This document shows, in pieces, positions 1 to 64,000 of a stretch of DNA of 64,000 bases. Under the pieces are notes generated by a model that was not told the origin of the DNA, did no database searches, and worked only from the letters and a program-made list of their open reading frames with translations. The stretch is from positions 2,232,001 through 2,296,000 of the forward strand of contig JAWMAR010000133.1 in the NCBI GenBank assembly GCA_036785375.1, given 5' to 3'. How positions within the stretch are numbered: position 1 is the first letter of the stretch; the number at the start of each line of letters is the position of its first letter. The position numbers and the translations under genes were made by a program. This stretch comes from Leucoraja ocellata. Lineage: Eukaryota.

Positions 1-420
1 AAAACCAAAGTAATAGCCAAGGTAGACCAGGGGGAGGGAGATGCCAAACCACATGCAGAGAAGAGCCAACATTGTAGGGAAGGGAACCTGTGAAACAAGA
101 ACACCAAACAGCATCAACCGGTTACCAAAGGCTTTGCAAAACCTCAACTGAATTTAGAAAGCCAACGGCCCAGTTATGAAGAAGAGCACATTGCGAACTT
201 GAACCTTATGAAGCTACTCTGTGACCTCCTTACTGTAGAGTTTACCAACTCTAATTGGAAGACACTGAACCAGTTTCATTGTTGGGAGATCAGGAACAGC
301 AACAAATGATCATCAAGCAAAACAAGGCCATAAATGAGAATATAGGATGATCCACATCAAAGTATATCTCAGGCCACATTATTATCATGCAATTCAAAGA
401 TTATTATATTCATGTTTTAC

Positions 421-1045
421 AAGTCAAGTTCATTCGTCACATACCCATACGAGATGCGTAGTGAAATGAAAAGTGGCAATGCTTGCGGATCGTGCAAAAA
501 AAACTACAAAATAGAATGGAATTACAGATTTGTGGGAGAAAAAAAAAAGAAGAAACAGCAATTTAAAAAGACACCACACAAGAGTAAATTGGTTCAGTAA
601 GTTAGTCCCTGGTGAGGTAGGAGTTTACAGCCTTAATGGCCTCTGGGAAGAAACTCCTTCTCATCCTCTCCGTTCTCACAGCATGGCAACGGAGGCGTTT
701 GCCTGACCGTAGCAGCTGGAACAGTCCGTTGCTGGGGTGGAAGGGGTCCCCCATGATCTTGTTGGCTCTGGATTTACACCTTCTGATGTATAGGTCCTGC
801 AGGGGGGGGGGGCGAGTGTAGTTCCCATAGTGCGTTCGGCCGAACGCAATACTCTCTGCAGAGCCTTCTTGTCCTGGGCGGAGCAATTCCCAAACCAGAT
901 TGTGATGTTGCTGGACAAGATGCATTCCACAGCCGCTGAGTAGAAGCACTGGAGGATCTTCAGAGACACTCTGAATTTCCTCAATTGCCTGAGGTGGTAA
1001 AGGCGCTGCCTTGCCTTGCTCACGAGTGCGGTAGTGTGTGATGTC
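421..1045 (-). mobile_element. Rex1/Babar LINE 3' fragment
   Basis: KARQRLYHLRQLRKF..FYSAAVE..WFGNC..ALQRV..RTERMRRSFFP (frameshifted), CTTGA-type tail. Confidence 0.85.
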
Positions 1046-1936
1046 TACAGATCGACATTTTACTTGGACTGTAACATTTGGAGTCATAGTGTCATGGGGG
1101 GGGAGGGGGGGAGAAAGAAGCCAGGGTCAATGGCAAACCCGCAAGAATATATAAAGGAGATACAAAGGTGTATACTATTTCTTTGGGACTTTTCACAATG
1201 AAACAGCTGTCCATAAACCCCTCAAAGACTATGCTGGAATACAGCAGATAAATATGACGATCAAACCATATCAATACTTACAGCTCCTGATGAATGTTTC
1301 CCCCAAATAAAACAATTGAGGACAAAACAAAGTCCAAACACAATTCCAGGATAGAGAGTAGCAGTCTGTAGAGAGGGAAACACACGGGTGAGCTATGAGC
1401 AGTCAGGAAAACCATCAGCTTAACAATGCTCAATGTTGCAAGCAATACCATTAAACTCACTTGCTGCTTCACTCAGCTGAGATTAATCCTTTGAGTTCAT
1501 TGACTTATCCCCCAAAGGTCGGTCCTGCAATCACCTTTCCCAGAAGCAGTAATACTACACTAAACACTACCTAGTGTTTAAGAAAGAACTGCAGATGCTG
1601 GAAAATTTGACGGTAGACATAAATGCTGGAGAAACCCGAAAGGGTCTTGACCCGAAACGTCACCTATTCCTTCATCAGTCAGAAGAAGGATCTCGACCCG
1701 AAACGTCACCTATTCCTTTGCTCCATAGATGCTGCCTCACCCGCTGAGTTTCTCCAGCATTTTTGTCTACACACAACGCACCTAGGGTCATTTGAAATCC
1801 AATCCTTAAGCAAGTGCTTCGGAGCCAAGAAATCAAACTGAATAGAAAAGACTAAACATTTTGTTGCAGAACAAAGAGGATAAATTGCACAATTTTCCTT
1901 TTTCCGCTTCACTGACAAGAGTAGCTTTTCCAGTAA

Positions 1937-2243
1937 AGGGCCCGCTGTACGAGGTAATTCAAGAGTTCTCCCGAGTTTCCCCTGATTCGAACTCGGAGAA
2001 ATACGGTAATAGCTGCTCGTAGGTACTCGGGGCTCTCGTGGATATTTTTCAACATATTGAAAAAACTTCACGAGCTCACCGCGTTTCCCGAGTACCTGCC
2101 GTTAGCGTTACGAGCCGCTAAGAGACGTCCCGAGCTCCGACGTACCCGCTACGTACATTCTACGAGTTTTACTTATCACAAGTTTGATTTTTTTTTAAAC
2201 TCGGGAGAGCTCTTGGGTAAACTCGTATAGTGGGACAGGGCCT
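1937..2243. mobile_element. PIF/Harbinger-type MITE
   Basis: AGGGCC..GTGGGACAGGGCCT termini, TAA/TTA flanks; related to 47492-47812. Confidence 0.65.
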
Positions 2244-2759
2244 TTAAGGTTCTGCCAAGTTCTTACACAACACGTTTCATTGAGGTTCTCCTCTCTTTAC
2301 CATCAGGCCAAAGGTATAGAAGTGTGAAAACCACTTGTTCATATTCGGGGACAGTTTTTTCCCCCCCCAGCTGTTATCAGGCAACTGAACCATCTTACCA
2401 ACAACTAGAGAGCTGTGCTGAACCATTATCTACCTTATTGGAGACCCTCGCACTCTTTGATCGGATTTTACTAGCTTTATCATGCACTAAACGTTATTCC
2501 CTTTATCATGTATCTGTACACTGTGGACGGCTCGTCATGTATCGTCTTTCCGCTGACTGGTTAGCACAGAACAAAAGCTTTTCACTGTACCATGGTACAC
2601 GTGACAATAAACTAAACTAATTCTGCATTTATAGATGACTCTATTTTTGTACAATGCACTCCAGTCTGGTGCAATGCCCCCACATCTCCAATACTTAAAA
2701 AAATGCATTAACTGTAACTTTAAAATCAAATTATAATGAATAAATTAATGGGACACTTA

Positions 2760-3060
2760 AGGGCCTGTTTCACTTGCGTGTTTTTTTCGACGACTTTCCG
2801 GCACCCGTCATAGTTGCAGCGCGTGGCCGAAAATGTTGAAAATCCAACGGCGACCAGAAAAAAGTAGGTCTCTTTGGGCGACCACTCATGACCGTACAGG
2901 CGTCACGTGTCGACATGTCGCGGGGTGACGCCTGTATGGTCGTGAGTAGTCGCCCAAAGGGGCGTACCTTTTTCAGGTTGAAAATTTCCAGCCATCTGCT
3001 GCGACTACGACGGGTGCCGGCAAGTTGCCGAGAAAAATCGGGCAACTGGGACAAGGCCCT
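2760..3060. mobile_element. PIF/Harbinger-type MITE
   Basis: AGGGCCTG..AGGCCCT TIRs, TTA TSD. Confidence 0.75.
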
Positions 3061-3517
3061 TTAGGGATTAACAGAAAATGTAGACTCACTTGTGAAATAC
3101 TTTAAAGTATTTTACAGCCACAATTCATACATTAGCCATTAGTGTTCAATTAACGGCAGTTCTCCCAAAACAATTATTTTTTTATTAAACCATTTCCGGC
3201 AAGTTAACACATGCCATTTGATTATCATAATCGAGGTGATAATTTTCTCCTCACATCTCACTTTGCTGCAAACTAGTTGCCCGAAGACTAGTTTCTACTG
3301 CGGCACATTATCAACAAGTTTCACCAATAAAAGTCAAAACCCTGCAATATCTACTACTAATGTTGGATCTATCTTTGAAGTGGACAACAAATTAAAATTA
3401 GACAATGCTAAAAAAATATCCTTGTCATTGGAAATTTTACAGGGGCCAAAGTGTGCCGGAAACAAGGTGAAATGTTTGCAGCGTTGGCTTCACGTAGACA
3501 GGTACAAATGTACGTAC

Positions 3518-3593
3518 GCAGAAAGCACCTTTCCTCCACCGATGGCCTTTCAAAGTTCGATAGAGTCGGCCAGCAAAATAACCGCCAAATAAC
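3518..3593 (-). CDS. TM9SF4: TM9SF4 exon 12
   Basis: 76 nt, cctcag|..|gtacgt; [25 protein letters not shown]. Confidence 0.95.
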
Positions 3594-3841
3594 CTGAGGG
3601 GAAAGGAAGACAGATTTATCTATCGTTCAACTAAATAACTGTAAAACAATCTCCTTAAAGAGATTTAAGCTGAGGGGGGGGAAAGATTTAATAGGAACCT
3701 GAGGGGTAGCATTAAATTTTTTTATGCAAAGGGTGGTGGGTGTAATGGAGCAGGCTGCCGGAGGAGGTAGTTGAGGCAGGTACTATCATAACATTTAAAA
3801 GACATGTGGACAGATCCATGGATAGGAGAGGTTTAGAGGGT

Positions 3842-4115
3842 TTAAGAAGGAACTGCAGATGCTGGAAAACCGAAGGTAGACAAAAGTGCTGGAGAAACTC
3901 AGTGGGTGCAGCAGCATCTATGGAGCGAAGGAAATAGGCAACGTTTTGGGTCGAAACCTAAAGGAAATAGGCAACGTTTTGGGCCGAAACCCAAAGGAAA
4001 TAGGCAACGTTTCGGGTCGAAACCCAAAGGGTTTCGGCCCGAAATGTTGCCTATTTCCTTCGCTCCATAGATGCTGCTGCACCCGCTGAGTTTCTCCAAC
4101 ATTTTTGTCTACCTT
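3842..4115. mobile_element. Penelope-derived foldback element with 33-nt internal repeats
   Basis: Inverted arms, 3+1 units, 13-bp TSD AGGTTTAGAGGGT (3829-3841 and 4116-4128). Confidence 0.8.
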
Positions 4116-4428
4116 AGGTTTAGAGGGTAGGTGGGCCAAGCGCGGGTAGGTGGGCCATGTTGGTCAGAGTGGGCAAGTTGGGTCGAAGGGCACGTTCTGT
4201 GAACCTGCTGCATTCCGCCACACAACAAACATGCCACACATCAACCTCACAGTTCCACCCATGCTGCTGACATTGCATGAGAACATAGGGCAGTGCACCA
4301 TGGAGCAGGCCCTTCAGCTCACAATGTCCATGCCGAACATGATACCAGGTCTTATCTCCTTTGCCTGCATGTGCTCCATTCTCTGCATGTCCATGGGCCT
4401 ATCCAAAAGCCTTATCAATGCTACAATC

Positions 4429-5012
4429 AATAGACAATAGTCAATAGGTGCAGGAGAAGGTCATTCGGCCCTTCGAGCCAGCACCACCATTCAATGTGAT
4501 CAAGGCTGATCATCCATAATCAGTACCCCGTTCCTGCCTTCTCCTCATATCCCCTGACTCCGCTATCTTTAAGAGCCCTATCTAGCTCTCTCTTGAAAGT
4601 GTCCAGAGAGCCGGCTTCCATCGCCCACTGAGGCAGGGAATTCCACAGACTCACAACTCTCTGTGTGAGGAAGTGTTTCCTCGTCTAAAAGGCTTACACT
4701 TATTCTTAAACTGTGGCCCCTGGTTCTAGACTCCCCCAACATCGGGAACATGTCTCCTGCCTCTAACGTGTCCCAACCCTTAATAATCTTATATGTTTCA
4801 ATAAGATCCCCTCTCATCCTTCTAAACTCCAGAGTGTACAAGCCCAGCCGCTCCATTCTCTCAGCATATGACAGTCCTGCCATCCCGGGAATTAACCTGG
4901 TGAACCTACGCTGCACTCCCTCAATAGCAACAATGTCCTTCCACAAATTAGGGGACCAAAACTGCACACAATACTGCAGGTGTGGTCTCACTAGGGCCCT
5001 GTACAACTGCAG
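4429..5012 (-). mobile_element. CR1 (HER1-like) LINE 3' fragment
   Basis: YRALVRPHLQYCVQFWSP..RRMRGDLIETYKI..RTRGH; (CTATTGT)n tail. Confidence 0.9.
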
Positions 5013-5854
5013 ATGTATCTGTCTGCACCACCACTATCTGCCATACCATTCTACCAGCTCCTCCACCCATCCTAACTGCTCCAAGGAAGGGACGCTCCAA
5101 ACAGATACCTGGGAACTGCCTCCCTGAATCACGATGAATGAATTTTCTCACGCCCACTCTGTGCTATGTTGAACACAGACCGGACAATCCAATGGATGAA
5201 TTATATGAAGCGCAAACATCGCGACCCGTTTCAGGAATAAACGGTTTTAAAGCCAGCTTCACATACAGCAACTGGATGTGAAACAACCTTAAGGGCCTTG
5301 TCCCACTTACGCGATTATTTCAGCGACTGCCGGCACCCGTCATTAGTCGCAGCAGGTGGCTGAAAGATTTCAACATGTTGAAAATCCAGAGGCGACCAGA
5401 AAAAGGTACGACTCTTTGGGTGACTACTCACGACCATACAGGCGTCACCCAGCGACATGTCGACACGTGACGCCTGTATGTTCGTGAGTGCAAAGAGCTG
5501 AGTGAACACATCTGCATGACAATCTGCTGTTGTATAAAAACAACAAATGGGGAAAACACTCCTGGATGATCTCAGCGGGTCAGGCAGCCTCTGTGGAGGG
5601 AAATGGACAGATGACGTTTCAGGTGTGACTCTCCTCCTGACTGAAAACTCTTACAAAGGGACCCATCTTGAAATGTTGTCTGTCCATTCCCTCCACAGAT
5701 GCTGCCTGACCCACTGTGTGTTCCTCCAGCACTTCGTTTTGGTTTGCTCAAGATCCCAGCATTGGCAATCACTTGTGTTAACAAGTGAGAAAAAACGCTT
5801 CACCTTCAATGGCCACAAATGAATGAGAAAAAAGTGTCTTTCCAGTTAACGTAC

Positions 5855-5936
5855 CCCATGAACATGAAGAGAAAGCAAGCAGTGGTCATCAGGGCCCCTC
5901 TGCTGGACGGAGACAGCATTCCCAGCATGGCAACAA
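5855..5936 (-). CDS. TM9SF4: TM9SF4 exon 11
   Basis: 82 nt, tttcag|..|gtacgt; [28 protein letters not shown]. Confidence 0.95.
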
Positions 5937-5981
5937 CTGAAAATAAACACATGGCATTTATCTCACAAAACTCATCGTCAC

Positions 5982-6385
5982 TATAGCACATTTAAAAAAC
6001 AACTCTCGTTGGCCAAAGTGCTTTACATTGGTGGAGGTACTAACGTTACACAACAGTGGTTCATAGATTAAGTACATACATAAATACATACATGTAGCCC
6101 TCCCTCAGAGGACGTCAAGAAAGGCTTGAGAGTAAAGATGAGTTTTAAGTCTCGACTTAAAGGAGTCGATGGAGTGGGCAGTTCTGATGGGAAGGGGGAT
6201 GCTGCTGTTCCACAGTCTAGGAGCTGCAACCGCAAAGGCGTGGTCGCCCCTGAGCTTATGCCTAGACCGCGGGATGTTCAGTAACCCCAAGTCGGCCGAT
6301 CTGAGGGACCTGGAGGTGGTGTGGTGGGTAAGCAGACTTTTGATGTAGGTGGGGGCAAGCCCATTGAGGGCTTTGTAGAGCTTCA
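5982..6385 (-). mobile_element. L2 LINE 3' fragment
   Basis: KALNGLAPTYI..RSLRS..AFAVAAPRLWN..FKSRLKTHL plus TGTAAAGCACTTTG..AAATGTGCTATA tail. Confidence 0.85.
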
Positions 6386-6774
6386 CAAATCTCAGAAACA
6401 AGGAACTGCAGATGATGGGTTACAAAAAAGTCACACTGTGCTGGAGTAACACAGTAGTTTAAAGTGAGGAGTCTATGGAGAAGTTCATAAGACATAGGAA
6501 CAGAATTATGCCATTCGGCCCATCAAGTCTGCTCCACCATTTGATCATGGCTGATCTATTTCTCCCTCTCAACCCCATTCTCCTGCCGTCTCCCCGTAGC
6601 CTTTGTCACCTCACTAATCAAGAACCCATCAATCTACTTTAAATACACAGATTCACCACCCTCTAGCTAAAGAGATTCCTCCTCATCTCCATTATAAAGT
6701 ATTTCCTTTCACTCAGAGGCTTTGCCCTCGGGTCCTAAACCTTCCCTCCACTGGGAACATCCCACATCCACGTT

Positions 6775-6968
6775 GAAGGTGAGGACAAGTTCTGCCAGGC
6801 AGAGAGAGGAGAGTGTTGGTACAGAAGAACTGAGTGGATCTCTGATTAAAGGAAGAGATCGGAGGGCCCTGCGACCTTCCTGGTGAGGGATGAAGGTGTA
6901 AAGAGACCGGATGTCCATAGTAGAGATGAGGCAACCTGGGCTGAGGAACGGAAAGTTGTCAAAGCCCA
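6775..6968 (-). mobile_element. Penelope-like reverse transcriptase fragment
   Basis: LISTMDIRSLYTFIPHQEG..LAELVLTFN (PLE RT motif). Confidence 0.75.
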
Positions 6969-7091
6969 AACATCAGCTAACCATGTTCTTTAGAGTTGCT
7001 GCCTGCCCCCTGAGTTACTCCAACATCTTGTGCCTTAAAAAAAAAAAAAAAATCACAGTTGTTTGCACCTCGAAGGATTTGAAATACTCAC

Positions 7092-7224
7092 TGATTACGA
7101 TTAGTATCATGCAGAACAACTGGATACCAGAGCCAAGGAGGGAGCTGAGAATCATAGGGTAGTGTGGTGGCCTGAAGACATCTCCATGGACCAGCTTCCA
7201 ACCTGATTCCTCCATTGTGTCTTC
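7092..7224 (-). CDS. TM9SF4: TM9SF4 exon 10
   Basis: 133 nt, tctcag|..|gtgagt; [44 protein letters not shown]. Confidence 0.96.
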
Positions 7225-8216
7225 CTGAGAACATGATATTTAAAGTCTCTTATTAATAATGGCACTCTGCACATTCACTTAACCCGAAGCAACATTTGAA
7301 TAGAAAGACACAGCGTGGAAACAGGCCCTTTGGTCCACGCTGACCACCATTCACCCGTACACACTAGTTCTATGCTATCCCACTTTTACACTCGCTCCCA
7401 GCACACTAGGGGCACCACTACAGTAGTCAGCTAACCTATAAACCCGCACGACTTTGGGATGTGGGAGGAAACTGGAGCACCCAAAGAAAACCCACGTGGT
7501 CACAGTGAGAACGTGCAAAGTCTATTCACACGGCAACTGGTGTCAGGATTGAACTCGGATCTCTGACACCAAGAGAGACAAGAGACATTTATTTGTCACA
7601 TGTACCAATTAGTACAGTGAAATGTGTGGTCACCATATAGCCATATAAATAAAATAAAGAGCACAGAACACGATAGTCTTTAACACAGACATCCCCACAC
7701 AGCAGAATCAAAGTTTCCCACTGTGAGGGAAGGCACTAAAGTTCATTCCTCCTCCTCCTCAGTTGTCCTCTGAGGCACCAGCTCTACCTGCTACACTACT
7801 GTACCATCCCAAATACAGCATGAAATCAAGTTGGTCCCTGGTATGCCTTCTCCTAAATAAAAAGTAGCCGGTTCAGCATTGCGGACGGCTTGATTCTATT
7901 TGTGTAGAAACCTTTGTTTGACTGGTCAGCACACACACACACACAAAAGATTTTCACTGTACCTCGGCACATGTGACAATAACAAACTGTAATTAACTAA
8001 ACTAAGCACATGACGGAACCCAAAAATAGTGGACAGAAATGGAAAATAACTCATGTCAACGGAAATATATAACCAGTGTGGTGACTTAATTTAAAAAAGT
8101 TAAATCGTGCACAAAACATTGGTAGAAATCCTCAATGAGTCAAACGATGTCCGTTGCGAGGAAATATTGCATCTCAGTTGGGTGACGTTTCACTGACCCA
8201 ATGAGGCATAGTCTTA

Positions 8217-8456
8217 AGGGCCTGTCCCACTTACCCGATTTTTTTTAGTGATGTGCCGGCACCCGTCATAGTCACAGCAGGTGGCCGCAATTTTTCAAAA
8301 TGTTTAAAATCCAGCAGCGACCAGAAAAAATGACGACTCTTTGGGCGACTGCTCACGACCAAACAGGCGTCACCCCGCGGAAATTTTTGTCGACCTGCTG
8401 CGACTATGACGGGTGCCGAAGTTGCCGAAAAAAATCGCGTATGTGGGACAGGCCCT
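8217..8456. mobile_element. PIF/Harbinger-type MITE
   Basis: AGGGCCTGTCCCAC TIRs. Confidence 0.75.
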
Positions 8457-9000
8457 TAGCAATCCCAACAGTATCAGAACCGAGGTCAAGGAAAATTATC
8501 CAAGGAAGAGGCAAACTACAAGCCTTGTGCTTGAATAGAAAATGGGCTGAATGAATTTACTACTGGTTTTGTGTAGGAAGGAACTGCAGATGCTGGTTTA
8601 AACCGAAGATAGTCACAAAATGCTGGAGTAACTCATCGGGACAGGCAGTATCTCTGGAGAGAAGGGATGGGTGACGTTTCGGGTCGTCCCTGAGGAAGGG
8701 TCTCGACGGAAACGTCACCCATTCATTCCTTCCCTCCAGAGGTGCTGCCTGTCCCGCTGAGTTACTCCAGCAGTTTGTGTCTTACTACTTGTTTTGCTCT
8801 TTTTAGCTTTCGGAAGCTTTAACATCATCATGTGCTTGTGCGTAGTGTAGATCTTCGTAGGTGAAAGGTAAAGATTTGAAATGAACATGGCATGTAATAT
8901 TCAAGTTGGTGGCAGCAAGCTATTTGTCTAAGTTGGTTGTTAAAAAAGGTAAGCAAACTAGAAGAATTTCTGCTTCAAAAATGCAGTGCACCATGTGAAA

Positions 9001-9605
9001 GACAATAGACAATAGGTGCAGGAGTAGGCCATTCGGCCCTTCGAGCCAGCACCGCCATTCAATGTGATCATGGCTGATCATCCTTAATCAGTACCCCGTT
9101 CCTGCCTTCTCCCCATATCCCATGACTCCCCTATCTTTACGAGCCTTATCTAGCTCTCTCTTGAAAGCATCCAGAGAACCGGCCTCCACTGCCCTCTGAG
9201 GCAGAGAATTCCACAGACTCACAACTCTCTGTGTAAAGAAGTGTTTCCTCGTTTCCATTCTAAATGGCTTACCCCTTATTCTTAAACTGTGGCCCCTGGT
9301 TCTAGACTCGCCCAAAATTGGGAATATATCTCCTGCCTTTAGCGTGTCCAAACCCTTAATAATCTTATATGTTTCAATAAGATGCCCTCTCATCCTTCTA
9401 AACTCCAGAGTATACAAGCCCAGCCGCTCCATTCTCTCAGCATGTGACAGTCCCGTCATCCCGGGATTTAACCTATGTAAACCTACACTGCACTCCCTCA
9501 ATAGCAAGAATGTCCTTCCTCAAATTAGGGGACCAAATCTGCACACAATACTCCAGGTGTGGTCTCACTAGGGCCCTGTACAACTGCAGAAGGACCTCTT
9601 TGCTC
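9001..9605 (-). mobile_element. CR1 LINE 3' fragment
   Basis: Same ORF2 C-terminus and microsatellite tail. Confidence 0.9.
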
Positions 9606-9746
9606 TTTTGTATGCAAGGCCACTTTATCAAGAATGCAATAAGCAACCTGTAAGTTTAAACCTATATCAAGGCAAGACAAGAATTTACAAAATTAAACTC
9701 ATATTCCCATCATATTCTACTTAACATCACTGGACAAAATACATAC

Positions 9747-9817
9747 AATGTCATCCTCTCTGTTATAGTTCGCTATGTCCTTCCTGAGGGTTCGAATGAT
9801 GATCATGCTAAGGATTC
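9747..9817 (-). CDS. TM9SF4: TM9SF4 exon 9
   Basis: 71 nt, cctcag|..|gtatgt; [24 protein letters not shown]. Confidence 0.95.
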
Positions 9818-10285
9818 CTGAGGAAAGAAGAAAGTGTTATAACACAGACTTTATGGAAGTGTAATGCATCTTTAAAAAGCAAATATACCAGGCTCCAAAC
9901 ATAAAGTAGACAGTGCAGGCTCTAACAATTATTCTAGAACGCTCTTCGGAGATAGACAAGTTGTGGTACAATTACAGGAGGAATATGTAGACCGTGACTA
10001 CAGGGCAGTCTTGAGGTCTGTTAAGGGACAGATTGTCATGTGTGAAAAATATCCTAGATTTTAGAGAATTTGGGGATTGGTCATGAAGGTTGCCATGTTT
10101 AATATGGTCTATGTGGACTTAAGCAAGGGGCGCAATGGAGCGGATTGTTTGAGAAAGAATTGGCCTTTGGGATTCAAGGAAAAACTGGATTAAGCGTGGC
10201 TCAGTGGGAGCAAGCAACGGTTAAATGTCCAGAGACTTAGGTGCAGCGTTGCCAATATCACCAACATTAGCACGTTTGAGAGTAA

Positions 10286-10581
10286 TGGGCCTGTCCCACT
10301 TAGGCGATTTTTTAGGCAACTACAGGCGCCACATGTCCGTCGGTGGTCGTCGGGAGTCGTCTCCTCAGTCGTAGCATCTTTCTGGTCGCTGCTAAATTGT
10401 CAACATGTCAACACGATGGTGGGTTTGACACCAATGAGTGTGTCTTGACTTCTCCTGACGTAGGGGCTGTTGTAGGTTGCCGCCAGGGTGACGTAGGTTG
10501 TCGCCGGTTTTTCGGCAACCTCCTACGACTAAGACAGTCGCCGGCAGTTGCCTAAAACAATTGCCAAGTGGGACAGGCCCA
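10286..10581. mobile_element. PIF/Harbinger-type MITE
   Basis: TGGGCCTGTCCCACTT TIRs, TAA/TTA flanks. Confidence 0.75.
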
Positions 10582-11441
10582 TTAGCAAGTAGGGGTGCAG
10601 GGAGATAGCAACGGGTTGGGTATATTCCACAAGTCAAGTGTCCAGAGCCAAGTGTGTTTAATTGTCAAACAAAGCAGGAATAGCACAATGAAATTGTAAC
10701 TTGCTGCAGCTGTTAAAGGACCATTAACGTAATAATGAAACAGACAAGTGTACAATAATCAATCATCTAATAAATTAATCATCAGTAATATGAGGCAATC
10801 AGATGACAATAGTGCAAACAAACTGACACAGCACAACCAAAAGCAAGTCCACAGAAGATTGTTGCTGGCGTAGGGCTGTGGTCCGTGTGGTGCAGGCTGG
10901 TTCATGAGCCTGGTGGTTGCAGAAAATAAGCTGTGCTTGGACTTAGAGGTCAGGGAAGTGCGGGAAGAACTCAATCCATACCGGTCGGTGTGAGGTAGAG
11001 CAAGGCAAAGGAATACAAGATCAATGGTACCCGACTAGGTGCAGAGGAACCAAGATAACTTGCATGCGCATCCAGGATTTCATGAACGCAGCAAGATAGA
11101 GAGATGGCCGGCTGGAGTCAGATTATAATCAGAACGAATCATGCAACAGCAACACAAAACACCCACCGGCCATTGCCAGAAAGCTGCAAGGAATCCTGGT
11201 CATTGTACATGATAGAAGGATATGATGAAACTGATGGAATGCAGAGCTAATTTGTGAATAATGTTGCCAGAACAAAAGGACTGTAATTACGAGGGAGACC
11301 GATTGGATTGGTGTGCATTGGTTCGCTACAAAGGTGACTGACGGGATATTGACAATTACGGAGCTCAGAGAGGGTGAACAAGCAGGATCAGTTTTCATTG
11401 ACGGTGAGATCAATAACTATTGGACATCGGCATCAGTTAAA

Positions 11442-12140
11442 TTGCAGAATAATTGGAGTGCTGAAAGTAAGCATGCAGGTACAGCAGGCAGTGGAGAAAG
11501 CAAATGGCATGTTGGCCTTCATAACAAGAGTAGTCGAGTATAGGAGCAAAGAGGTCCTTCTGCAGTTGAACAGGGCCCTGGTGACACCACACCTGGAGTA
11601 TTGTGTACAGTTTGGTCCCCTAATTTGAGGAGGGATATTCTTGCTATTGAGGGAGTGCAGCGTAGGTTTACCAGGTTAATTCCCGGGATGGCGGGACTGT
11701 CATATGTTGAGAGAATGGAGCGGCTGGGTTTGTATACACTGGAGTTTAAAAGGATGAGAGGGTATCTTATTGAAACATCTAAGATTATTAAGGGATTGGA
11801 CAGGCTAGAGGCAGGAAACATGTTCCCAATGATGGGGGAGTCCAGAACCAGGGGCCACAGTTTAAGAATAAGGGGTAGGCCATTTAGAACGTAAATGAGG
11901 AAAAACATTTTCACCCAGAGAGTTGTGAATGTGGAATTCTCTGCTTCAGAAGGCAGTGGAGGCCAATTCTCTGGATGCTTTCAAGAGCGAGTTAGATAGA
12001 GCTCTTAAAGATAACAGAGTCAAGGGATATGGGGAGAAGGCAGGAATGGGGTACTGATTGGGGTTGATCAGGCATGATCACAGTGAATGGGAGTGCTGGC
12101 TTGAAGGGCTGAATGGCCTACCCCTGCACCTATTGTCTAT
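11442..12140 (+). mobile_element. CR1 LINE 3' fragment
   Basis: VQQAVEKANGMLAFI..PHLEYCVQF..RTRGHSLRI; CTATTGTCTAT tail. Confidence 0.9.
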
Positions 12141-13617
12141 AGTTCAAAAGATTATATTCTCTAAGAAAGATTAGTGGAGGATTTAGTACAGTACAACAGG
12201 CCCTTCAGCCCACACTATCAGTGCCAAACATGACATTACGTTACGTTAAACCAATCTCCCCTGCCTGCATATGATCCATATCTCTCCATTCTATGACTTC
12301 CTTCTGTGATGTAAATATTCTTGGTCGCACTTAATGATTTTAGAGTTTGAAACTGATCATCTAAAAAATGTTAGAAATTGCTTATCGAGTCAAGTAGTGT
12401 GGAAACGGGCCCTTGGGGCATAGCATGCCACCGCTGACCAATATGCCCCATCTACACTAGTCCCACCTGCCTGTGTTTGACCCATTATCTCCAGCTTGGT
12501 TTTTGCTCATTTTCTTCAGGCATTTAGAGTCAACTGCAAGCACATTAGTAAACAGCAGCATTTCAGATTCAGATTCAAATTCAATCTTTATTGTCATTGT
12601 GCAGTGTACAGTACAGAGACAACGAAATGCAGTTAGCATCTCACCCAGAAGAGCGAACATAGAATAATGAGCAATAAATATATATACGTACATACAGTAG
12701 TAGAGCAATTTTTCTGGGGGACCAGACATGTTCACAGACCAACATTTCCTGTGCAAACAGGTCACTGCGATTTGGACTGTGTATATTAAACCACTTTCAA
12801 TGGGTGCTAACACTGATGTTTGTAAAGTCGTGGAGAGGGTAGATAGTTATGCTACTTCTACTGGAGCTAAATGGGGAGGCACACACAGTGTACTGCGTGG
12901 CGCTGCCTTTGAAATGGCTGCTGTGGGAGTATGTGGTCGGTTACATTTGCTGCCACCTGACCTGAGCTGACCCGAGCACTGTTGGTGCTGGAGCTTTTTC
13001 ACAGAGTACATTGTGTTAATTGAAATTCATCATGGCAGACGGCCAGTCTTGGCACCAGAATGTTCCTCGGAAAAGCCTTGAAGAGCAGACGGGTTAGTCG
13101 GGACAGAACACACTTCTAAACTCACATGGACGAGTTAATCGGAAATATTCCAGAAGAGAGAGTCCGACTGTAGTCTCAGTGCAGTAAAGCCCAGATAATC
13201 CTGCATGCGGGGAACTTTGGTCGTGCCCGACCAGCAGCTACTCCGGTCTACTGGATATTATTCATCCTAATCCCCCAATACACTTTTAATTCAATTTCAG
13301 AGGTTATGCAGTAGAACGCTAAATCTTCCAGTGAATCTAATAAGGTTAAAAAGGGCATAGGACCCAGGGAGCCCTGGTGAGTGGGAGCAGAAAGTAACAA
13401 ACATCACTCAGTGAACCAGACGATGAAACATTAGAATTTCCAAATGGTCTGATCGTGGATTATCAGTCTTACTGCACTTCAGTAAGAAATGTAATACCTG
13501 ACTGCATCCTTTCTAGCTTAAGAAATTGCGTTTTCACAATAGCAGGCTGCACATTTTATTTAATTCAGCAGAAGACACTTGTGGTACAGTCAACTGACAC
13601 ACTAAGATATTCGTGCA

Positions 13618-13682
13618 TAAACATTGTCATCAAACCCGCTGACAAGGGAGGTGTCGTGGTAGTCTGGCAATCTGACCTCTGG
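13618..13682 (+). mobile_element. Penelope-like N-terminal motif fragment
   Basis: NIVIKPADKGGVVVVW (PLE DKG motif). Confidence 0.7.
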
Positions 13683-13696
13683 ACTTCTTCTTTCAT

Positions 13697-13999
13697 ATTG
13701 GGGGAGTCCAGAACCAGGGGCCACAGTTTAAGAATAAGGGGTAAGCCATTTAGAATGGAGACGGGGAAACACTTTTTCTCAGAGAGTGGTAAGTCTGTGG
13801 AATTCTCTGCCTCAGAGGACGGTTCTCTGGATACTTTCAAGAGAGAGCTAGATAGGGCTCTTAAAGATAGCGGAGTCAGGGGATATGGGGAGAAGGCAGG
13901 AACGGGGTACTGATTGGGGATGATCAGCCATGATCACATTGAATGGCGGTGCTGGCTCGAAGGGCCGAATGGCCTACTCCTGCACCTATTGTCTATTGT
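13697..13999 (+). mobile_element. CR1 LINE 3' end
   Basis: LGESRTRGHSLRIRG..GYGEKAGTGY plus tail. Confidence 0.85.
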
Positions 14000-14009
14000 G
14001 TCCTTAAGC

Positions 14010-14415
14010 TATATGGTGGCTCGCCACTGCTGTACACATCGTTGCAGTATTGGAGTGTTCAGTGCAAGGTCTACAGTAGTACATGGATTATCCATCAATG
14101 GGCATTGCAGAAGGTGTTGCATTGTCTGGGTCTGTGTGCCAGTCACAAGTTGTTGTACCCTCGATGTAGCCCCATTTGTGCATTGGCACCCTTGACCGCC
14201 CGACCCGGGTCAGCAGTCGGTTGAGACATCTCCAGTTCAGCCAGTGTACATCACCACCTGGTGGTAAGCATCTGCTGCTGGTGTGTGCCCATCTTGGTGG
14301 AAATAGGATCAGCGGCTCGTCCGTTCTTCCACATCTGGAGGCGAGCTTCAGCTGGTGTTGTTTCCAATGGGGTGATGCTTGTTAGGGAGCTCTTACGGGA
14401 TTTTAACCGCATAGG
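14010..14415 (-). mobile_element. Vingi/Ingi-like non-LTR C-terminal fragment
   Basis: RLKSRKS..PPGGDVHWLNWRCLNRLLTRVGRS..HKWGY..TC across frameshifts. Confidence 0.6.
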
Positions 14416-15061
14416 AGGGGGAACGTGGTTGTGTAATGTGGGGTCATTGTGTAACGTGGGGACCTTTGGTGAGCTGAACTCTAACAGGCTGAGGCCGGGC
14501 GCCAGCTCTCAGACACCTCCTCTTACTTATCCTTGGACCATGACGTCAGAAGAAGTGTCTCGACCCGAAACGTTGCCCGTTCCTTCTCTCCAGAGATGCT
14601 GCCTCACCCACTGAGTTACTCCAGCATATTGTGTCTACCTTCAATTTAAACCAGCATCTGCAATCCTCTCTTGCACACCATGACCCCACAGATGAGCACC
14701 AGGTCATAATCTTTTATTTATTTATTTGTGTCTATCTTCAGTGTAAACCAGCATCTGCAGTTCCTTCCTACACAAGATATTTGCATGCAGTGGACATAAA
14801 ACATGCGCAAAACCAATATGCTGCTTTTCCGAATCTGTTAAAGGCGGCATTTTAATGGTTGTATAGAGACAGTGTCTTCTGAACATGCATCTCAATTAAC
14901 CGACATTGCACATAAACCCTTTTAAACCCTTCTTCATCCAATCAACTCAAAAGTTGTTTATTCTTATTTGATCCCATTATACACAATTACATATTTTGCT
15001 TCAAATGTCATGCACAAGTTTTACTTTTTACTTACACCTTTGATAAAAAAAACTTTTTTCC

Positions 15062-15292
15062 CACCCCAGCGAGATGAACATTGACTTTTCTAATTTCAGG
15101 TAGTCCTTACTTTCTCCCTCCTTCCCCTTCCCTTCCCAGCTCTCCCACAGCCCACTGTCTCCACCTCTTCCTTTCTTCTTCCCACCCCCACACCAGTCTG
15201 AAGAAGGGTCTCGACCCGAGACGTCACCTATTCCTTCGCTCCATAGATGCTGCCTCACCCGCTGAGTTTCTCCAGCATTTTTGTCTACCTTC
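15062..15292 (+). mobile_element. Penelope 3' end (matches 46985-47215)
   Basis: PSEMNIDFSNFR* then pyrimidine tract and degenerate hammerhead motif. Confidence 0.8.
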
Positions 15293-15309
15293 ATTCATTA
15301 TATTAGTAA

Positions 15310-15719
15310 CTAGACCAAGTGGGACCCATTGGGTTCCTGTCACAGGGGAGGGCTGGTCCCCGAACGCAATATTCCACCACTCACCCATAGCCCCCAACTG
15401 CGCAGGCGTTACTGACGGGTTCCCATTGTAACGTGAGTTACGGCATCCCTCGCCAAGTGAGACTCGCCTTCCCTCTTCCTACCCCTATCCTCCTCCATTC
15501 CCCCTCATCCCCAGCACTCCCTCCCCCTCCTCTTCACCCTCCCTCTTCATTCCCCTCTCCTCCTCCACTCGCCACTCCCTCCCTCACCTCTCCTCTCCCT
15601 CTCATTTCCCCTACCCTCAGTCACTCCTTCCTTCCCTCCATAACCCTGCTCCCCTCCCTACCCCCCTAGACGTCATTGTGAGGTGGAAGCTGCTGTGTTC
15701 TTTAAAACTGTTTTTTTTA
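15310..15719 (-). mobile_element. Helitron 3'-end fragment
   Basis: Hairpin plus CTAG terminus at 15310, related to 44470-44558; absent from the duplicated copy. Confidence 0.6.
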
Positions 15720-15853
15720 ATTAGTGACTACCTTACATTTATAACTTTGAGTTGTGGCTGCCTTTATTAACATCCTCCAAGGTTAGTGCTTAATAATGTA
15801 GATGTGAAGATTCCCTTTGCATAAAATGAAAAACGTAGCAATCATCAACTCAC

Positions 15854-15965
15854 CAGAGAGGAAGAAAACAACAACAACGGAATTGACAATGGAGAACCAG
15901 TGTATCTGCACGTCACTCATGGTTAAGTAAGTGTCCCAGCGAGATGCCCATTTAATAGGACTACC
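15854..15965 (-). CDS. TM9SF4: TM9SF4 exon 8
   Basis: 112 nt, tttcag|..|gtgagt; [37 protein letters not shown]. Confidence 0.96.
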
Positions 15966-16906
15966 CTGAAAATACAAGTTAATGATTTGGATGTTAACTT
16001 GCTATTGAGCAATTTTAACTTGCCATGACCCCAGGCCAGACTAGTGATACAGAAGTCCATCGCAAGACAACTTGCAGGTCATGTTGACACATGTTCATAC
16101 ATACAAATAAAAGCAGATGTTTTCTAGTGTACCATAAAAGAAATAAAAGATCATCACTGCATAGTTTTGTGGTTCATATTTCTTGAATTTTAAAGACAAA
16201 CTTTAACCCTACGAAACCTCCCAAGCATTTCAAGTTTGGAGTCGGCCTATTAAAAGCAAATGACTCATTTAAATGCAGCGTAAGACCACAAGACATAGGA
16301 GCAGAATTAGGCTATTCGGCCCATCAGGTTTTCTCTGCCATTCGATCATGGGCGATCTATTTTTCCCTCTCAACCTCATTCTCCAGCCTTCTCCTCGTAA
16401 CCTTTGATGCCATTACTAATCTAGAACCTGTAATCTCTGCTGTAAAAATACCCAATGACTTGGCCTCCATAGCCATCAGTGGCAATGAATTCTACAGATT
16501 TACCACCCTCTGGCTAAAGAAATTCCTGCAGAAATATTTAGTTATAAAATCTTTTAGATCCTCGATACCGCTGCATTGCCTAACCCTAATTGCTTTGAAT
16601 ACATCCGAGTGGCTTGGCAACATATTTCAAAGAGTCAATCACATGCTTGTGGGTCAGAAAGATTAAAGATAACGGATTTCATTTCACAAATGACATGAAT
16701 GCACCAAATGCATTTTCACAACAATGCCACCATTAGCTTTACACTTCTCCACAATAGTATTGCATTTAAGTTGTAATTCCCTGCATTTGTGATGAGTTCT
16801 CAGCCCGTGTCTCGAACATTCTTACTGAATCAGTAATCACGATAGATACGAGTCCTACTGCAAGTTGGGTTCCATTAGGATCATTGATCTCGAACAACAT
16901 ACTCAC

Positions 16907-17025
16907 CTCCCAATGGACAGAGTAAGTAAACAGCACATCATTTTCTTTGTTGGGGTCAATTTCTTGGGGAAGTGAGCCGGCTGCTTCAGGCAGGATACAA
17001 TTTCCCTTTTCATCCATTTTTAGAT
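16907..17025 (-). CDS. TM9SF4: TM9SF4 exon 7
   Basis: 119 nt, ttttag|..|gtgagt; [14 protein letters not shown]...[21 protein letters not shown]. Confidence 0.95.
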
Positions 17026-17633
17026 CTAAAAATATGACAATTCAGTTCAATTTTACAATTCAGCATCAATGAGATAATACCCCAAATCAAAATAAGTAAT
17101 GAGGCGAATATTTCACCCACAAAACATTAACTGTGGAGACTGAATTTGGTACAATATGAAGAAAATGCCTAATTTTTTTAAATGTAGACGAAAATGCTGG
17201 AGAAACTCAGCGGGTGAGGCAGCATCTATGGAGCGAAGGAAGTAGGCGACGTTTCGGGTCGAGACCTTTCTTCGGACGAAAGTTTTTTTGAAGTTTTTCT
17301 TCAAATTTTTTGAAGTTTTTTTTAAAAGAGATAGAATGGAAACAGGTCCTTCGGCCCACCGAATCCACATTGACCATCGATTACCCATTCACACAAGTTA
17401 TCCCGCTTTCTCATCCACTCTCTACACACTAGGATCAATTTACAGAAGCCAATTAACTTATAAACCTGTATACATGCTAGTTACAATGCACCTAAATGCT
17501 GAGAACGCACATCTTAATATCATGCCTGCTTATAGATTAGTTTTCTTCTCCAGGATAGCTGCATATTTGAAAGATTTGCAAATCTTAGAAACATAGAATA
17601 ATAGGTGCAGAAGTAGGCCAATGTCATTGACCT

Positions 17634-17972
17634 GGGGCAGCATGAAGGCGCAGCGGTATAGCTGCTGCCTTACAGTGCCAGAGACCTGGGTTCGAACCTG
17701 ACTATGGGAGTTAGTACGTTCTCTCTGTGACCTGCGTGGGTTTTCTCTGAGATCTTCAGTTTCCTCCCACAATCCAAATTTTTCATGTTTGTAGGTTAAA
17801 TGGCTTGGTATAAATGTAAATTGTCCCCAGTGCAGGATAGTGTTAATCTACGTGGATCGCTGGTCTGTGCGGACTTGGTGGGCTGAAGGTTCTTGGTTCT
17901 TGGTTTCTCCAAAATATTCCAAATGGAATTTAAACTGGAGGGTCTGTTTCCGCACTGTATCTCTAAACTAAA
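17634..17972 (+). mobile_element. tRNA-derived V-SINE (HE1-like)
   Basis: A-box-like GGCGCAGCGG, B box GGGTTCGAACC, V-domain GTGGGTTTTCTC..TTCCTCCCAC, CTAAA tail. Confidence 0.8.
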
Positions 17973-18149
17973 AAGCGAAACCCTGTCCCTCTAACCATGG
18001 AAGCTGCCTGACCTGATGCACATTTTCAGGTCACTTATTACTGATTATTCCCACAGTATCAATATCTGGCTCCATACAAACCACTTTTTAAATACCTAGT
18101 TACCAATACACAAAGTAATAGTCAGAAGTCCAGCGACATTTACATTGGT

Positions 18150-18453
18150 ACACGGTGCCTCAGGAAGGCCGCCAGCATCCAGAAAGACTCCTCACACCCT
18201 TGTAACGGACTGTTCGAACTACTTCCCTCCGGCAGACGTTACAAGGCCTCCAGACTCAGAAACAGCTTTATTCCCAGAGCTATAGCAGCTCTGAACCGGC
18301 CCTGCTGAGTGCCCCCCATCCCCCCTGGACTGTCTCCCTCGGATGGTCACGTCGCACAGTTTATTTATTTATTTTATTATTTTTACATCGGTTGGAAGCT
18401 GCATACTAAATCTCGTTGCACTGATGTGCAATGACAATGAAAGATATTATTAT
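18150..18453 (+). mobile_element. Rex1-like LINE 3' fragment
   Basis: RKAASIQKDSSHPCNGLFELLPSGRRY; (ATT)n tail. Confidence 0.7.
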
Positions 18454-18867
18454 TAGGAATTATCAACATGAGCAAATCCACATAACAATGGGATTTAAAG
18501 TTCGATAATATTGTTTGTCACACGACAGTATATTGAAAATAGAATGCAGCTAACCAAGCAACAGAAACGGCCAATATGGCTAACTGTAAAATAACATCCA
18601 ACAAGACTTTTTTCTGAAGATAAGACACAAAAAGATGGTGGTCTAAATTCCTGGAGAAACTTAGCGGGTGAGGCAGCATCTATGGAGCAAAGGAAATAGG
18701 TGACGTTTTGGGTCAAGATCCTCCTTTAAGCAGGTTTACTGCTAATTAATAGCTACAAATGACGAGAATTTGAATCGTGCAGATTTCAGCATTTTTTTTT
18801 GTCGCTGTCTGTCTATGTATTTTGCCACTGCTACACTCCAAATCATATTCAAAAGATATTGACTTAC

Positions 18868-18991
18868 CTTGATATTTAACACTTTGTGGTACGACCTCAA
18901 AGCGAACAACTCTATAGGTCGGTTCCTGGTCTATTTCTATTTCTTCTTTGTGATAATAGACAATGAAAGAGAGATGATTGTGGAGGTAGAA
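18868..18991 (-). CDS. TM9SF4: TM9SF4 exon 6
   Basis: 124 nt, tttcag|..|gtaagt; [14 protein letters not shown]...[16 protein letters not shown]. Confidence 0.96.
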
Positions 18992-19159
18992 CTGAAATAT
19001 AAATCGGCATTGAAGCAAACAGGTTATGTGCTTGATGTAAAACAAACACATCCACTACACACTGCATTCACCTGTACTACACAATCACTATTTATTGTAG
19101 AGCATTTCTTGTTTTCATCATCCAGGGCGAAGCAACTAAAGTGGTTCACTGAGGATTGC

Positions 19160-19243
19160 TATTTAGTCTCCTCCCAGTTGCCCCTCATTGGAAGTGTTAG
19201 TTATTTAGTCTCCTCCCAGTTGCCCCTCATTGGAAGTGTTAGT
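19160..19243. repeat. Perfect 42-bp tandem duplication
   Basis: 2 x TATTTAGTCTCCTCCCAGTTGCCCCTCATTGGAAGTGTTAGT. Confidence 0.95.
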
Positions 19244-19248
19244 TGTAC

Positions 19249-19378
19249 CTTATTGTTGTCAATGAATCCCAGCCTGTAACCATGTTCAAACTGCACTTCC
19301 TTTTCTTTCTTTTTGTCATTGTCTTCAGAATTTGGGTAAAATTCTAATCGCGTTGCAACAGGCAAGTTATCTGCAATC
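19249..19378 (-). CDS. TM9SF4: TM9SF4 exon 5
   Basis: 130 nt, ttacag|..|gtacaa; [14 protein letters not shown]...[14 protein letters not shown]. Confidence 0.96.
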
Positions 19379-20063
19379 CTGTAAGCAGGCAAGTATAATT
19401 CATGCATTGAGAAAGGGAATGCATCGAGCATTAGTTCAACATATCAGACAATGTATAGTCTTAGTTGTCAGATGTGATAAAACAGCAGAAAAGTCTAACT
19501 TTGCCCCTTATTCCCCTAGCCGCTAACCTGTGCCTCTGGTTCGCATTACTAATAATCCGTGTTTTCAAAATATCTCCTAGTTTAAGTAAAGCAGATAATT
19601 TGAGATTATAGAGAAAAAGTATAATTTATAAATTGGAAAAAAAAGGCTTCTTGCTATTCTGATTTTTACCACAATTGTTATGTCAGCTCGTGTATAGATA
19701 AGTTAAATTGAAGAAAATTCTTAATAGGTAATAAATCTCCTCAGACAGCAATAGTACAGGCCTGAAGATTTCAAGTTTGATTTCGGATTGTGCCGAAATC
19801 TGAATGTAATCTTAATTGGGGAAGCACTGATTCAGCACCTGCATCCTCTCCTACTATATAAACATGTACACGAACATATGCACACAGGCCTAAAGGAAGA
19901 GCCCCCGTTCAGACGCTGCACAGTAGAACAACAAACCACCAACAGAGATTCTAATACACATGTCAAGGTTCATTCATGAAACTACAGCATTAACACAAAT
20001 CGTTTTAAATATGTAGATTGCACAGGATCAATATACAGTAAGAATAAAAACAGCTTCACGTAC

Positions 20064-20232
20064 AAGTGAATATAATATTCTTCCCGAATCCTTTCTACGA
20101 CCAGTTTACTGTCAGCTATTTTGAACTTGACAGGTTTGTTTGGCTTGTCACAGAGCACTTCACATTTCTTTTCAACGTTCATGTGCATGTCATAGGGCGT
20201 GTTCACAATCCGATCACCCCTCAACACCTCAC
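20064..20232 (-). CDS. TM9SF4: TM9SF4 exon 4
   Basis: 169 nt, aacag|..|gtacgt; [14 protein letters not shown]...[10 protein letters not shown]. Confidence 0.96.
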
Positions 20233-20734
20233 CTGTTCAGTAAGAAACGCAAGAACAATTACTTCTTTGAGATTCCACCTAATGTTTTTAAATATTTAAC
20301 ATTGCTGATGACAGTGGGCGCGAATAAACCAGTAAAACCGTTATTTCAGCGTTGCTAAGGTAATATACCACTATTCATGTTTATAACATGAAGTGGTACT
20401 GACCTTCTATACCTTTCACCACAGTATGTAATAGTCAAAGACTATTAGAATTCAAATCAGAAACACTTTTTTATTTATTAAGTAGTCAATTAATATTTCG
20501 CTGATGATTCCAATCATGAATAAGGCAATTTTTCTCTGAGGGCTATTTAAACAATAAATAGCGAGCATTATCATTATAAAATTTTACTAACATTAAAAAC
20601 AAACACTTTTTCCAAGGATATCTAGCACTAACAGAACAGAGAAATGTCAGCTGGGCCAGATAACTAACTCCAATGCCAGATCAAAAACCACTTTGGAGGA
20701 GATCAAACTACTAAATTAATAACTTCATTGGATT

Positions 20735-21114
20735 TAAGAAAGAACTGCAGATGCTGGGAAATCGAAGGTACACAAAATGCTGGAGAAACTCAGCAGGTGC
20801 AGCAGCATCTATGGAGCGAAGGAAATAGGCAACGTTTCGGGCCGAAACCCTTTGGGTTTCGACCCGAAACGTTGCCTATTTCCTTTGGGTTTTGAGGAAT
20901 TAGTCCAATGAAGTTACACAAAAATGCTGGAGAAACTCAGTGGATACAGCAGCATCAATGGAGCGAAGGAAATAGGCAACGTTTCGGGCCGAAACCCTTT
21001 GGGTTTCGACCCGAAACGTTGCCTATTTCCTTTGGGTTTCGGCCCAAAACGTTGCCTATTTCCTTCGCTCCATAAATGCTGCTGTACCCGCTGAGTTTCT
21101 CCAGCATTTTTGTG
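20735..21114. mobile_element. Compound Penelope-derived foldback element
   Basis: 15-bp TSD TAACTTCATTGGATT (20720-20734 and 21115-21129). Confidence 0.8.
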
Positions 21115-21423
21115 TAACTTCATTGGATTAATTCGTCATATGTTGCAAAACATACTTGGCAGATCTGATTCTGATTAATAGTATTATTACATTGATAAAA
21201 ATACACATTCATGATGATGGTACAATTAAATGAGTACTTTATTTTCAACTGAAATTATGAAATGCATTAAATGCACACGAGGATGAGGCAGCAAATGTAA
21301 TTTTCTAAAATAGTTTTGCTTGATTGTGCTGCATTTAACACATTGGCCACTTCTTTGACCCACTGGTGGAAAGAATGGCAGGCCAATTTATGTGATAAAG
21401 CAATGAATAGATAATAAACTCAC

Positions 21424-21523
21424 CAAGGTTTTCTGCTTTGTATTCAATTTTGTCCGGCCGACAGAAGGGAAGGGAATAATATTCGTACGGGAGCTGTGTC
21501 CGGGAGCTCGTCAGCTTCACAGC
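21424..21523 (-). CDS. TM9SF4: TM9SF4 exon 3
   Basis: 100 nt, cctcag|..|gtgagt; [33 protein letters not shown]. Confidence 0.96.
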
Positions 21524-21982
21524 CTGAGGTTCACACAGGAAAGGTTCAAGGTTTATTATTAAACCACTCGCATGATTATACGATGACTTATTCTGGTGAA
21601 ACCAATCCCACCCTCTGGACTCAATGATTAATAAGGCAATGCAGAACATATATATTAGTTGAAGAAAAGTGCAGACTTTTGATGCAGATAACAGCAAACA
21701 GTCACCTGATCCTCAATGTCAATATCCCAGCAGCTTGTGGAATCAATCTCCATTGATACCTCTTGATTAAAGATGATTTAACCTTTTTTCCATTCTCTCT
21801 CTCCCCCTCTCATTCTCCCCCCTCTCTCTCCCCTCTCTCCACCGTGCCACCCTGTAACACTGCACAGTGGACATCTCCATCTCTCTGTGCAAGTACATCA
21901 AAAGTAAAACCTCGTTAAAGATTCTGAATCATCGCCATTAGAAATAGGGATGGGGATTACATTAGTGAGACAAATCCAGAAT

Positions 21983-22424
21983 AGGCCCATTCTTAGTCAC
22001 GTGTGTGACCAAAAACATGAAAAATTGTGGAATACATCTCTTCTAATTCTGAGAGCATTACAGGTATATTGTTTTGTACTGTGTATATGATTCTTTTTTT
22101 TAAAAAATAGTTTATCAAATGAAATATTAATGTTATGCTGACAATGCTTGTTTAGGGTCAGGGGTCAAATACGACTGGTCACGTGTGTGACCTCACAGGG
22201 AAGCATTTTTTTTCATAACTCAGTTTTATCTTCCATAAACTCTGGCGAATTTTAAAAAGCTAGAATGTTCATATCGTTAGCAGACACGCATTATAGTTGC
22301 GTAGGTGGGGAAATAGCGATGAATAAGATTCATCTCTTGCAAGATTTTTTTTAATGTATTACTTGATGTGATGCCATTTGGTAACGTGTGTGACATTTGG
22401 GTTCACTTTCCAAAGAATGGCCCA
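21983..22424. mobile_element. Putative non-autonomous DNA transposon
   Basis: Imperfect TIR GGCCCATTCT / AGAATGGCCC; three GTMACGTGTGTGAC repeats. Confidence 0.45.
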
Positions 22425-23304
22425 ATACATGTTCCTGCTCTCTGTAAGAACACGTTTTGCAGCAACTAAGTATACAAAGGAAAACTCCCAGCACTAGATC
22501 CCAACTGTTTCAAAACCGTTTGTTAGCGAGAATTCCAATATTCGCAAATATTCTACAATTCAATTTATTTATGTCATAAAGCCTCGGTTAAAGTATTTCA
22601 AACAGTCATGCCACACCTAAAAAATGCTTGAAGATTGCATCTCAACTACAGGAGGCCAAGGTACGTCAGTGTTCAGACATCACATTTTCTGTAGACGTTC
22701 CCGTCTATGTAAACTTCAAGGCTGCCCAGAGCCACGTGAATGAAGACAATGTATTGCACGCCCCAGAAATGAAGTTCTTAATAATTTAAACGTCAACAAA
22801 CATTCTACCTACCTAGCACAAATTCAAAGCAGAAATATGTTTTTTTTTTAATTTTTAATTTTTTTATTTTAATTTTAATTTATTAGAAGCAAATGTACAA
22901 AAATAGAACCAACGGCATATAAAGTAATACAGTTATTATACAGCTTCAATTTTAACTTTTAGCTATAGACAGTAGAAAAGGAAGGAGAGAAAGCAAGAAA
23001 GAGATAAAGTGAAATGTGCAAAGATTTAACCCCTAGGCTACCAGTGGTGTGGCCTTAGAGTGAATAAATGAAAGAAAGAGAGGAATAGAAAAAATAAGAA
23101 AAATAAAAGGACAAAAAGAGAAAGAAAGAAAAAAGTGGTGATATATATGCCTGCCTCACATCCCTCCCCAGAAATATGTTGAGAAGAAAATCAAATAATC
23201 ATATGCACACTTGTAATGAGCTCTTAACACGGATCATAGAGAGCGACTAGCAATAGCCACATCTTTAAAAGTGAATAATACCGAATGTTATAACAGGTAT
23301 TTAC

Positions 23305-23418
23305 CTTAATTTCCACAGGATGATTTTGATGAAAGTCAATTGGTGCAACACCCGGTACATAAAACGTAGATGAAGTGTGCAGTTCTAAGAGAAGCACCAA
23401 TGGCCAAATTGACATTGC
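23305..23418 (-). CDS. TM9SF4: TM9SF4 exon 2
   Basis: 114 nt, ttttag|..|gtaaat; AMSIWPLVLLLELHTSSTFYVPGVAPIDFHQNHPVEIK (signal peptide plus conserved N-terminus). Confidence 0.95.
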
Positions 23419-23482
23419 CTAAAACAAAAGAATTAAAGCTGGATTAATATCTATCTACTCTACTAAACAATTATTTTCAACA

Positions 23483-23720
23483 GGTAGACAAAAGTGCTGG
23501 AGAAACTCAGTGGGTGCAGCAGCACCTATGGAGCGAAGGAAATAGGCAATGCGTTGGGCCGAAACCTGAAGGAAATAGGCAACGTTTCTGGCCGAAACCC
23601 TTTGGGTTTCGGCCCGAAACGTTGCCTATTTCCTTCGCTCCATAGATGCTGCTGCACCCGCTGAGTTTCTCCAGCACTTTTGTCTACCTTCGATTTTCCA
23701 GCATCTGCAGTTCCTTCTTT
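23483..23720. mobile_element. Penelope-derived foldback element just upstream of exon 2
   Basis: Inverted arms, 2+1 units, imperfect TSD of about 17 bp. Confidence 0.75.
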
Positions 23721-26099
23721 AACAAATTATTTCCAACATGTTTGCCAGTATAAATCAATATTTTGATAAACATTTAATAATGTAAAAACAAGTGGTGCAT
23801 TGGTTAGTGATCAAATACAGAGTGGGTACAGTGGTTAGCACTGTGGCTTCACAGCTCGAGAGACCCAGGCTCGTTCCTGATCGAGCCTCTGGAGTTTGCA
23901 TGTTCTCCCTGCTATAGTTTTCTTCCACATGCCAAAAGATTTGCCGGCTGTTAGGTTAATTGTAAATTGCCTCTAGAGTAGCGTCATGGAAGTTGGGATG
24001 TGCAAGCATGGGTTGGTGGATGGGGATGTGAGATGAATGATGGGCTTCATGTATATACGTGTTTGAAGGTCAACATGTACGGTGTTTAGGTTTGTTTTAA
24101 TTGAGTTTATTGTTATGCAACATTATGTGCTGTGCGTTTCAGCGTTGCAAGACTTTCACTCTCGTTTCCTTCAGTCTCCCCAACACAAACATTCTCTCAC
24201 TTAAGTACCACAATGCATATTTCCCCCCATTTCCAGTTGAGCTTGCAGGAGGAAATGCAGAAAAGTATAGGTATATGGATATGGACAGGTATAAGTATAT
24301 TGAACAGGTATATGGATATGGACAGGTATAAGTATATTGAACAGGTAAATGGATAGGAATGGCTTGGAGAGATTCAGGCCAAATGCAGGTAAATGGGGCA
24401 AGCTTGGATAGGCACCTTAGTTGCATGGAAGAGTCGAGCCAGAGTCAAAAAGTGCAGTATAACTTTCACCCTTAAAACACTGGAACTGCAATAAAACTTT
24501 TGTATGGCACACTTGAAATACATCAACAATTGATCTGCAGTTAGTCCAGCAAGAAATAAGAAGTAAACGTCATTCCCTTATTGCAGGAATAATAAATACT
24601 TAAAGAATACAAAATCAAAAACCTGAACGCACCCGACACATGCCATGCTATGGGACCAATTAGAAATGACAGGCGGAAGAGATCTATTCTCAAAGCTCAC
24701 TGATGATCTCTAGTGGCATAAATCCAGTGGTGCAACATAGAACACCATCTCCAAAACTTCCAACTGAGTTATAATTTCACAATTCACAAATAGAACAGTA
24801 CAGCACAGGAACAGGCACATTACGTCAGTGCCAATTTAAACTGCACATGGTCTATGCACCTCCATTCCCTGTCAATATAAACACATTAATGTTTAATGTT
24901 CAAGAAGGAACTGCAGATGCTGGAAAATCGAATGGAGACAAAAATGCTGGAGAAACTCAGCGGGTGAGGCAGCATCTATGGAGCGAAGGAAATAGGCAAC
25001 GTTTCGGGCCAACGTTTCGGGGGGGGGGGGGGCAGGACGAAGAAACGAAAAGGTGGAGCCAGTGGGCTGAGGGAGAGCTGAGAAGGGGAGGATTAAGAAC
25101 ATTCAGGAAAACACTGAACATTTCAACTCTGTACGTAGGGATCGAATGCAAACTAGGCAACTTCCACTGAGCAGCAATCCATCCTACAATCGACACTACA
25201 ATAGTCCGTATCGGAAATTAAAAACAACAGGGGTGCTCTAAGATTGAATCAAGAGACAATACTGGTTCAAAACTAAGCTAATTTTACTGCCTGACCACAT
25301 ACAAGCTGAAAATATTAATAATGTGACAAATGTCCTACAAAAAAGTGAAATAGGATGCTTAAGAACACAGGCTAAAAGCTAGAGCTGAATTTCATGCACA
25401 AAGCTATCACCTTACATTACATATACTTTACGTACACATTTCTATCTGAAGCAAAGAAGTCGATGCATTAAATCACAGAAGGTACACAAAAATGCTGGAG
25501 AAACTCAGCAGGTGCAGCAGCATCTATGGAATGAAGGAAATAGGCAACGTTTCGGACCAAAACGTTGCCTATCTCCTTCACTCCATAGATGCTGCTGCAC
25601 CCGCTGAGTTTCTCCAGCATGTTCGTGTACCTTCTGAGATTTAATGCATCTGCAGTTCTTTCTTAAATATTAAATCCAGATCAGCTTTGGACACAACATC
25701 CTTCAAGTCTCACACATTTCAGGATGACAGATTGAAATAACATGGTCTATACAACAGTTGGGATAATGTTGATTCACTGGAACGCACCCAAGACACAGAC
25801 ACAGATATAAACAGTTTCAATTGAAGGCTGATTACAAGATGTTCCTCTCAATTCAAAGCTACGCAATGCAATTTGAGTGAAATATTCTCTCCACTGAGAT
25901 ATGATTACAACTTTTTGCAACTCAAACCAATTCCAAGTAAAACATGTTTGGAGATATTAAACCAAAATTATTATTCATGTCAGACAAAATTATTTAAACA
26001 ATTCACTACAGTTTACAAATCACTTTATCCATTTACACTATTCACAAATATTGTTGCCTTTAATCATTATTTAATTATTATATATTATTATTATTATTA

Positions 26100-26630
26100 T
26101 TAAATTTTATTTCCTCGTCATCCGTTATTTGTTCTGTAATAAAATATCCAAGATATTTTACCTTATTACAGACACTAAGATTGTCAAAGAATTTAAAATC
26201 AAGACATTTTGGACATTTATCTTCATTGATTCTACAGATCATAACAGCACTCTTACCAGCATTATAATTGATATTATGTTCCACACCATACAGAGAACAT
26301 ATAGTAAGGAGCTGCTGGAGACCAGCGCTAAATGGACTAAAGACCACAAGATCATGTGCATAGATAATATGATTCAGTAAAATATTACCAATCATGCACC
26401 CGGTATTACACGCTTTCAATTGCCTGGACAGATCATCAATATAAAGATTAAAAAGGACTGGGGACAAAATTCCTCCTTGTCTAACACCATTGCTAACCCC
26501 AAATGGGGCTGAGACCCTATTGCCCCATTTTACTTGCATAGTCTGGTGGGCATACCAGTAAGCCAGGATTCTCACAATCTATTTAGGCACCCTTCTTTGA
26601 CTCAATTTAACAAACAACTTTCCATGAATC
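26100..26630 (-). mobile_element. Non-LTR retrotransposon RT-domain fragment (clade uncertain)
   Basis: GVRQGGILSPVLFNLYIDDL..HIIYAHDLV (YADD mutated)..VKYLG. Confidence 0.8.
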
Positions 26631-27634
26631 CCGTCCTACTGAAACAAAATGGCACTAATAATTGGACATATTTCAAATGTACTTAAATCAAGAAATGAAA
26701 TACAGAAATATAATGACATCTCATTTTACGCAGTCAAAATTACTTTTTGCAACTTCGAGCCAGCACCGCCATTCAATGTGATCATGGCCTATCATCCCCA
26801 ATCAGTACCCCGTTCCTGCCTTCTCCCCATATCCCCTGACTCCGCTATCCTTGAAGAGCTCTACCTAGCTCTCCCTTGAAATTATCCAGAGAACCTGCCT
26901 CCACCACTAAGGCAGAGAATTCCACACACTCACAACTCTCTGTGAGAAAAAGTGTTTCCTCGTCTCCGTTCTAAATGACTTACCCCTTATTCTTAAACTG
27001 TGGCCCCTGGTTCAACGAATTCAACAATATTAAAATCTTAAACTAATTAAGAATTGGGCAAGAACTCAAATGGTTCTGCAGGGAATGAGGATATGGATCA
27101 TGTGCAGGCAGATGAGATTAGTTTATCTTGATATTGTGTTCGGCATTGATATTGTGGGCTTAACGATACGAAACTTTATTCATCCCCAGAGAGAAATTGG
27201 TCTGCTGACAGTCATCATGCAACAAGCTACACGAAAACTTGAAATTAAAATTAAATTAAAAGTGAGAAAAAAAAGAAAAAGACATAAGGGCATGTTCCTG
27301 TGCGATAAGTGTTCTGTACACTATAAAATGGATATTGAAACAATGGATGAAACTGATGAAGGGTCTCGACCTGAAACGTCACCTATTCCTTTTCTCCAGA
27401 GATGCTGTCTGACCCGCTGAGTTACTCCAGCTTTTTGTGTCTATCTTCGGTCTAAACTAGCATCTGCAGTTTCATCCTACAGAAGAAATGTTGACCCTGG
27501 AGACTGTAGATGCTGGCACCTTGAGCAAAAAACAAGGGTCCCGACCCATATCCCTCCAAGGTGCTACATGACCCATTGAGTTCCTCCAGCAGTTTGTATT
27601 TCTACAGAAGAAATGTTAGCAGGATTAAGAACGC

Positions 27635-28001
27635 ACCGTGGCAACTACACTTACCCCCCTGCAGGACCTATACACTAGAAGGTGCAGATCCAAAGCCAGC
27701 AAGATATTGAAGGACCCCTACCACCCCAGCAACGGACTGTTCCAGTTCCAGCTGCTACGGTCAGGCAAGGGCCTCCGCTGTCACTCTGCGTTAAACAGAG
27801 AGGATGAGACGGAGTTTCTTCCCACAGGCCGTCAGGACTGTAAACTCCCATCTCACCAGGGACCAATTTACTGTTGTGTCTTTTTTTAAATGTAAATACT
27901 GGTTCTGTTCTGTAGTTTTGCATAATCCCGCAGGCATTGCCACTTTCATTTCACTGTACATCTCGTATGTGTATGTGACAAATAAAGTTGACTTGACTTG
28001 A
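27635..28001 (+). mobile_element. Rex1/Babar LINE 3' fragment (same family as 421-1045)
   Basis: LQDLYTRRCRSKASKILKDPYHPSNGLF; ends AATAAAG(TTGAC)n. Confidence 0.85.
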
Positions 28002-29499
28002 GATGAGCCACGACAGCACTGGGACATTTTTGCAGGCAGCCTGCAGGAGTGCACCATCTGGAATGCCTTTGCTCCTACCCTTGCCCCTGACTTCAGAAAT
28101 CTAACCTCCTGCCACATAGACAGACTTTGAAAAGGGTGGCACCAGCAAAGAGGACTGAGAAGCGCTAGCCTAGGGAGGCAGGGGAGCGCCTAGGGGACTG
28201 TTTCAAATCAATGGAATGAATCATGTTCAAGGATTCGTGACCTGGATGAATACCAAGTTGACAATAAACGTGTGGATGAATGTGTACCTAACAACATACC
28301 AAGTCTTCCCCAACCAGAATATCCGGCTGAACCGGGAGCTCCATTTCCTGCTCAGAGATGCATCACCAGCCTTACGGAAGTTTAGGACTGATAATTGCAC
28401 CATACAAAAAGTCAGGTGTGAGCACCTGAGGGCCATCGCGAGCAGTGACAATTCCAAACTTAGCTGGTGTCCTTAACGAATGTGGCAGGATGTGAACACT
28501 ATCACTTCCAATGAGGTGAAACTGGGTAGTGTAAGTGGCAATGATGCCTCACTTCCAGAGGAGCTCAATGTCCTTTTATGTACACTTTGAAAGGGGAAGC
28601 AACGAGACACCTACACGAACCCTGACAACCCTACATGGTGGCACAGCGGTAGCGTTTAGTTTTAGTTTTAGAGACACAACGCGGAAAAAGACCCTTTGGC
28701 CCACCGAGCCCGCGGCAACCAGCGATCCCCGCACATTAACATTGTCCTACACTAGGGACAATTTACACATACGCCAAGCCAATTAACCTACAAACCTGTA
28801 TGTCTTTGGAGTGTGGGAGGAAACCGAACATCTCGGAGAAAGCCCACGCGGTCACGGGGAGAAGGTACAAACTCCGCACAGACAGCACTTACAGTCAGGA
28901 TCGAACCTGGGTGTCCGGCACTGCTCTCCCTCTGCGCCACTATGCCACCTCACTGCTTTACAGCGGCCATGTTCGATCCTAACTACGGGCGGGTACTGTC
29001 TATACGGAGTTTGGATGTTATCCCCATGACCGCATGGGTTTTCCCCGGGTGCTCCAGTACACTCCCTCACTGTAAGTCCACCTCAAGGCTGCGTGCTTAG
29101 CCCCCAGCTCCGCTCTCTTTACATCCATGACTGTACGGTTAAGCACAGCATTCTACAAACTCACTGATGACACCACTGTTGCTGGCGGATCACAGGCGGT
29201 GATGACTCAGCATACAGGAGGGGTCAAGGAAAGAGCGTTCACCTAGCGGCCCTGTTTCCACCAATCTTTCCGCCTCCGCGCACAAGAAGCGACAAGACAG
29301 ACACGATTGTATGCAGATGCCGAGATGTGTGTTCAGCTCTGGCTGAACAACTTCTAATCTTGTGTGTGGACTCGATAAGAAGAAGAAGCATACAGGAGGA
29401 GCGAGACATGGTTGTGAGGTGTCGCTATAGCAACTTTCTGCTCAACATCAACAAGACCACAAAATAAAAGTTGATTTCAGAAAGAGAAAGACACCCAGC

Positions 29500-29837
29500 A
29501 ACTGGTGATGTCCATGAATCGCAGACTTCAAGCAGTCATTGCATGCAAAGGATATGCAACAAAATTACTAAACATGACTACTTTCATTTACACGACATTG
29601 CTGTGTCCCAAACATTATGGTGCCCTGAAATGGGGGGGGGGGGGGGAAACTATGTATAAACACAGCGGTAATTTCTACATGGTGAAACCAAAATGTATAA
29701 AAATGGCCTTTGTTAAAATCTGACAATGTGCACTTTAACCACATGTGATTGTTTTCTATTACATATCTCAAATTGTGGAGTACAAAGGCAAATAAATAAA
29801 TGATGGGTCTTTGTCCCAAACATTATGGAGGGTACTG
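29500..29837 (+). mobile_element. Tc1/mariner 3' fragment with IR/DR-type right end
   Basis: MSMNRRLQAVIACKGYATK transposase C-terminus; TGTCCCAAACATTATGG repeated near 29604 and 29812; ends ACTG|TA. Confidence 0.8.
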
Positions 29838-29867
29838 TATTAACATTATCCTACACTAGGGACAATT

Positions 29868-30157
29868 TAGAAACATAGAAAATAGGTGCAGTAGTAGGCC
29901 ATTCGGCCCATCGAGCCTGCACCGCCATTCAATGTGATCATGGCTGATCTTCCAACTTCGTATCCTGTTCCTGCCTTCTCTCCATACCCCCTGATCCCTT
30001 TAGCCACAAGGGCCACATCTAACTCACTCTTAAATATAGCCAATGAACTGGCCTCAACTACCTTCTGCGGGAGAGAATTCCAGAGATTCACCACTCTCTG
30101 TGTGAAAAAAGTTTTCCTCATCTCGGTCCTAAAAGATTCCCCCCTTATCCTTAAACT
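29868..30157 (-). mobile_element. CR1 LINE 3' end
   Basis: [14 protein letters not shown]; TTCTATGT tail. Confidence 0.85.
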
Positions 30158-32031
30158 CCTTAATACATTTACATTTATTCCAAGCCAAACCTGCACATAT
30201 TTGGAGTGTGGGAGGAAACCGAAGATCTCGGAGAAAACCCACGCAGGTTATGAAGAGAACGTGCAAACTCCCGTAGTCAGGATCAAACCCAGGTCTCTGG
30301 CGCTGAAAGGCAGCAGCTATACCGCTGCGCCACTGTGCTGCCCCAGGTCAGTGATATTTTCTTTGGAAATAATTCCTGGGTAGGTGTCTTGTCTCTGATT
30401 TACAGTTTCATATTTCTAAAATAAAGCATCATTGCTTTCTCCTAAAGTACTGCTGACGCTGAAAATAGTGAAATACTCTGAAGGTTAGGCAGCATTTGGC
30501 AGAGAGAGAGAAACAGATTTAAAGGGTTGGATTTGTGACCTTGCAGCAGGATTGGAAAAACTTGGAAATTGGTTTTAACTTCTAGAGAAAAAGATCAGAG
30601 CTGATTACAACAAAAGGGAAGGTCTGTGATTGGAAGAAAACCTAAAGATTGATTTAAACAAGTGGTGTGTTAGCTGAAGGAAGATGTTGAAGGCTTGTGT
30701 CGTTTGTCATAAATTGCTGATTCAGGTGTTTTTCTGGAAGACAGAGGGGGGAGGGAGAGAGAGGGTGCGGGAGAGAGGGGGGGGGAGGGAGAGAGGGGGG
30801 GAGAGAGAGAGATTATCTTGCAATTTCCAGTGGCCACCAACTAACCCAGCAATGTGCACATGTTTGGGATGTGGGTGGAGCCCCAAGCACCCAGAAGAAG
30901 CGGGGAGAAGAGGCAGCAGCTCTACTAGCTGCGATCCTGTGCCGGCTTGTGCCATTGTGGCGCCCCAATAGAATGAGAGTTGGTAATTAATTATTGCAGA
31001 GGGGGAATGTGAATTCAAGACTATATTGGCAAATGATCTTGGTAATTTCTTCATCTGACATTGACAGCAGGGGCGATCTCAATTCTGCGCTGTTAGATGA
31101 TCTGTCCTGCAGATACGATAGCAAATTCTGTTTTCAAGTTCAAGTGTATTTGGGTTTTTTTGAAGAACAGAACATTATCCTAGCTCCTGTACCCCCACAT
31201 TTGAGTTAACAAAATAGATAATTGCTGTCGTGGAGTCTTGTTTTGGACCATAATTATGTTGCTTCTTGGCAATGGATGATATCTGAAATGGTTGAGGTTT
31301 GTTGAAAAAGTATGTGGGCCAAAACACAAGGCAGATTCATTCTTATACCTGCATTCTTTGACTTTCAGATTGTATTGCTAAGATGCTCAGTTTTACTAAA
31401 TGCTGCCTTCCCCACCTGTAATGAACGTTTAGGTTTAAGTCTTTTTTAATTCTGTTAGAAAGATGAGCTCCTTAAGGTCTAAAAAGATTTAAAGAGAGTT
31501 AGATTTAGCTCTTAGGGCTAATGGAATCTAGGGATATGGGGAGAAAGCAGGAAGTGGGTACTGATTTTGGATGATCAGCCATGATCATATTGAATGGGAG
31601 GCTACTGCTGCACCGATTTTTCTAAGATTTGCAAATCTTTCAAATATCCTGAAGAAGAAAAGTAATCTATAAGCAGGCATGATTTTAAGTGTTCATTCTC
31701 AGCATTTAGCTGTATTGTAACTAACTTGCATGCAGGTTTATAGGTTAATTGGCTTCTGTAAATTGCCCCTAGTGTAGAGAGTGGATGAGAAAGCGGGGTA
31801 TCTAGTGTGAATAGGTGATTGATGGTCAATGTAGATTCGGTGGGCTGAAGGACCTGTTTCCATTCTATCTCTTTTAAGAAAAACGTCAAAAATTAAGCAT
31901 TTTCTTCATATTGTAACAAATTCAGTCTCCACAGTTAATGTTTTGTGGGTGAAATATTCGCCTCATTACTTATTTTGATTTGGGGTATTATCTCATTGAT
32001 GCTGAATTGAACTGAATTGTCATATTTTTAG

Positions 32032-32150
32032 ATCTAAAAACGGATGAAAAGGGAAATTGTATCCTGCCTGAAGCAGCCGGCTCACTTCCCCAAGAAATTG
32101 ACCCCAACAAAGAAAATGATGTGCTGTTTACTTACTCTGTCCGTTGGGAG
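32032..32150 (+). pseudogene. Duplicated TM9SF4 exon 7
   Basis: 119 nt, intact AG/GT, 2 substitutions (M>T at 32041, H>R at 32143). Confidence 0.92.
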
Positions 32151-33089
32151 GTGAGTATGTTGTTCGAGATCAATGATCCTAATGGAACCCAACTTGCAGT
32201 AGGACTCGTATCTATCGTGATTACTGATTCAGTAAGAATGTTCGAGACACGGGCTGAGAACTCATCACAAATGCAGGAAATTACAACTTAAATGCAATAC
32301 TATTGTGGAGAAGTGTAAAGCTAATGGTGGCATTGTTGTGAAAATGCATTTGGTGCATTCATGTCATTTGTGAAATGAAATCCGTTATCTTTATCCTTTC
32401 TGACCCACAAGCATGTGATTGACTTTGAAATATGTTGCCAAGCCACTCGGATGTATTCAAAGCAATTAGGGTTAGGCAATGCAGCGGTATCGAGGATCTA
32501 AATGATTTTATAACTAAATATTTCTGCAGGAATTTCTTTAGCCAGAGGGTGGTGAATCTGTGGAATTCATTGCAACTGATGGCTATGGAGGCCAAGTCAT
32601 TGGGTATTTTTACAGCAGAGATTACAGGTTCTAGATTAGTAATGGCATCAAAGGTTACGAGGAGAAGGCTGGAGAATGAGGTGGAGAGGGAAAAATAGAT
32701 CGCCCATGATCGAATGGCAGAGAAAACCTGATGGGCCGAATAGCCTAATTCTGCTCCTATGTCTTGTGGTCTTACGCTGCATTTAAATGAGTCATTTGCT
32801 TTTAATAGGCCGACTCCAAACTTGAAGTGATTGGGAGGTTTCATAGGGTTAAAGTTTGTCTTTAAAATTCAAGAAATATGAACCACAAAACTATGTAGTG
32901 ATGATCTTTTATTTCTTTTATGGTACACTAGAAAACATCTGCTTTTATTTGTATGTATGAACATGTGTCAACATGACCTGCAAGTTGTCTTGCGATGGAC
33001 TTCTGTATCACTAGTCTGGCCTGGGGTCATGGCAAGTTAAAATTGCTCAATAGCAAGTTAACATCCAAATCATTAACTTGTATTTTCAG

Positions 33090-33201
33090 GGTGGTCCTAT
33101 TAAATGGGCATCTCGCTGGGACACTTACTTAACCATGAGTGACGTGCAGATACACTGGTTCTCCATTGTCAATTCCGTTGTTGTTGTTTTCTTCCTCTCT
33201 G
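33090..33201 (+). pseudogene. Duplicated TM9SF4 exon 8
   Basis: 112 nt, intact AG/GT, 1 substitution (S>G at 33093). Confidence 0.92.
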
Positions 33202-33588
33202 GTGAGTTGATGATTGCTACGTTTTTCATTTTATGCAAAGGGAATCTTCACATCTACATTATTAAGCACTAACCTTGGAGGATAAATGTACGGTAGTCAC
33301 TAATAAAATTAATGAAGTATTCAAGGGGAATATAGTTTTTTTTAATCAAAGGTATAGGAGACCCCATAGCAGAAGCGTCCATGTTGCGGGAGCTGGAAAC
33401 TGGAAGTATCCTGAGCTAATTCTGCTACCACCATCATCTATTGCAACATTGCCACTGAGTGCCATCGTCCGTCTTATGCCTCCTCTTGGAAGTTGGCGTC
33501 CTTTTCAGGATGGCCGATGACAGCGATGTCAACATTTTAAACATGGAAGATGGATGCCAAAGAAGAAAGTTATAGGTAAAAAGTAGAA

Positions 33589-33850
33589 GATAGACAAAAA
33601 TGCTGGAGAAACTCAGCGGGTGCAGCAGCATCTATGGAGCAAAGGAAATAGGCAACGTTTCGGGTCGAAACCCAAAGGGTTTCGGCCTGAAACGTTGCCT
33701 ATTTCCTATTGCCTATTTTCTTCCCTTTTCTTTCCAGCATCTATGGAGCGAAGGGAATAGGCAACGTTTCGGGTGCTGCTGCACCCGCTGAGTTTCTCCA
33801 GCATTTTTGTCTACCTTCGATTTTCCAGCATCTGCAGTTCCTTCTTAAAC
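33589..33850. mobile_element. Penelope-derived foldback element (rearranged)
   Basis: 15-bp TSD AGGTAAAAAGTAGAA (33574-33588 and 33851-33865). Confidence 0.8.
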
Positions 33851-34211
33851 AGGTAAAAAGTAGAACTAGTGCAAGACATTTGATGCAAAAGATGGGATTG
33901 TGTATAATGGCATCTTAAATAAAAATAAACAACTTTTGAATTGATTAGATGAAGAAGGGTTTAAAAGTGTTTATGTGCCACGTCGGTAGGTTAAGATGGA
34001 TGACTTGCTTCAATGTTCGGAAGACACTGTCTCTATACGATAAATAAAATGCTGCCTTTAACTGTAATGGGACTACCAGGGTATCAGTGCCTGGTACGGC
34101 AATTCCAAAGCATACAAACACAAGATGCGGCAGAGAGTTGTGGTTCAGCCTCGTCCTTCCCGGCACTACCCTCCATACCATTAAAGGCGCCCACACAAGA
34201 TGCTGTCTCAA

Positions 34212-34590
34212 GAATGGGTCGACTGGGCTTGTATTCACAGGAATTTAGAAGGATGAGAGGAGATCTCATGGAAACATATAACATTCTTAAAGGATTGGAC
34301 AGGCAAGATGCGGGAAAAATGTTCCCGATGTTGGGGGAGTCCAGAACCACAGTTTAAGAATAAGGGGTCGGCCATTTAGGACTGAGATGAGGAAAAGCGT
34401 TTTCACCCAGAGAGTTGTGAATGTGGAATTCTCTGCCACAGAAGGCAGTGGAGGCCAATTCACTGGATGTTTTCAACAGGGAGTTAGATTTAGCTCTTCG
34501 GGCTAAAGGAATCAGCCATGATCATATTGAATGGCGGTGCTGGCTCGAAGGGCCGAATGGCCTACTGCTGCACCTATTTTGCCATGTTTC
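34212..34590 (+). mobile_element. CR1 LINE 3' fragment nested in an older Rex1-like fragment
   Basis: RLGLYSQEFRRMRGDLMETY motif and 3' tail. Confidence 0.75.
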
Positions 34591-35865
34591 TAAGAAGCGT
34601 CATCTATCAAAAAGGATTCTCACTATCCGGATCATACCCGTTTCTTGCTGCTATCAATGAGCAGGAGGTACAGAAACTGAAGTCCCACACCACCAGGTCC
34701 AGCAACAGCTGCTTTCAGATGACCGTCAGGTTCTTTAACAGACCCACACAACCGTAATCCTACTTCAGCCATGGAACACTACACACCAGCCTTTGAACTA
34801 CCATTTTTACACATCTTTTTTCTTTTTGATGCCTTGCACAAAACGTATAACTAATGTTTTTGTCTGTTGTCTGAGTCTATCTGCCCACGATGCTGCTCGA
34901 TCAAAGGTAGACAAAAGTGCTGGAGAAACTCAGCGGGTGCAGCGGCATCTATGGAGCGAAGGAAATAGGCAACGTTTCGGCTCGAAACGTTGCCTATTTC
35001 CTTCGCTCCATAGATGCCGCTGCACCGGCTGAGTTTCTCCAGCACTTTTGTCTACCTTCGATTTTCCAGCATCTGCAGTTCCTTCTTAAACAACATTCTG
35101 CTCCATCAAGATTCTTGTTGTACCTGCAGCTCACAATACTTTTGTATTGGACAATAAAATAGTAGACTTGACCAAGACTGAATTGGATGAGTCTTGCTTT
35201 CATGTGGAAATGGATAAAGAGGTGCAGCGTGAAAATAAAACAACATGTAAATGTTGGAGATCTGGGATAAAACAGCAAATGCTAGAAACACTTAGCAGCT
35301 CGGACAGTAACTGTGGAAGGTGAAACAATCAACATTTCAGGTCGAAGGGCCTTCCTCAGACTCCACAGTTGATGCCAGACATGCGGCTTGTCTTCAGCAT
35401 TTTCAGTTTTTATTAAATGGACAGAGAAATTCATTAAGAGATAGAATTTCCATGATTTCTTCGAGCTTTACAGTGCAGTTGCATATTGTGCATGTTTTAA
35501 AAAGTATCAATTCACGACAGTGTTCAATATCCAATTATATATAAATATTTTATGATGAGATTTCCCTTCACAATTACAACTTTTACTCTGCAATGCAAGA
35601 TGTCCCAAAGCTACTACTTCCTCCTTCACCCTACCCAATCCTTCCTTTGTCTTATTTACAACATTTGCAATTTATGTTAGATGTAGGCAATTTTTTTTTG
35701 ATATATCGCCATGGCATTCTAAATTATGTGCACTGCCTTTAGTTTCATAATAACAACAAATAATTGAGAGCAGAAAGATTAAAGGTGAGTGGGAAAAGAT
35801 TCAAAAGGAAATGGAGGGGCAACATTTTGGGGGTGGGTGTATGGAATGAGCTGCCAGAAGAGGTA

Positions 35866-36046
35866 TTTATGAAGGAACTGCAGATGTTGGAAAATCGGTA
35901 GACAAAAATGCTGGAGAAACTCAGCGGGTGCAGCATCATCTAAGGAGCGAAGGAAATAGGCAACGTTTCGGGTCGAAACGTTGCCTGTTTCCTTCGCTCC
36001 ATAGATGCTGCCTCGCCCGCTGAGTTTCTCCAGCACTTTTGTCTAC
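35866..36046. mobile_element. Penelope-derived foldback element (similar copies at approx. 25477-25668, 34905-35090, 37211-37427)
   Basis: 15-bp TSD CTGCCARAAGAGGTA. Confidence 0.75.
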
Positions 36047-39000
36047 CTGCCAAAAGAGGTAGTTGCGGCAGATACTATAACAACATTGAATAGCTATTTA
36101 GACATGTATATGGATATGAAAGGTGCAGAGGATATATATGGGCCAAACGCAGGTAAACAGTTCAAGGTATCACATAGCTAGATTGAAATAAAGCCAAAGT
36201 TCTGAAAAATGAATTAAAGATCAAGCCAAATGTCCACGCAGCCAAATAATGAAAAAACAATTGACATCACTTCCTGTCACATTTCTGGATTCAGCAGATT
36301 TATTACATTGGTTCAAGTGTTATCAAGCCTTGACTTTAAAGTGATTCAGAAGAGAAATAAAAATCAGGACAGATCCTAGGCAATTATTTTCTAAGAGCAT
36401 ATGTAAAAATAATAAGCGACATTCCTGTAATTTAAGGTTAAAATCAAGGACTTTTCAGATAGAGTAGACTGCTAATGGATGGAAATGTCTTGCAATCGTT
36501 CAAGGAAGCTCTGGATGCCAAATAGTATTTTTGGATGGAAGATAATGGCCTCCCACGTTAAGTCTCACCATCAGGAAGTAAATGATGGTTAGGCACTTAC
36601 GCAAGAAAGAATTAATGAAAATAATTCAGGAGTCATATTTTAAATATATATTCTCAGTCAAAAATGCACAGATCAACTAGATGGGGTGGGAGATTGCAAC
36701 CTTCACGTGGTCCGCCCTGTTTCGACCAGGCCTGCAAAATCAAATAGAACAAGTTGTCCTTCAACTTCAGGCTGTGCACGCCATACGCAAGAAGAAGAAG
36801 ATTAATTAGATAATAAGATGGTTTCCCTTGAACATTCATTATTACACAATACCACTTGGTGTGTAGCTCCTGCAGATAGCAAAATAAGAATACATTTTCA
36901 AATGAATTTTCAAGTACAAGCACAACACCTTCAATAACTTTGACATATGGGGGAAAAAACGATGATTATTGGCAATAATGCTTGACAACACACCAACAGT
37001 TGTATCCACATACTTCACACAACCATATATCCAGAATTGCTTAGACACAGATTTGCTAATTCGGCTCACCGATGATGAATGTGTGTAAACAAGACAGGCA
37101 ACTACCACACACGTGTATCATTCGGTTAATAAAACATCTAGAAAATCATTTCATATACAATCTAGCAATTTAGCTATATTTTTCAACACAAGATCCAAAC
37201 TCTTTAAGTGAAGGTAGACAAAAATGCTGGAGAAACTCAGGGTTTGAGGCAGCATCTATGGAGCGAAAGAATAGGTGACGTTTCGGGTCGAGTCCCTTCA
37301 GGACCCTTCTCGACCCGAAACGTCACCTATTCCTTCGCTCCACAGATGCTGCCTCACCCGCTGAGTTTCTCCAGCATTTTTGACTGCCTGTGATTTTCCC
37401 AGCATCTGCAGTTCTCTTTCTTAAACAACTCTTAAGTGAAGTATTTTCAAGAACAGCAAGTGTGTAATCTGATACACCAAATGCTGCCCAACCTGCTGAG
37501 TTACACCAGCATTTTGTATCCATCTTTGGTATCAACCAGCATCCTTTTGATTACATTAATCAGCCTTTGAATACAGGCAGATTGTACATTGACAGTTGAA
37601 ACGACTTATCTCTTTACATTACAGCTATAACTTTTACGGTAATGTTTGGGTAATCATGAGAACTCCCTTCAGGAAAACACAATCAGTTCACAAATTGCTT
37701 CTCCAAATATTAAACATTCTAACCCGAGTAAATTCTGACAAATTCCCAGAATCACCAAAGGAAATAAATTTATCACACCTCAGAAACACCACTTGCAAAT
37801 AACTCCACACAATCAGAGGTGCCTCCAATGGGATTAAAGCAACTAAAGAATGCCCACACATAAATAACCTTGAAGGCAGCAATCCATTAAATAGAAAATT
37901 GCAGATATAAGACACCGCAGTTGCTAGAATTTTGAGCAAAACACAAAGTGCTAGAGGAACTCAGCGGGTCAGGCAGTCTGAAGAAGGGTCCCAACCCGAT
38001 AAGTTATTTGTTCATCCCCTCCCCAGATGCTGCCTTACCTGCTGTGTTCCTCCAGCACTTTGTGTTTTCCTTGTAATAGAAAACTATTATGCAGCTCAAC
38101 CCACCATTTTTAATGCAAACTTGCATCAACTATTTACTTACAACTATTTAAAAATAGCAATCTTGTTGTGTAATACCAGGCTTGTTAAACACTGTCTTGA
38201 ACCCCTGAAAAGTACTTAGATATATGCAAAATACAATGGGTGAAGTTACTGCCTTGGATTCACTCCACGAATGGTTTACATGTAGGGCGTGGAACAGTTT
38301 GACCAGCAGTCCTTCAGTTTAAATAAAGTGTGGGAAAGGCTGATGGGACAAGACATAGGAGATGCTGTGAAGGAGTTAAAGGGATTGGGCCCCCTCTGCT
38401 CCTGGATATTCAGGGGCTTTGACCACCGGCTACAGGGGCTTTGATCGCCCCGAATGCGGATGGTAGAGGAATAAGTTTGAATTTTATTGCCTTCCATCAC
38501 AGAGAGGAATGTGGAATCCACTGTGGTGGATGTTTATGTTAACATTTATGTGGTTGTGTGTCTTGTTGCTTTTCACTTAGTGTGGCCGTATGGTAACTCA
38601 AATTTCACTGTACCTTAACTGGTACATGTGACAATAAACTAGCCTTGAAACCTTGAACCTTGGAACTTTGAGTCTGGTGGGGACATTTCACAGATAAGGG
38701 CAGGGATATCACCCCAGGGACCACATGAGTGGAAAGGGTGCTTTGTGTAAAGACAGATGCAAACACTAATGCGTATGTCACAATTAAATGTACAGGCGCA
38801 AGATCAAAGTTCACACCAGGAACAGCGCGGAACAGTACAAAACAGGAACAGGCCCTTTGAGCTATGATGTCTGTGTGAAACATGATGCGAAACGAATCTA
38901 ATTTGCTTACTCGAGATCCCTATCCCTCCATATCGATCTGCCTATCCAAAAGTCTCTTAAATGCCACTAATGTATCTGTCACCCGCTGAGTTTCTCCTGC

Positions 39001-39294
39001 ATTTTTGTCTATCTTCAATGTATCTGTCTCGATCATCACTCCCCACATTGTGATCCAGCCACCTATACTGTATGTAACAGCTACTTTAAACTTTGTCCCT
39101 CACCATAAAGCTATTCCCTCTAGGCTATGACATTTTCACTTTTAGAGGAAAAAGGTTCCGACTATCTACCTTACCTCTGCTTTTCAATTTAATATACATC
39201 AGCCTTCCCTCAGCCTCCAGAGAAAACAATTCACTTATGCCCAACATCTCATAGATAATACCCTCCAATCCAGGCAACATAAGAATGTTTTTGT

Positions 39295-39597
39295 TTAGTT
39301 TAGAGACACAGCACGGACACAGGCCCTTTGACCCACCTAATCTGCGCTGACCAGCGATCCCCGCACATCAACACTATCTACACACACTAGGCACAATTTA
39401 CATTTAGACCAAGCCAATTAACCTACAAAACTGTACATCTTTGGAGTGTGCGAGGAAGCCGAAGACCTCGGAGAAAACCCACGAAGGTCACAGGGAGAAG
39501 GTACAAACTCTGTAAGGACAGCACCCATAGTCAGGATTGAACCCAGGTCTCTGGCGCTGTGAGGCAGTAACTCTATTGTTGCGCTACCGTGCTGCCC
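39295..39597 (-). mobile_element. V-SINE (HE1-like); further copies at approx. 7305-7570, 28665-28920, 30170-30343, 48838-49115, 51345-51560, 53875-54080 (minus) and 23828-24000 (plus)
   Basis: Full head-body-tail similarity to 17634-17972. Confidence 0.8.
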
Positions 39598-40239
39598 ACA
39601 GTTCAATGTATGAAGAGTTTTCTCAGACACACACGTCTGTATACCTAAAACCTTGACCATGACCACATGGACAAACACCAGGCCACCATCTCCCTGACAG
39701 TTACCGATCTAATCACCTCTGACCACCGCCCCTCCAAACTCCAAACTGATCATTTGCTCGCTTCACACTGCACATTGATTTTCACCTTCCCCAAAATCCA
39801 CGTAGGACTGCCCTGGATGCCCCAATGTTTCAGCCATCTCCTGCCCTACCGTACCCTTATCGTTCATCTTCCTCACACTGCCCATTCATATCACCTATCC
39901 AAAATCCATAAACAGTGAGTCCTGGCAGTCCCATCTCCAAATACCTCAGTCTGAAGTAGGATCATGTTCTCCAGAGATCCAGCCTGACTCACTGTGTTAA
40001 CTCTAGCACTCTGTTTGTTTTGTAAACCAGCATCTGCAGTTTCTTAGATAGACTCAAAATGGTGGAGTAACTCAGCGGGTCAAGTAGCATGTATGGAGAA
40101 AACGGGTAGGTGACGTCTATCCATTGTAAGAGGGAGGGGGGAAGAGAACCGGAGCAAATGCTTTGTTTCCATGCCTCGGTTCTATCTTGTCCCCCCCCCC
40201 CCCCCCCATTACCATGCCAAGTCCCTTCCACTCCCTATA

Positions 40240-40422
40240 NNNNNNNNNNNNNNNNNNNNNNNNNNNNNNNNNNNNNNNNNNNNNNNNNNNNNNNNNNNNN
40301 NNNNNNNNNNNNNNNNNNNNNNNNNNNNNNNNNNNNNNNNNNNNNNNNNNNNNNNNNNNNNNNNNNNNNNNNNNNNNNNNNNNNNNNNNNNNNNNNNNNN
40401 NNNNNNNNNNNNNNNNNNNNNN
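40240..40422. other. Assembly gap
   Basis: N run. Confidence 1.
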
Positions 40423-40810
40423 TACGCACAGATGTGCATAATACATATACACACATATACATATACACACATGTACATAATACACATATACATACAAATA
40501 CACACATGTACATGATACAGATATGCACATACATGTACATACATATATCCACAAATATACATACATATACACACACAGACATATGTACATGTGTTCGGTC
40601 TGAAGAAGGGTCTCGACCCGAAACGTCACCCATTCCTTCTCTCCAGAGATGCTGCCTGACCCGCATCTGCAGTTATTTCTTGTACATACACACATATACA
40701 TATAGATCACATGCAAACACATTTATTTATATATATTTCTAGCTACAGTATATATACAGAGACATTATCCGTGTATTAATAATGCCTGTGTTTATACACA
40801 TACACACATA
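40423..40810. repeat. (AC/AT)-rich low-complexity tract
   Basis: Degenerate ACATAT/ACAC repeats beside the gap. Confidence 0.85.
40597..40630 (+). ncRNA. Minimal hammerhead ribozyme motif
   Basis: GGU-CUGAAGA-A-GGGUCUCGACCC-GAAACGUC-ACC; 3-bp stem I. Confidence 0.7.
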
Positions 40811-40849
40811 TTAATTGCACGAATGCAGTTTATTCAGGGAGCTGACAGA

Positions 40850-41350
40850 CAGTTAAAGGGCAGGGCCCGCGGGCCCGGGACTGGACGGGACGCTGCCGCC
40901 TGATCGTGGTCGCCCGGCCCCGGCTCCCTCCCCACCCGCCGGCCCGGGCGCCTGTTACCCGGTCGGTGCCCCCACCGCACCCCGGCCCACCCCGGCCCCC
41001 CGCTGCCGTCCCCCCGCGGCGGGAAGCGGACGGACACCCCTTGACTCTCACCCTCCTCGCCGCCATCTTGTCGTCCACGTGTCACGCGCGACGTCACCGA
41101 CGTCACTCAGGCCCCGCCCCTCCCCCAAACCCCGCCCTCATTAACCCGGACCCTCCCACAAACCCCGCCCCTCCTCCCAAACCCCGCCCTCCCTTAACCC
41201 GGCCCCTCCCCGCCTCCAAAACCCCGCCCTCCCTTAACCCGGCCCCTCCCCGCCTCCAAAACTCCGCCCCTCCTCGAAACCCCGCCCCTCCTCAAACCCC
41301 GCCTCTCTCACAGACCCCGCCCCTCTCACAGACCCCGCCCCCTCCCCCAG
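40850..41350 (-). promoter_or_regulatory. CpG island / TM9SF4 promoter
   Basis: GC- and CpG-rich around exon 1; about a dozen CCCGCC GC boxes, two TGACGTC CRE-like sites (41090-41106), CACGTG E-box (41076-41081), YY1-like AAGATGGCGGC over the ATG. Confidence 0.85.
41052..41066 (-). CDS. TM9SF4: TM9SF4 exon 1 coding part (MAARR)
   Basis: caagATGGCG Kozak context in CpG island, 15 nt then GTGAGA donor, phase 0 fits exon 2. Confidence 0.85.
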
Positions 41351-42689
41351 ACCATTGACACTAAAGATACTAGTATCCTCCAGTAGACAAACATGCTGGA
41401 GAAACTCAGCAGGTGAGGCAGCATCTATGGAGCGAAGGAATAGGTGACGTTTCGGGTTGAGACACACATGTATATACATAAGAAGGGTCTGATGGAGGGT
41501 CTCGACTCTCCTTCACCCAGAAAAATTGCACTATTACGAGTATATGTACGTATATATATTTATTGCTCATTATTCTATGTTCACTCGTCTGGGGCGATGC
41601 TAACTGCATTTCGTTGTCTCTGTACGGCACACTGCACAATGACAATAAAGTTTGAATCTGAATCTGAATCCATAGATGCTGCCTGTCCCGCTGAGTTTCT
41701 CCAGCATTTTTGTCTATCTTCGATTTTCCAGCAGCTGCAGTTCCTTCTTAAACAGTATCCCCTAGTATCTTTGATTGATAGTCTGCTGGAAATCGAGGAA
41801 GGCAGCTGCAAACTCTCCCTTGTAGACACAAAATGTTGGAGTAACTCAGCGGGACAGGCAGCGCCTCTCGCAAGAAGGAATGGGTGGCATTTCGGGTCGA
41901 GACCCTTCTTCAGACTGATGTCGGGGGAGAGGGAGACACAGAGATGGAATGTGGTCGGAGACAGTGAGACTGGTGGGAGAACTGGGAAGGGGGAGGGGAT
42001 GGAGAGAGAGAGGGAAAGCAACGGCTGTCTGAATTTTTCTTTCAAGTTTCGATTTAAACCAACATCTGCAGTTCTTCTGACACAAACTCTCCCTTGTCCC
42101 GTCTTCAGTGACCCGAAACGTCATCCATTCCTTCTCTCCAGAGATGCTGCCTGACCCGCTGAGCTACCCCAGCATTTTTTGTCTCCCTTTTCCTCTCTAA
42201 TTAAGCATTTGCACTTCAAAGCACCATGGAGAGAAAATGTGCATTCATTTTTAAACATAGATACACAGACAATAGGCGCAGGAATAGGCCATTTGGCCTT
42301 TCTAGCCACCACCACCATTCAAATATCCAATCAGTACACCACCGTTCCTGCTTGCTCCCCATATTCCTTGATTCTGTCAGCCCTAGGATCTAAATCTTAC
42401 TCTCTCTTCAAAACATCCAGTGAATTGGCCTCCACTGCCTTCCTCTGTGGCAGAGAATTCCACACATTCACAACTGTTTTCCCTCATCTCATTTTCCTTT
42501 TCCTCTCTACACTTTGCACTTCAAAACTACATGGAAAAAATGTGCATTCATTTAGATTATTTATTCCCTGCCCATGTTGAGGTTGCATTTGCAACAACAC
42601 TATTGTTATGATTGCAAACACAATACTGTATCACTCTGTAACACAAATTGTATCACTCCATGACATCTCTGTCATTTCACTTCCATTTT

Positions 42690-42857
42690 GCTGCCTGACC
42701 CACTGAGTTATTCCAGCACTTTGTGAAACGTCACCTATCAAGGTTCTCCAGAGATGCTGCCTGACCCACTGAGTTACTCCAGTACTCTGTGAAACGTCAC
42801 CTATCCATGTTCTCCAGAGATGCTGCCTGACCCGCTGAGTTACTCCAGTACTCTGTG
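42690..42857 (+). repeat. 66-bp tandem repeat (about 2.5 copies) of Penelope-derived 3' sequence
   Basis: Units start at 42690, 42756 and 42822. Confidence 0.85.
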
Positions 42858-42896
42858 TATTAATCTGTTCTGGCAATAGTTTCCCATTTTAGCATA

Positions 42897-44558
42897 TCTA
42901 TATGACTAAAAGTCTCATCTTGACCGCTTCTTGTCTGCGCTGTACATTGATTTTAGAAAAAACGCTACCCTATATTGCTATGATTTTTGGCCATCGTACT
43001 CACAGTCCTCCTCCGCTGTAGCAGCCATGAGGATTTTTCCGAATGATGCAAAATAAAAAAGTTGTGAGTGTTTAAAAAATCTTGAGATCAGCTGATTGGT
43101 CCTCTCGCCTGTCAATCACCATGATGAAGGTAACGCCCCTTCCAGGATCAGACAAGATTCAAGATTCATGATAGATTTAATTGTCACGTGTGCCTGATGG
43201 CACAGTGAAATGAGTTTCCATACAGCCATACAATAAAAATCAACAGGACACAACACACTATAGAGTTTGACATAAAACATCCCCACACAGCAGAATCAAA
43301 GTTCCCCACTGTGTGGGAAGGCACCAAAGTCAGACAAGACTATGAAACCCCGGATGCCTGGACGTGAGTCAGTCACTCTGGAAGGTTTGAGGGAGAGGCC
43401 ACAACTGTGATTCTAAGCTGTGAAGCAACTGAACTGTGAGTCTGCAATGTACTTGCAATAAATGATTTATTAGCCCTTAATGACAATACTGTCATTAAGT
43501 GGTGTCAAAAGGAAGCACGAAGTCCAGTGTTTTGAGAGGCACCTTTTATTATGTTCCTCCCGGTTGTAGGGAAGACCAAACAAGAGAAAGATGGCACCCA
43601 AACCCCTGCCTTTAAACCCTCTGGCTAAGGGCCGCCTCCGGACTGAACCACTCCCGTGCCGAGGGGTTCGACAGTATGATGGCACGATCCTTGGGAGCCG
43701 CCACAATACCATGTTTGGCCTGCCCTGTGCTTGAAACTGCAATGGAAAATGGAAATGAAATGACAATGCCATGAGTTGTTTGGCCTGCCCTGTGCTTGAG
43801 ACTGCAATGCAAAATGGAAATGAAAATGACAATGCCATGAGTTGTTTGGCCTGCCTTGGGCTTGAAATGGTAATGGAAATGAAATGAGTTGTTTGGCCTG
43901 CCTGAAACCACTAATTTCGGCCCACATATCCCCCTATTAGTCGAGAAACCAGTCCCTTTTGCCCAAAATGCCCGTATTAGCCCAGTTGGAGCATTTTGGC
44001 CCTAAAGGACCGTGCCAGGCCAGGAAAGGTCCAGAAAACGCCCGTTTCACTGAGATTTTGTTTTTTAAGTCCCTTCGGCCCATCAGTAAGTATTTTCCCT
44101 GCAAGTATTAAACCTAACTCCAGTATTTTTCTCCCTCCCTTCATTGGCTCCCTGTGAGATCCAGGCCAGGACAGACTTTCCTCCTTCATTGCTGTGATCT
44201 GCAGAAAAAAATGAAAAATGTCTAAAATTGATTCTCCACCCTCTCCCCCTCCTCTCTCTCAGTCTCGCACCTGTTTTGGGCAGTATTTCTGGTAGTTTCT
44301 GAGTTGCCAGCCCACCAGGCCTGAGTGACTGAGCTGCCAGCCCAAAAATCCATTCGTCCCACAATGTCCATACTTGCCCTCTGGAAACCAGTCCCATCGG
44401 CCCACAACACCCATACTAGCACTCCAGAAAGCCCCCCCCCCCCCCGCCAACCCCCCCACTGGCCACCAATATTGGAATTGGTGGAGAGGTGGAAGATTGC
44501 GTTGGGGGACCAGCCCTCCCGTGTGAACATGGGACCCAACGGGTCCCACTTAGTCTAG
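42897..44558 (+). mobile_element. Non-autonomous Helitron
   Basis: A|TCTATAT 5' end; 3' hairpin GGGACCC-AAC-GGGTCCC then CTAG|T; no TSD; internal tandem repeats of about 62 nt at 43705-43905. Confidence 0.8.
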
Positions 44559-44661
44559 TGTTCCATTAAAATTCGTCAAGATCTGTTTAACTGGTTTATT
44601 ATTTTTAAATGCCTCTGAATATCAGTGCTATGCACACTGTGATGTGCTGCTTGTATTTTGC

Positions 44662-44692
<31 letters not shown>

Positions 44693-45760
44693 ATTTTATT
44701 TATGGGCACCTTTCAAGAGTCTCAAGGACACCTTACAAAAATTTAGCAAGTAGAGGAAAAACATGTAAGGGGAATGAAATTAATAGTAGAGACATGACTA
44801 GTACACAAATCATAAATTAAAGACAGAATTCAATTCAAAACACAATATGAGGCAAAATACACCCAGAATACAATTTAAAGTTGACATTCTAGAGAGACCC
44901 ACCCATGCGTTAGTCACTTGTTTATTTGCAATAAGTTCACAACTCCATTGTTCTGACAGTAATATTATCCAGTACTATTCTACTTTTTCTACAAGGATGA
45001 TATTACAGTACTGGTGTGTTATGTTCTGAGTTGTGGATCACAAAAGATTGACACACCGCCAACACAAAGCTGGGTTTAATTTAAACGGTTTCTAATTTTG
45101 GTCAGGGAATTGTGACAACACCAGCAGTCATGAAATGAAAGGACATGAATTATGCACTACTAGTTAGTTCCAGCATCTTATTCTTCTGGGGCGTGCAGAG
45201 CCTAAAGTTGTAGGTCAGCCTGTTCTATCTGATTGCTTTGTTTGTGTACGTCGGGTTGATTGCATTAGATGGACCATGTGAAGGTTGCAATCTCCCACCC
45301 CAGCATCTTGTCAAGGGCATAGGACATAGAACAGTACAGCACACAAACAGGCCCTTCAGCCCACAAGGTCCATGATGTCAAGGCCAACTCCTATCTGCCT
45401 GTGCATAATCCATATCCCTCCATTCACTGCATATCAACATGCCTGTTCAACTCTTTTAAATGCCACTAATATATCTGCCTCCACGATCACCTCCCACCCT
45501 CTGTTTCAAAACGTGCCCTGCACATCTCCTTTAAGCTTTGCCCCTCTCAAGGTAAAAGTTATGCCTTCCAGTAAAATTGATTTTTCCATCCTGGAAAAAA
45601 GGCTCTGACTGTCTATCCTGTCTATGCCTCTCCTAATTGTATATTCTTCCATCATGTATCCCAACAATTTCAGGTTCCCAGGTATTCTTTTACTCTGGTC
45701 ACTTCAGGTTTGACGGCCTGTACTCTGGAGAACACATGAAGTTTGTAACTCAGTGACTAA

Positions 45761-45986
45761 TGCCCCTGTCCCACTTAGGAAACCTGAACGGAAACCTCTT
45801 GAGACTTTGCTCCCCACCCAAGGTTTTCGTGCGGTTCCCGGAGGTTTTTATCAGTCTCCCTATCTGCTTCCACTATCTGCAACCTCCGGCAACCACCTGC
45901 AACCTCCGGGAACCGCACGGAAACCTTGGGTGGGGCGCAAAGTCTCCAGAGGTTTCCGTTCAAGTTTCCTAAGTGGGACAGGGGCA
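45761..45986. mobile_element. PIF/Harbinger-type MITE, near-perfect palindrome
   Basis: TGCCCCTGTCCCACTTAGGAAAC.. arms of about 85 bp, TAA/TTA flanks. Confidence 0.8.
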
Positions 45987-46639
45987 TTAGGATACCTCGT
46001 GTAAGAAAGAACTGCAGATGCTGGTCGACATAAATCGAAGGTAGACATAAAATGCTGGAGTAACTCAACGGGTGAGGCAGCATCTCTGGATCCCATTCCT
46101 TCTCTCCAGAGACGCTGCCTCACCCGCTGAGTTACTCCAGCATTTTGTGTCTACACTCAGTATACCTTTATTGTCGTTGCCAAATTGCAGCAATTATGAC
46201 TCTCTAATACCAGGAAGTGAAAATCATCTTGAAATAAAATAGTCAGTAATAAAAATCATACTTTTTGGTCTATTGGAGATTAAAATTAATCCGATTTTTT
46301 TGGCAAGCTCTGTAGAACTTAGTTGTGATTACAAAGTTCTTTAAACATGCGAGCGTGATGCGTCTAGTGTGATTGTGACATAGCTGGTTGTAATTAAGTG
46401 TGAGTGTAAGTAAATTAGTCAAGTTATTGTCAGATGTATAAATATGGGTAGACAGAGATACATTGAAAGTCATACCTGCGGCAATATCACGGCCATGTAA
46501 ACTCAAACTGTACAGGAGGCAACTCAGAATACAGAGGATAAAGTCTGGAGATATCCTTGAATATTCCAGCCAGATTGTCCTCACACAAGTCTTTAACAAT
46601 TGACCAGATATGCTGATATATGCTGATATAAATGCTACA

Positions 46640-47215
46640 CTTGTCACTTTACCTCCCCCCCCTCCACTCCATCCAAGGACCCAAGCAGTCTTTCCAGGTG
46701 AGGCAGAGGTTCACCTGCACCTCCTCCAACCTCATCTATTGCATCCGCTGCTCTAGGTGTCAGCTGCTCTACATCAGTGAGACCTAGCGTAGGCTTGGCG
46801 ATCGCTTCGCCCAACACCTCCGCTCAGTTCGCAAAAATCAACCCGATCTCCCGGTGGCTCAGCACTTCAACTCCCCTTCCCATTCCGAATCCGACCTTTC
46901 TGTCCTGGGCCTCCTCCATGGCCAGAGTGAGTCCCACCGCAAATTGGAGGAGCAGCACCTCATATTTCGCTTGGGTAGTTTACACCCCAGCGGTATGAAC
47001 ATTGACTTCTCCAATTTCAGGTAGTCCCTGCTTTCTCCCTCTTTCCCCTCCCATTCCCAGCTCCCCCACAGCCCACTGTCTCCGCCTCTTTGTTTCATCT
47101 TCCCACCCCCCTCCCACATAAGTCTGAAGAAGGGTCTCGACCCGAAACGTCACCTATTCCTTCGCTCCATAGATGCTGCCTCACCCGCTGAGTTTCTCCA
47201 GCATTTTTGTCTACC
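46640..47215 (+). mobile_element. Penelope-like element 3' fragment: GIY-YIG endonuclease pseudogene (46668-47024) plus 3' repeat with hammerhead motif
   Basis: FTCTSSNLIYCIRCSRCQLLYISET*RRLGDRFAQH..VAQHF..RKLEEQHLIFRLGSLHPSGMN; in-frame stop at 46785. Confidence 0.9.
47121..47155 (+). ncRNA. Minimal type I hammerhead ribozyme motif (PLE-associated)
   Basis: CUGAAGA-A-GGGUC(UC)GACCC-GAAA-CGUC core. Confidence 0.7.
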
Positions 47216-47491
47216 GAAGGAAATGCAGATGCAGGTTTACAAAAAAAAGAAACAAAGTGCTGGAGTAACTCAGCAGGTCAGGCAGCATCTTTGGAGAACA
47301 TGGATAGGTGATGTTTCAGGTTGGAGCCTTCTTCAAACTCGCTGAAGTAGGGTCCCGACCAGAGTCACTGTCAATCCATGTTCTCCATAGATGCTGCCCG
47401 TCCTGCTGAGTTACTCCAACAGACAAAACGAGTAGGAAGGAACCGCAGATGCTAGCTTAAACCGAAGATAGACACAAAAATGTTGGAGTAA

Positions 47492-47812
47492 TAGCCCTGT
47501 CCCACAGTGCGAGTTCATTCCAAGAGCTCTCCCGAGTTTAAAAAAAATCAAACTCGTGGTTAGCACGGAGAATGAACGTAGCGGGTACGTCGGAGCTCGG
47601 GGACGTCCCTTAGCACTAACGGCAGGTACTCGGGAAGACTCGCTAACGGCAGGTAAGCACGGGAAGACTAGTGAAGATTTTTCAACGTGATGAAAAATGT
47701 CCACGAGAGCCCCGAGTACCGACGAGTGGTCATTACCGTAAATCTCCCGAGTTCGAATCAGGGCAAACTCGGGAGAGCTCTGGGAATGAACTCGTACCGT
47801 GGGACAGGGGTT
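47492..47812. mobile_element. PIF/Harbinger-type MITE nested in a Penelope-derived repeat
   Basis: Interrupts GGAGTAA|CTCAG with 3-bp TWA flanks. Confidence 0.8.
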
Positions 47813-48490
47813 TTACTCAGCGGGACAGGCTGCATCTCTGGAGAGAAGGAATGGGTGTCAAGACCCTTCTTCAGGCAGATCAGTCTCCTGAAGATCCCTT
47901 CATTGGTGAGAAGGCCAGTAGCTGTGATGGGCCGGGCTGTGTCCACCACTCTGTCATTCATGGGCATTCTATACATTACAGGCCTGATGGCTGGCAATTT
48001 CCTGTCTATTTTCACCCAGCCTATCGGTAAAACTCCAAACCCTAAACCCAGTATGGTCTTTGGTTGCATTGCATCACCTCAGTCTGTCCCTAAATCTCGA
48101 CCTATGTACCCTCTCTCCAACAAATGTCCGTGTTTGTATGTTTCCCATCATTGGCCCTGGCGAACACTGGCATGACTGAGCTCGCCAGTTTCCTTCACTG
48201 AAAATTTGAGACTGAGGCTTTTGTTCTCTGCACTCTTTGTTTCTTTGCCAACGACTTAATCCTGTTGTCTCGTCAGTCAAGCAGAGTGGTTGCCAGCGCA
48301 ATTATTCTTGTAGAGTACTGCTCGCTGGCAATAACCCCCTCACCTGCATACACCTGTCACCTGCCTCCACCTGTAACCTGTTTCCACCTTTTACCACCTG
48401 TTACCTGCCACATGCCCCCTGCCACGTTTAGGCTGTACTCCGTTAAGTCCTGATCTGAAACACCACTGATCCATGCTTTCCAGAAATGCT

Positions 48491-48801
48491 TCAGAAGGTA
48501 GACAAAAGTGCTGGAGAAACTCAGCGGGTGCAGCAGCATCTATGGGGCCAAGGAAATAGGCGACGTTTCGGGCCGAAACCCTTTGGGTTTCGACCCGAAA
48601 CGTCGCCTATTTCCTTCGGGTTTCGACCCGAAACGTTGCCTATTTCCTTTGGGTTTCAGCCCGAAACGTTGCCTATTTCCTTTGGGTTTCAGCCCGAAAC
48701 GTTGCCTATTTCCTTTGGGTTTCGGCCCGAAACGTCGCCTATTTCCTTCGCTCCATAGATGCTGCTGCACCCGCTGAGTTTCTCCAGCACTTTTGTCTAC
48801 C
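48491..48801. mobile_element. Penelope-derived foldback element with expanded array
   Basis: One 33-nt unit in the left arm and five in the right; 12-bp TSD TCCAGAAATGCT. Confidence 0.8.
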
Positions 48802-50398
48802 TCCAGAAATGCTACCTGACCCGCTGAGTTTTTAGTCTCAGTTTTAGAGATTGATCGTGGAGCCAGGCCCTTTGGCCCACCGTGTCTGCGCTGACCAACT
48901 AGTTCAAACCTACACACCGGGGATAATTTACAGAAGCCAATTAATCTTCAAACACGCACACGTCTTTGGAATGTGGGAGGAAACCAGAGCACCCGGGGGA
49001 AAAAAAACCCCACGCAGAACCCCACGGGGAGAAGGTACAAACTCCGTACAGACAGCTCCCGTGGTCAGGATCGAGCCCAGGTCTCTGGCGCTGTGAGGCA
49101 CCATATCATTGTGCTGCCCGCGGGAGTTACTCCAGCACTAGTTGTTGCCTTCTGTACATCAATCATACAGCCACATACCGTACCAAAGATACACTGGTTC
49201 TATTGACAGTGCATGTGACAATTAAACCACTCCCAGCTCATCACGACCCTGGCGATTCCAATTTTTAATTATCTCGATTTACTTCAACTCATTATGACAA
49301 TAGATGGCGCTGTTGGTCCTTGAAACCCATCAACCAGATAGCCGTTCCTCCTTTTAAAAATGTTTTCTTCATCAATATTCTTTCTACCTCAGCCATTATA
49401 GGACGTCCCATCCAATGATACCCCCCCCCCCCCCCCCCCCCCCATATTCCCATGGCCTATTTGTGATGATCATTGCTGGATTTCACAGCAATGATAAGAG
49501 TCACAGGGTCAATGTTTAAGAAAAAACTGCAGACTCTGGAAACATCGAAGGTAGATACAAATGCTGGAGAGACTCAGTGGGTGAGGCAGCATCTGTGGAG
49601 TGAAGGAATAGGCGACCTTTCTGAAGAAGGGTCTCGACCCGAAACGCCACCTATTCCTTCGCTCCACAGATGCTGCCTCACCCGCTGAGTCATAGAGTCA
49701 TATCACTCTCCAGCTGGTTAGTTTAGTTTAGAGATACATCGCGGAAACAGGCCCGCAGGTTCTCTTGGACACTTTCAAGAGAGAGCTTGAGGGGGCTCTT
49801 AAAGATAGCGGAGCCAGGGGATATGGGGAGAAGGCAGGAACGGGGTACTGATTGGGGATGATCATTGAATGGCGGTGCTGGTTACTCCTGCACCTATTGT
49901 CTATTGCAGGTGCTGGAATCTTGCAAAGAACACAAAATGCTGGAGGGACTCAGCAGGTCGGGCAGCACCTATCCATACCCTCCACAGATGTTATCTGAGC
50001 CGCTGACGAAGAAAGCTTGACTTGACTTGAATTCCTCCAGCACTTAGAGTGTTTTGTTCAAGATTGCAACGTCTGCAGTTCGTCGCGCCTCCATTGCCCT
50101 TTGGAAATCCAGAAAATTACGACTGGTGTCAAAATATTTACAAAGATCAGATGTCATTTTGTACACACTTATGCAGAATCATCATTAATCGTACCTTTTA
50201 GAGTTGACAAATTTCAGAACAAGCAGTGTCGAGATTAAGGCACTTTATTTCACACTTCAAGCATTAATTCAAATATACATTATGAATTCGTATAATTTTG
50301 AAATTATAATTTCATATTTTCAAGCCATGTGAAAAATAAAGGCAGCTTGCAAATCTTTAAGCATGGGCAATACTATAATCCATACTAAGCAAAGCTCT

Positions 50399-50975
50399 TT
50401 AAGAAGGAACTGCAGATGCTGGAAAATCGAGGGTAGACAAAAGTGCTGGAGAATCTCAGCGGGTGCAGCAGCATCTATGGAGTGAAGGAAATAGGCAACG
50501 CTTCGGGCCGAATAGGAACCGTTTCAGGAAATAGGCAACGTTTCGGGCCGAAACCCTTCGGGTTTCGACCCGAAACGTTGCCTATTTCCTTCGCTCCATA
50601 GATGCTGCTGTGCCCGCTGAGTTTCTCCAGCACTTTTGTCTATCTGCAGTTGCTTCCCCCGCAAGGAAAGCTGGAAGCATGGCGATGATTTACATCAACA
50701 CCGGAGTTTGTGACAATGAAAGACGAGGTTATTCGCAGCTGAGGAAGCGAAATTGGATGGTCAACAGTTTTGTGAGAATAAGCTTATTGTGAGTTTCACA
50801 GACAAAGCCAGTGTAGAGAGGTCAAACGGAATGTCCAGAGCAAAGGCAGGACTTTATCTGGTCACTAAAATCCGTTTGCCTATTTCCTTTGGGTATCGGC
50901 CCGAAACGTTGCCTATTTCCTTCGCTCCATAGATGCTGCTGCACCCGCTGAGTTTCTCCAGCATTTTTGTCTACC
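50399..50975. mobile_element. Composite Penelope-derived element with unique internal segment
   Basis: 14-bp TSD CTAAGCAAAGCTCT (50385-50398 and 50976-50989). Confidence 0.75.
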
Positions 50976-51874
50976 CTAAGCAAAGCTCTGCTGGATCTCA
51001 CTATTAATGCCAACTATCATATTCACTGCTATAAATTATTCCCAAATCTTACACATTTGATTAAAATAAAAAAACTTTAAACCATATATATTCTAACAGT
51101 AGAAAGAGGCCAACAAAGTTAATAGATTTATTTTATTTAATAGCGTGGAATTATTTCACTGGTTTTGCTTCAGGAGATATCTCGTGAAAAACTGCTCGTG
51201 TTCGGGATAATTCTCTCTGCTCCGACACCAGTTCTCGTGGAGCGGAGAATATTTCCCAAGGCTCATTTGTTTGCAGGTACAGTTCCCAATTCAGGAAAGA
51301 CACCATTCACACCAACCACAAGTTTTACACATGGGCTTGTGTAACAGGCCATTCAGCCCACCAGATCCATGCCGACCATCGATCACCCATTCACATTAGT
51401 TCTATGTTATCCCTCTTTCCCCATCCACTCCTTACACACCAGGGCAATTTACAGAGGGCCGATTAACATACAAACCCGCACGGCTTTGGGACGTGGGAGG
51501 AAAACCGGAGCGCCCGGAGGAAACCCACGCGGTCACGGGGAGAACGTGCAAACTCCGCACGGGACAAAACTAAAAACCTTAACCTCCAGGCAAATGAACC
51601 CAGGCCTTTGGCATTTTGTTTCGACTGGGGGCCTTACATTGAATGGCGGTGCTGGCTCGATGGGCCGAATGGCCTTCACATGCACCTATTGTCTATTGTC
51701 TTACCTTTGGACTAAGAACATCACTCACACAGAGGTAGCTCCTAGACACATCACTGCTCAGTGCGCGGAAATCGAGTGTGACTGCTGTCGCAAGAGTAAT
51801 ATTGGCAACTTCACAAAGTGGAAGATTCGGCCAGACATCCCATTAGTTAACGGTGAAACCGGGTCCGCATAACT

Positions 51875-51880
51875 TTTATT
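51875..51880 (-). terminator. Candidate HCK polyadenylation signal
   Basis: AATAAA on minus strand about 1 kb past the stop; alternatives exist near 52070, 51135 and 50245. Confidence 0.3.
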
Positions 51881-52186
51881 GAAAATATTTACGATCATCG
51901 TGAAGGCTTGTTATTTTCAGTGATTTAAAAAATAAAAACCTTCTACACTCTACAGACTTTGGAATACATGTTTCAAAACATCATCCACACAGATTAAGTT
52001 ATTTCCTGAATCACTATGCGAATAAAACAGCTGTTTATGTAAAGAAATGCATTATGTTAAAGAGTGTTTTATTGTCATGTGTCCCAGATAGAACAATGAA
52101 ATTGTAAGGTCCTTGTGTGGTTTGGAAGTAATTAAATTATTTTTCTATATTATGAAACAACCCAATGGATGTTGTCGTGTAAGTCA

Positions 52187-52518
52187 AGGGCCTGTCCCAC
52201 TTAGGCGATTTTTTCGGAGACTGCCGGCACCCGTCATAGTCGCAGCAGGTTGCTGAAAATGTCCAACATGTTGAAAATCCAGCAGCGATCAGAAAAAGGT
52301 ACGTATCTTTGGGAGACGACTCACGACCATACAGGCGTCACGTGTCGACATGTCGCGGGGGTGAAGCCTGTACGGTCGTGAGTAGTCGCCCAGAGAGTCG
52401 TACCTTTTTCTGGTCGCCGTTGAATATTCAACATGTCGAAAACCATCGGCCACCTGCTGCCACCATGACGGGTGCTGGCAAGTCGCCGAAAGAAAATCGT
52501 GTAAGTGGGACTGGCCAT
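52187..52518. mobile_element. PIF/Harbinger-type MITE
   Basis: AGGGCCTGTCCCACTTA TIR; same family as 2760-3060. Confidence 0.75.
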
Positions 52519-52899
52519 TGACTACACTATCCAAGAGTGTCATATAGGTGTACGGCCTTCAATATAAAAATAGGGCACGCTAAAATATAAACGGTGATGT
52601 GAATGAAACTACAGTACCAATATTATTTGGAGCATTTCAGCAAATATAAACCTTCTTGTTCAGCCATCAACGAACAAATGATTTGTTTGACGTTTCCGTA
52701 GAACATTTGCTAATACATATTTTAAAAAAGTTATTGAAAATATTTGACGTGGAAAATACATTGCTTACAGTCGATAATGTTAGAAACCATTCTCACTTCG
52801 GACATGGTGCAAAAAATGCAAGTGCAGACCTCAATAAAGTCAAAACTAAAATGGATGGCTTGGGAGACCCATTCTCTGTCCATACTTGGCACTTGGTAA

Positions 52900-53142
<243 letters not shown>

Positions 53143-53249
53143 TCAATGCATCCTTCAAAACCTCTGGCCATTTGTACAAGCCGTTGGCGAGCCCTTGATG
53201 GACCGTACACAGTTCTGGGCGTCCAGTTACAGGAAGGATTCATAAGCTC

Positions 53250-53781
53250 ATAAATCCCCCTCCCTCTCCGTCCCCCCCTTCCCTCCCTCTCTGCCCCCCC
53301 CCTCTGTCCCCCCCTCTCTGCCCCCCCTCCCTCCCTCTCTGCCCCCCCCCTCTCTGCCCCCTTCCCTCCCTCTCTGCCCCCCCCCTCTGTCCCCCCCTCC
53401 CTCTCTGCCCCCCCCTCCCTCCCTCTCTGCCCCCCCCCCCTCCCTCTCTGCCCCCCCCTCTCTGTCCCCCCCCTCCCTCTCTGCCCCCCCCTCTCTGCCC
53501 CCCTCCCTCCCTCTCTGCCCCCTTCCCTCCCTCTCTGCCCCCCCCCTCCCTCTCTGCCCCCCCCTCCCTCCCTCTCTACCCCCCTTCCCTCCCTCTCTTC
53601 CCCCTTCCATCCCTCTCTGCCCCCCTCCCTCTCTAGGGACTGAGGAAAGATGTTGAAGAAGAGGAGGAGGAGGTGCTGGGGGATGAGGAGAAATGAGCCG
53701 TGCATGCGCAGTTGGGGGCTATGGTGAGTGGTGGAATATTGCGTAGGGGGAACAGACCCAACGGGTCTGCACTTGGTCTAG
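53250..53781 (+). mobile_element. Helitron 3'-end fragment with C-rich minisatellite
   Basis: CAGACCC-AAC-GGGTCTG hairpin, CTAG|T; (CCCTCCCTCTCTGCCCC)n upstream. Confidence 0.6.
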
Positions 53782-54707
53782 TAAATTATAAAAGCATAAA
53801 TAGGCCATTCGGCCCATCCAGTCTGTTCCGCCATTCAATCATGGCTGATCTATCTTCCCCTCTCAATCCAATTCTTCGGCCCACCGAGTCCGCGCCGACC
53901 AGCGATCCCCGTACACTAACACAACCCTACACACACCAGGGAGGAAGCCAGAGATCCAGGAGAAAACCCACACAGGTCACGGGGAGAACGTGCAAACTCC
54001 ATACAGACAGCAACCCCGCAGTTAGGGTCAAACCCGGGTCTCTGGCGATGTAAGGCAGCAACACTACCGCTGCGCCACTGTTCCACACTTGTTGGTTAGA
54101 CTGCACTTGGATAACTCTCTTGCCCAGAAAATCAAAGGACATAGGTTTGAGCTGGGGGGGGGGGAAGATTTAATAGGAACCTTTTTATTTTACACAAAGG
54201 GTGGTGGGTGTATGGAATGAGCTGCTGGAGGAGGTAGTTGAGGCTGGTAGTAAATGTTTAAGAAACATTTAGACAGGTACATGGATAGGACAGGTTCAGA
54301 GGGATACGGCCCAAATGCTGGCGTGGGACTAGCCCAGTATGCCAACCCGGCCAGCATGGACAAGGTGGGCTGAAGGGCCTGTTTCTGTTCTGCACAGATC
54401 TATGACTCCTTTTTTCCTTAATCCATTTATCACTGACGTACACATTTAAAAGAATAAAGGATTTTTCTGTAAACTTTACTAAATAATTTCTTGCATGTAT
54501 GTCCCTAGTAGGGATATTGAGTAAAGAAAAAACACAGACATCAGTAGAAACAAGGAACTGCAGATGCTGGTTTACGAAGAAAGACACAAAGTGCTGGAGC
54601 AAGTCAGTGGGTCAGGCAGCATCTCTGGATGTTTCTGGTCTGAAGAAGGGTTCCGATCCGAAACTGCACCTATCCATTGTCTCTATAGATGCTGCCTGAC
54701 TCACTGA

Positions 54708-54831
54708 TGGGCATGTCCCACTTAGGCGAGTGCCAGGGACTAGTTTTAATGGAATTCACCGACGACACCAGGCGACAACAAAATTTGTTGCTGAAAATGT
54801 CCCAAAATGTTGCCTAAGTGGGACAGGGCCA
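54708..54831. mobile_element. Short Harbinger-type MITE
   Basis: TGA TSD within CACTGA|GTTACTCC. Confidence 0.75.
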
Positions 54832-55020
54832 TGAGTTACTCCAGCATTCTGCCTTCTTTTGTTTTACAGACAGCAGTCATAGGTTCCATGTCAATCATCA
54901 GATGCAAGAAAGACAAGATGCTGGCGTAACTCAGCAGGTCAGACAACATCAGTGGAGGCAATGGGGGGGAGGGGAGGGGGGGGGGGGGGGGCAATGCTTT
55001 GGGCTCAGGGCCGCTCCTCA

Positions 55021-55248
55021 AGGGCCTGTCCCACTTGCTGATTTTGTCGGCGACTGACGTATCAGGGTCGCCGAAAGATTTTAAACATTTCAAAAATCCA
55101 GCAGCGACAAAAAAAAAAAAAGTTGCGGCACTCGAGGAGACACCGTGCGCCAATACGTCGTAACGCCGCGACTTTTGCAGTGGCCTGATACGTCAGTCAA
55201 TGATGGTGGCAGTCGCCGAAAAAAACGTAGCCAAGTGGGACAGGTCCT
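55021..55248. mobile_element. Harbinger-type MITE
   Basis: TCA TSD, AGGGCCTGTCCCACTTG TIRs. Confidence 0.8.
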
Positions 55249-55355
55249 TCACTCTTTGTGGTGGACGTTCTCTGTCCGTGCGTTGATTAGTGGTGCGAGC
55301 GTGAAGTGTGTAGGATTCATGCAGCGGAACAGAAACGCTTCATCGCTGATCACTA

Positions 55356-56027
<672 letters not shown>

Positions 56028-56177
56028 ATGAATCATGACCATGAATTAGAAATGATTCTAATCATGAATGAGATCCTTGCAGAAACAGATGCGGCAGATG
56101 CTGATTTATACCAATGTCAGACACAGAGTGTTGGAGTAACTCAGAGGGTCAGGCAGCATCTCAGGATCAAAAGGATG

Positions 56178-56210
56178 GGTGACGTTTCGGGTGGGGACCC
56201 TTCTTCAGAC
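56178..56210 (-). ncRNA. Minimal hammerhead motif on the HCK sense strand
   Basis: GU-CUGAAGA-A-GGGU(CCCC)ACCC-GAAACGUC-AC. Confidence 0.6.
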
Positions 56211-56245
56211 TGCTATAATGTGGCCATGAACCGAGTGGGGCTAGG

Positions 56246-56882
56246 ACATAGAAACATAGAAAATAGGTGCAGGAGTAGGCCATTCGGCCCTTCGAGCCTG
56301 CACCGCCATTCAATATGATCATGGCTGATCATCCAACTCAGTATCCTGTACCTGCCTTCTCTCCATACCCCCTGATATCTTTAGCCACAAGGGCCACATC
56401 TAACTCCCTCTTAAATATAGTCAATGAACTGTGGCCTCAACTACCTTCTGTGGCAGAGAGTTCCAGAGATTCACCACTCTCTGTGTGAAAAATGTATTCC
56501 TCATCTCGGTCCTAAAAGATTTCCCCCTTATCCTTAAACTGTGACCCCTTGTTCTGGACTTCCCCAACATCGGGAACAATCTTCCTGCATCTAGCCTGTC
56601 CAAACCCTTAAGAATTTTGTAAGTTTCTATAAGATCCCCCCTCAATCTTCTAAATTCTAGCGAGTACAAGCCGAGTCTATCCAGTCTTTCTTCATATGAA
56701 AGTCCTGACATCCCAGGAATCAGTCTGGTGAACCTTCTCTGTACTCCCTCTATGGCAAGAATGTCCTTCCTCAGATTAGGAGACCAAAACTGTACGCAAT
56801 ACTCCAGGTGTGGTCTCACCAGGACCCTGTACAACTGCAGTAGAACCTCCCTGCTCCTATACTCAAATCCTTTTGCTATGAA
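56246..56882 (-). mobile_element. CR1 LINE 3' fragment
   Basis: AKGFEYRSREVLLQLYRVLVRPHLEYC..WNSLP, open frame. Confidence 0.9.
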
Positions 56883-58356
56883 AGGAGCAGCCAGAGGCAA
56901 TGGATCTGCCAGGACAGTTCTGTTTTTGTGGATTTTCAGGAGGGTAAAAGTGGGAGATAGAAGTGGGTCTGAGGAATAATGAGGTCGGAGGCTCTGGAGA
57001 GATGAAGATTGGTCAAAAAGTCATAAGGAATAGGGGTAGAATTAGGCCATTCGGCCCATCAAGTCTACTCCACCATTCAATCATGGCCGATCTATCTCTC
57101 CCTCCTAACCCCATTCTCCTGCCTTCTCCCCAGAACCCCTGACACCCGTACTAATCGACAGTCTATCCTTCTCTTCCTTAGAAATATCCACTGACTTGTG
57201 GCCTCCACAGCCTTCTGTGGCAAAGAATTCCACAGATTCACCACCCTCTGACTGAAGAAATTTCTCCTCATCCCCTTCCTAAAGGAACATCCTTTAATTC
57301 TGAGGCTGTGACCTCTAGTCCTAGACTCTCCCACCCGACCCGAAACATCACCCAATTAAATGCGGTTTAAAGGAAAGGAGACAAGATGTCAGTCAGACAA
57401 ATCGTGGGGGGGTCAAATATGGAATTATTAGCCGAGCAGACGAACAGAGAAACATTATTAAGTATTTCATACAATTCATCAATAGTACATGCCCTCACTT
57501 GAAGAATAAATCAGCTGTGATCAATAAATTGATCAGGATAAAATAAAAGTGTAGGAAGGAAGTGCAGATGCTCTTTTAAACCAACGATAAACACAAAACG
57601 CTGGAGTAACTCAGCGAGACTGGCAGCATCTCTGGAGAGCAGGAATCAGTGACGTTTTGGGTCGGGACCCTTCTGAAGAAGGATCTCGACCCGAAATGTC
57701 ACCTGATTTTGGACGATCAGCCATGATCATATTGAATGGCGGTACTGGCTCGAAGGGCCGAATGGTGATTTTATTCGGGTCGGGATCCTTCTTCAGAAGC
57801 GTCATGACCCGAAATGTCACCCATTCCTCCTCTCCAGAGATGCTGCCTGTCCCGCTGAGTTACTCCAGCTTTTTAGAAACATAGAAACATGGAAAATAGG
57901 TGCAGGAGTAAGCTTCTAGTCGGCTGTTTTATCCGGCCATTAATGCCAAGAGCCTCTGGATTTTACATAGAAACATAGAATAGGTGCAGGAGTTGGCCAT
58001 TCGGCCCTTCGAGCCAGCACCGCCATTCAATATGATCATGGCTGATCATCCAGAATCAGTACCCCGTTCCTGCTTTTTCCCCACATCCCTTGATTCCGTT
58101 AGCCCCAAGAGCTAAATCTAACTCTCTCTTGAAAACATCCAGCGAATTGGCCTCCACTGCCTTCTGTGGCAGAGAATTCCACAGATTCTGCGTCTTAGAT
58201 TCTGTGTCTATCGAAAGGAAAATGATTGTATGATTCGCAAAGGCAAATGTCTAAAGGCAAAATGCCCAGGGGGCTATGAAGAGTGACAGAGGATGGTTAG
58301 AATGTAGTACGAGATGCTAAAAGGAAAATATTGATGAATGTATACAGCAGCCCCTA

Positions 58357-58659
<303 letters not shown>

Positions 58660-59037
58660 CTATCCCAGTGCAGTTATTTTTTCCAATCATTAATTAACAA
58701 CATGAATGCAAAAACATTGTATGTGTCTGCTAAACTAAACTGTTGATGATATAGTCGCTGAGTTGCCTCAGGTATGATTACTGGATGTATATTTATTCCT
58801 AACTTCAATCCCAAAAGTCACAAAGATAACTGTGTTCCTCCAATTCTGGCCTATTGCACATCCTAGACTGTAACTGGACAGTGATGACTTCAATTGCTTC
58901 ACCCCCACCCCCCACCCCCCCAACTCACTCTACTTTCAGAATGACGAAGGGTCCCAACCCGAAACGTCACCCATCCTTTTTCTCCAGAGATGCTGCCTGA
59001 CCCGCTGAGTTACTCCAGTACTTTGTGTCTATTTCTG

Positions 59038-59862
59038 CAATAGACAACAGACAATAGGTGCAGGAGTAGGTCATTCGGCCCTTTGAACCAGCACTGCCAT
59101 TCAAAGTGATCATGGCTGATCATCCCCAATCAGTACCCCGTTCCTGCCTACTCCCCACATCCCCTGACTCCGCTATCTTTAAGAGCTCTATCTAGCTCTC
59201 TCTTGAAAGCATCCAGAGAACTGGCCTCCACCGCCCTCTGAGGCAGAGAATTCCACAGACACACAAACACTGAAAAAGTGTTTCCTCGTCTCCGTTCTAA
59301 ATGGCTTACCCCTTATTCTTAAACTGTGGCCCCTGGTTCTGGACTCCCTCAACATCGGGAACATGTTTCCTGCCTCTAGCGTGTCCAAACCCTTAATAAT
59401 CTTATATGTTTCAATAAGAACGCCTCTCATCCTTCTAAACCCCAGAGTGTACAAGCCCAGCAGCTCCATTCTCTCAGCATATGACAGTCCTGCCATCCCG
59501 GGAATTAACCTTGTAAACCTACGCTGCACTCCCTCAATAGCAAGAATGTCCTTCCTCAAATTAGGGGACCAAAACTGCACACAATACTCCAGGTGTGGTC
59601 TCACTTAAGAATTAGGGGTCGGCCATTTAGAACGGAGATAAGGAGAGTTGTGAGTCTGTGGGATTCTCTGCTTCAGAAGGCAATGAAGGCCAATTCTCTG
59701 GATGCCTTCAAGAGAGAGTTAGATAGACCTCTTAAAAATAATGGAGTCAGGGAATATGTGGAGAAGGCAGGAACGGGGTACTGATTGTGGATGATCAGCC
59801 ATGATCACATTGAATGGCTCGAAGGGCCGAATGGCCTCCTCCTGCACCTGCTGTGTATTGTC
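59038..59862. mobile_element. Two CR1 3' fragments joined head-to-head at about 59604
   Basis: Minus copy 59038-59604, plus copy 59605-59862, both with tails. Confidence 0.8.
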
Positions 59863-60805
59863 TAACACCATTCTCTTTCTCTTACTCAGTTTTCAATTGC
59901 TCATTAATTTCCCCGTTTACCCTCTCTCCTCTTTCCAACTTTCTCTCTCTCCTTCTGCGGCTAACTCTTTTATTTTCCCTTCATCCTTTCCACAATTTCC
60001 ATTTCCTGGCCTCCAGTCATCGGCTTCACTTCACTTCCTATAGAACGTCGGTGTTTCAATCTTTAAAATGAGAGCCCGCCTCTCTCATTCGCCTTCACTC
60101 TGTGCAGATCTCCCCGGGTCCCACCCAGTGAAACCATCAATAAAGCCGCTAGAGTTACGATGGGATCATAGTGCGACGTGCAACAAATTAAAAATCCTTT
60201 CCTCATATTTCTCTTTCAGCGAGAGCAGACACACAAGGGTTTGGAATGAGGAAGTAGCTTGTATTTTTTCAAACACTGTGTACTTTGCTTATCATTCTTC
60301 TTCTTATCGAGCCCACAAACAAGATTAGGAGATTGATACAAACAGGGCCGCGACGTGAACGCTCTTTCCTTGACCTACCCCCACCCCCCACCCCCCCCCC
60401 CGCTTATCATTAACAGCGGCCAGTTTAATCTACTGGAGGACATCCTGTGAAGAGCCATTTTTACAAAAAGTACTTTCGAAGGCATGTGAGGACTCAAGAG
60501 TGTTTAATGTTTAAAGGGCCCTGCCCCACATTCACGACCTAATTCACGATCATTTTTACTCGGGGACATTTTTCAACAAGCTAGATAAAACGCTGCGATC
60601 TTCGTGACGCCACGAGTACCTCAGACTAGCATCACGACCTACCTACGACCTCGTGCTGCGAGTACGAGTCAAGGGCAAACTCGGTACCAGAAGGTACAGG
60701 AGCCTGAAATCTACAACGTCTAGGTTCAGGAATAGCTACTTCCCCACAGCCATTCGACTATTAAACTCAACTCAAACAAAAATCTGAACTTTAATTGCCT
60801 ATTGC

Positions 60806-60934
60806 NNNNNNNNNNNNNNNNNNNNNNNNNNNNNNNNNNNNNNNNNNNNNNNNNNNNNNNNNNNNNNNNNNNNNNNNNNNNNNNNNNNNNNNNNNNNNNN
60901 NNNNNNNNNNNNNNNNNNNNNNNNNNNNNNNNNN
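60806..60934. other. Assembly gap
   Basis: N run. Confidence 1.
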
Positions 60935-61576
60935 ACACTGATCTGTTCTGTATTTATGCCTACAATATTCTGTTTTGCTGAAGCAAAGCAAGAATTTCAT
61001 TGTCTCATCTGAGACACACGACAAACTCTCTTCAACTCTTGAACTTGAACTTGAGATCAGCCATGACCACATTGAATGGCAGTGCAGACTCGAAGGGCCG
61101 AATGGCCTACTCCTGCACCTATTTTCTATGTTTCTATGTTTCTATGAGATGCTCAAACTCCTCAGAGCACAGTTTGTAGATTGAAGGGTAGTTGGTGTTT
61201 ACAGTGCCCAACCAATAGCTGTATACATGGATATTCCATTTAATGTTTTTTTCACGGAACAGGCTTAATTTGAACAAATTGAGAGTTTTTAATAGAGAAC
61301 GCAAGTATCGCCGCACAGCTCGGAATGACTCAGAGTTGAAAACAAAACTGAAATGTTACAAATGGTTCACATGATGCTTACTATCTGATTAGCTTTTCCT
61401 GTTTGTATATTTCTTCCCCCAACATGAAAAAAAATCGAATGTAGAAAAGTAAAACACAAATCCTTCGGCCCAAAATGTTCCTGCCGAACGCCAAACTAAT
61501 CTCCCCTGAGAATGTGGGATAACATAGAACGGGTGCAAACTGGTCACTAGTGGGAGAGTCACTAGTGGTCACTAGT

Positions 61577-61886
61577 GGGAGAGTCTAGGACTGGAGGTCA
61601 CAGCTCAGAATCAAAGGACGTTCCTTGAGGAAGGAGATGAGGAGGAATTTCTTTAGTCAGTGGGTGGTGAATCTGTGGAATTCTTTGCCACAGAGGGCTG
61701 TGCAGGCCAAGTCAGTGGATATTTTTAAGGCAGAGATAGATAGATAGATTCTTGATTAGTACGGGTGTCAGAGGTTATGGTGAGAAGTCAGGAGAATGGG
61801 GTTAGGAGGGAGAGAGAGAGAGAGATAGATCAGCCATGATTGAATGGCGGAGTAGACTTGATGGGCCAAATGGCCTAATTCTGCTC
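61577..61886 (+). mobile_element. CR1 LINE 3' end (second subfamily; also 57025-57332 minus)
   Basis: GESRTGGHS..NFFSQWVVNLWNSLP and GGCCAAATGGCCTAATTCTGCTCC tail. Confidence 0.75.
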
Positions 61887-62813
61887 CGAGTGGTCACCAG
61901 AAACATGCAAATCACTGGGGTTGTTGCTGTGGTAACAAGGGGAAAGAAAAACATCCAGAGCAAAAAAAAACGTATTTATAGATTTCCTTGTACTGCTTAA
62001 GATGCATTTTTGAATGTCTTTCTGCGCTAGCATTTTCGTATAGTTAGAACTAAGCACTTCGCTGCTTCCCTTTTCACTTTTCTTAAAAATAGCATATTTG
62101 AAAATAACTACATTTGGTTAATTGTAACTACATACTGTCAATTCAACTCAATCTTACAGTAGGTTCCCTGTTTCCACCCAAGCAACACTAGTAATGCGGT
62201 ACATGCTGAACGCCTCCAACACTGCAGCTCCCTGCAACACACAACGCAAGATCTTTAAAACCCACTAAAGAATCTAAAAGGCTTTTATCAAACGGATCCT
62301 GCGAGAGTGACCATGAGAGATGAATATTGCTTCAAAATATGCAAACCGAAGCATGGACAATATCAACGGCAATTATATAATCTTGCACTAAACGTTACTC
62401 CCTGTATCTGTACAGTGTGCAACGGCTCGATTGCTAACTGGATAACACGCAACATAAAAGCTTTTCACTGTACCTCAGTACATGTGACAAGAACCCAAAC
62501 TACAACGAAACCAAAACAAAACCTAAAATATGCAAGCAGCATTTAGTTACATATTTATTTCCTTTTAACTTTGTATAGGAAAGGTTTCGAGGGAAATGGG
62601 CCCAATGCAGGCAAGTTGGACTAGCGTAGATGGGGTAGGTTGGTCGGCATGGGCAAGTTGGGCTGAAGGCTCCGTTTCTGTGATGTATCTTTGACAGTAA
62701 TATTTTTTAAAGAGGTATTCACTTACTCTCGGTCTATACCTCCCAAGTTATCTCTGAAAAATCATAAACGAGCCTTACTAGGCTGGTGGTTAAGATGGAG
62801 AAACTCAGCGGGT

Positions 62814-63035
62814 GGAGAAGGGGGGGAGACAAGGGGGGGGGGAGAAGGGGGGGGGGAGACAAGGGGGGGAGACAAGGGGGGGAGACAAGGGGGGGGAGAA
62901 GGGGGGGAGAGAAGGCGGGGGGAGAAGGGGGGGAGAAGGGGGGGGGGAGAAGGGGGGGGGAGAAGGGGGGGGGGAGAAGGGGGGGGGGAGAAAGGGGGGG
63001 GAGAAAGGGGGGGGAGAAAGGGGGGGGGGGGAAAG
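62814..63035 (+). repeat. G-rich minisatellite (GGGGGGGAGAA/GACAA)n
   Basis: Directly visible; G-quadruplex potential. Confidence 0.9.
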
Positions 63036-64000
63036 AAGGAGTGGAGACACTTTTAAGAAATATAATAATGTTTAGGGACATTTTACCTACGTTTTTCCTT
63101 GATCCTGAAAACTCCAATGAGCCAATTAAAATGCCCGGTCAGCGAAGGAGATGGCCAATGGCTGCCCTCTACTGCCTGTAACTAAATAGCGACCCCACTC
63201 CACTGCACCACGAGTTAAAAAGACCCATGCCGACCAAATTTTATTCGCGGGAACATTTCTCTACATGCTAAAATACTTTCCGCGACCTAGTTGAGGCCAT
63301 GAGTATGCGGGAACTTTCCCTCGAACATGAAGGAGAGTTCCAGTGACCTCATAGGACCACGTGTCGACCATGCTGTGAGTTTGAGTCCAGGGCAAACTCG
63401 CAGATTAGGTCTCCGCAGTGACAGTGAAGATCTGGCTAGCAGGAGCATTAAGGGGCCGCTGCATTGTACCTGCACCTCACTGCACGAGGCCACGTGAAAA
63501 CAAACTCGATTTGACTTGTGGTGAAAGATATTTGGACTTTAGGAGAAGCAGAGGTGATGGGGAACAGCTGGAGAAACGGAACTGAAACCCAGATGTGATC
63601 GATCCTAATTTATGACTGAACTATGGACAAAGACCTGGAGCCATCGCACCACTTCCTGCTTCTGTCCCTTACTATTCTAACACTTGCAAGTTTGGTTCAA
63701 TTGGGATTAAAAAATCTCCGCAACAAAGATTTGGATTGATACATCATCAGGTTTACCAGGGGAGGTAAATGTCACCCAGAGGCATAATGATTGTCGCAAC
63801 TCACCACTATAACTGCAGTAGAGTTTACAGCAAGGCATATAGGAGTGGCAATGGAGCAATCCAGCATATGGAGCGATTAAAAAAAAAAAAAAAAAAAAAT
63901 TCTGATTGCTATAAAATTCAAGAACAGCCATATGGTGCTGGGTTATAGACAGGATCACTGTCGGTTGGGAAGTCATTCTCTGCACCCACTGAGACCATTA

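Follow-up and report, generated by a model that had tools for sequence, protein, structure and literature searches.

A Penelope-derived foldback lineage with a shared, core-less centre in a skate genome

The 64-kb stretch of skate DNA that was analysed (the window) contains ten head-to-head inverted elements of one repeat, each of ~180-577 bp. Nine of these loci share diagnostic bases (subfamily B); all are foldbacks in the window, and the CUGANGA core of the hammerhead ribozyme is present in none of them (0/9). Six have a base-identical, polarised junction (type I), which probably reflects common descent, and the remaining three (E4, E6 and E7) are centred on an internal palindrome (type II). 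Based on the comparison of these copies we lean towards a model in which one foldback became an ORF-less master that was re-amplified in trans by the RT/GIY-YIG enzyme of a Penelope element (PLE), the outer ends being remade at each insertion. The new part is the core-less foldback lineage with its inherited junction and variable 33-nt array, and the remaining anatomy is mostly known PLE biology.

Each of the ten elements is one insertion, whose arms correspond to the terminal repeat (pLTR) of a PLE, probably of Neptune type (Table 1). An earlier reading of the same DNA without database searches (the sequence-only reading) had described the ten loci as one family of inverted repeats of 180-380 bp with one longer arm and target duplications of 12-17 bp. 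Inverted repeats with target duplications were found at 10/10 loci and the size range holds for most, but the duplication at 50399 encloses 577 bp; nine loci form one family, whereas the one at 37211 belongs to subfamily A and has its own junction. The duplications measure 12-16 bp, none reaching 17 bp, and are of unrelated sequence; five are exact, three have 1-2 mismatches and two a 1-nt indel. Their score was 9-15 in nine of ten elements and 8 in E4, as compared to mismatched flank pairs, in which 8 or 9 was reached in 2/210 and more than 9 in none. In addition, paralogous copies of the host repeat show the target once for three of ten elements (E5, E7, E9); the same search gave only a weaker match for E1 (11 vs 13), only the element's own internal duplication for E2 and none for the other five. 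A ~35-nt extension occurs on exactly one arm in 9/10 elements (p about 0.01), the exception being 48491, in which both arms are short. This longer arm is the published 30-40 bp PLE tail. Insertion by a retrotransposon is supported by the variable length of the duplications and by ends at two recurring sites.

Table 1. Positions of the foldback elements and of other features in the window
Feature	Position	Strand	Class and centre	Arms	Target duplication	Remarks
E1	3842..4115	.	subfamily B, type I junction, centre 4019-4035	left: tail plus three 33-nt units (3928-4030); right: short	3829-3841 / 4116-4128, exact 13 bp	intron of TM9SF/EMP70 gene, within CR1-like fragment
E2	20735..21114	.	subfamily B, two type I junctions (20844, 20991)	tail left, 2 units right	20720-20734 / 21115-21129, exact 15 bp	double junction from internal inverted duplication 20893-20997 vs 21034-21138 (93%), taking in ~23 nt of right flank
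E3	23483..23724	.	subfamily B, type I junction (23594)	2 units on short left arm, tail on right arm	23469-23482 / 23725-23738, 1 mismatch	
E4	25480..25668 (start approximate)	.	subfamily B, type II, centre on internal palindrome 25545-25567	tail arm includes inverted copy of ~20 nt of left flank	~12-13 bp with 1-nt indel, 8 bp exact	
E5	33589..33850	.	subfamily B, type I junction (33667)	right tail arm rearranged, 40-nt inversion at 33735-33774	33574-33588 / 33851-33865, exact 15 bp	paralogous empty site at 14970-15041
E6	34905..35094	.	subfamily B, type II, centre 34970-34992	tail right	34890-34904 / 35095-35109, 2 mismatches	
E7	35866..36046	.	type II, centre 35961-35983	chimeric: left tail arm B, right short arm with A/b diagnostic bases	35851-35865 / 36047-36061, 14-15 bp class with 1-2 mismatches	paralogous empty site at 54200-54287
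E8	37214..37426 (approximate)	.	subfamily A foldback, own junction; outside family B		37198-37213 / 37427-37441, 1-nt indel, 10 bp exact	
E9	48491..48801	.	subfamily B, type I junction (48575)	5 units on right (48580-48748); two short arms, tail absent	48479-48490 / 48802-48813, exact 12 bp	inserted into older PLE end; 4 paralogous empty sites
E10	50399..50975	.	subfamily B, type I junction with TTC centre (50550)	tail left, third arm 50891-50975	50385-50398 / 50976-50989, exact 14 bp	~230 bp captured DNA (50646-50875), unique within the window, enclosed with the PLE arms by one target duplication
Parent-type PLE, 5'-truncated	46662..47215	+	GIY-YIG endonuclease C-terminus, then repeat			
Intermediate 'b' copy	24897..25091	-	B-type inner bases, A-type distal bases, native upstream tract; non-foldback			
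Ordinary foldbacks	1575-1770, 8570-8782, 37210-37427, 37909-38072, 46003-46154, 47216-47421, 49513-49690, 54548-54707, 57555-57704					
TM9SF/EMP70 family exons	~21.7 kb down to window start (1-21.7 kb)	-				
Tyrosine kinase exons	52.9-58.7 kb	-				

The hairpins fold strongly (z = -23 for E1 and -22 for E9). Pfam domains were absent from the stop-to-stop frames of at least 75 aa scanned over the 180-577 bp elements, and ARAGORN found no tRNA. The Rfam scan gave only sub-threshold hairpin matches, the best being mir-722 with 49 bits against a threshold of 81, so that the elements do not qualify as members of a miRNA precursor family. The B arms differ on average by 4.5% from their own majority (19 arms, 73 columns); therefore, current activity of the family is not indicated.

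The Penelope origin of the arms, already proposed in the sequence-only reading, was borne out by a 5'-truncated copy of the parent type, in which the end of a GIY-YIG ORF (46662-47021) continues into the same repeat. This copy has an in-frame stop at 46785-46787, followed by the ORF end at 47021, a C/T-rich tract, the minimal hammerhead core at 47124 and the short end at ~47215. Its coding part aligns to RT and GIY-YIG proteins with E values down to 4e-59, and the Pfam GIY-YIG match on this fragment alone is weak (E 0.02). The relatives P0004 (82% identical) and P0006 comprise RT, a CxxxxCxxC linker and GIY-YIG, and the window copy ends before the linker, which is described as a mark of the Neptune and Nematis clades when it precedes the endonuclease (PMC8557442). 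The closest named relatives of the transposon protein are from the skates Leucoraja erinacea and Rhinoraja longicauda. RT remnants lie at 6733-6930 and 13620-13682, and no full-length PLE was found in the 64-kb window. A hammerhead descriptor consisting of core, spacer base, stem II and GAAA, with stem I outside the descriptor, fitted seven window copies, four of which have the GUC site (parent subfamily). These copies match the minimal hammerhead described for fish PLEs, motifs that are reported to act as dimers (PMC4209133). As expected for dimer-acting motifs, the hammerhead shape was not adopted in monomer folds of the parent repeat; Rfam yielded no hammerhead family at E <= 1 in the window.

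Foldback shape, arm asymmetry and target duplications had been taken as family traits. They are present, but they are also the ordinary and published product of PLE insertion: the repeat occurs as 79 segments forming 35 adjacent pairs within 60 nt, of which 22 are head-to-head, 11 of these outside family B. Junctions at the ten non-B head-to-head loci are all different, and one arm carries the exact core at five of them and a one-mismatch core at two more. Subfamily A is mostly inserted as short pLTR-only pieces whose start coincides with the hammerhead's 5' edge; often they are paired head-to-head through a junction seen only once. Among the non-B segments, 20/45 start within -6..+7 of the core, a count possibly inflated by BLAST end effects at the low-complexity tract, although several upstream flanks are visibly unrelated; 4/45 have upstream sequence and 1/45 starts at the cleavage site (examples of segment starts are 27353, 40600, 54640 and 56208). 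These counts indicate that short pLTR-only insertions are the main product of the PLE and that cleavage does not set their 5' ends; ribozyme cleavage in this role was rejected, with 1/45 starts at the cleavage site against 20/45 at the core's 5' edge. The core-edge starts suggest either a defined RNA 5' end at this position or a short SINE-like subfamily. Of the two arms of ordinary foldbacks, it is the short one that extends further 5' in 9/9 cases, a count from which the 5.6 kb pair was dropped as its tail was unassignable and in which the 47.3 kb pair is marginal. This suggests a fixed order of two priming events. PLE ends were also observed inserted into or directly against older PLE ends at 47215-47216 and 48479-48831, consistent with self-targeting.

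The centre GAAACCC-NNN-GGGTTTC, which the sequence-only reading had noticed in several elements together with a 33-nt array, occurs seven times at six loci and in none of 100 shuffles; the elements at 25477, 34905 and 35866, however, have a different centre and no array. Removal of the CUGANGA core was confirmed, as the 5' core is missing at 9/9 subfamily-B loci. Type I arms retain stem II and GAAA, and the cleavage triplet is altered from GUC to GUU. The junction was base-identical at six loci, as compared to ten different junctions at ten non-B loci, and polarised: at ruler position 17 beside it, A is found on five of six TTG-side arms and on none of six AAG-side arms (Fisher p = 0.015, with E2 counted once). 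A fixed asymmetry of this kind cannot result from one arm being copied onto the other. A-to-I editing is unneeded as the origin of the A/G asymmetry, since G is present in non-foldback copies (24897, P0152). The junction CpG has T at 5/6 loci, whereas C>T occurs in 4/57 cells at three other CpG sites, a comparison which assumes that the TTC form in E10 is ancestral; with these counts, independent CpG decay was rejected as the origin of the junction T. The arm reaching further 5' was the short one in 9/9 non-B foldbacks but in 2/5 type I loci with a tail (p = 0.027, from manual counts). Outer arms differed by 6.3% within and 7.8% between elements (eight pairs, leaving out the rearranged arm of E5; permutation p 0.007-0.010). 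The tests on junctions and arms were all post hoc and cover one window with n = 6-10 loci.

Outer-arm sub-variants are common to both arms and separate E2/E4 from E3/E6/E9. The same variants occur with both junction types, E2 (type I) and E4 (type II) sharing one. In the tree of 25 arms, which is a weak pointer only, 0/22 branches were starred as well supported. In E3 the inner asymmetry is absent and the array lies on the other side. An inverted copy of the element's own flank, reaching past the target duplication, is seen in E4 (25462-25650) and E2 (20893-21138), indicating that arm sequence can still change once the element is in place and making the test of arm similarity less telling.

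The intermediate copy at 24897..25091 has lost the 5' strand of the hammerhead through a different lesion. A protein search with the frame of E6 returned three records, none of which contained the foldback junction. Two of them are skate-like; their inner bases are B-type, their distal bases A-type and their upstream sequence native. The third, P0154, has B-type distal bases and an uninterpretable upstream part. Since the two records and the 24897 copy join the inner B substitutions to native upstream sequence, these substitutions appear to be older than the foldback. Skate transcripts with B-type arms and an intact core presumably exist, in which case B would also be an ordinary subfamily.

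One to five copies of a 33-nt unit per arm had been reported. Tandem Repeats Finder detected arrays of period 33 with 3.1, 2.1, 2.0 and 5.1 copies in E1, E2, E3 and E9, respectively, but none at 25477, 34905 or 35866. At the ten array joints the junction motif recurs, either as such or in forms left by CpG decay; the arrays are microhomology-bounded duplications that start at the type I junction. In E9 adjacent units share private changes, indicating stepwise growth. The units are without CUGANGA, and a protein search with an array-spanning frame (48543-48947, residues 40-135) gave no array match among 1726 candidates.

In vitro, the PLE protein of the anole has been reported to extend both cut target strands and to start at two internal sites; the PLE tail is the interval between these two RT start sites, and ribozyme mutants still insert (PMC11167929). 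In the model we lean towards, one head-to-head product would have turned into the master and then been re-amplified in trans. Each insertion would remake both outer ends from cDNA primed at both target nicks and starting at the two internal sites. Both cDNAs would run through the centre and, being complementary, could anneal to each other, so that the centre would be passed on in one piece, facing either way with respect to the tail. If a symmetric template is copied from both nicks, canonical termini are expected at either side, together with outer arms that resemble each other. The 33-nt arrays may stem from slippage between the 4-6 nt microhomology CCTT/CCTTCG of the junction and a further copy of this motif 33 nt downstream. 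The type II centre would correspond to type I minus the 22 nt between the palindromic GTTTCG-NNN-CGAAAC copies flanking the junction, or alternatively may have formed by annealing of two cDNAs at this palindrome. The chimeric E7, with one B arm and one A/b arm and weak tree support, suggests two RNA templates or conversion. Self-cleavage would be without a role in foldback spread: the sequence-only reading had suggested that it may have been dispensed with, which agrees with the loss of the core in B, but dispensability for PLE insertion was already known in vitro (PMC11167929). We speculate that the 33-nt partial hammerheads, when looped out, might base-pair in trans with the parent RNA's ribozyme. 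More tentatively than the model itself, a pure-foldback, ribozyme-less non-autonomous retroelement may be regarded as the PLE counterpart of a MITE, in which a symmetric template lets target-primed cDNAs anneal and thereby spares separate second-strand synthesis.

The sequence-only reading had further proposed a non-autonomous hairpin retroelement. The shared junction points to re-amplification, but in one window a stand-alone foldback looks the same as the 5' end of a full-length master. We consider it rather unlikely, although a serious alternative, that the junction comes from a full-length PLE master, or a small number of them, whose 5' pLTR is inverted and that the hairpins are dead-end by-products of internal initiation. 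An inverted 5' pLTR is described as typical of full-length PLEs (PMC8557442, PMC3846280), the dominance of short pLTR-only products fits internal initiation (20/45 core-edge starts, 4/45 with upstream sequence), and fixed junction and polarity are accounted for equally well. However, no ORF-linked copy of the junction occurs within the window, and the outer-arm sub-variants E2/E4 and E3/E6/E9 suggest several successive templates; several source subfamilies would also fit the occurrence of outer-arm variants with both junction types.

It is less probable still that each foldback arose independently from an ordinary B-type PLE, by snap-back or cDNA joining at a hot spot, and that later conversion and CpG decay aligned the centres. 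This would leave the base-identical type I junction, the one-sided A/G (p = 0.015) and the junction T at 5/6 loci unexplained, and it predicts B singles with a core, whereas the core is found in 0/9 B loci. On the other hand, non-B junctions cluster near the same place, and a B-lineage substitution makes a 15-nt quasi-palindrome suited to snap-back, which may explain the three type II copies. The chimeric E7 fits two templates, and self-priming at palindromic junctions has been proposed (PMC3846280).

The sequence-only reading had itself named two alternatives, a MITE with a fixed duplication and an assembly artefact. A transposase-driven MITE or foldback DNA transposon would share the long inverted repeats and the absence of an ORF, but it is very improbable: the duplications are variable in both length (12-16 bp) and sequence, the two termini of an element differ by the tail in 9/10 cases, and the arms derive from the 3' end of an RT/GIY-YIG element. 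No transposase Pfam match occurred among the 267 window frames scanned. Inverted PLE structures are reported to trouble assemblers (PMC8557442), but paired arms that differ by 1.4-9.6%, array units with private changes and intact target duplications and empty paralogues make an artefact at palindromes hardly credible.

Insertions of EN+ PLEs (Neptune clade; Adineta vaga Penelope, PMC3846280; scheme in PMC8557442) resemble the skate foldbacks in head-to-head pLTRs, a palindromic junction, a one-sided tail of 30-40 bp and a target duplication. Occasional capture of DNA between the pLTRs is likewise common to both, and mobilisation in trans is also described for the A. vaga element (PMC3846280). 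In contrast, the skate foldbacks are ORF-less, with a base-identical junction at many loci and a variable 33-nt array, and they have duplications of 12-16 bp instead of 8-10 bp and lack the hammerhead core. Non-LTR retrozymes are reportedly the subject of work by Cervera and de la Pena from 2020. In bioRxiv 10.64898/2026.07.22.740005 these elements are, like the skate foldbacks, non-coding, PLE-derived, pLTR-related, built of tandem units and presumed to be mobilised by PLEs; the criterion given there asks for two or more successive units in head-to-tail order, every one containing a complete type I hammerhead. The skate foldbacks have inverted arms instead of head-to-tail ones, and a retrozyme identity was rejected, as the core-less 33-nt units do not form a complete type I hammerhead. 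MRC1 and other non-autonomous Chlamys elements are also ORF-less, PLE-dependent and match a PLE 3' end, and the Chlamys clade is described as being without canonical hammerheads, comparable to the core-less subfamily B; these green algal elements form pLTRs, are often head-to-tail and by description are not pure foldbacks (PMC8557442). With PAc, the Poseidon element of Anolis carolinensis, the foldbacks would share two RT start sites that define a tail downstream of the hammerhead, extension of both target strands and dispensable cleavage; PAc differs in being autonomous, of another clade and studied in vitro (PMC11167929). MITEs and foldback DNA transposons are similarly short, ORF-less and hairpin-forming, but MITEs have a transposase partner and, unlike the skate foldbacks, a fixed short duplication and symmetric termini. 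Neither an ORF-less PLE foldback family with a fixed junction nor skate PLEs were found in the literature, part of which was covered by best matches only, and skate repeat libraries may already include the family.

How PLEs form inverted, tailed insertions is described as still unresolved (PMC8557442, PMC11167929). The combination of a marked, inherited centre and freshly made ends renders the PLE integration mechanism testable by counting across the skate genome. If the model holds, the fixed centre with remade ends would serve as a tracer for two-RNA, twin-priming PLE integration, with the chimeric E7 as a direct footprint, and would be the genomic counterpart of the dispensability of ribozyme cleavage in vitro (PMC11167929). 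Nine near-perfect stems of 70-100 bp in 64 kb, some in TM9SF introns, could also matter in skates for RNA editing, for small RNAs and for the way repeats or miRNAs are annotated.

The window is repeat-rich (42% self-matching), and E1 and E2 are located between EMP70 exons. The assembly has gaps near 40.3 kb and 60.9 kb. At 45757-45990 and 47486-47818 lie elements resembling MITEs, whose long inverted termini begin with the same C/G-rich end and whose flanks are T/A-rich; related pieces were observed at ~1.7-2.1 kb. A second palindromic repeat family with a perfect short central palindrome occurs at 2853-2978 and 52222-52480. The HDV-like CPEB3 ribozyme model gave two matches below its threshold of 35 bits, at 33348-33426 (+, 30.4 bits) and 60318-60389 (-, 25 bits), which are possibly retroelement-borne ribozymes. 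Finally, 55625-55874 and 56246-56495 form a 250-nt inverted pair of a CR1-like 3' end, 96% complementary.

Follow-up and report, generated by a model that had tools for sequence, protein, structure and literature searches.

How do two copies of the same pair of exons come to be almost identical, introns included, when the sequences at their ends have drifted well apart and one of the copies lies antisense within an intron of the gene itself? The question is raised by a 64-kb stretch of Leucoraja ocellata DNA (the window), for which a first-pass annotation had proposed an old duplication whose centre was recently or repeatedly homogenised by gene conversion.

TM9SF4 and an inverted copy in its first intron

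Most of a skate TM9SF4 gene lies on the minus strand of the window, with exons 2-14 placed by tblastn. The peptide encoded by exon 8 matches Pfam EMP70 (PF02990) and vertebrate TM9SF4 proteins (a sequence search of the PDB with the same exon gave 0 matches). It is by the EMP70 domain and orthology to named proteins that the gene is assigned to TM9SF4, a nonaspanin of the EMP70 family. Exons 1-8 amount to 294 codons with no stop and have GT-AG boundaries. Their product agrees with XP_055508639.1 (P0123) of L. erinacea at 293 of 294 residues, leaving 1 difference, and has 0 differences from P0126 across the residues in common. There are 3 differences from Amblyraja radiata and 15 from Rhinoraja longicauda. 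Exons 7 and 8 together form an in-frame cassette of 231 nt (phase 1-1), the loss of which would remove residues 218-294 and keep the frame.

The duplicate, at 31602-34065, repeats in inverted orientation the segment that runs from the last part of intron 6 through exon 7, intron 7 and exon 8 into the first part of intron 8. Exon 1 lies on one side of the duplicate and exon 2 on the other (Table 1). Therefore, the duplicate is inside intron 1, antisense within the gene's own pre-mRNA. According to the exon map one transcript includes both arms, oppositely oriented, and exons 2-6 occupy the 14.7-kb loop that separates them. There is no N run in either arm. A whole-gene head-to-head duplicate can be rejected within the window: second strong matches were found by tblastn and low-copy self-BLAST for exons 7-8 only, and the other TM9SF4 exons have no duplicates in the 64 kb. 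A copy of about 2 kb of TM9SF4 in its own intron 1 is also common to all four other organisms tested (see below).

Table 1. Positions in the window of the TM9SF4 exons, the two arms and the insertions between them
Feature	Position	Strand	Remarks
TM9SF4 exon 1, coding part (MAARR)	41052-41066	-	GC-rich promoter region
TM9SF4 intron 1	23419-41051	-	between exons 1 and 2; contains the duplicate
TM9SF4 exons 2-6	18868-23418	-	tblastn, GT-AG; 637 nt; in loop between arms
Exon 2	23305-23418	-	
Exon 3	21424-21523	-	
Exon 4	20064-20232	-	
Exon 5	19249-19378	-	
Exon 6	18868-18991	-	
Exon 7, functional copy	16907-17025	-	119 nt; M221, H255
Exon 8, functional copy	15854-15965	-	112 nt; EMP70 match
Arm A core (gene copy)	15772-17172	-	intron 6 end, exon 7, intron 7, exon 8, intron 8 start
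Arm B core	31893-33283	+	inverted copy, 1.2% from arm A; about 2x depth in 4 runs
Exon 7 copy in arm B	32032-32150	+	AG/GT intact; encodes T221 and R255
Exon 8 copy in arm B	33090-33201	+	AG/GT intact; G where the gene has S (33093)
Arm A intron-6 flank	17307-17616	-	8.9% from arm B 31602-31892
Arm B intron-6-derived flank	31602-31892	+	
Arm A intron-8 far flank	14834-15031	-	13.6% from arm B 33853-34065
Arm B intron-8-derived flank and outer junction	33853-34065	+	bridged by single contigs of X2, X6 and X14
SINE-like insertion private to arm A, 134 bp	17173-17306		marks intron-6 edge of core
Two arm-A-private insertions	15062-15719		15062-15292 SINE-like; 15310-15719 putative TE, target-duplication-like ends
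31-bp indel	15741-15771		with the 15062-15719 insertions, marks intron-8 edge of core
Two arm-B-private insertions	33359-33850		33359-33570, 6-bp target duplication; 33586-33850 SINE-like, 14-bp target duplication

A step in identity between the arms

Aligned in inverted orientation by BLAST, 15772-17177 and 33283-31888 are 98.08% identical. Per aligned column, the core differs at 17 of 1391 positions (1.2%), plus 2 small indels. The BLAST identities of the flanks, with gap columns counted, are 85.5% (17307-17616 vs. 31892-31602) and 81.0% (14837-15031 vs. 34062-33853). This corresponds to 26 of 291 differing columns and 4 indels in the intron-6 flank (8.9%) and to 27 of 198 in the far intron-8 flank (13.6%). 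The contrast between the core and the two flanks (53/489, 10.8%) is highly significant in a Fisher test (p=9e-19), from which a near intron-8 piece with 5 of 33 columns differing was excluded. These values agree well with the first-pass annotation, which gave about 98% for the core, introns included, and roughly 80-90% for the flanks, with coordinates correct to within a few bases. It had also allowed that divergence might prove uniform in a proper alignment, and it does not.

In place of GENECONV, the assessment of conversion combined permutation of changepoints with run-length statistics for the two arms. With two changepoints, the best model gains 45.5 log-likelihood units, compared with a maximum of 12.7 in 200 permutations. 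Inside the core no patchiness was found, and mismatches are spread uniformly (P=0.87 by longest run and P=0.21 by internal changepoint). The identity change between core and flanks is a step, not a gradient. The sharp gradient described in the first pass is replaced by a step at the insertion clusters.

What lies at these edges? On the intron-8 side the 31-bp indel is followed by four insertions, two per arm, and three of the four have target-duplication-like ends. A SINE-like family with 46-89 BLAST matches in the window accounts for three of the private insertions, each a piece of it. The arm-B insertion at 33359-33570 is the only copy in the window, yet it shows repeat-level depth in 4 of 4 runs. 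The arm-A insertion at 15310-15719 has 2 partial BLAST matches only in the window. Private TE insertions had been reported at the right positions and three are indeed SINE-like; 15310-15719 is a candidate TE only. Similarly, the part of arm B that had been read as diverged flank (33284-34062) is mostly private insertion, although about 200 bp and three pieces of 20-31 bp are homologous.

The core is the block between two insertion clusters, and its edges follow insertions, not exon limits. It accounts for 73% of the aligned homologous length, and exons make up 231 of its 1391 columns (17%). They are no more identical than the introns: 3 of 231 exonic columns differ, all non-synonymously, as opposed to 14 of 1160 intronic columns (p=0.75). 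This leaves unsupported the earlier suggestion that duplex potential is kept high exactly over exons 7-8. The GC content is 38.6-38.8% in the core and 33-37% in the short flanks, a comparison confounded by the exons and a TE fragment.

The second copy in other organisms

Contigs were taken from 4 DNA-type runs of 4 studies, out of at least 24 public runs listed, one each of organisms B (run X2), C (X6), D (X11) and E (X14), and aligned to 30900-34500, in other words to arm B only. They are collapsed, with the arms unphased in these organisms, and depth is one figure per contig. Single-copy contigs have a depth of 15-20 in B, 40-41 in C, 28 in D and 9-11 in E, with a scatter of about 15%. The ratio of core to single-copy depth is 2.49 (B), 1.68 (C), 1.97 (D) and 1.53 (E). 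At least 1.5x single-copy depth is reached by 9 of 11 core contigs, the low ones being at 1.32 (C) and 1.10 (E). One copy should give a ratio of 1.0 and two arms 10.8% apart a ratio of 1.03. If the arms were as divergent as the species, the expected ratio would be 1.47 for D and 1.18 for E, both below what is observed. The core depth in organism B, at 2.3-2.7x, is above 2x; given this, there may be a third copy outside the window.

Could the second arm be an assembly artefact, either a haplotype duplicate or a core overwritten through collapse or polishing? The assembly does contain gaps of estimated size elsewhere (N runs 40240-40422 and 60806-60934). Expressed skate proteins, too, can have the T221 of arm B, as would be expected of an allele, and none of the 4 runs is known to be from the window's own sample. 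However, core depth is about double in all 4 runs, and a contig of organism B covering 32745-33418 has arm-B letters at 32830, 32843, 32896 and 33093 and continues into arm-B-private sequence. Thus haplotype duplication and polishing are unlikely. Moreover, arm-private flanks and insertions are found in other organisms, and the G encoded at 33093 is absent from all 17 proteins aligned. An artefact is largely refuted by the depth, the arm-B contig and the arm-private flanks, and it deserves next to no credence. The first-pass opinion that this is not a simple haplotype mis-assembly stands, and the polishing or collapse that it thought raw reads might reveal is made unlikely by the second core copy in the contigs of four other runs.

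Age of the duplication and age of the core

The duplication is old, as the first pass had supposed. In organisms B, C and E, single contigs cover 33828/33851-34237 and so pass from the arm-B flank into unique intron 1. They differ from arm B at 4 of 391, 10 of 408 and 26 of 389 positions, respectively, well below the 27 of 198 between the arms (p=4e-10, 3e-7 and 0.009). Organism D has depth at the outer junction, with no bridging piece among those listed. The bridged junction is the outer one on the intron-8 side; the opposite (right) outer junction is within a repeat, and no contig bridges it. Since the outer junction is bridged in B, C and E, the duplication, judged from these contigs, predates the species splits, including the split from E.

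The core tells a different story. Organism E, the most distant of the four, differs from the window at 55 of 1017 positions in single-copy contigs (5.4%) and at 36 of 1011 in core contigs (3.6%), and both values are significantly above the between-arm divergence of the core (p=3e-9 and 2e-4). Arms that never exchanged sequence should have diverged no less than the species. The window's arms are only 1.2% apart as against 5.4% to E, which argues for conversion. The effect is not equally clear throughout. Paralogs within a species are closer than orthologs between species in the comparison with E, the result is borderline for D (2.4%, p=0.054; p=0.39 for its two core-only contigs) and between-arm divergence is not significantly lower than divergence from B (1.4%, p=0.72) or C (1.8%, p=0.29). 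It is chiefly E that carries the age argument, and its position as outgroup is taken from distance only. Ages are relative only, with no absolute dating; excerpts of PMC8303890 give tribe relationships but no dates. By this measure, the core was last homogenised, on average, at about the time when the nearest relatives split off. The word "recently" in the first-pass annotation is therefore unsupported, since the arms are no closer to each other than to B or C and four arm-B-specific letters also occur in organism B.

Changes shared by both arms

Another line of evidence comes from letters that the two arms have in common. Among the differences listed (40 of 240 rows) there are 20 core rows, 7 at sites where the window's arms differ and 13 where they agree, the repeat-covered parts of the core being outside the scoring. 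At 32965, 33023 and 33221 (at least 3 sites, among the listed rows) both window arms and organism B have one letter and C, D and E another. A 10-bp piece at 32423, absent from both window arms, occurs in C and D. The polarity of these letters was read from unphased contigs with rooting by distance. In the window, site 33221 falls in a CpG, and the letter there could be due to independent decay. The chance of parallel change at two or more sites is 0.0015-0.022, a rough estimate based on 850 scorable sites and branches of 1-2%, and parallel change at both 32965 and 33023 appears unlikely. Suppose that C, D and E are a clade: a single change, in one arm, might then be enough to account for the shared letters. 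In that case, however, the 2.0-2.1x depth of the letter-bearing contigs of C and D would imply conversion in those lineages. The depth in D and E in turn suggests conversion in more than one lineage. The step, the distance to E, the shared letters and the depth in D and E all favour the first-pass proposal that the core was homogenised by conversion, probably repeatedly.

A mechanism and its rivals

We are confident, short of certainty, that occasional non-allelic gene conversion has held the 1.4-kb core at about 99% identity, whereas the ends beyond the insertions have drifted by 9-14%. This would be interlocus gene conversion, a known process and probably a neutral one here. The arms, 14.7 kb apart, would act as repair templates for each other, and non-crossover outcomes would survive. 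A crossover between them would invert exons 2-6, break the gene and be purged, and because of this only conversions would persist. Insertions would leave end pieces of 200-300 bp, too short for further conversion, which would then diverge. Conversion would be episodic, because the 1.2% that remains is about what separates the window from its nearest relatives, and it likely took place in more than one lineage; selection on RNA pairing would not be needed.

Other explanations of the step have to be weighed. Perhaps the whole core was reset only once, by re-duplication or one long tract, with no repeated exchange. This would account for the evenly spread mismatches within the window's core. It would also suit the four arm-B letters common to organism B, by which 32830-33093 has not been overwritten since that split. 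However, had one event preceded all the splits, the divergence between the arms would by now match or exceed that between the species, and the depth in D and E suggests homogenised arms elsewhere too. Furthermore, arm B retains R255, when H255 is common to the named Leucoraja and Amblyraja proteins (a CpG site). A single event within the window's own lineage could still hold, but overall a single replacement is very improbable. Still further from the data is the idea of a young core duplication beside unrelated repeat copies, or of flanks that simply mutate faster. Part of the intron-6 flank is indeed repeat-derived (17341-17466, 17583-17620), yet the flanks are collinear and include non-repeat sequence. 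The between-species divergence of the arm-B flank is also ordinary, at 1.0-6.7% compared with 1.4-4.6% in unique intron contigs. Both versions of this idea are scarcely credible.

If occasional conversion is accepted, does it also reach the coding exons? Arm B agrees with Rhinoraja and two stingrays in having T221 and R255, and the gene copy in the window has M221 and H255 instead. Among 9 Leucoraja/Amblyraja-like proteins (Rhinoraja excluded), M221 is present in 5 and T221 in 4, and H255 in 9 of 9. Both sites are CpG transitions. T221 in a working gene could be the result of conversion from the intronic copy, although recurrent CpG decay explains it equally well. If intron-to-exon conversion is true, a silent intronic copy would feed amino-acid variants into a conserved housekeeping gene.

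A candidate RNA duplex

The potential of the arms to pair is a geometric fact, and an RNA duplex that is actually used would be a candidate only. Might conversion be real and the core nevertheless be kept by selection for a long pre-mRNA duplex that tunes TM9SF4 output? The routes proposed are in-frame skipping of the 231-nt cassette, A-to-I editing and back-splicing of exons 2-6. Several features would accommodate such a role. Both arms are in one transcription unit, and of the 165 inverted pairs within the span of the gene theirs scores highest, at 2415 bits, with 783 for the runner-up. The cassette is in frame, and the copy persists in 4 of 4 runs. However, persistence needs no selection once conversion operates. 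Identity is not higher in exons than in introns, so pairing is not preferentially kept there, and the core edges ignore exon limits. None of 11 skate proteins aligned (4 named RefSeq and 7 Logan) lacks exons 7-8, a weak point given that the search query was exon 8. Intron 1 could also be spliced before arm A is transcribed, 6.2 kb past the exon-2 acceptor. A search of 14000-42000 with Rfam found no family, and as for skate read-through of the arm-B exon, the arm-B residue is in none of 27 proteins examined among 120 listed matches. Nothing was found in the sequence that would point to selection for pairing, and a selected duplex is judged improbable.

A broader proposal is that rajids carry an antisense template that has been kept in step with the gene throughout the history of the group, writes alleles back and folds the pre-mRNA, as a self-maintaining intragenic regulator. 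On this reading T221, found in arm B and several expressed proteins as opposed to M221 in others, would be a written-back allele, and folding over the exon 7-8 cassette would tune splicing, editing or an exon 2-6 circle. It would be a surprise if this proved correct. Were RNA editing or skipping true, DNA repair would be maintaining a cis-antisense element against the gene's own exons.

Relation to known systems

In the F8 int22h/int1h and IDS/IDSP1 cases, inverted arms convert, and a crossover between the arms inverts and breaks the gene. The second arm in the F8 and IDS cases is outside the gene. At TM9SF4, unlike these, a single pre-mRNA contains the two arms, of which one is coding. Another difference from converting inverted repeats is that identity here is 98.8%, not >99.9%. 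The homogenisation of inverted arms by conversion is nonetheless the same as in Y palindrome P6, as far as it is described in excerpts of PMC3723533.

The closest general description is that of interlocus gene conversion in the consulted parts of PMC3924837. Conversion needs similar sequences, typically of a few hundred nucleotides, and TE insertions or large indels stop it by disrupting pairing. Nearby duplicates stay close as orthologs diverge, and conversion ends where insertions break pairing, as at this locus. The difference is that the partner here is a two-exon fragment within the same gene, not a second gene. Mosaic concerted evolution has been described in the gene pairs BMP8A/B, DDX19A/B and TUBG1/2 (PMC2720389, in excerpt). 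They resemble TM9SF4 in that identity of >97% extends across two consecutive exons and an intron, with divergent segments adjoining, and BMP8A/B is also inverted. However, those pairs are whole genes up to 1 Mb apart, with raised GC in the converted regions. Back-splicing and loop-out skipping driven by inverted repeats (PMC6769675 and PMC4479058, in excerpts) are similar in that exons 2-6 have complementary sequence on either side, in intron 1 and intron 6. Unlike those systems, the complement here also spans exons 7-8 and their splice sites.

No description of this locus or of its exact geometry was found in a literature search, with subscription journals and supplements outside its range. 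The process is most likely ordinary interlocus gene conversion ended by insertions, and it is the within-gene antisense geometry that is unusual. This makes the locus a small clean example of concerted evolution within one gene, with insertion-defined edges, in which a species series can date conversions. There is also a practical side. Short reads of skate TM9SF4 exons 7-8 map to two places, and the variants T/M221, R/H255 and G/S at 33093 may be paralogous.

Traces of the duplicate in other organisms

One edge of the core, the nearly identical middle of the two arms (arm A, the gene's own copy; arm B, its inverted duplicate in TM9SF4 intron 1), is marked by a 31-bp indel. Contigs from four other organisms (B, C, D and E, of which E is the most distant) were aligned to arm B, and in those of C, D and E the indel looks compound. 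A D contig carries 25 of the 31 bp and then runs on into arm-B sequence, and alignment ends at this point in C (33286) and in E (33283). Perhaps a 6-bp deletion here is common to C and D, in both arms. Further out, the E contig has 128 unaligned letters ahead of 33851, and the contigs of B and C begin at 33828, within the SINE. From these alignments, the 33586-33850 insertion may be missing from E.

The states of codons 221 and 255 possibly reflect intron-to-exon conversion or, alternatively, CpG recurrence. T221 and R255 are retained in arm B, and in a protein alignment the same states occur in Rhinoraja and two stingrays. Residue 221 is itself variable among skate proteins (five M and four T in nine Leucoraja/Amblyraja-like sequences).

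Coordinates of codons, indel and repeats
Feature	Arm A	Arm B	Window
Codon 221	17016	32041	
Codon 255	16914	32143	
31-bp core-edge indel	15741-15771	33281-33286	
SINE-like palindromic composite			3840-4121
SINE-like palindromic composite			20730-21132
SINE-like palindromic composite			23476-23726
SINE-like palindromic composite			33580-33855
SINE-like palindromic composite			34889-35094
SINE-like palindromic composite			48490-48808
SINE-like palindromic composite			50398-50651

Setting within the gene

Complementary sequence in introns 1 and 6 brackets TM9SF4 exons 2-6 (18868-23418, 637 nt), and back-splicing might be promoted by this arrangement. A SINE-like repeat is abundant in the window, and many of its copies form palindromic composites, head-to-head or tail-to-tail, which would give local hairpins all through TM9SF4.

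Intron 1 also holds a degenerate AT-rich stretch (~26150-26640) that by eye resembles a LINE reverse-transcriptase fragment (putative). Neither N run in the window lies within an arm: one (40240-40422, 183 bases) falls in the part of intron 1 that separates the duplicate from exon 1, the other at 60806-60934 (129 bases). Just upstream of exon 1 is the GC-rich promoter region (40860-41350), with tandem GC-box-like repeats.

An annotated carp protein, Sinocyclocheilus rhinocerous TM9SF4-like, has an internal tandem duplication of the region from exon 7 onward, possibly an annotation or assembly artefact. The lineage is an unrelated one.

Follow-up and report, generated by a model that had tools for sequence, protein, structure and literature searches.

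Minimal hammerhead ribozymes (min-HHRs) reside in the pseudo-LTRs of Penelope-like elements (PLEs), fish Neptune elements included, and are distinguished by an extra base after A9, a palindromic helix III, and an occurrence mostly as single truncated copies and as opposite-strand pairs (PMC4209133, in the portions available). The same portions report no activity for monomers and low activity for dimers, and put the number of motifs at about 4,000 for coelacanth and about 9,000 for Xenopus tropicalis; in its alignment and table, as far as these are available, no cartilaginous fish appears. PLEs characteristically leave inverted copies, palindromic junctions and one-sided tails (available parts of PMC3846280, PMC8557442 and PMC8969392), and a CX2-5CxxC linker together with a CCHH motif marks the Neptune and Nematis clades (PMC8557442, in part). 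In the green anole, the hammerhead of the Poseidon element PAc cuts only in the presence of the element's protein and, in the accessible sections of that study, no RNA-seq ends were found at the hammerhead cut site (PMC11167929). Non-LTR retrozymes are defined, in the accessible text, by at least two consecutive head-to-tail units with complete hammerheads (bioRxiv 10.64898/2026.07.22.740005). A literature search returned nothing on the PLE/hammerhead family described below in skates, Leucoraja, elasmobranchs or sharks, for which Repbase or Dfam entries are possible.

The window, by which is meant the whole 64,000-nt stretch of Leucoraja ocellata DNA analysed here, contains a motif that is very probably the minimal type I hammerhead of a Neptune/Nematis-type PLE pseudo-LTR, its dispersed copies being passive fossils rather than a working ribozyme load on the host. 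The CTGAAGA box (47124-47130) is followed by the extra base after A9 (A 47131), helix II (47132-47143), the GAAA box (47144-47147) and CGTC up to 47151. Helix I comprises two base pairs (47122-47123 with 47152-47153) and helix II four (47132-47135 with 47140-47143), the latter carrying a 4-nt CUCG loop and lying within published limits (3-7 bp, G10.1-C11.1 closing, loop of 3-10 nt). The palindrome ACGU (47147-47150), at positions 15.1-16.1 of the published consensus, leads into an NUH triplet with no loop III (ACGU-C, 47147-47151), and the predicted cut site lies between 47151 and 47152. An earlier, sequence-only reading had described a hammerhead with a palindromic ACGU helix III in a PLE 3' repeat at 47121-47155, about 100 nt after a GIY-YIG stop codon. 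Its sequence and coordinates were right, the gap from the stop (47022-47024) to C3 is 100 nt, and the class assignment is supported by anatomy, homologs and the available part of PMC4209133. Its helix II of five pairs with a 2-nt loop (GGGUC-UC-GACCC) is rejected in favour of the 4-bp form, a 2-nt loop being unrealistic. For stem I, which it gave as 2-3 bp, helix I has two pairs in the focal copy and three only at 40600 among complete cores; with a third pair in just 2 of the 11 arms, 2 bp is the family majority.

This short helix I places the focal copy outside the published descriptor, which requires at least 3 bp. Since PMC4209133, in the portions available, also accepts 2-bp variants such as that of D. 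virilis, the motif is, judged by its sequence, a short-helix variant of the min-HHR class and not a non-member; with 2 bp as the family norm, published scans would miss most members. The two-box pattern matches eight times in the window against 0.56 +/- 0.72 expected, a count reached by none of 100 shuffles, and a structural scan allowing a helix I of at least 2 bp gives three matches in the window and none in each of 40 simulated controls. Rfam hammerhead models gave no match in the window at E <= 1 and none over the focal copy at E <= 10, a null that is expected for a motif without helix III but adds no support; Rfam miRNA matches, all under the gathering score, were discarded as PLE palindromes and microsatellites. 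The focal core lies between two genes, both encoded on the other strand, and the body downstream of it adjoins a separate, older head-to-head pair at 47217-47421. Coordinates of the features are collected in the table.

Table. Features of the window: the focal element, other copies, host genes and further repeats.
Feature	Position	Strand	Basis or remarks
Focal minimal type I hammerhead	47122..47153	+	core sequence, structural scan
Rest of pseudo-LTR body	47154..47215	+	stops at short 3' terminus (~+92), no tail
Dead 5'-truncated PLE ORF end	46630..47024	+	protein search, GIY-YIG profile
Pyrimidine-rich PLE 3' UTR	47025..47121	+	common to copies 15062-15189 (+) and 25023-25098 (-)
Second 5'-truncated copy (ORF end, 3' UTR, core)	15062..15292	+	sequence comparison
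Copy with 3' UTR and tail	24903..25098	-	CUGANGA box and helix II 5' side absent
Old PLE insertion	6400..7035	-	RT fragment between two arms
Complete core, 3-bp helix I	40597..40664	+	antisense, TM9SF4 intron 1
Complete core, 2-bp helix I, loop CCCC, tail present	56088..56210	-	kinase intron
Core with both boxes and helix II, no helix I	27353..27476	+	truncated at C3; tail present
Head-to-head pair	8577..8787	.	+ arm: both boxes, helix II broken; tail on - arm only
Subfamily B palindrome, example	23481..23718	.	UUCG loop, recurrent junction, tail on one arm, flanking duplication
Further subfamily B palindromes	3845-4123, 20737-21122, 25473-25663, 33585-33845, 34889-35086, 35871-36050, 48488-48802, 50402-50651	.	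further members
TM9SF4	from exon 1 (near 41067) down to position 1	-	frame scan
Hck/Lyn-like kinase, last exons	58659-52900	-	frame scan
MITE-like palindromes	52177-52527, 2756-3064, 5287-5490, 8209-8457, 45757-45990, 47494-47803		
~600-nt repeat copies, RT and LINE-type fragments	4428-5029, 9000-9605, 11518-12143, 56248-56882, 59038-59605, 26081-26578, 679-1044		

The identity of the element is indicated by the coding remnant upstream of the core, which retains a GIY-YIG region (LIY...YIS), a CCHH motif and only the CxxC half of the CX2-5CxxC zinc linker between reverse transcriptase (RT) and endonuclease (EN). This ORF end is inactivated by the change of YIG to YIS, an in-frame TAG (46785-46787) and a frameshift near a poly-C run (~46656-46665), and it matches the Pfam GIY-YIG profile at E 0.025, below the curated cutoff. 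Protein searching recovered 29 relatives among 108 candidates, the nearest from Leucoraja and Rhinoraja at 78-84% identity, with rays and sharks next. Linker and CCHH motif are found in most of these homologs, and the linker is complete in named skate, ray and shark sequences. By these marks the element appears to be a PLE of the Neptune/Nematis type, of either clade; the window contains no full-length element. RT sequence of this element is represented by a 47-residue fragment in the older copy at 6400-7035, which combines an inverted arm (6965-7035, +), an RT-motif fragment (6772-6918, -) and a tail-bearing 3' end (6400-6455, -), and may be one insertion or two. The second copy with an ORF end, at 15062-15292, has a mutated GAAA box and matches the focal copy at 90.6% identity across 233 nt. 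A protein search with the translated hammerhead region, aimed at variation between species, gave one match among eight candidates and was set aside. In a distant relative (P0028, from an ENA contig), read-through past the endonuclease holds a peptide that fits a translated hammerhead core, which suggests, at the level of sequence, the same endonuclease-hammerhead layout in a far lineage. A donor-like CAG/GTAG lies at the ORF stop (47019-47026, and likewise at 15098-15105), and a pyrimidine tract ending in CAG stops two bases 5' of the core in several copies (47110-47123, also 15185-15197). This arrangement resembles D. virilis Penelope, in which an intron extends as far as helix I, and a ray gene model (P0006) appears to be spliced at this donor.

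Copies of the repeat are far more numerous than the sequence-only reading had counted: nhmmer identifies 88 fragments in the window and none in the reversed window, covering 6906 of 64,000 nt (10.8%), and all 13 further sites that had been listed are copies of the same repeat. Most are ruined. The CUGANGA box is present in 13 of the 88, both boxes in 10, and both boxes with helix II and the cut triplet in four; complete cores, which also possess helix I, number three (47124+, 40600+ and 56208-), the core being lost in the other 85. The four further cores said to retain both conserved boxes (40600, 27353, 8690 and 56208) do retain them, but those at 8690, where helix II is broken by one deletion and one mismatch, and at 27353, which has no helix I, are not intact. 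Under the published descriptor 40600 is the sole pass, to which 47124 and 56208 are added if a 2-bp helix I is allowed.

Three complete cores in 63.7 kb correspond to 47 per Mb (95% range 10-138) and, like for like under the published descriptor, to 16 per Mb (95% range 0.4-87), a value that cannot be distinguished from the ~6 per Mb of Xenopus. Scaled to a skate genome of 2-2.5 Gb, 47 per Mb would give about 10^5 complete cores; all these figures are upper-leaning guesses because the window was picked for the motif seen there. The very large genome-wide hammerhead load proposed earlier is only partly supported: it holds for remnants, of which there are 88, but three of the 88 are structurally complete, one passes the published descriptor, and the like-for-like density does not stand out from that of Xenopus. 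Stem II covariation across copies, the lack of which that reading had named as one half of what would count against it, was also sought: among 26 arms hand-picked from the 88, shuffles scored as high in 417/500 and 327/500 runs and no compensatory signal was found. Since inserted copies decay without selection from few masters, this is a weak test that speaks neither for function nor against it. The substitutions seen in helix II affect one side only and keep wobble pairing (U-A to U-G at pair 12:17 in 18 of 59 arms), and its loop varies.

Could the dispersed complete cores nevertheless be active in vivo, as trans dimers or with the PLE protein, and impose a self-cleavage load on host pre-mRNAs that shapes orientation and perhaps gene regulation? 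This is unlikely, despite the three complete cores in 64 kb, one of which (56208-) lies in sense in an intron of the Hck/Lyn-like kinase gene, the only complete core so placed in a host gene. Genic arms lean towards the antisense strand, by 7 to 2 among those with a CUGANGA box and by 12 to 4 among those spanning the whole core, but neither bias is significant (p 0.18 and 0.077); the former split hints weakly at selection against sense copies, which would then cut on occasion. The related lizard hammerhead does cut when the element's protein is present, but published min-HHR monomers are inactive and dimers poorly active, and RNA-seq ends at the lizard cut site were not found (available sections of PMC11167929 and PMC4209133). 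The focal copy, moreover, is intergenic. Predicted folding also argues against activity, the active fold with its 2-bp helix I being barely populated: helix I pair probabilities are at most 0.06 in every local fold, the ACGU duplex yields -1.7 kcal/mol, and in its sequence context helix II has rival folds. A different hairpin, covering helix II and GAAA on the sense strand of complete copies, was discarded, being populated at 0.01 or less. Homodimer co-folding produced off-pathway duplexes and no double hammerhead, a result of little weight as the method models that structure poorly. Nearest-neighbour folding omits tertiary contacts and protein help and may thus underrate activity; a few copies may cut with protein help.

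The arrangement of the copies points the same way, since complete cores lack nearby partners and pairing into hairpins would hide the core; cutting is therefore expected to be rare. On the same strand, complete cores come no closer to one another than 6.5 kb and sit in different transcription contexts. Most fragments are opposed on the two strands, an arrangement that would generate hairpins, not double hammerheads, and further weakens the proposed load. Inverted-pair hairpins have predicted energies of -64 to -214 kcal/mol (z -19.6 for one) and, by these models, would bury any core.

The sequence-only reading missed this dominant architecture, in which pairs stand head to head with a tail on one side and duplicated target sequence, and one subfamily has no catalytic box. 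Among the 64 arms reaching the body motif there are 20 head-to-head pairs, four tail-to-tail pairs and six direct neighbours. Arms terminate at one of two 3' ends, ~+92 or, with an extra tail of ~30 nt, ~+124 (24 of 64 arms). Exactly one arm bears the tail in 15 of the 20 head-to-head pairs, both in one and neither in four (Fisher p 0.028), and a word of at least 8 nt recurs on both flanks of 8 of the 20 pairs, compared with 4 of 380 mismatched controls; one-sided tails and matching flanks together indicate that many pairs are single insertions. Flanks are AT-rich (0.65-0.66 vs 0.56). The cut site is spanned by 67 of the 88 arms, which implies template RNA either uncut or rejoined at that point. 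Arm 5' starts fall at +4 to +16 in 45 of 88, and no pile-up at the cut site (+28 to +30), as a trace of cleavage, was found (2 of 88 fragments); these ends were taken from profile alignments, which overshoot at palindromic junctions. The PLE hallmarks of inverted pseudo-LTR, 5' truncation, one-sided tail and variable target duplication are all present in the window.

Several loci bear on individual insertions. At 20737-21122 and 25473-25663 the inverted repeat extends ~20 nt past the element into the flank, which suggests fold-back synthesis copying part of the target. An inverted duplicate of 1.4 kb (31888-33283 vs 15772-17177, 98% identical), on the opposite strand inside intron 1, holds two TM9SF4 exons, and this duplicate is without the PLE arm of 17184-17277, leaving an AT-rich empty paralogous site; dating this insertion by the empty site failed, as the flanks differ (98% and 85%).

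Subfamily B comprises 27 arms in nine clusters, whose loop reads UUCG and whose cut site is GUU-G or GUC-G. The CUGANGA box is absent from all 27, positions +1 to +4 being missing throughout, and these are the least diverged arms (4.5% vs 12.6%). One junction sequence is common to seven loci, six of which have the same C-to-T change at the junction CpG; CpGs within the arms survive in 84 of 98 instances, giving p 5e-5 for independent decay. In three other loci the junction is a short palindrome that covers helix II and GAAA. From these sequences, a palindromic master moving as a unit without a working ribozyme is suggested. By eye, junction polarity relative to the tail-bearing arm is mixed (2 vs 3 loci), which weakens the single-master reading, and the same pattern would follow from a coding master whose G8 is mutated and whose fold-back point is stereotyped. 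No literature was found on a palindromic non-autonomous PLE family, for which repeat databases may have entries.

Alternatively, the short inverted pairs could belong to class II, as foldback or MITE-like elements at the DNA level with an incidental likeness to a hammerhead, a view favoured by their resemblance to terminal-inverted-repeat elements with flanking duplications and by the lack of the catalytic box from every subfamily B arm. This is very improbable, however, as the arm sequence is the same as that found 3' of the PLE endonuclease, the ends are asymmetric with a one-sided tail, duplications range from about 8 to 15 nt, and junctions vary among pairs outside subfamily B. Another family of imperfect palindromes (~230-350 nt), unrelated to this one, has similar termini, is MITE-like in form and occupies at least six loci. 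Tandem expansions of the GAAA-containing half of the hammerhead, without a CUGANGA box, are found at 48585-48715 (33-nt units), 42689-42866 (66-nt units) and 3961-4025, and look most like products of slippage between short direct repeats. An origin of the copies as monomers or arrays from a non-LTR retrozyme, propagated through circular RNA cut by paired hammerheads, is scarcely credible even with such short units and a chondrichthyan genome reported to carry retrozymes (10.64898/2026.07.22.740005, accessible text), as no tandem unit has a CUGANGA box and none therefore supplies two consecutive complete hammerheads.

Under the preferred reading of a PLE hammerhead with fossil copies, a PLE with this pseudo-LTR would have spread heavily in the skate genome. 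On the RNA of a full tandem element, two motifs would pair through ACGU and cut slowly after GUC, as the literature indicates, probably with a requirement for the element's protein. Reverse transcription would start 3' of the motif on uncut RNA and usually stop or fold back within the hammerhead, often at helix II, leaving short copies, single or inverted, to decay. Such dispersed copies would be passengers: transcribed inverted pairs would form hairpins of 60-130 bp that hide the core, and the three complete cores, with no nearby partner, would cut rarely if at all.

Both host genes were identified in a scan covering 300 of the 306 frames of at least 65 residues, and their order matches HCK-TM9SF4 synteny. 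TM9SF4 exon 1 (five codons) is accompanied by a GC-box-rich CpG-island promoter (41053-41330, -); PLE arms are present 50 nt 5' of the GC boxes as well as in intron 1, ~400 nt from its start. The ~600-nt repeats with RT and LINE-type fragments are ordinary LINE/SINE background. HDV-like (CPEB3-type) look-alikes at 29209-29271 (+), 33348-33426 (+) and 60318-60389 (-) score 18, 30 and 25 bits against a gathering threshold of 35; each is seemingly damaged in at least one helix, and those at 29222 and 60375 lie in one repeat. They are probably 5' ends of non-LTR elements, and a literature search for HDV-like ribozymes in sharks found an R2 paper only.

A wider reading, held tentatively and as a single whole that we incline somewhat against, is that skates carry of the order of 10^5 complete hammerheads with a 2-bp helix I missed by scans, and several hundred thousand hairpin-forming inverted remnants making up as much as a tenth of gene-rich DNA. 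As part of the same reading, subfamily B would be a ribozyme-less palindromic non-autonomous retroelement of ~180-250 nt, born of fold-back inside helix II and mobilised as a unit by the PLE protein. If true, the hammerhead would be dispensable in vivo for PLE mobilisation, and skate introns would be a major source of long double-stranded RNA. The known pairing of retrotransposon and ribozyme is extended here to skates by sequence that is mostly fossil; the remaining interest lies in the very high remnant density, a 2-bp helix I that hides from scans and a possibly self-standing palindromic subfamily. Were the window typical, many dated insertions, two mapped RT starts and the fold-back junctions would form a natural dataset on how PLEs make inverted copies and whether the hammerhead acts in vivo, for which intronic strand bias of complete versus dead cores offers a direct computational test.

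Set against the known systems, in each case as far as the available text of the source extends, the family shares with non-LTR retrozymes (10.64898/2026.07.22.740005; PMC7229834) non-coding, PLE-derived units, type I hammerhead sequence and a reported occurrence in one chondrichthyan; unlike the head-to-tail arrays of retrozymes, with a complete hammerhead per unit, subfamily B is head-to-head and has no catalytic box. Like PAc (PMC11167929), it has two reverse-transcription starts that define the tail, AT-rich targets and a hammerhead upstream of the start points, the main template of PAc being uncut RNA. PAc, however, belongs to another clade and its ORF starts in helix II, whereas no conserved start codon is established in the window; it is for PAc that cleavage is demonstrated. 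In common with the EN+ Neptune/Nematis PLEs (PMC8557442) and those of Adineta (PMC3846280), there is a GIY-YIG domain with CCHH, a zinc-finger linker of which the window copy retains half and the named homologs the whole, 5' truncation, inverted 5' copies, palindromic junctions, a tail of 30-40 nt at one end and target duplications of ~8-15 nt; in contrast to these elements, most insertions in the window are two inverted arms of 50-120 nt without coding sequence. The closest match is to the metazoan PLE min-HHRs (PMC4209133), with which the motif shares CUGANGA plus the extra base, G10.1-C11.1, GAAA-NN-UH and the palindromic 15.2-16.2, together with a pseudo-LTR site after the endonuclease, dispersed truncated copies and close opposite-strand pairs. 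It departs from their descriptor, with its helix I minimum of 3, in a 2-bp helix I, as does D. virilis, and is set apart by a helix II of only 4 bp and a very high remnant density. The PLE hammerhead is thus a kind already published from PLE repeats, and the skate copy is an extension of it.
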